Positions 1 to 64,000 of a stretch of 64,000 nucleotides of DNA are shown here, in pieces. Source of the stretch: Paraspadella gotoi (taxonomy: Eukaryota; Animalia; Chaetognatha); assembly GCA_051294375.1 (NCBI GenBank), contig CM119263.1:28433280-28497279 (forward strand). Reading direction: 5' to 3'. Both the position numbers and the translations under genes were made by a program. The notes beneath the pieces are model-generated. The model was not told the DNA's origin, did not search any database, and worked only from the letters and a program-made list of their open reading frames with translations. Each line of letters opens with the position of its first letter. Position 1 is the stretch's first letter.

Positions 1-199
1 CAAAATGATTAACGAGGTTTTCATTCCCAATGTTTTACCCACCCACTGTTCCGGGATTCTTTTTCTCACTTATTAGATTTAACCCGCAAAGACCCATCGT
101 CTACGATTTATTAGAATCTGATTTCATTTTTGTTAATTTTTATAAAATCATCATCTTCATTATCATCGACTATCATACAAAACAGTTTTAACGGCATCG

Positions 200-345
200 A
201 TCTACCTTGAGGGTTTTCCACGCCCTCACGGCGGTTTACGGCCGTCCTCACAATCGCCGCAGGGGAGGTACCTTTGGGATTTGATCCCGGTGTCTAAGTG
301 TCTCATAGTCATGAGCTAATGTTATTACTAAATAGGTCACCGGGT
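200..345 (-). mobile_element. tRNA-derived SINE-like repeat
   Basis: Minus strand begins with a tRNA-like head (weak A-box-like TGACCTATTTAGT, B-box-like GGGATCAAATCCC). The body TTGAGGGTTT..CCAC.CCC...GGCGG.TTACGGCCGTCCTCAC...CCGCAGGG recurs at ~48843-48900. Confidence 0.5.
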
Positions 346-2099
346 CATGACTGAAGGTGAACTTGTTGCAATGCACGACTACAGTTTAAAGTATAAACTT
401 TTAAGTTTTATGAATACCTCCATTGATTTTTGTTTCTCAGTTCTAATTTTCTCACTTCTGAAATTATAGAACGATAGAGCGATAGAGCGATATTAGAATT
501 ACCCGTGAAAAATAAAACCACGTACGTTCCCCAGATGGGCAGTTTTAAGCGCAACATTTTTTGTGTTCGTTATGAGTGGCATTTGCCAGCGAGGTTGCCA
601 CAATGGCGAAGCGATTGTCGACGTAACAGCCTCGCCATGACCGAACCATAAACAGGCGGTCGACATTCGATCGCCCTCATCTCAACCAATAAAACAAAAT
701 GGAGGATCATAATTCAGGAGGAGAGTGAAAGAGGATCTGGCGGGGTGTGGAAGAGAGAAAGGGGTGTGTGTTGTGGAGGGGAATGTTGAGGGTGTAGGGT
801 GTTGAGAGGATATTGGAGAAAAGGGTGCGGAGGGGAGAGTATGGTTTGGATTGTGGGGTAGATGGGAAGGTTGAATGACTGTGGAATGAAAGGAAGAGGA
901 GAAAGTCTGAGTAAAAGGTAACTCAGATGTTTATGTTTATGTTTATGTTTATGTTTACTCTCTGAAATGAATTGTAGAAAGTGCAGTTTAAATTAGTAAT
1001 ATTAAAAAATCTTTTCAAACTAAGACTATNNNNNNNNNNNNNNNNNNNNNNNNNNNNNNNNNNNNNNNNNNNNNNNNNNNNNNNNNNNNNNNNNNNNNNN
1101 NNNNNNNNNNNNNNNNNNNNNNNNNNNNNNNNNNNNNNNNNNNNNNNNNNNNNNNNNNNNNNNNNNNNNNNNNNNNNNNNNNNNNNNNNNNNNNNNNNNN
1201 NNNNNNNNNNNNNNNNNNNNNNGATCATCAAACAATATTGAGTCAATTTTCGAGTAATGGCGCGGAATTCTAAAGGGCCTTTAATCCAACTGGTGGCACA
1301 GAATGATTAATTAAAAGGCTTTCGTTCCATTTGAATCCAAAAGGCAATCACGCACGGACAGAATTTGATTAACCCATTTCTCAGGTAAAAGAAAGAAAGA
1401 AAGAAAGAAAGAGAGAAAGAAAGAAAGAGAGAAAGAAAGAAAGAAAGAAAGACAGACAGAAAGAAAGAAAAAAAGAGAACCACCAAAAGAAAGAAAGACA
1501 GAAATACCCTACAGATTCAGTGCTCCCCTGCGACAAAACGAAAGAAAGAAAAAAAGGCGGGGAGAACTCATTCCCATAGCTGCGATTTCAATTGTAGAAA
1601 TATTTAAATCGACAATGGNNNNNNNNNNNNNNNNNNNNNNNNNNNNNNNNNNNNNNNNNNNNNNNNNNNNNNNNNNNNNNNNNNNNNNNNNNNNNNNNNN
1701 NNNNNNNNNNNNNNNNNNNNNNNNNNNNNNNNNNNNNNNNNNNNNNNNNNNNNNNNNNNNNNNNNNNNNNNNNNNNNNNNNNNNNNNNNNNNNNNNNNNN
1801 NNNGAGAGAGAGAGAGAGAGAGGCAAAGAGGAATATATTCCACCTCCGAAACTTGAAAATTTGGCGCCACTTTTACATCGCGAAAACTGAACTGACGGTA
1901 AAAGGAAAGAATACGAGATTAATTCGAAAAAGGAAACTGAAAATTTTCGACGTTAAATGTGTTACTTTTTTTGTAAGGGGGGCGAGGGGGTTAGTTTAGG
2001 AGAACAAAGTAGTAATAAGTATATAGAAAAAACGAGGAAAAAATAAAAACAAAGGAGCGAGAAAATGAAAATGTGGCTGATTAAAAAAGAGAAATGGGA

Positions 2100-5000
2100 G
2101 GAAGGGTTCTCTTACGCTTCGAAAACTGTCGGCCAAAAGTCGTGCCTTAGTGAAATTAATGCCCCCGTGAAAGTCCGGAGTCAAAACTGAGTCAGTTTCG
2201 AAATTCATCTCCAATATTAGCGAGGAATCAGCAATCTTATCCCTATCTCCAAAACCTCAATGTTACTGTCATTATTCCGAGGGTTAGATGGAACACCGCC
2301 AGGGGATTTCTAATGTAGCGCGGATAGGTATAAGGGGATAATGCCTACCCTAATGCAGTGCGCGGAAAATTGTTCATCGATATCTTTTATCGCCACACCT
2401 AATTTAACCTGACATACTCATGTCACTCCTTAGGCCTAATACGGCGACCCTCGCTCAACCTGGCTCTCCGCCGAATAAAATAACCAAATAAATTACCAAA
2501 TTCCACCAATACAGGCCTCCGAAAAACCGGCGCTCAGCTTTCCGTTCCGCAAGCCTACCGATTAGAAACAATCCAGAGATAGTAAGAGTCTTGAGTTAGT
2601 TTTAAAGCCAATTAAGCCCTCGACTTTGGAAATCCATTGAATTTTCGATGAAATTAAAAAGAAATAAAAGAATAATTAATTAAAAAAAATAGGAACATTG
2701 AGTAAACGGAACCAAGCTCGGAGCGGTTCTCGGGCCCGTCGGGAGTGTCTCAGAACGTCGGAGAAGGATAGTAAGTTATCCCTCAAAGTATCGAGTGGAA
2801 GGTCGACCTAGCTCAAAAAGGGCTTGAAGGTGGGATGATGAGGATTTAGAATAATTTATTTTCATTTTTTTACTTTTTTAGGAAGAGGAGTCGAGGTGTC
2901 TTATATATACTTACCAGAGAAATGGTGACATTTTAAGGTTTGTGTAGTGTGTAAGAGGAAAAAGAAACGAGAGGTGGAAGAAATACATAAGTAGAAGTTA
3001 GACATGTTACGACCCCTTTAAATAGCTGAACACTCCTTCACCTTCTAGGACCTTAATACACTCTACGGACCGACCGGCACCTCCTCTTGAACTGTCACCC
3101 AAAAAAAACTGGGCTCTCGGTAACGGCGGAACGACCAAAGAAAGCTCCTCCCTGACTCTACCTTCTCTGATAATCAACTTTTGTAGCCACCGACCGGGGC
3201 AAGGCAGCCTCCCCGCCCTTTAAAACCTATACCTTTGGGCTTTCTGTCTAACAGAACAGGGCCAGGGAATAGCAGGTACTCCTTTTAACTAACCTTTCGG
3301 ACTTGTAGCAACGGCCGGCCAGTGGGTCTGTATTTATAAAACCCCCCTTTAAAACTAGCCTTTGATAACTTGTATTGCACAGATCCATGGCAAGCATCAA
3401 CCACCCTTTAAAACTAACCTCTTGGCACTTCTTTAGCCCAACTTAATGGCCAGGTCAAGCCAGCAACCCCATTGAAAAACCTAACCTCTTCTCGTGACTC
3501 TCTTGTAGCAAACCTCAGGGCAGGGCACAGCAGCACCGGTTATGACCGTAGCAGAATACTTCTTTTGAGCTCGAACTCTACCATCTCGTAATCGTAATAC
3601 CGACGTTCTCGTGAGTTCTCCTCTCTCCCTCTTCTGTCTCTCCTCTCTTTCAGAAAGAACAGGAATCTCGAAGGAGATATTACTTGTGAGTAATTTCCGC
3701 TTTTATCTTCTCAGAAAGGGGCGGATTCAGAATGAAGATCAGTGGAGGAACCGTGGTCCCAAACACCAGCCAGCCATGCTCATAACGAACAAGAGGCCGG
3801 GAGAGGCTCCACGGAACGTTCAATTAGGCCAGCTCGAGGTACTCTGCTTCAGAGCTTTTGTGATGAGGATAGGACCTGGGGGAAGGGTAAGGAGAAAGGG
3901 GCGCACGCCAAGAGAGGAAAGAGGAGAAAAGGGAAGGTGGGGAGGATCGAGAAAGAATCTTTCATGGCTTTTATGGTCAGGATTATTGAGAAGTTAAAAT
4001 ATTAAGATGATGTGTTGAAAGAAGAGGGAGACGAAGAAGAAGATGGGACCCCAGCAAGCCCAGAAGAAGTGATGGTGGTAAGAGGCAAATGGTTTCGAGG
4101 AGTCGGTAGGGGGAGGGATTTGAGAGGACGAGAGGGAATGATGAGGAACAGAGGGAGTGTGGTGGAACGTTAGGATAAATTTCGTTATGTAGGTTTGAGA
4201 CATGAATTGAGCGACGGAAGAAGGAGGTTGAATATTAAACAATCAAAAACTGAGATGATTGGGAAGTTCGTCGAATGAGAGATGGAAGAGCAGAGACAGA
4301 GAGTAGCAGAGAGCGAGAGAAGAGAGAAGATGGTGTCCCAAATTGGGTGGAAGGGAGAGTGAGCAGAGAGAAAGAAGGACGAGAGAGACCGCAAGGACCA
4401 CAAAGCGGACTACTCCTGCAGAACATTTGAGGAAGATACGGAGGGCGCGAGTTGAGGGCATTTTTGTTGGTCACATAACCTATATCACGAGATCATCGTG
4501 GATGCAGACAAATCATCAGTGGAATTGTGGAAATAATCTGACAGAAACAAATAGGAATATGGATAATGCGAGGTTGGATATAATACAAAAAGCAAAATAA
4601 ATTTAAAAACCTGGAGCTTATGTAAGGGATAATATGAGTGAATTTTGAAATGACCTCTTATAACAAAAATTTAGTTAGATAACGTTACAGAGAGCATGAA
4701 AACTTGCGCAGAGAAAGAGAGCTAGCTGCAGTACGTTCTGGATGATAGGACCGAGCGAGGAGATCTAGAGTTTCGCGTGAGACCGTAATTGTATCCGCAT
4801 TGTGGAGATATCAGAGGTATTGTAATAGTATAACAATCAAAACTGAATTAGATTGGAGTGAAGAGTTTTTGAATAATGAGAGAGAGAAAAGAAATGAATA
4901 GAGAGTAGAATGAGAAAGAGTGATACTTGCGGACTGTATCGGTAGGAGACGGAGTGCCCAATATATATCATGAGGAATCTGTAGAAAGTTGAGGGACTCA

Positions 5001-5200
5001 AGTAAATACCGTAATGGAAATTCAAAACAGGAAAACAATATTTCGTTCAGCTCTTTCGGAAGCACAAGAGGAATCGACCCTTGAATGAATATGCGATTCT
5101 TGGTAATCTCATGTGGCTGGAGAAGTCTTGTAGCTGAGGAATTAAACTCATGAATAACAATAATTTTAAACATATAAAAAATATGATGTACTAGATGGTT
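2100..5200 (-). mobile_element. Degraded or noisy DIRS-like (tyrosine recombinase) retrotransposon
   Basis: Frameshifted minus-strand motifs in the expected order: RT-like DYFH (~4540), GLNSAPRIF-like (~4440-4460) and YLDD-like (~4270); RNase H-like LFVMSMAGW (~3770-3800); YR-like LLSFS..RSE (~2760) and DEQFSAHCIRVG (~2345-2380, HxxR). Terminal repeats not found; boundaries approximate. Confidence 0.55.
3150..3540. repeat. Degenerate ~60-bp tandem repeat inside the DIRS-like element
   Basis: About six recurrences of CCCTTTAAAACTAACCTTT...CTTGTAGC...GGCAAG-like units. Confidence 0.5.
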
Positions 5201-6910
5201 TTGTTTTTAAATGATACAATTATTATTAAAAAAGACGTACAGAATATTCAGAATGAGGAGAGGTCACTCGAATAGCTTACTGATTCTTGTTTTATTTCCA
5301 TTATGCTAACAATATCCGTATTAATAAAAAGTCCGGTACTAATTTAAAAAATACGACAATTCGAACATGTAGTCATGGTACAAATCTGAAAATGATTTCT
5401 TACGTCTCGTCGTGAGATCATACAACGACTGAGCATGACAAACACGACAGCGTACTCGCAATTCTCTTCATCTCCAACGTGGAGGCGAGATGAAATTGGA
5501 TTCTAGGATTTCTTGAGAATCATCTCTGAAAAAGTTCTCAAGTGGTGAGGCGGACGTGTAATGTTGATTCTCGTTCATAAAACAAAACAAACAAAGAAAA
5601 TGGCCGAAACAATCTGTTAGCGCTTTCTTTCGGGACTTTTTTTGGATTTGTATTTGGTCTTTAGTAATAATAATTAAAAAAAAAAAGACACAGAAACTCA
5701 CCGCACTTCGTCGCTTCGTCAGGGTCTTTAAACAATCACCATATTAAATCATAAGGGTAACTTTGCTACGGCAACAATCACACAATTACACATTTTACAT
5801 CTAAGATCTGTCATGCCGGTGTCTACATAATCAAAGGGCGTTCTGTGCTCGCCTAATTGCTATCTGTCTTAATGATTTCCGCTTTTCGTAATGGTTTTAT
5901 GTTTCTCCTGTCTCGTGCTAACAAATGAGCACCTCAGTTTAGTTCGTCGAGCGCTTATTTTTAACGTGTTTACGTCTTTGACGATTCTGAATACTCCATG
6001 TCTCTCCTACTCTCTCTCTCCCTCTCTCTCCTGACCGAACCGAACCGACCGACTCGTGCATCGTACGTCCGATTCCCTACTCCCGTAGCATCCTCCTGAC
6101 CTCTAACTCCCGATCTGACTCTCTCCCAGTCATCTTCTCTCTCTCTATCTCTCTCTCGTCTCCTGCTGCGTCTTCGATTAATTGTTTCCATTCCTNNNNN
6201 NNNNNNNNNNNNNNNNNNNNGAGAGAGCGAGAGCCTTATGTAAAGTTAATTTCCCCTGACGACGACGAAGTCGAAGAAGACGACAACAAGGACGACGACG
6301 ACGATAACGAATACGACAACGATAAAACAACAGAGACGACGACGACGACGACGACGACCCGGACTTTGGTCATCACGATTCTCCTCCTTTTTTCTGTTAA
6401 ATCAATATCAGAATTCCTTCCTTCCTTCCATAAATGACCACAGAAATCATATATATTTCATAAAGGCAGTATATACAATATATACAATGGATATCAGAGC
6501 CGCCGTCAACAGTGTGAGTTTTGGAAAGTTCAGTGTGGTTTCCAATCAATCTTAAATTCTTAACCAACCATTCCATAGTAGCTCCATTCTCTCCACTCTT
6601 TCTCCAATTGACACCCAAACGATTTTCAATTTCACCACACCCCTAACCACAATTATTTGCCCCTTCCACCACACTGGGCGTTTGTCCCCCCGCCCCTTCC
6701 TGAAAAAAGAAGAAAAAAAAGGGAATGTNNNNNNNNNNNNNNNNNNNNNNNNNNNNNNNNNNNNNNNNNNNNNNNNNNNNNNNNNNNNNNNNNNNNNNNN
6801 NNNNNNNNNNNNNNNNNNNNNNNNNNNNNNNNNNNNNNNNNNNNNNNNNNNNNNNNNNNNNNNNNNNNNNNNNNNNNNNNNNNNNNNNNNNNNNNNNNNN
6901 NNNNNNNNNN

Positions 6911-6947
<37 letters not shown>

Positions 6948-9900
6948 CCCCTTAGTGCTTTTTTGGTGGTTTTTTCTCGGTTTCTTTAAAAAGAGTTGAT
7001 GTTTCCTTCGGGAATTTTCTTTCTTTCTTTCACCCTTAACGGCGTTTTTTTTTGCGGAGAGGGCGGAGTTCCTAAGGTTTTTATATTTTCAAATCCGCCT
7101 GCTGTAGCCTTTCCTCTTCCTCTTCCTCCTTTCCCTCACTTTTTTGTAGCCTTTCCTCTTTCTCTTCCTCCTTCCCCTCCCTCTTTCCTCTCTTACCGCC
7201 TCTCCTTCTTACACGAAATACCGATCAGGGAAGGCACCCTTTTCGCTTGTTCGCCTTTCGTCTATTTGTTTGCTTGAACCGTCATCCGGCGCTCAATTAC
7301 TCTACACGCTCATGTCTCTCCTCATTCTATGGTCTCCTCTACATATGCTCTTTCGTCTCTCCTCTCGCCCTCTCCTCGCTCTCCTCTCTCTCTCTCTCTC
7401 CGTCTCTCTCTCTCCCTCTACTCTCTCTCTCTCATTTTCGCGCAGATCTGCCTTACTTTCTTTCAGCCTTTTTATTGGCGGAAAAGAAATTCACTTCGAC
7501 GGATAATCTCGCCCTCTCGTGACGACGAGTTGAAATGTAGAGACGAAGACGAGAGAGAGAGAGACGAGACCGAGAGAGAGAGACCGAGAGAGAGAGAGCC
7601 GAGAGGAGAGAGAGAGAGAGAAGAGACAAGCATTGTGAAAGTTGACTGTCATTTAAGAACGCGAGATAGATAAGTTGAGACAAGTCCCGGTAAAGGGTTT
7701 GAAACAGAGATTTCAAAAAGAGAGTAGCAAAGTAAAAAAAAGATTAATTTAACAATAAACTTATAAAAGTTGGTTATTGAGTATTGACTTGTAAAAACGA
7801 GAAAATCGAAAAGCATCTATAACTCATATAAAGCTTATCAAGATACACTTAGACACCGCAATCATGGGGGGAGATTGCATCCTCAAAAAAAGAGCACGCA
7901 AGAAAAAACACCTCGGAACCCTGAAGAAAAAAAAGAAAAAAAAAAAAAAATAGATGAGGACAATAGAAAACACAACACAAACAAAAAAAACAGGCAATAA
8001 CAACTGCGGATCTGGCACAGAAACAAAATGAGATGAAGTCCAGAAGGTATAAAAATATGGAAGATACGGAGAAAATAAAAAGAATATAAAAAGAACCATC
8101 TCTCTCAAGTTGTGTTCATATGCCTACGTACTTTTATTGATTAGCTAGTGACATCGTCATCTACAACGCAATAAAAATCAATTTAACATTGAGTCTCCAC
8201 CATAAAAAAACTGACCTAGATTTATCTATTAGATAAGGCTATCTCTGCCCATGGCAGCTGCGACTACCCTGCTCGATAGGTGGGTTATAGCCACAATTCT
8301 CTCATCTAAAGCAGACCCAGGCAAGCTTCTAATCAAAACTCCAGATCTAGATTTATTAACTCCCAGCAGTCACTTTTGCCTTGTTTAACCGTGAAATGTT
8401 ATTTATGAACATTATAAATTAAATCGCTTTAATATCGCTACAATATATAAACGCTCATTGATATATAATATATAACTTAATACCAAATATCAGAATCATC
8501 ACCTTTTCTCTTCTATAACATAACTTACCCACAAGCATATCCGCCGTTCGCCACCTTATCAAAAGTTCAAACTAATTGTTACAACCGCGAGACTCGCGTC
8601 TCAGGGACAAGAAACAAAAAGAGAAGAAAAAGTAAAATTGGGTTTCGGGTTTAAGGATTTACGACCGAATTCGCGGCAAACTACGGCCCAGCTGCTGCGA
8701 GGTCCAACTTTGCGGCCAACTTTTAGCGGTCGCCGTCTTCGCGCAGACGAATACTTCAAAAATTGCGGACTTATTTAAACGGCACGTCACCCGGGCGCCA
8801 AAGGCGCCGGCCCGGCAGCTCGACGGGTCTGCAGGCGAGGATGAGATTTCTGCGCCGCCAAAGTGTAACGCGCATGGATTAATTGGCAGCACAGCTTACT
8901 CGAAATTAATAACAGATAAAATTCATTCTTAACCGCTGCAATCAGACTTTTTCGTTTTCTAGTGCTTTCAAATCATAGTTAAAAAATTTATACTATGGAA
9001 TAATTTTAGAAATGGTATAATTCCTAATGTATTTCTAACAACTTCGAAATAAATTTGTCATATATTCTATCGAATATCCTATACAATAAATTAGGCCACT
9101 TTATGTGCCACTAGAACCTATTAATGGCTGGCTTGCTTGAACGTCAGGCAAATTCGTGAAATTGATAATTGAAAGCGCTTCTAGACCAGATCTCCCCTGA
9201 CCTTGATTTAAACCAGGCTAATAACGGCTTGTTCAAAGTCGTCCGTTGTGGCTACATTCTCCGCTATGCAGAGAGAGGCAGTAGAGAGACAGACGGAAGA
9301 CGAGAGATCTGATGAGAGAGCGAGAGAGAGTTCGTATTGTAACCTCCGTCAACGATCTCCCCAGCCGTGAGATCGTCTTCAGGCAACTGACGGTTTTCTT
9401 AACCCAAGCGTCGAACTTTTTGAGAAAACGAGAAGATGTATAGGTCTGGGAAGTCGGGGTCTGCGACAGCTCTGCCGAGGTGGATAGAAAAGGGAGATCT
9501 AATATTAGCTATAAACAACAAAAGAAAGAAAGCGTATACTAAACTACTAAGATGTACCAGGAAGTCAATTAAAAGAAATAAAAGCCATGAACAGTTAAAA
9601 CGCGACATGAAGATCTCTACATTTCTCATAGAACAACCCTCCTCCATTCTTACTTCAAGCGCGTTTAGGAATAAGCAGCAGTCTGTGTTTTTTTAATAAT
9701 AAATTAACATATATATACAATAACAGCCATTGTTCATTACCACAGAACATAATTTAGTTTTCTTTTTAGAGAGACAAAATCTAATCCTTTTTTCATCCAG
9801 AAACATTATATTGATATTTAGCCTGAGGTTAAATTACAAATTCTAAAACATTAATTTAATCAAATCATTGACGTAGATTCTCAAGAAGGTCATCAAACGC

Positions 9901-12900
9901 ATCAGAACTGCTATCCAGTTTTAAATTACAAACTGGCCCCCCAGCGTAACAGCTACGCATGGATGATGATGACCCGATGATGATGACCGATGAAGCCATG
10001 GATGACCGACATCGGATGATGCATTGACGTATGATCAACTACTCGTCTCACCCTTTTCTCCTCCGCCTGCAGCTGGTCACTCCTGCCTTTTTCGATTCAC
10101 CGACGTGGGAAGTGCATATAAAATTAAGCCCGACAGACCCCTTCCCAGATGACGGAGGGGCCGTGATAAATAATTGTTTTTGGAGTGATAACAGTATATT
10201 AAGGCCTTATACTAAACGCACTGGGTTGTGATGGATTACATGTTACAAGCAGTCGAAAGCCATTAACAGGTGACTGATGATTTGGTCGAAACGGCTGAAA
10301 CGTCTGAAAAAGTGGAAACGTTCTGATAAGACTGTCGTATAAAGATCATGTGATGTAGCCGAATACCTGCTCCTCAAGCCAACTGTGCTATGAAGTGAAG
10401 GACAACAGATGAATATTAAGACATGCAGAGCGATAATTTTCAAGAGAGCAGACGAGACGAGGCATGAGAGCATAGAGAGAAGATGAAAGAGAGTGCAAGA
10501 GAGATAAAGAATTGGGGAAGGCCCTCGTCGATAAAGGAAGAGAAAAGAGAAAGCGGCGAAGAACAAGAGAGAACGAACTGTATGCGAAAAGACTTCGTAA
10601 TTCCAAGGAGGAATAGAGAGGGGTGTGAGAGAGAGTGCATCGGAGACAAGAGAGAGAGGTTAAAAGAGGCGGGAAGAGAAGGGTAGGAGGAGCAAGCAGG
10701 AAAAGAGGGCAGAGAGTTTAGACGGCGACAGGGGAGAAGAATAAGGAGGAAAGACGGTGAGTGAATTCACTCAGTGTATGAAGAACATACCTTGACACAA
10801 AAAAACCACGAAAAAGAAGGGAAAGAGGAAAAATGAGCAAGAAAAAAAAGAAAATCGTTGCGAATTGCCCAATTAACAGAATTTTATAAAGCAAAGGGAG
10901 CGGAACAAGAATTAGAACACATTAAGGAAATATACGGAAGAACTATATCAAGGATCTATTGACAGTTGCGTCGATCCACCCTCAACGTAGATAGACTTCA
11001 TCCCGAAACAGTTTTGCCCGGAAATTGACGGGTGTCTCACTCACAAGCGTAGCGAGACAGGATGAAAGACAAAGGAGAGGGTGAAGGCAGGACCAAAGCT
11101 ACATAGAAAAGTGAGACGGAAGATATCAGGAAGCCAGGAAGAGGCCTAAACAGTATAAGACAAAGTCGACGTGAAGGCAGGACGAGCAGAGGATAAAGGC
11201 TCCACAAGACAAGTTATGGGGGAAGAGGAGAAGAGAACAGAGATAAAAGACCCAGTTAATAGACCAGAAGGAGAGGGTTACAGGAGGAAGAGGAAGAGGA
11301 AAGGCCTACAAGAATATAGCAGTGAGAAGGGAGGATAGAGCAGACGGAAACCGGGCTCCAAGACAAGGTCGAGGGCGAAGGCAGGAAGACGCGAAGCAGG
11401 ACAAAGGCCTACTAAAGGTGCAGCGGGAAGCGAGGAGAGAACCNNNNNNNNNNNNNNNNNNNNNNNNNCATACTTTCTTGTAGCCTTTCCTCTCCTCGTC
11501 CTCCTTCCACTCACTTTCTTATAACCTTTCCTCTTCCTCTTCCTACTTCCCCTCACTTTCTTGTAGCCTTTCCTCCTTCCCCTCTCCTTTGTCTTTCATC
11601 CTCACCACCTCATTTCCGGCAAAACTTTCGGATGAAGTCTTCTACGTTAGGTGATCGACCAACTTTCAATAATCTCTTATAATTCTTACCTAATTCCTTA
11701 ATTGTTCTAATTTTGTTCCGCTCCCTTCTTTATAATTTTCTTTTTAATTGCAATTCGCACGATTTTCTTTTTTTTCTTCTCATTTTTCTCTTTCCCTCTT
11801 TTCTTTTTTTTTGTCAAGATTTCTTCATCACTGATGAATTCACTCCCACCTCTTCCTCCTTATTCTTCCTCCCCTTCCGTCTAAACTCTCTCCCTCTTTT
11901 CCTCTTTCCCTCCTCCCTTCTCTCCCCCTCTTACCTCTCTCTCTTTCTCCCCCTCTCTTCTTCTCCTCCCTCTCTTCCTCTTGAATTACGATCTTTTCGC
12001 TACATTCGTTTTCTCTCTTTTCCCCTTTTCTCTTTTTCTCTCCTTTATCACGAGGCCTTCCCCAATTCTTTATCTCTCTCTCACTCTCTTTCTCTCTCTC
12101 TATCTCTCTCTCTCTCTCTCTCTCTTGAAAATTATCCTTCATTCTTATATTCACTTGTCCTTCACTCATCACATAACATCACATCTTATCACATCTTATC
12201 ACGTTTCACTTTTCAACGTTTCACCTTTCGACCAAATCATCATCACCTTTAATGCTTCACTGCTTTCACATGATCCATCACAACCCACCTGCGTTTATAA
12301 GGCCAATACTTTATCACTCCCAAAAACAATTATTTATCACCCCCTCTCACTGAGCTAATTTTATATCACTCCCACTCGGTGAATCGAAAAAGTGCATCAC
12401 TCAGCGGAGGAGAAAAGGGGGAGACGATAGATGATCATCGTCATCATCATCATCGTCATCATCTTCATCGTCATCATCATCGTCATCATCATCTTCGATT
12501 TACCGCGGCCATTTTAAATTTTAAACTGGATACCGTTCATGCGTTGATCCTTTGAAATCTAACCTTGATTTGATTTAAATTAATGTTTTAAATTTTACTT
12601 TAACCTCGGCTAAATCAAATTAATGTTTCTGGAGAAAAAGTAAATTTTCTACCTAAATTATGTTCTGTAATGAACAATCTGATTATATATATGTTAATTA
12701 TTATTAAAAAAACACAGACTCTCTTATTCCTAAACCCTTGAAGTAAAATGAGGAGGGTTGTTCTAAAATTAAAATTCCCTTCATTCCGTTTAACTTTCAT
12801 CTTTTATTTCTTTAATTACTTCCTTACATCTTAGTAGTTAGTATCTTTCTTTTCTTTTTTTTATACTCATATAATCTCCCTTTTCTATCCACCCTCCAAC

Positions 12901-13018
12901 TTCCAACCCCCGACTTCCACCCTAACATCCTTCTTTCTCAAAGTCGACGCTGGGGTTAAAAACCGTCAGTTGCCTGAAACGATCTCACGGCTGGAGATCG
13001 TTACAGAGGTTACAATAC

Positions 13019-13079
<61 letters not shown>

Positions 13080-13397
13080 ACGAAATGTACCACAACGGCG
13101 ACTTTGACAAGCCGTTATTGCCTTTTAAATCAAGTCAGGGGAGATCTGTCAGAAGCGCTTTCAATTATGCCATTCACAACTTTGCCATTAATTAAGTTCT
13201 ACACAATAAAGCCTGATTTATTGTATAATATTATAAATAATACAAATTATTCCAATTTTAGAAATACATTAGGAATTATACATTTCTAAAAATTATTCCA
13301 TATATAATTTTTATAACTTATGAAACACTAAAAACGAAAAATCGTTGCACGTTTAAAATGAATTTTATCTTTTATTAATTCGAAGCTGTCTCCATTA

Positions 13398-13560
13398 CGC
13401 ATGCGCGTTACACTTTGGCGCGCAAATCTCCCTCGCCCCCTCGACGGCCGCGCCTTGGCGCCCGGTGACGTCGTTAAAAAGTCCAATTTGGAAGATCTCC
13501 CGAGACGCGACCCTAAAGTTGGCCGCAAAGTTGGCCTCAGCCGCTGGCCTAAAGTTGGCC
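13398..13560. promoter_or_regulatory. CpG-rich promoter-like segment
   Basis: NRF1-like CGCATGCGCG (13398), double E2F-like TTTGGCGCGCAAA (13414-13426), CRE-like TGACGTC (13466), three AAAGTTGGCC repeats; lies ~100-270 bp upstream of a candidate first exon. Confidence 0.45.
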
Positions 13561-13669
13561 CGAATTCGGTCGTAAATCCTTAAACCCGAACCCATTTTAC
13601 TTTTTCTCTCTTTTTGTTTCTTTCCCTCGAGACGCGAGTCTCGCGGTTGTAAATAGTTTGACTTTTGAA

Positions 13670-13714
13670 ATGGCGAACGGCGAATCTTGTGGGGTAGTTT
13701 TTATAGAAGAGAAG
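13670..13714 (+). CDS. Candidate first coding exon MANGESCGVVFIEEK; downstream exons not identified
   Basis: AAAATGG start context, 45-nt open frame, donor AAG|GTATTG, promoter-like region upstream. Confidence 0.3.
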
Positions 13715-14479
13715 GTATTGTATTGTATTGTAGAAAGAATAAATATTTATAATTGTACGTATTAAGTTATTGCAACAGTTCATAAAAACATTTCACGGTT
13801 AAACAAGCAAAGTACTCTGGGAGTTAATAAACTAGACTGAGTTTTGATTAGAAAGCTTGCTGGGTTCTGCTATGAGGAATGGGCTAAACCCACCATAGCC
13901 AGTAGCCAGTCCAGGGCAGAGATAGCTTATCTAATAGATAAATCTAGTTTTTTTTATTGGTGGCGCCAATTTAATTGATTTTTTACGTTGTACACTACGT
14001 TAAACAATAAAAGTACTAGGAAAAAAACTTTTAATCTTATGATTTTTATATTTTTTTATTTTCTCTAATTCTCTTTTTCTCTTGGAGCTTCATCTTGCCA
14101 CTTACTTTATATTTTCCTTCCGCTCCATTTGTTCTTCTGTTTTTTTTTTTTCGTTTTTTATTTCTTCATCCCCTCATATTTTTTCTTTTCTTTTTTCTTC
14201 ATCCGAGTGTGTTTTTTCTTCTCGTCTCTTTTTTTTCTGCCTCTTCAGACAATCTCCCCATGTGTCTAATTGTATCTTATACTTTATAGTTATAATCCTT
14301 TTCGAATTTTCTCTTTTTACAAGTCAATACTCAAAACCAACTTTTATATTTATTTTAAATTAAATTCTTTTTTACTTTGCTACTCTCTTTTATTGAATTC
14401 CTTTTCACACCTTTACCGACTTGTCTCAACTTATCTATCTCCGCTTCTTAAAACAGTCAAACTTTCAAACAATGCTTCT

Positions 14480-14545
<66 letters not shown>

Positions 14546-15822
14546 ACAATCAACTCGTCTCACGAGAGGCGAAATTTCCGGTCGAGTGAATTTCTTTCCG
14601 CCAAAAAAAAGGCAAAGAAAGAAGCGACTGTAGCATAAATGAGACGAGAGAGGAGAGAGAGATGAGAGAGAGAGAGCGAGAGAGGAGAGCGAGAGCAGAT
14701 GAGAGAGAGAGACGAGCGTAAGAGATGAGCCGGAGACGCAAGCAAATAAGTTAACACAGAGCGACAAACAAAAAAGGTTGCCTTCCTAGATGGCTATGTG
14801 TATAAGAGGAGGGGCAGAAGCGAAAGAGGAAAGTATATAAGTCTACATCACGAAGCAGAAGAGAGAGAAGATGAGGATGAGCAGAGAAGAGAGAGCATGA
14901 GAGAGAGAGAGAGAGAGAGTCAGTCATAAAGAAAAGAACAATGACGTCGTTTGGAAGAGAATAGAAAACTGCAGAAGCCTTGACGACGTCGCAAAGGCGG
15001 AGCAAAGAAAATTTCATGTGACGCAAAGAAGAATCGACTGTGACGCATTGAGAAGTTGAATGTGGCGCTTTGAAATTGATTGTGGCGCATTGAAAAGTTG
15101 AACGTATCCTATGCTACAAATTTGGGTTAACCTCAGTTTCGCAGAAATGAGTTTCTTAAACTTGAGGAACCTACCCAAGAAATTCAGTTCTTTTATAATT
15201 TTGTTGTGCTTCCTCAATTTATTCTTTATCTCTTGGTGTTTTAGTTTTAATTAGTTAATTAGTTTTTGTATTTAATTTTTTTTTACTTCATTTTTTATTC
15301 CTCGTACAAGCATTATTCAGAATCCAAAATCAATCTAACCTTTAGCATTAGGATTTCCCGCTATAGTACTTAAAATAATCAAAAAGTGTTCATGAAAAGC
15401 TATTTTAGTTATCGAATATCACATTGCCTAAAATCTTTTTAAAAATCTATCAAGTTTAACTTGAAGTTGGAAGAAAACAATTTTCGAGGAGGAGCGGGAG
15501 GGTTAATTATAAGTCTTACAGCCACATTTGATCTCCACCACCAGTATAGTAAAAGAGGGGAAAGTGGGGGCAGCGGCAGCGGGACGGCGGCGGCGGCGAA
15601 GCCAAAGACTTTTTCTCGATTGGATTTCGTTGAGAAGTTGACATTTCGGTCGTAGATCAAACAACGCCGCCGTGGGGAAATAAAGAAGGGGAAAATGGTG
15701 GAAAAAAGACAAAAAATAGGAGGAAAGGAAAGAAAATGAAAAAAAAGAAAGGGAAAGAAATTAAAGGGGGTTGAGAGGAAAGGGAAAGTTGTAGAGAGGA
15801 GACAGAGAGAGAGAGAAAGAGA

Positions 15823-15898
<76 letters not shown>

Positions 15899-16116
15899 CA
15901 GAGAGAGAAGAGAGAGAGAGAGAGAGAGGAGGATGAGAGAGAGAGAGATGACGAGGAGAGAAACTGTAGACTATATTATTTATTGTCGTCCGAGAGATTT
16001 GTTAATGCGAGGATGTGGAAAAAGGCGTCTCGTTCCCATAAAGCGAACGATCGATTGAGAAAATAAAAGAAGTAAAAGGAATATATAGAGAGATAGAGAA
16101 AAAATTAAGAGAGTTT

Positions 16117-16196
<80 letters not shown>

Positions 16197-16303
16197 AAAT
16201 ATTGTTGAATGGTTCCGGGCGAAAAAAATGTTTTAAGAAAAAACGTGCCGGTGTGCAAAAAGTCACGAATTTTTTTTCGGGCGCACGTTTTTCCGCTGCT
16301 GCG

Positions 16304-16524
16304 ATGTCATTGGAGACGACGAACGTCGGCGGCGGCGGCGGCGGTAGCGATAGCAGAGGGGGAGGTTTCAGAAGTCCGATAAACGCCAGATACCTAATCC
16401 GCCGCTCCTGGTCAAATCAACCAGGGGCGCAAGGCGGCAGGAGCCCAATGAAGCCGTTGCAGCTGCCATTGCGGCGGCGGCGGCGGCGGCTCCGCAAGCG
16501 TCTACAGCAGCGGCGGCGGGCACG
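16304..16524 (+). CDS. Candidate Gly/Ala-rich first exon, unassigned; probably needs one indel correction
   Basis: MSLETTNVGGGGGGSDSRGG... in GC-rich sequence; a second frame gives ...PNEAVAAAIAAAAAAAPQASTAAAAGT ending at donor ACG|GTGAGC. Confidence 0.25.
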
Positions 16525-16810
16525 GTGAGCCATTCCGCTTCGGGTCATCATTTTTCATCTCGACGATTCCTGACCAAATTCATCGGAGACAGAATCTCCT
16601 TCGCTGGAGTTTGTGGACGTGAAGGCGGAAAGGAGAGGATGTGTGTGGTGAGACAAAAGGTGGTGTGGTGAATATGTGGGGAAGTGTGGTCATATGGGTG
16701 TGGGAGGCGAGAGTCAAAAAGTGGTTAGATTAATAGGGGGTGAAATGTTGTGAAATTAAACTGAGGGATTAAGTGTGTTAAGATGAAAGTTGGTGTGGTG
16801 AAGAGAAGGC

Positions 16811-16899
16811 GGGGAAGTGTGATGAAGTAACGATGCGAGGAAGTGTGATGAAGTAACGATGCGGGGAAGTGTGATGAAGTAACGATGCGGTGAAGTGTG
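16811..16899. repeat. 26-bp minisatellite, about 3.4 copies
   Basis: Unit GGGGAAGTGTGATGAAGTAACGATGC. Confidence 0.85.
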
Positions 16900-18158
16900 C
16901 TAAAACGAGGAGTGCTGAGAAGAAAAGGCGGAAAAGGGCGGAACAGGTGGAGACTGGAGGAGGGTGTTGAGACGATGGCCAGTGGATGTGAATTGTGAAG
17001 TGACTCATAAAACGCGAATCGGTGGTCACCGGTCAATGTGATGGATGGACGACGTTTGTGCCATCGAAAATGGGTCATAAAATCTCATCAAGAAATGCGG
17101 TGAATGGAATGACGTGAAGTGAATGTGAGGAACTGTGAGAAATGCCCTTTTGAGAGATGATCATTTATCAATTGCAAGATGGTTCAATGGACTAAATAGG
17201 ACATTTACATTTACCTTGATTAAAAAGATCACTGATGCGAGATTGGTCGCTGGTGAAGAGTTTCACGGATCAAGGGTCTGAGATAGAAAAGTCTTGTGAA
17301 TGAGGGAAGTGTTGAATTGTACAAAGATGTTGAGAAGGAGACAGATACCCGATTGGATTTAAGATTAAGAGCTTTCACAGTGATTAATTGGATTAATCCA
17401 AAATAATAGAATAATTTGTTATAATTTAATATTAGAAGTAGTTTAATTTAATTCTGCCTCTTTCAGATCCGTCTTCTCCAGCCCACAACAAAAACCAGGT
17501 TGACCACCCGACCACATTCCAATTCTCTTTGAATACGATCCCCAAATATCCCACCACCACCCCACCCTTTTCTTTTCTCACACCCCACTCCTTTCTTTCC
17601 TCCATGCCACCCCTTTCCCCTCCCCACCCTTTTCTTTCCTCCACCCCACCCTCTTTCCCTCTTCCACACCTTTCTTTCCTCCACCCCACCCTCCCCACCC
17701 CTTTCTTTCCCCCACCCACTCCTTTCTTTTTCCACTCCTCTTCACGTCGGTCCCCCCTAATCCTCTACCTTACCCAACCCTACCTTCACTCGCCGACTTT
17801 TTATATCCCAATTTGCCCTTTTTTCATTTTTCACGTGAATCGTGATCTTTGGGCTCACAAGTCAACCTCGACATTCACCTATGAGGTTTTTTGTATAATC
17901 CTAATCACATTTTTAGTTGCGCCACGAGTACTCGCGTAGCAAATCTATAAGTCACTTTTTCGATCGGTCTGTCGGTTTGTCTGTTTGTCGGTTGGTAAGT
18001 CTGTCTGTTAAAAATGCATATAATTTGTTAAGAGAGAAAAAAACCTCAAATCTAAGTGACTGCGAGCGCCGCCTTTAGGAAATCCTAAAACTAAAAGGAA
18101 TATGTCATACACATGAAAAGTTACTGCGCGCAACACATTGGAATCACCGTTCATGTTT

Positions 18159-18242
<84 letters not shown>

Positions 18243-18561
18243 TCCTTCTTTCTTTTCTTTTTTTGTATTCTATCTCTGCATCTTTCTTTATCACAAAGTG
18301 TTCTTTTCAAGATATTAATTATTACTAGGACTAGTTCCAAATATAAACCTAAAAAAAAAACCAACTCAAACGACCAGTTCCATCCACGTTCCTTCCTAAA
18401 TTCCTTAATTCACCAACTGGCACCGTTCCATCCTTCCCGTCCCAATTTCAACTCTTCTTTCCCTCTCCCCCTGCCCCCCTCTTTTTTACTCGCTGGCCAC
18501 TCGAAGCCTCTTCTTTGACCTTTGACCTTTAGTCCAAAAAACCAACTCTCTCTCTCTCCCT

Positions 18562-18593
<32 letters not shown>

Positions 18594-18836
18594 TTTGACG
18601 AAAGAAACGAGAGAGAGAAAAAACCCGCTCGTCAAAAAACATCCAACTTTTTTTTCCCGGGAGTATTTTCTTTTTTTTTTTTGTTCGCTTCCTCTGTTTT
18701 GCACGCCCCGTCATTGTTGTGAGAAGGCGTTTGGCTCTTACTGTTGCTCTCTCGTCTACTGTTCTCTCTCTCCTCTTTCTCGTCCTCGCTCTTCTCTTAC
18801 TCTGCTCCTCTCTCTCTCTCTTGTCTCTCTTCTGCT

Positions 18837-18872
<36 letters not shown>

Positions 18873-18884
18873 TCTGTCTCTCTT

Positions 18885-18916
<32 letters not shown>

Positions 18917-19086
18917 CTCTCTCTCTCTCTCGACTAAAACGCCTTTTCGGCTTTTTTATTTATTGTTATCCTCGATTATTTTTCTTCTCAATATTTATTT
19001 TCTCAAGAGGCCACGCTGACTGACGCTCGCTCCGTTCGACGCCGCAGAAAACGACGACGTCATCGCCGAAGATGGCGTCGTCAGCG

Positions 19087-20861
19087 TCACCATTTTTGGC
19101 GCCCCCGTCGACGTCGCTGTTGTCGCCATTTCCGGCTCGACGTCGAACGAGCGCCATTTTCGCCCAAATTATCATTGCAGCCTTCATCTCCGCCGCAGCC
19201 GCTGCTGCCGCCGCCGCCACCGCCGCCGCCCCAGCTTCGTTTACGAAGTGAGTCGTGATTGGCAGAATCGACGGCGGCAAAGTCGTCGTTCTCCTTGTTG
19301 TTGTTATTGTTGTTGTTGTCATTAAATGGGATCACGTTTTCGCTGTTTTCTTCTTCTTGTTTATCTCCTGACGTAAGGACCGAATAAACAAAGGAAACAT
19401 TGGATATCAGATATTTTGTTTCTGTAAATTTTAGTATATTTATTAATTCTATATTAAGTTTTGTTAGTTTGTTTAGGTTTCCCTATCTCATACTATCGAT
19501 CTTTCGGTAATTTCTCGTTCGTCTTCGGTTTTTTTTTTCTTCATTTCTTTTTGGTTTTTTTGGGTTTTTTTTTTGGTTTTCTTTCTTTTGTTATTCGTTT
19601 GTCTTTTGCTTTGTTTTTATTTTTCTTTCGTGTTTTATCTTCCGGTGGTTGTTTTGTTTTCTTTCTTTGTTTACTCTTCATCCTCACCAATCAATGATCC
19701 TTCGCTCTCATCCGCGTTGGCGTTACGATTGTCCCCGTGTCTCGATCTACCGCCCCCTTCCGGCGAGGCGCCGCGCGACCCTCCCCCTTCCGGCGAATGT
19801 CTGCGCCTCTCGTGGGAATGATCTCCCGACGTCGGCTGCGGCGGCGGCGGCGGACTCTGCGTGACGTAAACGCGCGGCGCCTGATGCTTCCTCGACTCGC
19901 CCGGCGGATACATTATCGCCTGATAACCGGGCGGATAGCCTGGCTGAGGCTGAGCGTAGACTTGGGTGCCTGGCGGGTACGCCGGATATTGTGGCGGCGG
20001 ATAGCCCGGTGGCGGCGGATAGCCCGGTGGCGGCGGAGGCGGATATGGGCCGGGGGGAGGCGGTGCGCAGTAAGTGGCGGAAGTGGGCGCACCGTAGATG
20101 AAGACGGTTTGATTCCGCGATCGATAAAAATCTGATTCTGGCGGAGGTTCGAGGGCAGAAGTCGGAGACGATCCTAAGAATGTTGATTTGGGATTTATGA
20201 TTTGAGATTTGAGATTTTGGATTTTGGATTTGAGATTTTGGATTTTGGGATTTTATATGGAATAACGAAATGATTTCTGTCAGCGAAGTATTTAGCCAAA
20301 GGTCTGAGGTTAATTCATCATTAATCGAATTACAGTAATATTTATTAATAAATATTTTTAATTAATAAAAATATTTCGTTATAAAGTATTAATTAGGGAA
20401 ATAATTCTCAATATTGAAGTAATAATTACTAAGCCAGATGCACATTGCACAAAGATATCAAAACGATATCAATTGTATTTCATTACTTTTGTTTTTCCGT
20501 TTCTCCCGCGCGGCGGCGTTGCAACAGGCCCCGATGGCGCTGACGATGACGATAACGAGGACAACGCCCAGAACGATCAAGAAGTAGTACCACCACGCCC
20601 ACGGGGTGGCGTAGGGGTAGTATCCGTTGTTAAAGAAGTAGTATTCTTCGTAGGTCAAGCTGTTGAAAAAGTAATAATGTTCGACAATTTGGTATGATAT
20701 AATTTGTTGTACCTATTGGAATAATAATTAGTTAGGTACTTGGGTAGTTAGTTACTGGCTAAAATAGTCAAAAAAATCCACCTCATAAGTTTTTACCTTT
20801 TAACGCGATGAAACATTAACAACGCGAATCCAAACTGAAGCCAACGACATGAAAGTGACAT
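19087..20861 (-). CDS. Single-pass type I membrane protein, paralogue A (322 aa), PPxY-rich tail; architecture resembles CYYR1/WBP1/VOPP1-type adaptors
   Basis: Exons 20861-20797, 20659-20487, 20137-19688, 19367-19087; GT-AG introns, phases 2/1/1, frame open. MSLSCRWLQFGFALLMFHRVKS-LTYEEYYFFNNGYYPYATPWAWWYY-FLIVLGVVLVIVIVSAIGA-CC-NAAAREKRKNK...PPPPGPYPPPPPGYPPPPGYPPPQYPAYPPG... Read-through of intron 3 would end at 19671 (234 aa). Confidence 0.85.
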
Positions 20862-21233
20862 GGTCGAAAAAAAAAATAAATAAAATCAGAACTGTAATGA
20901 TTCTCAGCTAAGAGAAAAAAATAAAACTTTGATTTAAAATTAAATTTAAAAATGTTTTAACAATGGCTGAAATGGCGCTATAATATTTGCTTTTAAATTA
21001 AAAGAAAAAAAAATTGAGTGAAATTTTGAATTTCTCTCTGAGGGTCCTAATCGGCCTAAATTAGTTATGAGATTAGCCTAAAATTTTTAGGTTAAATAAT
21101 GTAAAAAAATTCATTAATTTTGTTTACACATACAAGTTTATATTTCATAAATTAAGACATAAAAATGATTCTCGTTATTGTGAAAGTTTCAAAATTACTT
21201 GTTTAGTTCTGACAAAAACAACTGGCGCGTCAT

Positions 21234-23776
21234 TCAACTCTCGATCTCTGCAACCGCGTTGACGGGACGACTATCATCTACGCAACTATCTGAAAAATCG
21301 TCTGTACAATCATCTCTACGCTCGTCTTCGATCCAAATTTCGCGTCGATCGATCTCCTTGGCATTCGACAGCAGCGTCTCGTCCTCGGAGTCGCTGCCGG
21401 AGCTGCTGACGCTGGCCCGCCTTCGAACGCAGGAGTCGGAGTCTCTGTGAACGAACTTGCTGTCGTTGTTGCTGTTGTTATTGCTGTTGTTGTTTTTTTC
21501 GAGGAGAGAGTTTGTCTCGTTCAGGTTTTCGTCTTCATTCACTGAAAGAAATTTGTTTTTTTCATTTTTACCATCGATTGTAAACCTATCGACGTATGAA
21601 GCTAAAATCTTTCCTTAGAATTTAAATCATAAATATTTAATAAAGAATTAACTAATTCATTCATTCATCCAAGCAAAATTTCCGATAATCCCATATCAAA
21701 ACTCTGTACATAAATTTTATCACTTTTTTCACATCTAAACTCTTCTCCAGACTTTTTTCTAGTCTATCACATCTATCAATCTAGTCACTAGTCTATTTCA
21801 TCCTGTCACAATCCGATGACATTAAAAGTTAAAAAAAAACCTTCGCAATTCGCGTTGGCATTGTCTCCAGCGTCGCTGCTGTCGGCGTTGGACGCCTGGG
21901 CCGGCTGCTGCTGCCCGTTCGACGGCGGCGGCCCCTGCTTGTAGATGATTATCGTCTGCGGCTGCGCTACGTAGACGGCGTCCGGCTTCGGCTCGTCTGC
22001 GGAGGAGGGAAAAGTTTTTGGCTATCGATTTAAGATGTTTATTTTTGTCCCTGTGCCGTGTATTTAACCCTGGGAGGGATCACGCTCTTTTGGGGAACAA
22101 ATTGTGCAGACTAAATTGTGCTGGGGATTTTATTTAAACCAGATCACCCTGCAGAAGGCCTGTCGTGGTTCTGACTTTCCACCGAGGGAAATAATCTCCT
22201 TGGGGTTCCAGTATTGAAGTAATTGATAATGTCCGGTTTTCATTTTTTGGGTTTTTTTTTTGTTTCTCTTTCCCTGCCGCATGCTTATTCTTTAATCTAA
22301 TTTGCATATTGCCGTGTTTTGTCTTTACTTTTTTAAAGTTGATCCAAGCGTCGCCCGAGATAAAAAATGATATTTATCCATTTCAAATCGTGAATGAATG
22401 TTTAAGAGAGGGTGTAGTTTTGAATACAGTATATAAAAATAGAAAGACATGTGACTCAATCGAGCTCTCAGATTAGACAATGAAATAAAATGAAAAATGG
22501 GATTAAAAAAAAATTTTGAGAAATGGATATTCGGGGTTTGGACCGTTAAAAGTCCATTAATTTTAAAGAGCTACTAAAGCTTGTAAATGATTTATTTCTT
22601 ACTTTTTTATCTTTTCAATGATAGTGAATTCTAATTAAAACTCATTCTACTGTAATATTTGATGAAAAAAAATTTAAGGCAAAACATTGGTCAATAGGGT
22701 GGAGCGATAAAGAGATAACGATATTTACTTTCTGCCTCTGTATATGTAGATGACAAAATTGATAATCTTTACAAAATTTTTGAGCGTAAAAAAATCAGAA
22801 ATTAGGTTTTCCTTGAAGTAATATCCTTATAAATTCATAAAATTTCTAAATTATCTTTTTCATTTTTTAAAAATATAAATATATTACAAATAAATATGAA
22901 TTCCAAATATATTGTAATTTCTGTTCGGATCCCCGCAGAATTCTTTGTACTTTAAAATTATCCCACTATACATATAATTATCATTGTAACATATCTCAAA
23001 AAAAAAAATATCTACTTCTCAACTCAAGTGCTTCATTCTAAATTTGTCAATAACAGATACCAATCATTTGTAATACATTAAAAATATTGAAGACGATAAA
23101 TAACTGCGTAGATTAATTAACTGTCCCTTGTTGAGCTCCTCACTAAATGATAATAAACTACAACGTAATCGACTTACTGGCCTCCTCCTCAGCTGCTTTG
23201 CAGCAGAGCACAGCAAAGACGATGACAAGTACAATGATGAGTATGAAGATGATGACGATGATAAACGTGTACCACCAATACCAAACAGAGTGGCGCGGGC
23301 GTCGGTAATAACCGTGCTCGTAGTAGTACTCGTCATCTTCGTAGTAACTGCGAAATGTTTACATTAAGTCGTATAGAACAATACGAAGTTATATCGCTTA
23401 GCTTACCTTATATTTACGATCAATATAAGAAAATTATCCATTCATTTAATAAATAAACTGTCTTACCCCCGAATTTGGACAGGCTTTGGTGGTTTAAGGC
23501 CACCATCACTCTTTCACTCTTTCACTCAAGACTATCACAGTCAAGTTTATTCGTTCCCAGAGTACCTATCAATGAAATGGTATACCATTTCAAAGTAAGC
23601 TTCAATTGTATAAGAAAACCACTTCTTTAAGTATTATATCTTTATGTTTTACAACACTTCAGTCTTCCCATACCAAAAAAGTTTACTTAAACTTACGATT
23701 GTACGAGTTGAAAGTAAGTTTGCAGTATAAATGCGACGGAGATGATGCAACTTCTTAAGAAAACTTCACGAATCAT
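21234..23776 (-). CDS. Single-pass type I membrane protein, paralogue B (237 aa)
   Basis: Exons 23776-23697, 23347-23178, 21996-21841, 21541-21234; phases 2/1/1, frame open. MIREVFLRSCIISVAFILQTYFQLVQS-YYEDDEYYYEHGYYRRPRHSVWYWWYT-FIIVIIFILIIVLVIVFAVL-CC-KAAEEEANEPKPDAVYVAQPQTIIIYKQGPPP... Confidence 0.85.
23438..23512 (+). repeat. Interspersed repeat fragment, second family (located in intron 1 of paralogue B)
   Basis: CCATTC.TTTAATAAATAA.CT.TCTT.CCCC...TTTG.ACAGGCTTTGGTGGTTT.AGGCC.CCATCACTCTT matches ~44048-44125 in reverse orientation. Confidence 0.75.
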
Positions 23777-24210
23777 TTTAGATAATTTCTTTTTTTTTTC
23801 CTGATTGTAATATTTCATTGGAGTACCGTAGCGGTTTATTGTACGGAACAAAAGAATGCTAACTAAATAAGATTATAAATCTACTTTGAAATTTCTTAAA
23901 AATTCTAACATTACAACAAATATATTGGAAAATAAAAATAAAACAATTCAGCGTAGCAGTTTTTTCCTTATAAATATAATGATTCTCAGATAATTAGAAG
24001 CATAAATTTTTTACAGGATATATTTATGGAACGTAGTCGTCGGTGATACATGTCAAGAACTTAATTTTAACAGTTAGGTCCTTAATTGAAACTGAGCAAT
24101 TAACATTTAACTGAACAAGTAACGCTGTTTTTTTTAGGTGTCCCTAAACCCGAAAAACAGGTCAAAGTTGATAAAAATTCACGGTGCCACTTCCTGCTGA
24201 AACACATCTT

Positions 24211-24420
24211 GCGGTGGCACATCTTGCAGTTCCACATCTCACGGTGGCACATCTTGCAGTGCCACATCCCACGGTGGCACATCTTGCAGTGCCACATCTC
24301 ACGGTGGCACATCTTGCAGTGCCACACATCACGGTGGCACATCTTGCAGTGCCACATCTCACGGTGGCACATCTTGCAGTGCCACATTTCACGGTGGCAC
24401 ATCTTGCAGTGCCACATCTC
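24211..24420. repeat. 30-bp palindromic minisatellite, 7 copies
   Basis: Unit ACGGTGGCACATCTTGCAGTGCCACATCTC. GTGGCAC and its reverse complement GTGCCAC alternate every 15 bp. No unique spacers. Confidence 0.95.
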
Positions 24421-25241
24421 ATCGCGGTCGCAAATTCTTCGCGGTGCCCGAAGCAACAGCGAAGATAAACACCGGAGAAAAATTTCTATGCAAATTTCCC
24501 GCGGGAAGAAAAAAAGTAGTTCAGCCCCGACGCACGAATTGGCTAATATCTTTTGTTGTTGCTGTTGTTGTTGTTGTTAAAATATTTAGAGTCGTGAAAA
24601 AAAACAAGGGAGGCAAAGTACCAGGCTACACGAGACGCGCTCGTGCTTTCGTCTTTACAATTCTTCCCCCCCAAAAAAATCTTCAAAAACTATGAACAAA
24701 AACTAATGAGCTTAAAATGATTTTTTTCCCTTTTTTCAAAATTGATAATTTTTTTTTTTTTTTCTGAAACAAAAGTAAATAAAAAATATAAAAATAATTT
24801 TTCTGAAATAAAAGAGACAATTTGACAATTAAGACAATAAGAAGATTAAACGATTTGAAAAATTGATAAATATTTTCTGCGCGAATTTTATTTCGCATTT
24901 TTTCTCGTCATCGCCTTTTGTGATCAGATCGACGACGACGACGACGACAATGACGACGACGACGACATAACAATTCCACCCAATTTCCCTTTTTTTTTCC
25001 TCCGTCGAGACAGCGACTTGTGGCGACGCCCCGTGGAGTTTCTATAGACGCCGCTACCGGTGCTCCCTTTCTGCTACGAGGCGTACTGTGCCGGGGGACT
25101 TCCCCCCGGCTTTTCCCCCACTTAAACCGCCTGCCCTCCGCTCCCCCTTCTTTCTCCCCTGCGGGGGTCGACGTTTCGTCGTCGACAAAACTCGTTTAAA
25201 TGTGTAATGGAAATTCGGTTCCACCCAGACCGTTAAACAAC

Positions 25242-25299
<58 letters not shown>

Positions 25300-26181
25300 C
25301 TCTCGCTCTCTCGCTCTGTAACAGTTTCACCCGAAGAAAAACAGCCAAGGAAAACTGTGCTACTGTGCACCAAATTTAAATATGCAAAATGCCTATAACG
25401 CATTATAGATTTACTATTATTACCACATACACTTAAACGAAAGGTATTAATACCATTTTTACTAAACGGTTAACTTTATCAATACAAATACACTCTCCAC
25501 GCCTCGGACGCCGAAGCATTCAAAGTCAACGCCTCCAGCGAATTGCGACGTGGTGAAAAACAAAAGGCGTTGATGATGCTTCATTGTCTGACGAAAAACT
25601 CTGCTTTTGACTTCAACCCTCTCTTCTTTTATTTTCCTATCGATCCACAACACCCTCCGACCTTTTCACCACCCTCCGGTACCACCCCGCCATCACCACC
25701 GCTTTGAGCCTTAATTCATTCTCTCCATAAAAGTCAATAATCATTTTCCGAAGAATGAAGGAAGACGACAACTTTCATTTCTTTTTATTCTTATCTTTAA
25801 AAGAAAAAAAAAGGAAAAGTTTTAATTGTGGATTTAGATGGAAACGAACGATGACGAAGCTTACAATTATCGTGGACGAACGATTGTGTAAAAAATACAA
25901 TGCAGAATCACGATAAAAATTTAATTTAAACAGTTACCGACATATATAATATTTAATAAGTTGCAGTAGTCTAGTTCCTTAACTAACAAATCAAGTTAAT
26001 TGTCAATTTTTTTATTTTTACAAGGTTATCTTTTATTTCTAATCTTAAATAATATTTTGTATTAATTATTCATTTTCTAAATAAATACGTACTAATAAGT
26101 AAATATGTTTTAAACTATGTGTAAATATATGTAAATATTCATGGATCAAAGGGCATAAATTTCAAAAGTTCCAAAGTTCCG

Positions 26182-28995
26182 TCAAACCCTCCTGGCACCA
26201 GCGACCCTCTTCCCGTCGACGAACACATCCGAGATGTTCCTCTTCGTCCCCGTCCGCAGGAACCACTCCACGCGGTCTTCAACGGAGGCCGTCTCGTCGA
26301 GGACGAAGCCGTCGTCGTCGTCGGCGGCGACGTCGACGAGGAGGGCGTCGAATCTGCGACCGACTTCGAAGGATCCAATGAGGTCGTCAAGGCTGAGAAC
26401 CTGGAAAGGGGGAAGGAGGTATAATCAAACAAAAAAACAAACATTAAAATAAACATCGACAAACAACAAACAAAGAAACGGAGCGGGAATCTTTTATTAA
26501 CGGACAGTACCACTGGGTCACACTGTATGTTAGATTTAATACATTTGTTTGTTTCCTAAAAACTTTAGTAAAATATCCGTAGCAATTAGGACCTACCTTT
26601 GCGCCTCCTAGAGTCAACATCCGGAACGCCTCTTTGTAGCTAATGACCGCCTCTTCGCCGCCACTTACATCGCCGCCGGCGCCGCCCCCTTCCACCTCCT
26701 TCACCGCCACCGACGCCGCCAGGGCGTCCCTCAAGGCGTCGAGCATAAAAGGCGAGGATCCGCCCGAGACGTCGGATCCGAGGCAGACGTTGACGCCCGC
26801 GTTGAGAAGACGGCGAACGCGGCAGAGGCCGGCCTTGGGGGGGGGTTTGGATTTGGAGGGAAATTTTTTTTTTTGTTATATATACTAGTGCGAAGAGACA
26901 TTACATGAACCGTAAAAAGATTAGTCAATAAACTCTTTACTTATTTGAATCAGTGCAGTTTTATTGAAAGACCAAGCATTCAATCCTTTTAGTGGGATAA
27001 TTTTTTAAGGCCAGCAATTTACATTGGTAAAATGGTCTTTCGAATTTATTTATTTTCCTGACCACTTTTAGGACCGCATTAATGTTGGTGACAGCGAAGA
27101 AAAAAAAGACAAAAATAACCTTTATATTAAAATTTGATCTGGGACAATGGACGACGCCGACGCCGGTTTGACTCAGCAGCGCCATCTCTTCGGCGCCGAC
27201 GCAAGTGACGTGCGCCATCAGGGTCTTTGGGGTCAAGAGTCCGCAATCGTTGAAGATGGCAGAGTCGTTGGGGAAAGAAGGGAAGAGGTGCTGAAAACGG
27301 AGAAATGGAGGGGGGGGGGAATGAAATCTAAGGGGTTGTTTATTTCTTTGTTTGTTGTGGTTTTTTGTATTTATTCTTGTATATTGGCTTTTTCTTTGGT
27401 TTCTTGTTCTTTCTGATTTATTGTGGATCGTTTCTGTTTTTTGTTGTTTGTTTTTATGTATATTACTTCTAATTTGTTGTTAAATGAGTTAATGTTAAGA
27501 AAATACGAAAAAAGGCCAAGAAAGCGAAATTTTAGTCTTTATCTTTATCTTTCTTTATCTTAATCTTAATCTTAATTTTAATTTTAATTTTAATCTTAAT
27601 TTTAATCTTAATTTTAATCTTAATTTTAATCTTATTTTTAATCTTAACATAATCTTAACTTACTTTTAACTTAATCTTAATCTTAATCTTAATCCAAAGC
27701 CACACCTTCGAGTAAGCAACTTCATCTCTGGATTCCGATAGATGACTCTGAATCCGGAGATCGAGTCTTCGCGCCAAATCCCCAAGATGGCGTAATGTCG
27801 ACTCCTCGCACGTGATTGTAAAGCGGGGCGTCACAATAGGGTAGACCAACGGCGGGGGTGGCGGCTGCGGCTGCAGCGATAATGCGGCCACGTCCTTGAC
27901 TAAAGACTCGAGGTCCTCCAAAGCTTCGTCCGGAGTCTGAAATCAGAGAGCATAAGGATTAGATTAAAATTTAGAAAAAAAAAAAAAACCAAAAAAAGTT
28001 TGTACAACTGAAATTACGTCAATTTGTGCGAAAGTAAGAACAAAAAAAATTTGTAAACTTAAAATTCAAAAAAAATTCAAATCTTGAAATAAAACGACGA
28101 CGACGACAAAAACAACATTTACATTTACGACGACAAAAACAACATTTACGACAACAAAAACATCAACGAAAACAACAAAAAACAATAAAAACAAGCAATG
28201 CATCCCCCTCCCTCACCCGCAACAACTCCTCCGGTCCGTTCCTCGTCATGGTCACCAGCCCCACCAACGCCCTCTGTCCCTGCGCCTGACACTCCCTCGC
28301 CAACTCCAGCGACGCCTGACGGTGACTCGTGGCGAAGTAGCAGGCCGTCGTGGTGCCGTGGGCGAGGAGCAGGCGGACGACGCCGGCGTAAACGCGCTTG
28401 GCGAAAGCGGCGTCGTGGAATCGAGATTCGAGGGGGAACGTGTAGGAATCGAGCCACTGTGTGGGGAAGGGATTATTTATTTATCTATTTATCTATTTAT
28501 AATCTATTTATATATATATTTATTTATTTTAATAATTTTCTCCACAATATTAATATTTCTAAAATATATCATGCAGTCAGTAAAATCAGTAATTTAGTTA
28601 TAATTTAATTATTGAGGCGAATTTTATTTAGATAATCATTAAAAAGAAAAAAAAATCCATTTGTTAAAGACATTACTCATTACTCTCACCTCCATCAAAG
28701 GCCAAATCCAATTTCTTCCCAAGATTCGGAAATTGCGGGCGTGCACGTGACCGTCAACGAATCCCGGCGTCAAAAATTGAGTCGGCGTCATCCGCGTCAC
28801 CAAGGCGCCGGCGCCAATCTCCGCCAGCAGCGGCTCCGCTTCAGCCGCAGGGACGCGAAAAACGATGGCGCCGGAATCGTCGACGCCGACGGCGACGTCA
28901 ATTTCGATCACGAGAGGATCGTCCTCTGGCGGTCAAAGATCGAAGCGACGTGAGGATAAACCATACAAACAAACAAACAAACAAACAAACAATTA

Positions 28996-29058
<63 letters not shown>

Positions 29059-29124
29059 TAATCAATCAATCAATTAAGCAATCTCACCAGTGGCGTAAAT
29101 GATGTTTCCGATAAATACTTTCAT
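26182..29124 (-). CDS. GDA: Guanine deaminase (amidohydrolase superfamily), 7 exons, 456 aa
   Basis: Exons 29124-29088, 28925-28690, 28456-28217, 27936-27706, 27290-27120, 26833-26597, 26400-26182; all GT-AG, total 1371 nt. Motifs: PGFVDGHVHA, WLDSYTFPLE, GTTTACYFAT, PIVTPRF, QSHLSE, MAH, HCPRSN, LGSDVSGG, TLGGA, IGSFEVGRRFDALLVD, VFVDGKRV. Confidence 0.95.
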
Positions 29125-29760
29125 TTTATTATTACTTTTTCTGAGTTTAATAGAAACTGAAAAAAGAGTAGGAAAGATTCGGGCTGAAAGACGGCATTTT
29201 CGTTCAATGTTCGACTGTACGTGAATTATTAAAACGGGTTTCGAGTCAGATATTCCTCCGGTGATAAAAGTTCAGAAAAAATTTGTAAGTAAAATCCGGC
29301 TTGTAACAAAACAAGTTTGGATCTGCCAAACGATTATTAAGCGGTAAACATCTAATCGGATGATTTATTTATTTTACTAACAATATTTATATTTAATAAT
29401 TTTTAAATTTTAATTGCCTCCGTCTAAAAAAAATTATAAAGTGGAACATGGTGTTTGTTTTTTTTAATTTAAACTAATTTCCACCCGGAAGATTATATTG
29501 ATAATTTATTTCCAGCTCAACCAGATACTTTTTTATCCAAAATTTTAAGTCGATCGCCCGGTCCACTTGAGAGTAATTGGCGATTAAAGAAAAGAGAGGA
29601 CAGATCGACGGACGGAAGGACGGACAGATAGACGGACTGACATCGATTTATTGACATATTTTCTCATAATTTGATGAACTGTGATGATGTGAATGACTTA
29701 TCAACAAGATTTAAGGGTGGACCGACGTAGCGACAAAGTGGATGATAGAGCTGGAATCTT

Positions 29761-29828
29761 CTGTAAGCAGATCCTGCTTACAGTAACACTTCGCACTTCG
29801 CACTTCGCACTTCGCACTTCGCACTTCG
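29761..29828 (+). repeat. 10-bp stem hairpin followed by a (CACTTCG)6 tail; possible 3' end of a non-LTR element
   Basis: CTGTAAGCAG-ATC-CTGCTTACAG at 29761-29783, then six CACTTCG units. Confidence 0.45.
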
Positions 29829-30117
29829 ATGTGAACCTTATTCTAAATCATTTGCGATTATAACTTAAATTCTATTTTATTCTAGACTGCTGGGAAGTGA
29901 ACTTAGCTAAATTATTACCAAGATTAGCTGATCAAATAATTAATTTTTTGGGGTCAAAACGCTTTTTTCAAAAATTAGACCGAAACGACGACGACGACAA
30001 CTACAACAACAACAACAACAGCGAATATGGATTTGTGGTTTCGACCTTCGAAATGAATTGGGAAAACGTGAGGCGGCATTCCTTCCTGGACTGAGACGGA
30101 AGTTTTTGCCGAAAAAC

Positions 30118-30152
<35 letters not shown>

Positions 30153-30832
30153 AACTTTCTTTTTTCTTTAACAACATGACCCCTAATTCATTATTTTCTT
30201 TCTAAGGTCTACACTTTTTTCGTCCCTTTTCTCTCCCACTCTCTCTCCCTGTTTCTCACTCGCTCTATCTTCCCACGCCTTTTGTCTCTCTTTCTCCTCT
30301 CCCACCCCCCTCTCTCTCTTTCTCACTCCCCCTTTCTCCACCGTCACGCAACAAGACGAAAAACATGTCAATATTTGGTCAACACAAACAAAGGGGCAAA
30401 AACCGCCGCGGCGAGTCGCGCCGACAAAAGACGCCATAGATATTCTGGGCCGAAGACAAAAAAAAAGGAAAGGCTTCTTTTTCTCGTCCGAGTTTCTTAA
30501 TTGCGTTTTCCCTCTGGCCTTTTGTTTTCCCGCCGTTTCTATTTCTGTCAGGCGAGTTCCTCATTCGGGTGTGTGCGTACCTCTCTCTCTCTCTCTCTCC
30601 TCTCTTCTCTCTCTCTCTCTCTCTCTTCTCTCTCCTCTCTCTCTCTCTTCTCTCTCTTCTTTCTCTTTCTCCTTTCTTCTCTCTTCTCCTTCTCTTTCTC
30701 TTTTCTCACATTCGTTTCACGGTCATGTGTAGTTTTTCTACTCTTCGCCATTTCTTTTCCGCGGTCTTGATTACTTTTTGTCTCTATCTCATCTTCTCTC
30801 TCTCTCTCTCTCCTCTCTCTCTTCTCTTCTCT

Positions 30833-30920
<88 letters not shown>

Positions 30921-31005
30921 TATCTCTCACAGTGCCGTGTCTTCTTTTAAAAATCGTCCATAAAAATGAAATCTAAAAAAGAAGTACTTTGGAAAATACA
31001 CGAGA

Positions 31006-31057
<52 letters not shown>

Positions 31058-33673
31058 AGAGAGATGAATCGCGGGGATAAAGAATGAAAAAGCCCCAGAA
31101 TTCCGAACACAACACGGAAAATGTCTCGGGCTCGAAATCTCTTCCGCTCTCATGGTTTTCGAGTGGCTTTGTACGAGGGCCGAGTTTCGGAGGAAAAAAG
31201 GAAAGAAGGAAAGAAAACTGAGAATTATTTGAAAAGAAAAGAAAATAAAATGGATGAAGATTTTAAAAGAAAAAAAAGTGGAGGAAGATTTTAAAAGAAA
31301 AGAAAATAAATTGAAGGAAGATTTTAAAAGAATGAAAATGAAACAGGAGAAAAGATATGAAGAGGAAAGAGAAATAAAGTGAAGGAAAAATGTCAAATGA
31401 AAAAGAGATTAAAAAATATGACAAAGGAAATAGAAAGGGAAGAAGGTGAAATTAAAAAGAAATATATGAATTAAAATTAGGTGGTGAAAAATAACAATAA
31501 ATTTAAAAAACTAAGAGCTTGAGATCGAGTTTATTAAGGCAAAAAAAAGCGAAAATATTAATAGAAAACAAAAGAATAAGAAAGAATAAGCAGAAAGAAA
31601 AAAAGTAATAGTAGTAAAAAAGAGAATAATATTACTAAGAAAGAAGGAAAAGAAATAAAGAAATATTTGAGGAGAAAAAAAAGTTAAAAAAAAGAAATAA
31701 ATCTGAGTCTGAATCTCGGAAAAAGATTTGAAAATTTCTGAATATAATCCCTTTCCTCCACTTATATTCTGAGGTTTTTTTTTCTCCTTCTCTCTTTCCT
31801 TCTCTTACTTTCCTCCGATAGGGACAGAGTGGTTGAATGGAGAGTGAGAGAAAGGATTTCGGGTGTGAGAGGTTGGTGAGTGAAAACAGAGTCGGTGAGT
31901 AAAGCGATATATTTCCAGATTTTTTTTTTTGGGGGGGGAAGGAATTGAGATCTCGTTTCCGAAAAGATCAGAGTTGAAAGCGACTGACGGATGAAATGAC
32001 AGAAAGTCGAATTGAGGCCAAAAAAAGAGAGAAATGTTCACCGAGTGAATGATCCGATAGTGAAAAGTAGGTCGAGAGAGAAAAGTCAGTTCGTCTCTCG
32101 CGAAATCGGGTACGAGAAAAAAGGTGAGTTCTTTAAAATGTGGAACCGGAATCGGAAATTGCGTCGAGTTTTACAAATCTCATTTCCTACGTCGTCGTCG
32201 TCGTCGTCGTCGTCACGTGTCCGGAAAAATATCGACACGTTTGCTTAAAAAAAACCAAATGACAAAAAAAACCAAACCAAAAAACCGCTTTCACAGTTTT
32301 TTTTTTTTTTTTTGCAGGGGGAAAAAGTTGTCATTTTTGCTTGTTAAAAATCTTATTTAAATTAAAATTTTTCTTAGCTTATATAAGAATAATTAAACAA
32401 TATTGATGTAACATAATCTAAACGCGTTTAAATAAATAACTCATCCTTCAATATTTTCATTTTAGTCTTTTTTAAATTTTTAAATAATTAACACCCCAGA
32501 AAAAACACCATGATCAACAATGTTTAAAAATGATCATAAAAGTCACACTTCCCTCTTTTGTTTTCGAAAATTCACGAATAGTGAGTTGTGAAAAAAATGT
32601 GAAAAAGCGACGATGGAGAAAAAACTGGTTTCCGCGGTTTTTTAACGTCGCAGTCGCTCAACCGAACTTCAACCGCTTCAGGGAACTGTTTAGTCTTTCA
32701 CTTACCTTCCCCTACCTTACCTAATGCCACCGAAACTGACATCTTCCCCCGTCACCTCACGTTCAGAACAATTCCCCCACGCGCGCGGCGGTTTTATTTC
32801 TAAATCCGGAATCAGGAATCCCGGATTTTGCGAGGTTTTTATTCCCGATTTTGCGGAGAGGAAAGAAAGGAGAAGAGAAGAATAGAAAATAAGTCGAATG
32901 TGAAAAACTTTGAGCTGTAACATAACATTATATAACTCGACGAATTAACATAATCATAGTACAGAAAATATTTATAGATTTTGCGAAAGTTTACTTCAAA
33001 CCGCAAAGATGGGGTTGAATTTTTTTTTTTTTTTTTGCTGCGACGTTCTATCTATAATCATATTGTTTTGATTTTTAATTTAATTTTACCTAAACTAACA
33101 TTATGAGAATTATCAATAAACATAGCTCGTTCTCAAAACAAGAAGTAGTTGTTTCTGCTATATTGTTGTTCTAAGTTTTGTTTGATTGTTAGCTTTCCCT
33201 CTTTCTTTCTTTTCTTTATCCCTGTTATTTGGGCTTAATTCTTATTGATGAAAAGAACGCTTTAGCCTAGTATTACATTGATTAATTTTTACTTTCTCTC
33301 TCTCTCTTTCTCTCTCGTCCTCTCATCTCTCTCTCTCTCATCTCCTCCTCTCTCGTCCATCTCTCTCTCTCCTCTCCTTCTCTTCTCTGCTCTCTCTCTC
33401 TCATTTGTCTTAGAAAATTATTTCTCTCGCTCGAACGAATGGTTTTCTGGCTCGGGAGCAATTCTGCCTTTTCCTCTCCCCTTAACTTTGAGAACGAATG
33501 GCTCCCTTAATTTTCTTTTCTTTTTTCTCATTTTTATTTTCTCTTTTTTCTTTTTTTTTCTTTTTCTTTCCTTTCCTCCGTTTTATTGTTACGCTTCCTC
33601 CTTCCGACTTTTTATCTCGAAAATTTCGTTGTAAAGAGCAGATAAATTTTTTGTTCTCTCCCGGCCGAAAAAA

Positions 33674-33709
<36 letters not shown>

Positions 33710-34543
33710 GAGAGAGAATTTGGAACAGACATGAGGAAGATCTATTATGATAATTTTCCGGCCGTTAAAACAGCAAAAAACGAGGAGAGGGTGAGAGAAG
33801 TAAGGCGAGGTGAGTTCGAAATTAGGTAAGTAGAGTTTTAAAAGCGACGATGGGGAGAAAGAGTGGAAAGTGTAAGTCTCTCGGGGGGTAAACCCGTTTT
33901 CAAAAATAAAGAGTTGTCAGGTTGTGAATTTTAATGTGAAACACCGAGACTTGCGCCTGAGAATCTTCTCGCTTAATGTCATTTTTAAAAAAAAAAATTG
34001 TTTTCACATTTTTCTTTTAAATCCTTGCTCCTTTTGTTATTTCTTATTTTACACACAGACCCATGTGGGGTGACAGAAGCTTCAGCAATGGTGGTGGTAT
34101 ACATTGTGGCAGAAACAGCGTCATTTGAAGTGGCAGCAGTGGCAGCAATAGCAGCAGTAGAAGCAGTGGCAGGAGTAGCAGCTTTGAGTTATCTGCGAAT
34201 ATGAATTTCAAGTTTTGATGTTGAACCTCGAGTTTGTGGAATCGAAAAAAACTAATCCTTTGGTTGAGCCAATAAAATCTCTCGACAGAAACGAGGCGGA
34301 GAAAAAAAAACCGATGAAAAAAGCTATTTAAAAAGATATATCAAAAAGAGAAGTTCAACTTTGCAACACTTCTCTCCATCCACCCAAGCTAAACTCTTCC
34401 ACAAACCTTCCACTTCACCTCTCCATCTCCCGCCACCGCCCACTTCCGGTCCGAGTCTAAGATTCCATCTTCGACGCCATAATCTTTTCTTCTCTCTCTC
34501 TCTCCTCTTCTCCTCTCTCTCTCTCTCTTCTCTCCTCGCCTCT

Positions 34544-34598
<55 letters not shown>

Positions 34599-34822
34599 AT
34601 ATTTCGTCTTGAAACTTCGCGCCCCGCAGAGTCGTTTTCTTCCCCGAAAACCCGATAAAAAACCTCCTCGTTTTCTTGAAGGCTTTAAAACCGGCCGACC
34701 TTTTCTCGGCATTCTCTCAGCGCTTCGATCGCATTTCCGGCTCTTTCCGATCAGTTTTTATCCCATAATTTTTTCCCGCGGCCGAAGAAAACTCGATTGA
34801 AAAATCCACGTCCGCGGTTGCC

Positions 34823-34853
<31 letters not shown>

Positions 34854-35990
34854 CGAGAGGGAGTTGAGAGAGAGAAGAGACGACTGATGAGAAGAGAGAT
34901 GCGTATGGAGTGAGAGAGAGATGATGAGAGAAGAGAGAGAGAGAGAGAGAGATTGAGAGAGAAGTTGAGAGAGAGAGAGAGAAGAGATTGACGAGAGGAG
35001 AGAGAGAGGAGAAGCTAGAGAGAGAGCAGAGACGAGATCAGAGAGAGACGATACGAGAAGTCGAGAAGAGAGCGCGACTGAGAATGAGATAGACGACGAG
35101 GGAGAGGAGGGAGAGGAGGAGAGATGAGATGTCGGACGGGAGCCAGCATGGGAGTGAATTCGGAAGTCTGCACAAGAGTTGCTTGAGAGGAGAGAGCGCA
35201 GACCGAGTACGAGGGAGCGAGGACCCCGCGGAACGAAGCAGAGAGATCGACCCGAGAGCAGTGAGAGAGAGACGTAGAGAGAGTAGAGAGGAGAGAGAGA
35301 GCAGAGAGAGAGAGAGAGAGGAAACCTGTAAAAAATACTTTCGAACACGAACTGAAACGATAATAAAATAGAAAAGAATTCATCCCGATGTGGAATATTA
35401 TCGTAGTAAGAAATATATAAACACAAAAAAGTTAAACAAGTTTACTAAGTTTGANNNNNNNNNNNNNNNNNNNNNNNNNGTGTTGACATTGAATGGAGAC
35501 AAAGAAGGAGCGGACAAAATAGGAAGAATGAAATCGAATCGGCTTAGGTTACTATGTGATATTAATTTTTAAAGGAGACAAAGAAAGAAAAACAATTGCT
35601 TTACATTTGTAAACATAAGACCATACTTACTTATACATCAAATTTAAAATAAGCTAAAACTTTCTTCGACCAGCGTTTGAGGGAGCGAAATTATTCATGG
35701 AAGAACTATGAATTTATTTAAAATAGACTATAAAAAAGATTGGCTATTTGATTTTCTATTTTACATAATAAACCACACGCAGGATTGTTTCAGGGTGACC
35801 TGGATATGCTTGGAGTAATTTAGGATAAAAAATTAACAAATCTAATCATTTTTTTAAAGATCACAAACTGACTTTGCTTAAAATATTTTTTAAAATTAAT
35901 TTTATAAAAACCCAAAGTGAAAGTCGTAAAGCGAAATGGCACCAAAAGTGAAACTGATAATACACCCAAAAGTTGAACCGGGAATTAAAC

Positions 35991-36030
35991 CCGGATGTAC
36001 ATCCCCCGGAAGTGGATTAGGAAGTGGGCG
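35991..36030. promoter_or_regulatory. Cluster of ETS-type motifs
   Basis: CCGGATGT, CCGGAAGT and AGGAAGTG within 40 bp. Single CACTTCCGGT sites also occur at ~34441 and ~59910 in CpG-rich patches. Confidence 0.3.
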
Positions 36031-36295
36031 GAACGGAAAGAGATTCGTCGTAAAAAGAGTCGTATACTTTACGAGAATTTGGAGGAGATGACTTCGTCCG
36101 GTTTACGGTTCCGCGTTAAATGCCCCCCCCTAAGCTAGAGGTCCTTTCGTCGCGAAAATATTTTTTAACGTTAGTGTTTAACAACTTTAAATGTTTTGAA
36201 ATTTTATAGTGAAGTTAATTTTAAGTTTAAACGGCCTCGAGAGAAGCAGTAACTTTTTCACTCCATCACGATAATCCTGTAGTGTTTTTCTTCAT

Positions 36296-36560
36296 TCGTG
36301 ACCAGGTGGGTAAAACCATCACTCATACCCTGGGTTCAAAGCCAACCCAGTAACTTCCCTGCGGTAAGCCTTGGGAACGTAGCAGCTCCCTCTGGCCCCT
36401 GATTATAAGGTCACAACTGAAGGAACAATGACTGGAGGCCAGCCGCTAGGTGATCTTTCCAATGCCCGCTAAAACCTTTAAACTGGTTCCAAGTCCATGA
36501 CCCCTTCCATTCCTTATACTGCCCACTTGGCTCCTTAAATCTATAATCCAATCCAACCTG
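36296..36560 (+). mobile_element. SINE-like copy, divergent member of the family at 200-345 and 48800-48915
   Basis: A-box-like TGACCAGGTGG, B-box-like GGGTTCAAAGCC, CTTCCCTGCGG, and AAAACCTTTAAACTGGTTCCAAGTCC (resembles AAACCCTCAAGCCTGGTTCCAAGCCC on the minus strand at ~48830-48855); ends in AATCC/TG repeats. Confidence 0.4.
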
Positions 36561-37839
36561 TGTGTGTGTCACCCATAAAATCTCATCCGGCGTCGACCAC
36601 GTTTTAATCGCGACGCCGGAAATCGACGACGAGGGCGCCGCGGCGCCGGTTTTTTTCTTTCTTCCTCAACATCCGAACAATCGAGTAAAAAATGACGCCA
36701 CGCGTCGCTGTCGTTACTCATCCTCGCGAGGGCGCCGCGAGGAAAGAGGGGAGATTGAGGTAGGGGTGCGTCGTGTGGCGTCAGGGGGCGTAAGTCGGCG
36801 TTGGAGGACGTCGGGTGGCTTCGGGCGACGCCGTGCGAAACGTACATCACGTTGCAAAAAAATCGAGTCTGAGTTCGAAGGACGAAACGCGCGTGAAGCG
36901 AGATTGTCCCGAGTGAGTCTGGGAGAATAAATGTGAATAGAAGTTAGTGAATATAAGATTTAAAGAAATAGAGTAAATTGATGAAAAAAAAGGCCAAGTG
37001 TTACTCGAAATATACGAGAGAAATATGAGAGATCGCGTAAAAAGGATTTTGTTGGAGAGAGATGGGGTTCTGTAGCTCTCCTTGTCAGAGGTAGTTTCGA
37101 ATTCACCCTGAGGTTCACGCGTCGCATAATTTTTTTCACGTGACTTGTATCGCGCGGGAAATAAGAAATTGCGAGCAAAAAGCAGAAGCATGAAAAAAGG
37201 GTAAGGCAGCAGAAATGTTGGCTACGAATACGTAAATGCGTACAACCTTTTTGTTATATGAGGTATATAAGTTATAAATAAGGTAAATTGAGACGAAGAA
37301 GTTTATTCATTATACAATATACAATTGTCTCGAGTACACTTATCATTAATCATTTACTATGAACGAGTACAACGAGCCTTACAAAATGATTTGCAATTCA
37401 TGAGGCGTAAAACGTCAGCGTAAAATGGAAACTCCTTTCGGATGCGCAAAATTGTCGAGAGGTGATTTTCTTGTACGTGAGACGAGTATAAGAGAACGAC
37501 GAAGCAAATTGCGATGTGAGAACGTACGAGGGGAAAATATAATAAAACAGTAAATAGAAAATAGAAAATAGAAAATAGAAAATAGAAAATAGAAAATAGA
37601 AAATAGAAAATAGAAAATAGGTGCAAAGAAAAAAACAGGATTCGTCACCATCTTTGTTGGAGGAAATCAGAAGATGCCAGATATCTCAGTGAAGCAGCAC
37701 GAGAATTGTATTTATATATTAAAAAATAATAATTTAATAAAAGATATATAACAAATGGGAGTTCATGTATAATTTTTGTTATCTATTAGACAGATGATCT
37801 AATGTTGGGAGACATTTGGCCCTGAAAAAGAACTGTCTT

Positions 37840-37991
37840 TTGGATCGAAATCCTAATCTCGGATTAAGCGATGACTCTTGGATCGAAATCCTAATCTCGG
37901 ATTAAGCGATGACTCTTGGATCGAAATCATAATCTCGGATTAAGCGATGACTCTTGGATGGAAATCATAATCTCGGATTAAGCGAAGACTC
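37840..37991. repeat. 38-bp minisatellite, 4 copies
   Basis: Unit TTGGATCGAAATCCTAATCTCGGATTAAGCGATGACTC starting at 37840, 37878, 37916 and 37954; internal dyad TAATC-TCG-GATTA. Confidence 0.95.
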
Positions 37992-39336
37992 TCAAAGGTG
38001 TAGTATTAAAACTTTAACTTTTCTGCCAAGAAGTTTCCAGCCAAGCGTCGCGAAGGTTCATTCTTGGCGCGGCGCCTCGAATGTAACTTCACAACAAGAA
38101 CCACAACAACAACAGACGCCTAGGTTTTTCACGTCCGCCTCATTTGTCTCGCCATGCTTGCCTCATTAGGCATACCACCTGACAACCTTGCCAGCATGCG
38201 ACCGTTCGCTTCGGTTAGACACAACGCAGGGCAACGGTAGTGATATACACGAAGTATATTATCAACAACGGCTTCGGTTCTGCCCGTGAACTTGATTCAA
38301 TTTTCGTTCTCTCACAGCGAAGCGAAATTCCATTAGATGTGCCATTGTTACCGTTTCCATTATCAACAACAACGACAACAACCTCGACGATTACTTGGAG
38401 AAGCCACAACGACTATACAGACTCCCTTGGAACGACGACGACGACGACGACGACGAGCACCAAATCGACCCCCCCCCTTCCCAGCGAAACGCGCGCGCAA
38501 TAATTAAGCGGAGATTTCAAAGCGAAAAAAAGTTAAAGATTCTCTCGAAGACAATAGGGAGAGAAAATGAAATCATTGCGGGGGAGAGAGAAGAAGGGGA
38601 CAGAGAGAGAGAGAGAAAAGAATGGAATCAGGGATTCAGCTCATTTTGCAATTCCATTTTATCCTTAACTGCTTTTGTTTCTATTTCTCNNNNNNNNNNN
38701 NNNNNNNNNNNNNNNNNNNNNNNNNNNNNNNNNNNNNNNNNNNNNNNNNNNNNNNNNNNNNNNNNNNNNNNNNNNNNNNNNNNNNNNNNNNNNNNNNNNN
38801 NNNNNNNNNNNNNNNNNNNNNNNNNNNNNNNNNNNNNNNNNNNNNNNNNNNNNNNNNNNNNNNNNNNNNNNNNNNNNNNNNNNNNNNNNNNNNNNNNNNN
38901 NNNNNNNNNNNNNNNNNNNNNNNNNNNNNNNNNNNNNNNNNNNNNNNNNNNNNNNNNNNNNNNNNNNNNNNNNNNNNNNNNNNNNNNNNNNNNNNNNNNN
39001 NNNNNNNNNNNNNNNNNNNNNNNNNNNNNNNNNNNNNNNNNNNNNNNNNNNNNNNNNNNNNNNNNNNNNNNNNNNNNNNNNNNNNNNNNNNNNNNNNNNN
39101 NNNNNNNNNNNNNNNNNNNNNNNNNNNNNNNNNNNNNNNNNNNNNNNNNNNNNNNNNNNNNNNNNNNNNNNNNNNNNNNNNNNNNNNNNNNNNNNNNNNN
39201 NNNNNNNNNNNNNNNNNNNNNNNNNNNNNNNNNNNNNNNNNNNNNNNNNGGGAGGACCGCTTAAGCTGTCGAGTCCGTGAGGCGGGAGAAAGAGAGACAG
39301 AGAGTTGTGATAGGAAAGGGTGAGCTCGTGAATGGC

Positions 39337-39456
39337 GATTGGTGATTGGTCGCGACGGTGAATGGTAAATGGGGGAAAGGATTATAGGGACGAGTTATGA
39401 TTGGTGGAGAGAGGTTGGTTTTGATTGGTCGAGAGATGAAGCCTTTGATTGGTCGA
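39337..39456. promoter_or_regulatory. Five CCAAT boxes (NF-Y consensus)
   Basis: GATTGGT at 39337, 39344, 39399, 39423 and 39447; the last two share TTTGATTGGTCGAGA. Adjacent to a ~560-N gap. Confidence 0.45.
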
Positions 39457-41120
39457 GATACGTCGCTTCTGTTGCGTCGGACGTCGGACGAGTGAAAGTG
39501 AAAAATGACGGGAGTGAAGAGGGAGGAGTGAAAAAAAAGGAAAAAATAGGAAAAGGAAAAAGGAAAGTTGAAAAAAAAGTGCGGGGAACAGAGTGAGAAA
39601 AATATAGGAGCTAAAAGACGAATAAAATAATGATAAACGCAACATGATAAAAAAGAACAAAAAATATAAAAAAGTAGAAAATACAACGAAGAATCAATAA
39701 AAATATTATTTCTGTTCAGTTTCTACTTTTTTATTTCAATCGAAGTTATCAAATTTATTCTTTTCTTCGATGCAGCCATCGCAGATTCAGTTTTTATCTT
39801 GGGTTTTCCTTCATCTCCCTTTTACCCTCTCCTTCTCCTCCCTCACCTCTCCCCCTTCTTCTTCCTCCCTCACATCCCCCCCTCCATCCTCTTTTCCAGA
39901 CGATACGAGTCAGCATTTAAATTCTTCTCCCGTCGCCGCAGAAACTACATCCACAGAATCGCGAGACATCGTCTCGTTCNNNNNNNNNNNNNNNNNNNNN
40001 NNNNNNNNNNNNNNNNNNNNNNNNNNNNNNNNNNNNNNNNNNNNNNNNNNNNNNNNNNNNNNNNNNNNNNNNNNNNNNNNNNNNNNNNNNNNNNNNNNNN
40101 NNNNNNNNNNNNNNNNNNNNNNNNNNNNNNNNNNNNNNNNNNNNNNNNNNNNNNNNNNNNNNNNNNNNNNNNNNNNNNNNNNNNNNNNNNNNNNNNNNNN
40201 NNNNNNNNNNNNNNNNNNNNNNNNNNNNNNNNNNNNNNNNNNNNNNNNNNNNNNNNNNNNNNNNNNNNNNNNNNNNNNNNNNNNNNNNNNNNNNNNNNNN
40301 NNNNNNNNNNNNNNNNNNNNNNNNNNNNNNNNNNNNNNNNNNNNNNNNNNNNNNNNNNNNNNNNNNNNNNNNNNNNNNNNNNNNNNNNNNNNNNNNNNNN
40401 NNNNNNNNNNNNNNNNNNNNNNNNNNNNNNNNNNNNNNNNNNNNNNNNNNNNNNNNNNNNNNNNNNNNNNNNNNNNNNNNNNNNNNNNNNNNNNNNNNNN
40501 NNNNNNNNNNNNNNNNNNNNNNNNNNNNNNNNNNNNNNNNNNNNNNNNNNNNNNNNNNNNNNNNNNNNNNNNNNNNNNNNNNNNNNNNNNNNNNNNNNNN
40601 NNNNNNNNNNNNNNNNNNNNNNNNNNNNNNNNNNNNNNNNNNNNNNNNNNNNNNNNNNNNNNNNNNNNNNNNNNNNNNNNNNNNTCTCTCTCTCTCTCGC
40701 CTCCTTTAATTGACGCTCCCGTCGGACAGAAACCGCGAACGAGAAAAATTACGCTCGAACCAATTCACGCGATGAGAATCACGTGACAGCTTTCATTTGT
40801 TTCGTTCACCTCAGTTCGTCAGTTCGTCAGTTCGTCAGTTCTGTTTTGTATTATTAGTTTTATACTTAACACAAATATATATGTATTTTTATCATTTTAT
40901 TTGTTAATAGTTCCCATTTTTTTGTTCTCAGAGATTCGAATAATATTGATTTTTTATTTTTTTAAATTTTTTTTATAATTAAATTGGTACTGCACGATAA
41001 AAATCATCCATTAAATAAATAAGCTAACTTGCCCCCGTCTTATCACTGTATCCCCTTATTGATTCTCTAAACGGCCTTCAATGCGCACATCCTCGCATGA
41101 GCCAAGACGTTTCCATTTAC

Positions 41121-41182
41121 GAATCACCGTCAAAGTAAAACTGTAAGAAGCCAAGAACTAATAAAAGTGATAAAACTGTCAT
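41121..41182 (-). CDS. Candidate signal-peptide first exon MTVLSLLLVLGFLQFYFDGD(S), phase-2 donor; rest of gene probably in the 39980-40684 gap
   Basis: ATG at 41182, hydrophobic stretch, donor TC|GTAAAT. A possible terminal exon ...NETMSRDSVDVVSAATGEEFKC* lies at ~39910-39979. Confidence 0.3.
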
Positions 41183-42426
41183 ATTGTCACGATTTTCCGC
41201 TTCTCGGAGCAGAAAAGATCCGTCGTCGTCGTAGTCGTCGTCGTCGTCGTAGTCGTAGTCGTAGTCGTCTTTCGCCAATTTCCAATCAAACTCGGATTCC
41301 TTTTCCCTTCGTCCTAAGCCTATCTTTGTCATGAGCTGATCCTATCTCCTCAACATTTCTTCTTTCGACATTTTGCTGACCCACATACCTAACGACGTGA
41401 ATCATATATACATGATTTTATATCCCGTTTAACATTGAACTAACTTGTACGTACCTCTTCAAAAACGTAAACTTTATTCGCTCGTTACGCTTCCAGGAGC
41501 ATAAGCATTTTCTAATCACCAATAACGGCTTATTCACCTGTTGCCAATCGCCTATTTCAGCTAGACCTGTCTTTGTCCAACTTCTCTCTCTTCCTATCTC
41601 ATGTTATCTCAACTCAGCTGTCAAATTATCTCATCTTTTTTATACTTTAGGACTAGAGTTAAAATAGTCTAAGAGTTGAAATATTAACTGATCTCAATTC
41701 TTCTCTCAACCCATCTCGGCTTAAATTCTCTATCTCTACTTCTCTCTGCCCGATCTCTTCTCCTCTTATCTAAGTTCTTCTCTCAAACCATCTCGACTTC
41801 TCTATCTATACTTCTCTCTGCCCTATCTCTCTCCCCGCTCGGCCTTCGATCCCTCGACCGGTTTCTCCTGACGCCAGCACAATTTTTTTTTCTCTTCTCT
41901 TTGCTTATCTGTCTTATCTGACTTATCTTTCTTTTTGTTTCTATCTTCTTGGAGACGTAAAAAGAAAGAAATGAAAAAAGAAAGAAAGCTCCTTAAGTCG
42001 AATGGAATCCGCTTGTCCTTTTGCTCCGATTTAAAAAAGAAAAAAAAGAGCAAGAGAAAAAAATCGAAAGCGTCGGTGGAACTTGAGTAAATGTTACAAA
42101 ATGTTTACATTTACAGTTTTTGATGATACATTTTCTCACTTTCTCTCTTTCTCTCTCTATGTCATTCTCAGTCTTACGCTCTCTCTATCATTGTCTCTAA
42201 AGACTCGGTTAACCAATTACAAGAAATAGCCGGTAAAAAAATAAACACATATATTCGGCCATAACAAATTACGGTAAAACAAAGTAGACAATCTAACAAT
42301 TAAAAAAATCTTATGTTAAAAATACTTAAAAGTTTTTAACACGTTTTTTCTTACGCCGACAATCTCACAGAACTTTCAGACTAATCTCTTTTTACATTAA
42401 TTTTCACCCTTTTCATCTTGAATCAA

Positions 42427-45400
42427 TTATTTTCCTTTTCCCTTCGACTCCCAAACTTTTCTCGTCATCTCGCTCCATTTCTCTCGTCCCAAAAACTCCT
42501 TCACTCTCAACTCGTCCTTCATGTCTCTTCGAATCTGCGCAAAGTCCGCCTCTAACAGCAACTTCTTCAAATGCCGCAAGTCGTCGAAGATTCGCACGTG
42601 CGGCATTTCGTACCAATCGGAGAACTGCATCCAATACATCTCGGCCTCGGCGTCTTCGTCCATGTCGACGTTCGGACTGTACGGGTGAGAGCTGAGTCCG
42701 TCCTCCACTCTTGGTCGCGTGGCCGTCTCCAGTCCGGGCGTGTTGACGCAATAAGGGACGCTGACCATCGTCCGGTCGTGACCCAGGCCGACCGTCATCT
42801 TCCCCGTCAAAGGCTCAACGAACGAATGATTCAAAAGAAATTTGGGTGAGGGCATAAAGAGGGGCACGCCCACGGCATACAGTTCCGTGATACGCAAGGA
42901 AAATACAGAATACGGTATATACACCGCGGCTCGATACTTCGCCAATTCTTCGATATTAAACTCGCGAGTGTCGTGAGAGTTTTTCACGTAGCGAGTCTTT
43001 ATCTCCGGGTTTAAATAAGATTCAACGTTTTTAGAAAATTCACTTTTATAAAATTTAAAAGTGAAAATCAAAAGGGAATCGTGAGTTTCGCGTGATTCGA
43101 TGTGATTCAAATGATAAGCGCCGAAAGTGGGAACCAATAAAGGATCGATCCCCGTGTAATACTTCATGTATTCCAAATCGTATCGATTAGTGACCCCGAC
43201 TGAGCTGCGTTTTTCACGGGACCAAATCCTTAATTGTCCATTGAACGAATTCCACATTTCAACTGTGCACTGAGCCAAGTTGTATCGATGAGCCGACACT
43301 ATGATGACTGGTCGATCGAACGGAACCCAAAGTTGACAAACGGAAGGAGGAAAGGAGCAAACGAAGGCGTCGATCTTTTTCACTCTTTCGTCGTCTTTGT
43401 AGAAATTGTAATTTTCCTCAACCCAACGCGGTTCTTGCAGAATCGTGTCCTTGACGTAGACTTGGAAAACTGGGGACAATTCGGTGATGAAGGAAACTCC
43501 CGGCCAATCGTTCACTTGAGGATAATTTTTCAATCTTCCGTGAAATCCCATGATCGTGACGTTGATGCCGAATGTGGACAGCGTCGCCGTCACGTGAGTT
43601 CGACTTCCCTGATGCATGTCCACCGTCGCGAAACTCAAATCGCGAGGAAAGTGAATCGATTTCGATAATTTGGTTTCCAAGGCAACGGACGCGATTTTCT
43701 TGAGCGTTTCACCGCTAGAAACGATTCTCTCTTTTAAATCCGAAGAGAATCCGAGGCAGGAAAACACTTCGTAACCAGGGAATCGATATCCGACTGAAAG
43801 AAGAGATTCAATCCAAAGTTGAACGAGAAAAACGTCGTCGATTTCCACGAATCCGCGTTCGTAAAGATCGATCCAAAGAGACTCCAGTTTGTCGAGAAAA
43901 TCTCTATCGTCGTCGACGTCATTCCTAATGAAATTGATCAATTCAGTCGTTGAATAAGCTATATTGTGCCCATGACTGTGGGCAGTATAAAGCTTGAAAT
44001 CTTGAAAGCGTGAAAGCTTGCAGGGACCTGCTATGTCATTATCTTGTAAGAGTGATGGAGGCCTAAAACCACCAAAGCCTGTTCAAAGTCAGGGGCAAGA
44101 TAGCTTATTTATTAAAGAATGGCTAATTTTTATTATTGGTTGTACAAATTTCATAGCATAGGCGTAACAGGACCCTGCAAGCATTTAATCACACTCAAAC
44201 TCTCACAATCTCACACTCTCACCTTGCTTTCCTAACGTAATTCCTAACGACGTGATCGACTAAAACCCCGCTTGTGTCGGTAAAGCTGAGTTTCGGCCTC
44301 AAAGTCGGCCAAGTACGAGTGAGGGTTTCGGTCTTGCACCACGAGAGGGCGTGGCAAGAAACGAGGGACAGTCCGACGTCGGGGAACAGCGCCTGCGCGG
44401 CGTAGGATCGCCAGATGTCAGAGACGCGGCCGTGGACCGTGGACGGAAGGAAGAGGGCCCAGAAGGCGTCGTAGAAATGAAAGAGTGGCTTGAGCGTTGT
44501 ATGGGGAGATGAGACGAGGAGGGACTCTGACCACCGGCTGGGTGAAGGTGTAATTGGAGTCTGTGATGTAAATAAATAAATATATTATCACTGGCTCCAT
44601 TTTTATAAATATTAATTTTAAATCTATTTTAAACAATATTTTGACTTGAGAAGATAAGACGATGATATGTCATTGCCTGCCATTAAAATGACACAAAAAT
44701 TACACATAACAAACATATATCCAATTCAAAACAAACCTTGATATGGAGGAGCTTTCGCTTTCGATGGCGATCAAAAAACGGAGTTTTTTTGGTCAATGCT
44801 ATAAATGGCATCAAAGTCTGGCTGAATATCTGCAAGAGATTGCAATACGCCAAATTTGACGGATTCTTGGTTCACTGGTTTTAATGGGCGGTTCAAGTCG
44901 AATTTTTCGAATGAGATCGAGAGGAAAACCTCGTGGCCAAGTTGGAAAGTGTGGACCACCTAAAATTGGGTAAGGGTTGAAGGCGACGGTTTGGTTATCG
45001 TGGTCGGGTTCCACGATTCCGTAACCTGGGAAAGAAGAAATATTCCTTATTTTATTTATAGTTCATAAGCGTAAAAAATAAATAAGTCTTTTTTGTTAAA
45101 GCGCTGGGATTTTCTCGCTAAAGGTCGATTATTCGATAATTTTAAGTCATTGTTTTTTTTTTGGTTATGAAAATTAGTATTTCTCTAATATGAAATTTGT
45201 GAACAAATCGTTTACTAAGATGGCATTTAACGATTCCCTTCGAGTTTAAACTCTTGAACGCCTAAAAATCAAAAGTTATCTAATTGACTTACTTCCAGGA
45301 TCCTTAAGGTAAGTCCCAATACTGAGCGTAGGGTCGGGCGTCGCCCCGTCCATCCAAAACTTCAACGAGTTGTCATCGTCGAAATCCCAAATGAATTTGG

Positions 45401-46645
45401 CTCCACGAGCGACGGCGAACAAGAACCCGACGTTTTTGCGTCCAAAGTTTTTCCAGGGAAGAAAATCGATGAGATTGCCGCCAATTTGAGATTGGGTTGA
45501 GTCGGAGAGAAAGATTATGTTGTCTCCCAGGGTCGAGTCGAAGTAGTAGTCCTTTTAAAATATTAAGTATCTAAATGAAATAAGTAAACGGATAAAAAAA
45601 TTGAAAAAAATAAAATTTACGAACCTAATTAGAATTTAAACAACCGTCAGAAAAAAAAAAAACGAAAAGAGAACAAAAAGATACTGACCGACGAGACAAA
45701 AACAGACACATTGACTATTGAAGGACAGATAGAAAGACAGAAAGAAAGATAGGACAAAATTACATTCAGAATGTTAAAATTACGAAATGACAAAAACTTC
45801 TGGTTCTATATTATTCGATAAAGTTATACCAACAAATCGCGAGAGATAATTTTACAAAGAAAAGAGCAACGCTCACTTGTGGCGCTCCTTTGTCGCCGAC
45901 GACGACGACGCACCAATCGGTGGCGTAAAGAAATCTTCTCACTGCTTCGCTAGGTGGCGAGAATATCGTAGTCACCACCGCCCATTTCGAACCGCAGGAG
46001 TCAAATCTATTGTAAAAGAATCTGAATTTGGAATATATAAAGTTAAAAAAAATATATATGAATATAAGGGAATAGAATGAAATACATACAATAAATACAA
46101 CATACGAATATATTAATATGAAATGAATGAATAAATTTAAATCAAATGATTAACAGAATAACTCATTACAGAAAATAGAAATTGTCAATTGATTAAATAC
46201 TGATGACGGTCCATGGATAGACATTAAACCAATCGAAAGAATGAATATTATACATAAATACTAAAATAAATAATAATATAAATAATACATAAATAGACTA
46301 TAAAGAGCCTAAAATAAACTGATTAGACAAGAAATGTAACATACCATGAACATTTTTTTTCTCAACTCACCTTCCAGTTTTGACCCCTCTATCTTCATCG
46401 CAGTTTCTTTGCCGAGAATATCCGGTCCAGTATCGTCGTCTATTTGCCGGGAATTCCCGAATTTTGTTACCGGTAAAAAGATTTCCGGTCGTTGCCGAGC
46501 CAACGGCTTTTGCGATCAAGTCGTCGGCTGTTTAATATTACGAAATTATTTGGCACTGACTCTCTCTCTATTTTCTCTTCATTGACATACCTGGTCTAAC
46601 CACCTCTCTTGACGACCCTTCCCACCAAAATTGGCGCCAGGTCAT
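42427..46645 (-). CDS. Two-domain putative glycosyltransferase: STELLO/DUF288-like domain plus C-terminal GT-B-like domain (~900 aa); several 1-bp indels in exons 5-6
   Basis: Exons 46645-46591 (uncertain), 46527-46371, 46006-45877, 45551-45293, 45025-44737, 44560-44223, 43924-42427. STELLO-like motifs: KWAVVTT, WCVVVVGDKGAP, LPWKNFGRKNVGFLFAVARGAKFIWDFDDDN, FNPYP...TWPRGFPL, GVLQSLADIQPDFDAIY, PYNAQATL, FWALFLPSTVHGRVSDIWRSY, QDRNPHSYLADFEAE, LYERGFVEIDDV...W...LLSVGYRFP. Then ~440 aa with DMHQG, AFVCSFPP, NRYDLEY, YRAAVYIPYS, ELYAVGVPLFMPS, FSDWY..PH. Confidence 0.8.
44048..44125 (-). repeat. Interspersed repeat fragment (second family) in the last intron of the glycosyltransferase gene
   Basis: Reverse-complement match to 23438-23512. 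Confidence 0.75.
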
Positions 46646-47193
46646 AAATAACGAGACCAAAATTAAAAGACTAAAAATTAATTTTAAATTTCTCATTTTT
46701 TTTTTCGTCGAAGTTTAAACTGAATATGAAAAGTGGGACATTTAAAAAAAGTTATCTCGTTTCAGGAAAAAGACACAATAACTAATTGATGGTCATTTGA
46801 GGTGAGATGTGACCTTAAAAGCGAAAAGCTTTCGAGTATTGACGGCGAAAAATTGGGTCAATCGTATGAAATTATTAACTGAATAAAATCTATTTGGCGG
46901 AGTGGTTGAATACAGACTGTGAATTGGTAAAAGCGAAACAGAAACACAGGCTCTATAACGTCAATGTATTGATACAAATGAGATGGTTGTCAAAAAAATT
47001 TAATTAAAAGTAATTAAAAAATTAATTTAGGAATTTCGACTGACAATCTAACTTATAGACGAGAAAGTTTTTGAGAGAGAATCCGTTAAAAGGAAATGAC
47101 TGATTTGAAAAAAAAAAAAACAATTTCTTTATTTTTTAAATACTATATAGAATTAATAAATAATTCTGTCTGTCTCTTTCTTTTTTTATAATG

Positions 47194-47409
47194 GAATCAA
47201 AAAAGTCCCTGCAGAGTCAATTTTAGAATAGTAAGTTTGCGAAACACCTCAGTCGATTGCGCCTGCGCCACTGATGGCATTTACGACGCCAATGTAACGG
47301 CATCGACCCAATTTTATTACAATTCTGCAAAGGTCGACTCCTACGTTTACAAAAGAATTTCACGGATTCGTGAACAGCGATACGAGGCGATCTCGGTGAA
47401 TTTTCTGTG
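47194..47409 (+). CDS. Candidate exon of an unassigned secreted or extracellular protein
   Basis: Open frame NQKSPCRVNFRIVSLRNTSVDCACATDGIYDANVTASTQFYYNSAKVDSYVYKRISRIREQRYEAISVNFL* after a pyrimidine tract; Cys residues and N-x-S/T sites. Confidence 0.3.
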
Positions 47410-48799
47410 AGAGTAAAAAACGGACGTTTGGTTGTTCTGGTTGTGAATAATATTAACTCAACGTCTGCTTCTGTCTTTCGTCAGTGAATTCGAACGGTGA
47501 TCAGTGAACCTCGTTCACCCTCTACGACTGTCAACCCGTGAATATCGATTGCTCACCGAATGAGACCAACAAATACTAAAACGAGTTTCACGACTTCGCT
47601 TCGGGCTTCGTCGTCGTCGTCGTCGTCGTAGCAAATTCTTGTTTTTCTTTTACGAGCTAGTTGTCGTTGTCGTTGTTATCTTTCTCCCGGTCGTTCTATT
47701 TATACTAATAGGGTTAAGTTTCTCATTTGTCATTGTTATCCTCATCTTGTTGAATGTCTAGTGAATTTTTGTTGTCGTCGTTATATCTTCTTTTCTCGTT
47801 TTGTCGTTGTTGTAGTAGTAAACGTCGTCGTTGTTGTTGTCGTCGTAGTCGTTGGCAAAGCTTCGTCGAAACTCCATCGTGTTTTGACAAGATAATTAGG
47901 AAGGAACGAGTTAAGGGGCAGATGGAAAATGGAGCACGGAAAGAAAATGGAGACAGAAAAGAAGATAGAAATATTGAAAAATAGAAAGAAAGAAAGAAAG
48001 AATAAAAGAAAGAAAGAAAGAAAGAAAGAAATAAAGAAATAAAGAAAGAAAGAAAGAAAGAAAAAAGATAAAAGTATTAAAGAAGGAGTAGGGTAAAAAG
48101 AAAAAAAAGAAAGAAAGAAAGAAAAAAAGGAAAGATAGAAATACTAAACAAGGAGTAGGGTAAAAAGAAAGAAAGAAAGAAAAAAGAAAGAAAGAAAGAA
48201 AGAGAGAAAGAAAGAAAGAAAGAAAGAAAGAAAAAAAGAAAGAAAGTCAAAACAAGAAGTAGTCCAAAAACCCTCATCCGCGAGATTCGGTGTTGAATTA
48301 TTAACTAAGAAAAAAAAGTTATAAATTTTCTCCGCCGGAAATGGAATTTGCCGGAAAAGATGAACGGGCCGGAAAAAAATAGAGAAGGAAAAAGATAAGG
48401 AGAGAGAGGAAAAAGAGGGGAAAGGGATGAGGATGAAAAAAAAGGAAAAGATGAAAAGGATAAGAGAAAAAAAGGACGAGAGAAATCAGAAGATAAATGA
48501 GCAAATGATGAGGAGCGAAAAAAAACAAGGAAGCCGAAAAAAAATGACGGGAAAAAAAAAAAAAAAAAAAACAACAGGGAAAAAAACACATGATTTTTTT
48601 TGTTTCGTTTTTTGTTTTTCGGTTTTAGTTGCGAAGCGATTATTCGCGGGGCGACTCCATGTAAATAATTTTTTGGTCAGTTTGTTGGACTGTTCGTTTA
48701 TCCTATTTGCGTTTTACATCATCATAACTTTGGTAATACTGTGGATATTGGATAAGGCGCTAAGTTGGCTGAAGATGACTATCTGTAACTTCCATAACC

Positions 48800-48915
48800 C
48801 CTTCTAGCAGCCATAGAACGGTTCCTGGGCTTGGAACCAGGCTTGAGGGTTTGCCACACCCCCAAGGCGGCTTACGGCCGTCCTCACGCTTCCCGCAGGG
48901 TTGGTACCGGGTTCA
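48800..48915 (-). mobile_element. SINE-like body fragment (copied again at ~57045-57160)
   Basis: Similar to 207-265; see that feature. Confidence 0.55.
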
Positions 48916-49127
48916 AGAAAGGCATTTGTATTTGTATTCTTGTGACCGTAGATTAATACGATCAGGTGTTAAAAAAAATCAATACGCCTTAGTTTAGTTA
49001 ATAAATAGTTCTTAAATAAATGCAAATAAGTAATAATCCATAAGATGCTTAATGTGCACGTTTACTACCTACGTAGTCACGTGATCATCTTCAAACGTTA
49101 GCAATTTCCCGGTTCTTGTTTCCCCTT

Positions 49128-49290
49128 TTTTTTGGTCAGTTCCTTTTTCCTTTCTATTTTTCCCCTTTTTTTGGTCAGTTCCTTTTTCCTTTCTATTTTT
49201 TCCCCTTTTTTTGGTCAGTTCTTTTTCCTTTCTATTTTTTCCCTTTTTTTTTGGTCAGTTCCTTTTCCTTTCTATTTTTTCCCTTTTTTT
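49128..49290. repeat. ~38-bp pyrimidine-rich minisatellite, 4-5 copies
   Basis: Unit TTTTTGGTCAGTTCCTTTTTCCTTTCTATTTTTTCCCC; duplicated at ~57380-57550. Confidence 0.85.
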
Positions 49291-50706
49291 TGGTCAGTTT
49301 CCTTTCTACCTTTCTCATTTCCTCCTTTTCTCTTTTTTTCTTTTCAACCCCAAACAATCCACCTCGAATCTCCCTTTTCGCAAATTCGTTTTTCTCCCTC
49401 GGGCGACGCCGTCGTTCAACGCGTGAGAAAAGGAATGAGACGACGACGATAAAACGGAACCGAAAACAACAACAACAACAACAACGAAGACGACGACGAC
49501 AGGGAGGAAAACAACTACAACAACTAACGCAACACTAACAAAGACAACATCTCCGAAAAATTAAAAGAACAGTATCATTACAACCACAACACAACACCAA
49601 ATCAGCAAAATCCACAACATAAATACGGACGACGAAAACAACAACGACGACAACAACAACAACGACCACAACATATCGACAAAAAACACAAGGCTAAAAA
49701 AAAAGCTCAATATCGTTTCCCTTCTTCTCCCCAGGAGGATAACAACGCACGTGGTTCCCTCTGTCGAAATGTCTCAATTTTTCGACCCCTAGCATCGAGC
49801 GGGCAATCAAGAGCTCAATCCCGTTGCCCCGCCGATCCACTGCCCTAACCACCCCACCGCCCACTACCCCTCCGTCCCGCCCTTTCATTTTCCCTTCCTT
49901 TGACCTCCCCTTCGCCCCATGTGGTCGCTAAACGCTGGACCCCGTCCTCCTTTGCCTCATATTCTCCTCAATGGACGAGGTTGCGTCTTTTTCTTCAATC
50001 TTCTAACGGTCCGGTTCGGCGTCCCGTTCGCCAATAACCCGGGGCTCGGCGGATATATAAGCCCGTCCGCGGGGCCGCTTATAGTGCGAGCTATGTCGCT
50101 AGGTTGGCTCTGTCACGTGAACTGCTCACGCGCCGTGCTACGGTCACGCCACGGTCTCGCCACGGACGGAGGAAGGCGCCGCATCACGACCCCGTATCGG
50201 ACTTTTTTGCTCTGAGCTCCTGACAAAGGACNNNNNNNNNNNNNNNNNNNNNNNNNNNNNNNNNNNNNNNNNNNNNNNNNNNNNNNNNNNNNNNNNNNNN
50301 NNNNNNNNNNNNNNNNNNNNNNNNNNNNNNNNNNNNNNNNNNNNNNNNNNNNNNNNNNNNNNNNNNNNNNNNNNNNNNNNNNNNNNNNNNNNNNNNNNNN
50401 NNNNNNNNNNNNNNNNNNNNNNNNNNNNNNNNNNNNNNNNNNNNNNGGAAGAAGAAAGAAAGGGGACTGGGTATAAAGAGAAGGAGTCAATACAAGAGGA
50501 GAGAAGAATCTTGAGAAGGCGCCAAAGGAGACAGGAATGGATGGTATGATAACGTAGCGGAAAAATGGGAAGAGAGAAGAAAGACTTATGAGAGGAAGGA
50601 ATTAGGATGGGAGAAAGAGAGAGAAAATATGAGGAGAAAATAAATAAGAAAAGAGAATGGGAAGAGGGAGAAGTTGAGAGGTATTTAAAGTCTGAAAAAT
50701 TAAAAA

Positions 50707-50802
<96 letters not shown>

Positions 50803-50925
50803 AGGTAATAAAATAGAAATTCTGCTACAGGAAAACTTGTTTCATTTATTCATTTTTTCGTTTTACGCGACGCGACGTTAAACTTAAACTTAAAGTCCGA
50901 AACAAATTGTCTCTTGTTCCGTCAT

Positions 50926-50964
<39 letters not shown>

Positions 50965-51120
50965 NNNNNNNNNNNNNNNNNNNNNNNNNNNNNNNNNNNN
51001 NNNNNNNNNNNNNNNNNNNNNNNNNNNNNNNNNNNNNNNNNNNNNNNNNNNNNNNNNNNNNNNNNNNNNNNNNNNNNNNNNNNNNNNNNNNNNNNNNNNN
51101 NNNNNNNNNNNNNNNNNNNN

Positions 51121-51420
51121 CTGCAACTCCGATCATGGCAACCTAGGATAATACCATTGTGACAATACGACCTAGAGATTCCACACCGATGAGGGTCATC
51201 AGCTGTCTGACTCTGAGCGGGCTAAAAACTCGTCTCTATCGTGCATCGATCTCTGGTTATTCCTGCTCTGGCTTAAATGAGAAGTGACCCGTTTAAATAT
51301 TCCAGTTGGTGAGAAACCTCGCACCCTGGTTATCACAAGGAAATCCACCGTTTTCTTAACATTCAACTTTTCTAATCTTCGAACTCTGGATAGGGACATT
51401 ATGACATTATGACATTATAA
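51121..51420 (+). mobile_element. Possible 3' fragment of a LINE
   Basis: Average-GC, non-repetitive segment ending in a short (ATGACATT)n-like tail; no diagnostic motif recognised. Confidence 0.2.
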
Positions 51421-53009
51421 CTAAGTAGTTCTACTAATTCGAACGGTCCTCGACCAACAGTGACAACAACAACGACAGCTGCCGTTCTTCAAAGCGGAAG
51501 CGGCGATCGAATCGCGAAGGGCGTGTCCCTTGGATTCGCGGGTCGCCGACTATGCAGATGAAGGGGAGTTGATACTCCGTGACATCTGTGATGGCGGCAG
51601 CAGCGTCAGCAGGAGCGGAGGCGGCGGCGACCGCGGCGGAAGAAGCGTCAAAGGGCGATGAGGCCTCGAGCGGCCGCTCATTGCAAAGTCACGCCCTTGA
51701 CTCGCGTCTCGCGCGTTAACATCAATCGATGCAACATCGGACACAATCTAATCTCTATCAATCTTTCTCTCTGCTCTCTATCTTCTTCTCTCTTCTCTTC
51801 TCGTCCTTCTCTCTCTCTCATCTCGTCTCTCTCTCTCGTCTCTCTCGTCTCTCTCTCACTCTTCTCGGCCTTCTCTCTCTCTGCTTCTCACTACCTCCGA
51901 GCCATCTCTCTCATTCTCCTTTCTCTCTCTCCCTCACCCACTTACAGGTTCCCTCGACCGAACGAAACGGCCTTCGCGTTGTCACGCGAATTCGTGTGAC
52001 CCGGTTGCCATAGCGACAGTTTTTCCTCTCTACCGCGCGACGCGGCCGCCGAGAATCGTAAAACTCTCTCTCCCGCGCCCGAATTGGGTGGCGTACGTGC
52101 GACGGGCCCAAGTTGCGCGTGCAGAGTTTATCGCTCTGAACGTGCGAAGTACACGTACGTCCGGGTCGGTACCGGAAAAATGTTAAAATTAACGCTTAGT
52201 TTTGTAAATTTATGTTTGCCCTTTGCTCTTTTTATTATTTTCTCCTATATACAGTTTGTACTAATAATTTACTACTGTATGCAAATTAGATTAATGAATT
52301 CAATATAAATAGTAATATTTACGAATCCATCTAATAAAATAGTAGTACGAGACTGTAGGAAAGTAGGAAATATTGGTTGGGACTGAAAAGATGAGTTCTG
52401 TAATGGCCATAACATTCAATGGGAGGGCGATTAGAAAGTGGGTTAACGGAGCGGAGACTGTCCTTACCTTGTCCTTACAGCGTCGGGATCAGTCGAGCAG
52501 GAGGAGGAAGAGTCGTGGGGAAAAAAGGTAAGTTAATCAGGGAAGTCATGGTCTCTTTGCTTCGGAAAAGGATTACTTAAAATAATTTTTCTTTTTATTA
52601 AATATTTTTCTTAAACATAACAAAAATAGTGATGCAATGATTACTACTTACAGTCAGTAATCCTACCATGAACTGGATAGTTTTTTTCTTTTTAATAATT
52701 TCATACACTAAATTCTTTACTCTATTTTATCGTTCTCGAGATGAGAGTTTCTCCGTCGGCAATAAATTTGTGGGAGCGGTTCCAACCTTTAAGTTTTACT
52801 GCTTCCGATTCAACCTTTCAAGTCCGAAGCCTTTTTTGCTTTCATTCTAAATATTGAAAGGAAAAAAAAGAGGAAAAAAAAGGGAAAAAAGAAAAATGAA
52901 AGTTGAACCCGAGAAACTTTTAACAAAATTGAGAGCTTTAAAAAAAGACCCTTTTTTTTCTTTTCACGATTTACTCGCTTAAATCTCCTTTCCTTCCTCC
53001 CAAAAGAGA

Positions 53010-56000
53010 GAGATGAATTTTTCAAGAATGAGATCGAGAGGAAAGCCTCGGTGGCCAAGTTGGAAAGTGTGGATCACCTAATATTGGGTAAGGGTTGAAG
53101 GCGACGGTTTGGGTTAACTCGTTGTCGGGGTTCCAGCGAATTTCCGTAACCTGGGAACAGAAGAAATATCCTTATTTTAATTTATAGTTCATTAAGCGTA
53201 AAAAATAAATCAAGTCTTTTTGTTAAAGCGCTGGGGAATTTTCTCGCTAAGGCGATTATTCGATCATTTTAAGTCATTGATTTTTTTGGTTATGAAATTA
53301 GTTGTTTCTCTAATATGAAAATTTGTGAACAAATCCGTTTACTAAGATGGCATTTAACGTATTCCTTCGAGTTTAAACTCTTGAACGCCTAAAATTAAGT
53401 GATTATCATAATTGACTCTACTTCCAGGATCCCTTAACGGTAAAGTCCAATACCTGAGCGTAAGGGTCGGGCGTCGCCCCGTCCATCCAAACTTCAAAAA
53501 CGCCGTGTCCTCGTCGAAATCCGCAAATGAATTTTGCTGCACACGACAGATCGGCGACAAGAAAGCCACGTTTTTTGCCGTCCAAAGTTTCAGGGAAGAA
53601 AATGTCGATGAGATGTGCCGGCCAATTTGAGATCTGGGTTGAGTTCGGAGAGAAAGATTATGTTGTCTCCTCTAGGGTCGAGTCGAAGAGAGTCCTTTTA
53701 AAATATTAAGTATATAAATGAAATAAGTAAACGGATAAAAATTTGAAAAATAAAATTTACGGAAACCTAGATAGAATTTAAACTAACCGTCAAGATAAAA
53801 AAAAAACACGAAAAGAGAACAAAAAGATACTGACGCGAGAGACAAAAAACAGACACATTGACTATTGAAGGACAGATAGAAAGACAGAAAGAAGATAGGA
53901 CAACAATACATTCAGATGTTTAAAATTAACGAAAATGACAAAACTTCTGGTTCTATAATTATTCGATAAAGTTTATAGCAAACAATCGCGAGAGATAATT
54001 TTAACAAAGATAATGAAGCACGCTTCACTTGTGGCGCTCCCTTTGTCGCCGACGACGACGACGCACCAATCGGTGGCGTAAAGAAATCTTCCTCACTGAT
54101 TCTTCGCTAGATGGCGAGAATATCGTAGTCCACCATCCGCGCCAGTTTCGAACCGCAAGAGTCAAATCTATTGTAAAAGAATCTGAATTGGGAATATATA
54201 GTTAAAATACAATATATATGAATATAAGGGAATAAAATGAAATGCATAACAATAAATACAACATATGAAATATATTAAGATGTGAAATGAATGAATAAAT
54301 TTAAATGCCAAAATGATAACAGAATAACTCATTAAGCAGTAAAATAGAAATTGTCAACTGTGATTAAAATACTGATGAGGTCCATGATAGACATTAACCA
54401 ATCGAAGAAATGATATTATAACATAAATGATAAAATAAATAATATATAAATAATACATAAATAGACTATAAAGAGACTAAAATAAACTGGCAACAGACAA
54501 GAAAATGTAACATACCATGAACATTTTTTTTCTCAACTCACTTCCAGTTTTGACCCCCTCATCTTCAATCGCAGTTTCTTTGCCGAGAATATCCGGTCCA
54601 GTATCGTCCGTCTATTTCCGGATATCCCGAATTTTGTTAACCGGTAAAAAGATTTCCGGTCGTTGCCGAGCCAACGGCTTTTGCGATCAGTCCCCGTCGG
54701 CTGTTTAATATTCAAATTATTTGCATGCTCTCTCTCTATTTTCCTCTTCATTGGACATACTGTCTAACCACCTCTCTTGACCACCCTTCACCATAATTGC
54801 GCAGGTCATGAAATAACGAGACCAAAATAAAGACTAAAAATTAATTTTAATTTCCTCCATTTTCTTTTTCGTCGAAGTTTAAACTGATATGAAAAGTGGG
54901 ACATTTAAAAAAAAGTTATTCTCGTTTCAGGAAACAGACAAAATAACTAATTGATGTTCATTGAGTGAGATGTGACTTAAAAGCGAAAAGCTTCGAGTTA
55001 TGACGGAGAAAAATTGGGTCAATGTATGAAATGATTAACTGAATAAAATCTATTGGCGAGTGGTTGAATACAGACTGTGAATTTGTAAAAAGCGAAACCG
55101 AAACAACAGCTCTATAACCGTCAATGTATTGATACACATGAGATTGGCTTGTCAAAAAAATTTAAATTAAAACGTAAATTAAAATTAAATTAGGAATTTT
55201 CGACTGACAATCTAACTTATAGACGAGAAAGTTTTTGAGAGAGAATCCGTTAAAAAGGAAATGACTGTTGATTTGAAAAAAAAATATAATTTTCTTTATT
55301 TTTTATAATATACTATATAGAATTAATAATAATTCTGTCTGTCTCTTTCTTTTTTTTATATAGGAATCAAAAAAGTCCCTGCAGAGTCCATTTTAGAATA
55401 GTAAGTTTGCGAAACACCTCAGTCGATTGCGCCTGCGCCATGATGGCATTAACGACGCAATGTAACGGCATCGATCCCAATTTTTATTAGCAATTCTCAA
55501 AGGTCGACTTCCTTACGTTTACAAAAGAATTTCACACGGATTCGTGCACAGCGATACGAGGCGAACTCGGTGGAATTTCTGTGAGAGTAAAAAACGGACG
55601 TTTGGTTGTTCTGGTTGTGAATAAATATTAACTAAACGTCTGCTTCTGTCTTTGCGTCAGTAGAATCGAACGGTGATCAGTGAACCTCGTTCACCCTCTA
55701 CGACGTCAACCCGTGAATATCGATTTGCTCACCAGAATGAGAACCACAAATACTAAAACGATTTCACGACTTTCGGCTCGGGCTTCGCATCGTCGTCGTC
55801 GTCGTCGATCGTCGTCGTCGTAAGTTTCTTGTTTTTCTTTTAACGAGCTAGTTGTCGTTGTCTGTTGTTATCTTTCTCCCGGTCGTTCTATTTATACTAA
55901 TAGGGTTAAGTTCCCTCATTTGTCATTGTTATCTTCATCTTGTTTGAATGTCTAGTGAATTTTGTTGTCGTCGTTATATCTTCTTTTCTCGTTTTGTCGT

Positions 56001-58510
56001 TGTTGTAGTAGTAAAACGTCGTCGTTGTTGGTGTCGTCGTACGTCGTTGGCAAAGCTTCGTCGAACTCGCAATCGTGGTTTGCAAGATAATTAGGAAGGA
56101 ACGAGTTAAGGGGCAGATGGAAAATGGAGCAACGGAAAGAAAATGGAGACAGAAAAAAAGATAGAAATATTGAAAAATAGAAAGAAAGAAGAAAGAAAGA
56201 AGAGAAAGAAGAAAGAAGAAAGAAAGAAGAGAGAAAGTAAGAAGAAGAAAAAGAAAGAAAGAAAGAAAGAAAGAAAAGAAGAAAGAAAGAAGAAAGAAGA
56301 TAAAAATATTAAAGAAGGAGAGGGTAAAGAAAAAAAAGAAGAAAGAAAGAAAAAAAGGAAAGATAGAAATACTAAAGCAAGGAGTAGGGTAAAGAAAGAA
56401 GAAAGAAAAAGAAAGAAGAAAGAAAGAAAGAAAGAAGAAGAAAGAAAGAAAGAAGAAAGAGAAAAGAAGAAAGAAAGAAAGAAAAGAAAAGTCACAACCA
56501 AGAAGTAGTCGCAAAAACCCTCATCCGCGGATTGCCGGTGTTGAATTATTAACTAGGAAAAAGTTAACAATTTTCTCCGCCGGAAATGGAATTCCGGAAA
56601 AGATGAACGGGCCGGAAAAAAAATAGAGAAGGAAAAAGAATAAGGAGAGAGAGGAAAAAGAGGGGAAGGGATGAGATGAAAAAAGGAAAGATGAAAAGAA
56701 TAGAGAAAAAAGACGAAGATTCAGAAGATAAATGAGCAAATGAATGAAGGAGCGAAAAAAAAACAAGGAAGCCGAAAAAATGACGGAAAAAATATAAAAA
56801 AAAAACAACAGGGAAAAAACACATGATTTTTTTTGTTTGTTTTTTTGTTTTTTCGGTTTTAGTTGCGAAGCGATTATTCGACGGGGCGACTCCATGGTAA
56901 ATAATTTTTTTTGGGTCAGTTTGTTGACTGTTCGTTTACCTATTTGCGTTATACATCATCATACTTTGTAATACTGTGGATATTGAATTAAGGCGCTAAG
57001 TTGCTAAGATGACTATCTGTTAACTTTCATAACCCCTTCTAGCAGCCATAGAACGGTTCCTGTGCTTGGAACCAGGCCCTTGAGGGTTTGCCACACCCCC
57101 AGGCGGCTTACGGCCCGTCCTCAAACGCTTTGCCCGCAGGTTGGTAACCGGGTTTTCAAGAAAGGCTTTTTGTATTTTGTTATTCTTTTGACCGTAGATT
57201 AATACATCAAGTGTTAAAAAAGAAAACAGATACGCCTTAGTTTTAGTTAATAAATAGTTCTTGAAATAAATGCAAATAAGTATAATCATAAGATGCTAAT
57301 GTGCACGTTTACTAACACTACGTAGTCACGTGATCAATCTTCAAACGTTAAGCAATTTCCCGGTTCTTGTTTCCCCTTTTTTGGTCAGTTCCTTTTTCCT
57401 TTCTATTTTTCCCCTTTTTTTTGGTCAGTCTCCTTTTTCCTTTCTATTTTTTCCCCTTTTTTTGGTCATTCTTTTTCCTTTCTATTTTTTCCCCTTTTTT
57501 TTTGGTCAGTTCCTTTTTCCTTTTCTATTTTTTCTCCTTTTTTTTGGTCAGTTTCCTTTCTCCTTTCTCATTTCCTCCTTTTCCTTTTTTTCTTTTCAAC
57601 CCCAAACAATCCACCTCGAATCTCCCTTTTCGCCAAATTCGTTTTGTCTCCCTCGGGCGACGCGTCGTTCAAACGCGTGGAAAAGGAATGAAGACGAACG
57701 ACGATAAAACGGAACGAAAAAAACAACAACAAACAACCAACAACGACGAAGACGACGACGACAGGGAGGAAAACAACTACAACAACGAACGCAAACACCT
57801 TAACAAAGACAACATCTCCAGACAAATTAAAAGAAAGTATCATTACAACCACACACAACACCAAATCAGCAAAATCCACAACAAAAATACGGACGACGCA
57901 AAACAACGACGACAACACACAAACCGACGGACAAATATCGACAAAAAACACAGGCTAAAAAAAAAGCTCAAATATGTTTCCCTTCTTCCTCCAGGAGTAA
58001 CAACGCACGTGGGTTCCCTCTGTCCCGAATGTCTCAAATTTTTCGACCCTTGCATCGAGCGGGCAACAAGAGCTTCAATCCGCGTTGCCGCTGCCAGCTG
58101 CCCTAACCACCCCAGCTGCCCCGCCGCCCACTTCCCTCCGTCAACGCCTTTTCATTTTCCCTCCTTTGACGTCCGCCTTCGCCCATGTGGTCGCTAAACG
58201 CTGGACCCCGTCCTCCTTTGCCTCAATATTCTCCTCAACTGGACGAGGTTGCGTCTTTTTCTTATCTTTAACGGTCCCCGGTTCGCGTCCCGTTCGCCAA
58301 AATAACGCGGGCTCGGCGGATATATAAGCCCGTCCGCGGGCGCTTATAGTGCGAGCTATGGTCGCTAGGATGGTGTTGTCACGGGAACTGCTCACGCGCC
58401 GTGCCGACGGCACGCCACGGTCTCGCCACGGACGCGAGGAAGGCGCCGCATCATCGCCCGTATCCGGACTTTTTTTTCCTTTTTTGCTCTGAAGCTCCTG
58501 AACAAGATCT
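53010..58510. repeat. Noisy direct duplicate of ~44900-50231, including the 5' exons of the STELLO-like gene with many frameshifts
   Basis: Collinear match (e.g. 45321-45350 versus 53451-53485; 46401-46500 versus 54571-54670; 50205-50230 versus 58480-58505). Differences are mostly 1-bp indels; the copy ends ~160 bp before the 25-N gap at 58672. Confidence 0.9.
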
Positions 58511-58520
58511 ATATCGGGAG

Positions 58521-58584
<64 letters not shown>

Positions 58585-59699
58585 TGAGAGAGGAGAGAGA
58601 GAGAGAAAAGCCAGCGATCCAACAGTAATGGCGTGGTATAAATAGAGGAAGCGAGACGAAGAGAGGAGAAANNNNNNNNNNNNNNNNNNNNNNNNNGCGG
58701 AGTGGAAGGGGCAAGGGGATGAGGGGACCTGAAGCGTCGTTGGCTTGACAACGGAGTTCGTTTGCTTTAATGAATAAGTAAAAAATAATAATATCTGTTA
58801 TTTATCGTTATTTAGGCAATTTAATTTAAAAAATTATCAACATCATTTTACAATGTTTTCGCTAATTGTATAACAACCTGTATAACAAAATTACAATGTC
58901 GATTAAAGAAACTGTAATATTAACTTTCGCAAAATCGGCGACGATTATGAGGACGACGAAGATGATTTCGATGACAACGTATACGACGACGACAATGACG
59001 ACGACGAAAACGATGATGGTGACGAAGACGACGACGACGAAAACATCGACGACGACAACGATGACGACGACAACGACGNNNNNNNNNNNNNNNNNNNNNN
59101 NNNNNNNNNNNNNNNNNNNNNNNNNNNNNNNNNNNNNNNNNNNNNNNNNNNNNNNNNNNNNNNNNNNNNNNNNNNNNNNNNNNNNNNNNNNNNNNNNNNN
59201 NNNNNNNNNNNNNNNNNNNNNNNNNNNNNNNNNNNNNNNNNNNNNNNNNNNNNNNNNNNNNNNNNNCAACGACAACGATGACGACGACAACGACGACGAC
59301 GAGACGATGGTGACGAAGACGACGACAGCGACGACGGAAAATTGGAGGAGAATTGAAAAGGAGGAAAAGAAGTGGAAACCGATGGAGGAAATTGGCGGAG
59401 GATATGTTAACCATTACGATGACGACGATGACGACGACGACGATGACGACCATTACTATGACGACGACCATTACGAGATACGCATCGATGAACTTGTGGT
59501 GGGGAGGCGGGCGTGAGGAGGGAAGTAAATAACGGAGGGACGTCATTCTACTAACATACATGTAGTATTATTAGATATGTTTCTCTAGCAAAATTGAAAT
59601 TTTAATAAACCATTATGTAGTATTTCAAATACGTCTCCTTGTAGCATTTAGTTTTGTAAAAAAAAAAACCTCAAAATTCTATACATTTTTAAATTCAAT

Positions 59700-61260
59700 T
59701 TAAATTGGAGTAAACAATCGCTCTCAACCCCGACGTGCAGAAATCTAATTCTTTCCAAGACCCTGTGTGAACAACAACAACAACAACAACAACAACCGAA
59801 TTCCTTTTCACTTTCAACCAAAAAGCGGAAAATTGAAAAAATCTTCTCCTTCACGATTTCGAAAGGAGAACGCCGCGTTGATCCGGCGTCGCGCGGCGTC
59901 GTCAACGCCCACTTCCGGTTCGCGTCTCGATCGAGTCGGTAACCATGGGAACGAGACGATTAGAGACGTTGATGTTTTGTGAATCAATCAATGGAGCGAA
60001 TCATCACTCAAACAGATTATGAGTCAATCGATGAAACTTCATCAATTATTCAATCAATACAACAATTAGAAAATTAATCAATCAATCAATCAACTAATTA
60101 AACTTTTTATCAATCAAACACTATCAATGATTTTATTAAACTATACAACAGGAAGTGAGATATATTCCCCCTGGACATTTATTAAGGGGTAAAAAGCTGC
60201 TGACGACGGAAATTTGCTGCGGCGCGGCGTCTGTGGGTAAGATGCTGCTTCCCTGCGGCTGCGGTTCGTAAGTGATTCTTCCGCTGCCAAATTCTTGGAA
60301 TCGACTTTCGTCAGCGAATCTACAAAAATCCCCGGACGGGAATTTGTATCGAGAGAGAGAGNNNNNNNNNNNNNNNNNNNNNNNNNAGTATTTCAAATTC
60401 GTCTCCTATGTGCATTTAGTTTATATATTTTTCCTTTGTTGTAAAAACAAAACCCTCCGAAATTCTAGACATTTTTAAATTTCAATTTTAAGACTTGTGG
60501 AGGTAAAACAATCGCGTGTCTCTAACCGACGTGCTAGGGATAATGTTAATTCTATTACCGTCTTATAGGTTGCACTAACTACAAACAACAACATTCATAA
60601 ACAACAAACAACAACAATCTCAACACAACCCCGAATTCCTCCTTTCACTTGTCACCCAAAAAGCGAAATGTGAACAAAAAATCTTCTCCTTCGCGATTTC
60701 GACAGTGGAACGCGCGCTTGATCCGGCCGTCCGCGCGGCATCGTCAACGCCACTTCCGGTTCGACAATAGACGTCTCGATTTCGATGCCCTGGTAACCAC
60801 TTGGTGATACGAGTTCTCGATTAGAGACTTATAGATGGTTTTGTGAATCAATCAATGAGCGAACATCACTCAAACAATTATGAGTCATCGATGAAACTTC
60901 AATAATTAATCAATCAATACAATATTAGAATTATCAAATCATCAATCAGACTAAATTCAATATTTTATCAATCAAAACACTATCATATGAATTTTTATTA
61001 AACTATACAACAGGTGTGTCAGATATATTTCCCCTCTGGAATTTCTCTTAAGGTGCGGTAAAAGCTGCTGACGATTTCGGAAATTTAGCTGCTTAATGTA
61101 CATTGCGCGGCGTCTGTGTCCGTAAGAGCGCTTTCCCTGCGGGCTGCGGTTCAACGTAAGTCGATTCTTCCCCGCTGAACCACATTTCTTGGAATCGACT
61201 TTCGTCATCGGTAGTCTACAAAAATCCCCGACGGGAATTTGCTATCGAGAGAGAGACGAA
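59700..61260. repeat. Tandem duplication across a 25-N gap (59700-60361 clean; 60387-~61260 noisy and longer)
   Basis: E.g. AAAAAATCTTCTCCTTC.CGATTTCGA at ~59837 and ~60677; CTATACAACAGG at 60141 and ~61002. Confidence 0.9.
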
Positions 61261-61850
61261 AGAGAGAGAAGAGTAGAGAGAGATGTGTGAGAGAGGAGGA
61301 ATGAGGGAGAGAGAGATGATAAAGAGAGAGAGAGAGAGAGAGAATAAGTGCACCCTTCAGCCTTCAGGTCTTCGATGGTGCGACCCAACCCATAGGTTTC
61401 GCTCAACGGCCTTTTTTTGGGAAATCCTTCTCAGGTTCAAGAGTATTTTCAATGAAGTTTTTTTTTTTTGTCTTTCTTTCCGTAAATCTCTTGTCGTATT
61501 CTCTTAGTTTTACATTTTTTTTCTCTTTTTTTTTATATTTAAATGTTCTAATCATCCCTCACGTGACCCAATACTCTATCCTTCCAACTAATTTTAATAT
61601 CGCCATCGCTGCTCTATTTACCGCCTCCTTCTTTTCTTTCTTTCTTTTCTCTTTTCTAATTTCCATCTCTAGCTCTCTTACTCCATCACTCTCTCCTCCT
61701 CTCTCCGTTCCTCCATCTTTCTTTCCCCCCACTTTCTCTCTCTATCTCCCTCTCTTACTCCTTCTCTCCTCTCTTTCCCTCTATTCTTTCTCCCCCGCCT
61801 CCAAAAGCGAATTCACATTAAGGACCATTAGAATGAGGATTGGTTCCTGG

Positions 61851-61928
<78 letters not shown>

Positions 61929-62831
61929 GGAGAGACCTTCCGCGTCCTTGGCGTCCTCTTCGCCTGCGCCCTCTAAGAAGCGATCCTTGTCCTTTCTGGA
62001 GGTCTCTCTTTCTTTCTCTTTCTCTCTCTCTTTCACTCTGTCTCTCTCTTTCTTTCTTTCTCTTTCTCTCTTTCTTTTTCTCTCCATCCCTTCCCATCTT
62101 CTTTATTTCCAATTAAATTAATTAAAAATTAAAAATTACCTTTTTTCTATCTTCTTCTCATTCTCTAAATAAAAACTTTTTGTCATGCATAATAATACAT
62201 ACTTAAATCTCATTTGCATATAGTAGTAGTTACTATAAAACTTATACTACAACCTTTACCGGTACTCCTTCGCAGCCAACCAAATAAAAAAGAGAAAAAT
62301 TTGATGATTAGATTTAAAGGAATTAAAAAGTCAGTCGAAGTATTCGTGTTTTTATCTCCAAAAGATAATTTTTTGTTATTCTTGCGGAATCAAAAGGCAA
62401 GATTCAGTATGGATGAATATTTAAAAAAGAATTGAAGTCGCTCATGAAAAATCCCAATTCCCAAATATTTTTTACACGTTGTGTTACATTATTTTCTTTT
62501 CAGTTAGTTGCAAGTCAGTATAATGACTAAAAAGTTGCCTTAACGATTACTAATGTCTCTCTCTTCTCCCCTGCCATCAGGTTAGGCATTTAGTTACTTA
62601 AAAAAACCTGTCGACCGTTTTGCAGAATGTCATTGGCACCTCGATCCAGTGGTTTTGGCCTTCCGTGACGCCCGGGGTGGTACTATCCATTGTCTTTGGG
62701 GTGTCCCTGCATCCAATTTCTTACGGTGATTTGAGTACTACATGGCTCACTCGGTCAAGGCGTTTTATGGTCCGAATCGATTTGATAACCTTTGCTGCCA
62801 CGTCCGGCTGCACAGGGTCGAGAGAGTAGAA
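60136..62831 (-). CDS. Tentative last two exons of an unassigned gene ending in a CaaX-like CCIV
   Basis: Exon 62831-62608 (FYSLDPVQPDVAAKVIKSIRTIKRLDRVSHVVLKSP*EIGCRD...HWIEVPMTFCKTVDR, one in-frame TAA) has a phase-2 donor compatible with exon ~60321-60136 (FADESRFQEFGSGRITYEP...GIYLTSCCIV*), which has AATAAA overlapping the stop. Confidence 0.25.
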
Positions 62832-64000
62832 CTATGCTTTTCCTTTAATGAGTTTGTATATGTTTGTTTGTTGTATTTTTTCATATCATATTTCACAGTG
62901 TATCGGAACGAAAGCGCGTGTTTGGGTCGAGCTTGTGGTAAATCGTTGTGATCACCACATTGATTTGACCAGTCATTACCCTTTGGAATATTATATTTAC
63001 GCTTCAGTTGATTGCTTTTTGGATAAAAATAGGTAATTCAGAAAAGAAAATGAAATTTTTTCTTTTTTGCAATAAATTATATTAAAAACCGTTAAATTAA
63101 GCAGTGCTCTCACTATCCCGGGCATTATCCCAGAAAAATTTTCTTATGTCATAATCTTACTTTTTAATTCTTTAAAACTAATATTAATTGTAATAAGTTA
63201 ATTTATACACTAATATTATTTTATGCTGTATTTGATAGATATTAATAATAACTTAATATATAATAGTAACAGTTAACATCTATTTGATTTGAGCTGGATA
63301 GACTCTATCGTACGAGACATGTTGCGGTTGCTTTTTTTTTTCTACTTAGAGAGAGACAGTTGAGTGCTATATTAATGAAAAAAAAATTTAACATATTAAA
63401 TGAAAGAGATAAACGTAGGAGCAATTATTAACCATTTAAAACTATTTCTCTTTTTTTCAGAACGTTAAGTAAATCAATACTAATATTTTTTTAAAAATTG
63501 TCAAACCATTGCGACTGATGAAGGTTTGGAAAGAACAAACACCGAAACACGATAACTTCGCGAAATTTATTTAAATGTAATAAATCAAATGTGTAAGTAA
63601 CACACACAAATTTAGATACTCTTTTTTTACTGATTCGGATTTTTTTTTTATTATTTACTTTTATTTTATTTATTATTTATTTTTTTTTTTTATGATTTTA
63701 TTTATCCGATATTCTTATAAACGTATTGAGTTTATTTTTTAATCTTTCTTAATTCTCTTAATTTTTTCTAATTCTTATCTCTTTTTCTTTAGTATCTCTC
63801 TGAAATTTTTTCTTTAACTTTAATTCCTAACTTACTCGTAACCTTTATTTACCTCTTTCGTGATCTGCTTACTTCTAACCTAATTACCAACCCTAATTTC
63901 ACTCTTTTGAGAGACCATTTACTTTTTTACTTAACACATATTCTTAATTTATTTTAACCATAATTTATTAATAACATTTTTCACAATTATAATACTTTAG

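Follow-up and report, generated by a model that had tools for sequence, protein, structure and literature searches.

A 504-codon open reading frame on the minus strand of a Paraspadella gotoi contig (42427-43941 of the 64,000-nt stretch of CM119263.1 analyzed here, which we call the window) raises the question of what kind of enzyme it belongs to. A sequence-only reading had proposed that the frame completes a STELLO/DUF288 domain, fuses it to a second, GT-B-like domain, and might thereby encode a glycan polymerase. We therefore asked how the gene is built, whether it is intact and what a protein with these two domains would do.

Gene structure and membrane anchor

The open reading frames and a GT–AG exon model agree with the proposal that the 504-codon frame is the last exon (exon 7) of a larger spliced gene. 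This gene has seven exons, spans 46696-42427 on the minus strand and shows GT–AG boundaries at all introns with mutually consistent phases. The 44223/43924 junction also behaves as predicted: the intron at 44222-43925 has canonical GT..AG ends, and the phase-2 join (AG/G) keeps the frame of the final part of the upstream exon. The 5' end required revision. The first exon had been started at ATG 46645 (MTWRQFWW), which sits within a longer frame that begins at ATG 46696, and an additional coding exon (46527-46371), absent from the earlier gene model, separates the first exon from the KWAVVTT exon. This exon 2 is supported by tblastn to P0054 and P0053, its phases fit exons 1 and 3, and its region (residues 51-70) has a pLDDT of about 90 in the full-length model. 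Exon 3 aligns by tblastn at 47-68% identity to P0012, P0054 and P0062. The exon 6 acceptor is either 44560 or 44537, of which 44537 is the better fit to homologues. The features of the locus, all on the minus strand, are as follows.

46591-46696, minus strand: exon 1, with ATG 46696 and the signal-anchor helix; donor in phase 1 (ORF list, splice sites, hydropathy)
46371-46527, minus strand: exon 2, stem region with the conserved SATTGNLFTGNKIREFP; acceptor in phase 1, donor in phase 2
45877-46006, minus strand: exon 3, first beta-alpha-beta unit of the GT-A Rossmann part, KWAVVTTIFSPPSEAVRRF...VVVVGD
45293-45551, minus strand: exon 4, GRKNVGFLFA and the DxD motif WDFDDDN (45389-45369)
44737-45025, minus strand: exon 5, WPRGFPL (44939-44919) and the second acidic motif PDFDAIY (44821-44801); two 1-nt frame breaks
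44223-44560, minus strand: exon 6, SPYNAQATL, GRVSDIWRSY (44431-44402) and QDRNPHSY (44336-44313); three 1-nt frame breaks; donor in phase 2
43777-43924, minus strand: beginning of exon 7, which encodes the C-terminal helices of the STELLO/GT75-like domain, LESLWIDLYERGF...GYRFP (homologue alignment)
42427-43776, minus strand: remainder of exon 7, linker, GT-B-fold domain and stop codon at 42429-42427 (AF2, Foldseek, conservation)
43623-43600, minus strand: VDMHQG, with the near-universal C-domain residues D108 and H110; others are R219 (AHRYNL) and Y254/D255 (conservation, 244 sequences)
42885-42847, minus strand: ELYAVGVPLFMPS, with the near-universal E353, P360 and P364; YSPN follows from 42681 (conservation, 244 sequences)
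53015-58475, minus strand: noisy near-duplicate of 44900-50208 that takes in upstream DNA, the first four exons and 126 nt from the start of exon 5

We also weighed expression of the last exon on its own and discarded the idea: its first in-frame ATG (residue 109) would lose the conserved Asp108, and the product would have no signal peptide. An Rfam search at gathering thresholds and a tRNA scan gave no matches.

The revised start changes the predicted topology. Read from the upstream in-frame ATG 46696, the N-terminus is MRNLKLIFSLLILVSLFMTW, which includes a signal-anchor helix, LKLIFSLLILVSLFMTW (46687-46637, minus strand), with a Kyte-Doolittle 19-residue mean of 1.64. The full-length AF2 model places the hydrophobic stretch in a helix at residues 2-26. 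An N-terminal membrane anchor, not seen in the uncertain first exon of the earlier reading, is thus present, and we infer a type II topology in which the catalytic parts would face the ER/Golgi lumen.

The N-terminal domain is related to GT75 mutases

Proteins with a precomputed Pfam match to PF03385 show 42-68% identity when aligned with the exons of the window. As had been proposed for the first ~60 residues of exon 7, this exon finishes the STELLO-like domain: ~55 residues up to GYRFP (43791-43777) align across all homologues, STELLO-only proteins terminate at this point, and the STELLO-only profile ends at GYxFP. The predicted acidic DxD-type motif WDFDDDN is present in exon 4, and both it and PDFDAIY of exon 5 are invariant in the homologue alignment.

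A STELLO profile matches the GT75 mutase MtdL with an E-value of 6.6e-19, in an alignment that spans DDD, the WPRG arginine, PDVDAI, R257/D260 and H287. Similarly, a Foldseek comparison of the N-terminal domain, modeled from the frame-corrected translation, with MtdL gives a TM score of 0.74, an rmsd of 4.2 Å and an E-value of 4.9e-13. At 20-21% identity the entire fold is matched, beyond the Rossmann part. The catalytic set of MtdL (PMC9937993) consists of DDD (Asp109-111, which bind Mn2+), Arg159 (WPRG), Arg257, Asp260 and His287, and it corresponds to invariant STELLO-family residues that are all present in the window. The DDD of WDFDDDN aligns with Asp109-111, and residues of exon 6 align with R257 and D260 (GRVSD) and with H287 (RNPH). 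Judged from profiles and predicted structure, the STELLO/DUF288 domain is a clear homologue of MtdL. With its signal anchor and additional GT-B domain, the protein counts here as related to GT75 but outside that family.

The C-terminal domain models as a GT-B fold

The remaining ~440 residues had been proposed to be GT-B-like, and structure prediction bears this out. AF2 models of the last exon alone (pLDDT 78.5, pTM 0.79) and of the full-length protein (pLDDT 84.5, pTM 0.86) both contain two Rossmann-like lobes, so that this region models as a GT-B fold. With the last-exon model, all 14 Foldseek matches at E ≤ 1e-3 are GT-B transferases; with the full-length model, ranks 7-24 are GT-B transferases, with GlyE (5gvv, rank 16) as a possible exception. 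The C-domain matches include CalG4 (E 5e-6), tetrahydrobiopterin glucosyltransferase, tll1591 and MurG, and the top PDB structure matches are GT1/GT4/GT28 transferases at identities of 8-14% and TM scores of 0.4-0.54. PDB entries 5ZER and 9V0L are the tetrahydrobiopterin glucosyltransferase structures among them.

Sequence searches place the domain apart from these enzymes. Precomputed Pfam data hold no match on any C-domain-only protein, NCBIfam gave none for the domain, and a PDB profile search with it returned chance-level matches only. By these criteria the C-domain (~400 residues) is outside every named family, and a literature search found no paper on it. Conservation within the family is nevertheless strong. 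Across 244 diverse domain sequences, stand-alone forms included, the polar set D108, H110, R219, D255 and E353 is conserved at ≥92%, and the window C-domain keeps 22 of the 24 positions conserved at ≥90%, these five among them. E353, conserved at 92%, lies in a helix (349-356) followed by a strand (361-364) in the AF2 model. In the two departures, H replaces Y at position 323 and Y replaces H at position 336, and the window domain is 35% identical to its relatives, compared with 50% among the relatives themselves.

The two-domain architecture is widespread

The sequence-only reading had called for a search for full-length homologues carrying both domains. A C-domain profile matched 2310 cluster representatives, and at least 100 clusters contain full-length two-domain relatives, including "uncharacterized protein" entries from four bivalve species in RefSeq; these bivalve relatives are database models that carry no functional annotation, and their existence makes an animal origin of the gene plausible. 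The fusion, seen in hundreds of proteins, is therefore not unique to this locus but belongs to a conserved, widespread two-domain family, with several paralogues in each bivalve genome and a highest identity of 46% between the window protein and any relative in the protein collection. Nor is the fusion an already well-characterized family: a literature search on STELLO/DUF288/PF03385 and on GT75 plus GT-B fusions found automatic mollusc annotations only and no paper describing the architecture.

In environmental Chlamydiae the two halves occur either fused (P0019) or as adjacent genes, whose stop and start overlap at L005 and which form a divergent pair at L007; for two of the four chlamydial loci, the stretch of sequence covered includes no STELLO gene. 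The C-domain also occurs alone or fused to unrelated N-terminal modules (P0071, P0091, P0124). The recurrent fusion and the side-by-side bacterial genes argue that both activities serve one pathway.

Frame breaks in exons 5 and 6

As assembled, the spliced CDS meets a stop codon in exon 5, and the upstream STELLO exons do not form one frame. Five single-base frame breaks cluster within about 650 nt (44276-44903) of exons 5-6. Frameshift-aware alignment of the upstream exons against five homologues places 1-nt insertions near 44903 (range 44876-44915), at 44797-44800 and at 44480, and a 1-nt deletion at 44361-44362; the fifth, a 1-nt insertion at 44276, lies past the end of the alignment and was located from motifs and reading frames. 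The other 777 nt of upstream exonic sequence and the last exon (1498 nt) are free of breaks. After frame correction, this segment and the unbroken N segment show equal identity to homologues, 50%. A short intron was ruled out as the cause of the frame changes because the homologous frames overlap and leave no room for one, and using the alternative acceptor at 44537 removes the need for another, sixth frameshift where exons 5 and 6 meet.

The near-duplicate at 53015-58475 lies outside the gene proper and provides context. Its end coincides exactly with the start of the frame-broken stretch. blastn aligns it to 44900-50208 at 89% identity over 5.6 kb with 189 mismatches and 289 gap openings, mostly 1-nt indels that are equally dense in exons and introns. 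Because gap openings outnumber mismatches and disregard exon boundaries, we tentatively read it as a noisy redundant contig and rate a true segmental duplication as less likely, although the sequence on its far side (51121-53014) is unique.

The clustering of the breaks, the normal conservation of the corrected segment and the adjoining indel-riddled contig favor error over decay. The five breaks are thus most likely assembly or sequencing errors, and the organism probably carries an intact gene. We consider it somewhat unlikely that the window copy is instead a true pseudogene or decaying paralogue in which the breaks are genuine and no full-length protein is made. The breaks are present in the assembly, only three of the five fall in short homopolymer runs, the C-domain is unusually divergent and off consensus at two near-universal positions, and the several paralogues per bivalve genome make the loss of one copy plausible. 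However, uniform decay at the rate of five indels in 650 nt predicts about 9-10 in the last exon, where there are none, and by simple arithmetic the chance of all five falling inside the 650-nt segment is about 5e-4. In addition, the homologous frames contain no in-frame stops, their conservation is undiminished, and the breaks start at the junction with the error-like duplicate. Whole-gene pseudogenization was rejected as the main reading because the breaks are restricted to this single stretch. Local assembly damage on the scaffold would cause automatic annotation to miss or truncate the gene.

Proposed function

Given the gene structure, the folds and homologies of the domains, the conservation of catalytic-type residues and the repeated pairing of both domains, we think it reasonably probable that this gene, itself probably intact, encodes an anchored enzyme of lumenal glycan synthesis with two active sites that belongs to a conserved family. 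The protein of ~916 residues would comprise an N-terminal signal anchor, a STELLO/DUF288 domain acting as a GT-A-type, Mn2+/DxD-dependent relative of GT75, and a GT-B-fold domain of about 400 residues. Each domain would be catalytically competent and bind one nucleotide sugar, and the two would cooperate in successive steps on one acceptor. Weighing against this reading are the broken CDS, the greater divergence of the window C-domain, its departures at 323 and 336, and the lack of a STELLO gene in the sequence covered for two of the four chlamydial loci.

Other modes of action are compatible with parts of the same evidence. By analogy with LARGE, EXT and capsule polymerases, the domains might alternately add two sugars to build a repeating disaccharide polymer. 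Two glycosyltransferase-type domains in one lumenal chain, a full-length pTM of 0.86 that suggests a fixed mutual arrangement of the domains, and the multiple bivalve paralogues are consistent with such a processive co-polymerase. We nevertheless regard it as improbable: no known polymerase has a domain pair homologous to this one, two single additions would fit the design equally well, and the C-domain found alone or behind unrelated modules looks like a general transferase module. We also know of no candidate polymer, and LARGE, EXT and class II HAS were not recognizable among the Foldseek matches listed. Since the N-domain keeps every catalytic residue of the GT75 NDP-sugar mutases, a mutase coupled to a transferase is equally open beside the polymerase analogy. 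The STELLO domain would convert an NDP-pyranose to the furanose via an arginine-linked sugar intermediate, and the GT-B domain would use the donor at once; the furanose donor would be unstable and thermodynamically disfavored. On this view the protein would amount to one transferase with a built-in donor-making module instead of two transferases. The aligned MtdL residues, the match to its entire fold and the tight coupling seen in the fusion and in the overlapping L005 genes, which substrate hand-over would favor, all fit. Against it, GT75 enzymes are cytosolic, unlike the lumenal topology proposed here, and in Arabidopsis STL1 the R271A mutant of the corresponding arginine still complemented whereas the DxD mutants failed (PMC4906169), which argues against an arginine mechanism at least in the plant branch. 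On present evidence we judge this mode unlikely.

The C-domain could also be a non-catalytic GT-B-like module that aids the STELLO domain by binding sugar nucleotides or glycans, by scaffolding or by regulation, in the manner of pseudo-glycosyltransferases. It has no sequence link to any characterized GT family and low Foldseek identities, and plant STELLO is reported to act via interaction with cellulose synthases (PMC4906169). The polar set maintained across the 244 sequences is the pattern typical of an active site, however, and makes this explanation very unlikely in our view.

A broader hypothesis, which we consider quite unlikely as it stands, is that domains of the STELLO type act in the lumen as GT75-like enzymes, prepare or carry a sugar, either as pyranose-furanose mutases or via an arginine-linked intermediate, and hand it to a dedicated and so far undescribed GT-B family. 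In that case, the recurrent fusion and the chlamydial overlapping pair would serve as a "Rosetta stone" for STELLO. STELLO proteins are required for cellulose synthase complex assembly in plants, and here a STELLO domain is physically joined to an unnamed GT-B domain; if true, the hypothesis would establish a new family of glycosyltransferases and provide a first biochemical handle on the role of STELLO. The C-domain would probably merit a new entry in domain and CAZy catalogues, and bacterial gene pairs such as the chlamydial P0271/P0020 and intronless protist genes such as P0012 offer an easy experimental entry to donor and acceptor.

Comparison with known systems

Known two-domain glycan polymerases include LARGE1 (GT8+GT49), EXT1/2 (GT47+GT64) and the Pasteurella hyaluronan/chondroitin synthases, all of them type II or membrane-associated, with a pair of glycosyltransferase domains per chain. 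The window protein shares this two-domain design, but their domain families are unrelated to its GT75-like GT-A-type plus GT-B pair, and a polymerizing role here would be by analogy.

With GT75 (MtdL, PDB 7XPR/7XPU; plant RGP/UAM) the N-terminal domain shares the whole fold and conserves the equivalents of DDD, Arg159, Arg257, Asp260 and His287. GT75 enzymes are soluble, cytosolic, single-domain proteins, whereas the present protein is predicted to be membrane-anchored, is probably lumenal and has an added GT-B domain. Arabidopsis STELLO1 and STELLO2 (DUF288, PF03385) share the N-terminal domain family, and their type II anchor design matches the one predicted here. STL1 DD205-206 corresponds to WDFDDDN and DVD297-299 to PDFDAIY, both of which are needed for STL1 function (Zhang et al. 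2016, PMC4906169), and the conserved arginine is kept too. The plant proteins have been described as distinct from distant nematode, fungal and mollusc relatives (PMC4906169).

The C-domain shares two Rossmann-like lobes with GT-B enzymes of CAZy families GT1, GT4 and GT28 (CalG4 3IA7, 5ZER/9V0L, tll1591 7FGA, MurG 1NLM) and has in common with them a conserved Asp-x-His that follows strand 1 of the N-lobe. In its C-lobe, a helix that carries a conserved Glu and leads into a strand (ELYA.G.P.F.PS) putatively corresponds to the site where GT-B enzymes bind the donor. The likeness to solved GT-B structures is structural only, with no sequence-profile match, and the window domain has ~60 extra C-terminal helical residues. 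The full architecture of anchor, stem motif, STELLO and GT-B domains is shared by Mya arenaria LOC128211070 (XP_052771432) and its Saccostrea and Dreissena equivalents (904-982 aa), which are 60-68% identical to the window protein in the STELLO exons, 37-38% overall and about 30% in the C-domain.

Gene structure

The 504-codon open frame at 42427-43941 on the minus strand of this eukaryotic scaffold exceeds every other frame in the window's ORF listing by a wide margin and belongs to the last of seven exons. All junctions are canonical GT..AG and the exon phases are mutually consistent. The sequence-only reading had proposed both the frame and a phase-2 splice at 44223/43924 to an upstream gene; both are real, the junction having a canonical donor (AG/gtgaga) and acceptor (cattag/G) in phase 2.

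Exons of the two-domain gene
E1, 46696-46591, minus strand: start ATG at 46696; GT..AG
E2, 46527-46371, minus strand: GT..AG; stem motif common to full-length homologues
E3, 46006-45877, minus strand: GT..AG, consistent phase
E4, 45551-45293, minus strand: GT..AG, consistent phase
E5, 45025-44737, minus strand: GT..AG; stop met here as assembled
E6, 44560 (or 44537)-44223, minus strand: GT..AG; two candidate acceptors
E7, 43924-42427, minus strand: last exon, 1498 nt

The start ATG in E1 sits 51 nt upstream of 46645, the ATG apparently taken in the sequence-only reading, which saw no N-terminal anchor. An anchor is present from the upstream ATG, because E1 encodes MRNLKLIFSLLILVSLFMTW, with a 19-residue Kyte-Doolittle mean of 1.64, and the predicted structure has a helix over residues 2-26 that covers this segment. 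E2, absent from that earlier outline, is backed by the conserved stem motif SATTGNLFTGNKIREFP.

Intron 6 contains a short dispersed repeat of ~100 nt (44045-44144; other copies at 23415-23516 and 40997-41041, 81-84% identity), which may be a small mobile element. Elsewhere, a 30-nt unit is cleanly repeated in tandem 7.3 times at 24203-24421 (94% matches); neither strand is interrupted by stops, one translation being a series of MWHCKMCHRE repeats. (AG/CT)n and (AGAA/TTTC)n microsatellites are very abundant across the whole window (for example 15793-15961, 18763-18931, 30581-30917, 34828-35048, 47951-48246 and 56147-56489). Most long open frames of the 'SLSLSL' and 'FFLSFF' kind in the window's ORF list come from these repeats, and none is gene-like.

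Frame breaks in E5 and E6

As assembled, the spliced CDS meets a stop in E5, and tblastn with full-length homologues as queries reveals homologous frame switches within E5 and E6. Four breaks were agreed by a frameshift-aware dynamic-programming alignment against five homologues. With acceptor 44537 in place of 44560, no sixth break is needed and the spacing matches that of the homologues. The conceptual product with the five breaks bridged has 916 residues.

Frame breaks
Break 1, ~44903 (range 44876-44915): 1-nt insertion, frameshift-aware alignment
Break 2, 44797-44800: 1-nt insertion, frameshift-aware alignment
Break 3, 44480: 1-nt insertion, frameshift-aware alignment
Break 4, 44361-44362: 1-nt deletion, frameshift-aware alignment
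Break 5, 44276: 1-nt insertion just past the alignment end, from conserved motifs placed in frames and piecewise translation

The breaks are probably errors because they are clustered, because conservation is undiminished after correction, and because they adjoin an indel-rich duplicate. All five lie within ~650 nt, while E1-E5a (777 nt) and E7 (1498 nt) are free of them. In E7, uniform decay would predict nine or ten indels; the chance of such clustering under that model is ~5e-4. Identity to nine full-length homologues is 50% in the frame-corrected segment and 50% in the unbroken N-terminal segment, close to the 55% of the homologues inter se. That this copy is a real pseudogene we consider unlikely. 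The frame-broken stretch starts exactly at 44900, where a 5.6-kb near-duplicate ends (53015-58475, 89% identical to 44900-50208). An alignment of the two copies has 189 mismatches but 289 gap openings, most of them 1 nt long. The upstream duplicate copy has the larger share of extra bases, and indel density is equal in exons and introns. Such a pattern marks uncorrected single-molecule reads and not evolutionary change, and the scaffold therefore appears to hold unpolished sequence beside 44900. The duplicate resembles a redundant, unpolished contig more than a true paralogue; a real partial duplication is less likely, though the unique sequence on its far side (51121-53014) would be compatible with it.

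The window has 13 N-runs, five of exactly 25 bases (6196-6220, 11444-11468, 35455-35479, 58672-58696 and 60362-60386) and eight of variable size. Placeholders of fixed size point to scaffolding or gap filling, in keeping with the local sequence-quality trouble.

Two domains in one chain

PF03385 (STELLO) is a precomputed Pfam match on homologues, and the sole PDB match of the STELLO-part profile is the GT75 NDP-pyranose mutase MtdL (E 6.6e-19). In MtdL, DDD binds Mn2+, Arg159 is self-glycosylated, Asp260 is the proposed base and His287 is an Mn2+ ligand (PMC9937993). In the profile alignment, the family-invariant DDD, WPRG and PDVDAI pair with the MtdL DDD, Arg159 and PDVDAI stretch, GRVSD with Arg257 and Asp260, and RNxH with His287 (PMC9937993); the window protein retains all of these residues. 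The full-length predicted model (pLDDT 84.5, pTM 0.86) superimposes on MtdL with a TM of 0.74 and an rmsd of 4.2 Å (Foldseek). As had been suggested earlier, the start of the last exon completes this domain: the first ~55 residues of E7 form its terminal helices, and STELLO-only proteins (360-520 residues) stop at the same GYxFP motif.

The assignment of the C-terminal region to GT-B, made at first from a motif, is borne out at the fold level. Strand-helix alternating lobes are seen both in the last exon modelled alone (pLDDT 78.5, pTM 0.79) and in the full-length model. All Foldseek matches of the former in the PDB at E <= 1e-3 are GT-B glycosyltransferases, as are the listed matches of the latter after the MtdL entries (ranks 7-24), with GlyE (5gvv, rank 16) a possible exception; they include CalG4, kitacinnamycin GT, tetrahydrobiopterin glucosyltransferases, tll1591, MurG, OleD and YjiC, at 8-14% identity. 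Sequence methods linked no described family to the C-domain, and C-domain-only proteins have no Pfam match. Over 244 full-coverage C-domain sequences, 24 positions are at least 90% conserved, including (ORF numbering) Asp108 and His110 after the first strand, Arg219, Tyr254 and Asp255, as well as Glu353, Tyr355, Pro360 and Pro364 of the ELYAVGVPLFMPS motif. This motif is plausibly the counterpart of the GT-B donor-binding helix, because in the model it forms a helix (349-356) followed by a strand (361-364). The window C-domain keeps 22 of the 24 positions, the exceptions being His for Tyr at 323 and Tyr for His at 336. Both residues (region 43001-42973) are at least 94% conserved in the rest of the family, and this C-domain is divergent overall (35% identity vs 50% among relatives).

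Distribution of the pairing

Full-length homologues with both domains, which the sequence-only reading had proposed seeking, are numerous: the conceptual protein as query listed more than 100 clusters at coverage of at least 92% and identity of 33-39%. RefSeq relatives come from Mya arenaria (several loci), Saccostrea cucullata, S. echinata and Dreissena polymorpha, and each is named 'uncharacterized protein'; many further relatives are encoded by one unbroken ORF on a long metagenomic contig. A C-domain-only profile matched 2310 cluster representatives at E <= 1e-3 (516 at E <= 1e-30), among them full-architecture proteins of 850-1000 residues (P0053, P0054, P0056) and stand-alone forms of 380-500 residues (P0071, P0091, P0020). 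In at least one protein, P0124 (1058 aa; NCBI, Logan and ENA contigs), the GT-B domain follows an N-terminal part unrelated to STELLO that has its own DxD-like motif, VNDDT; this points to the C-domain as a transferase module that is portable between proteins.

Among bacterial and archaeal reference genomes, relatives occur only in three Chlamydiae or unclassified-bacterium MAGs (68-72% matches), with a further weak match (24%) in one Parachlamydiaceae MAG. Environmental Chlamydiae-type bacteria are the sole bacterial lineage found in this set, raising the question of gene transfer between symbiont and eukaryotic host. On bacterial contig L005, where ClpX and ClpP are also encoded, a 357-residue STELLO gene precedes a C-domain gene with stop and start overlapping (1064-3345); on contig L007 the two are adjacent and divergent (275-2649), and P0019 is a fused bacterial form. 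At two of four chlamydial loci, no STELLO gene was found within the sequence examined. That the domains are fused in many lineages and adjacent in bacteria is good evidence for their acting in a single pathway.

Proposed function

The best-supported reading, drawn from sequence and predicted models, is a type II enzyme that would be membrane-anchored in the secretory pathway and have two sites, each using a nucleotide sugar and both probably acting in succession on one glycan. Fold, motifs and linkage are what we observe; catalysis and cooperation between the domains we infer from them. The N-domain could instead be a mutase or sugar-carrying module feeding the GT-B transferase, as its homology to GT75 would favor, but an Arg-to-Ala mutant of the matching arginine in Arabidopsis STELLO1 (STL1) still complemented (PMC4906169).

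STELLO1/2 have been characterised genetically in plants, with distant relatives noted in nematodes, fungi and molluscs (PMC4906169), and mollusc genome papers use 'STELLO-like' only as automatic names. In the literature on STELLO-type proteins, we found no account of the fusion or of the C-domain. The locus thus belongs to a genuine two-domain family, widespread and undescribed, whose significance would rise if the domain linkage explains STELLO biochemistry. The polymerase of the sequence-only reading, proposed by analogy, is one possible version of the two-site enzyme, but the C-domain also occurs alone or with other partners, and LARGE and EXT are built from domain families unrelated to both domains here. 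The gene falls within the multi-domain glycosyltransferases and is not a new kind of system.
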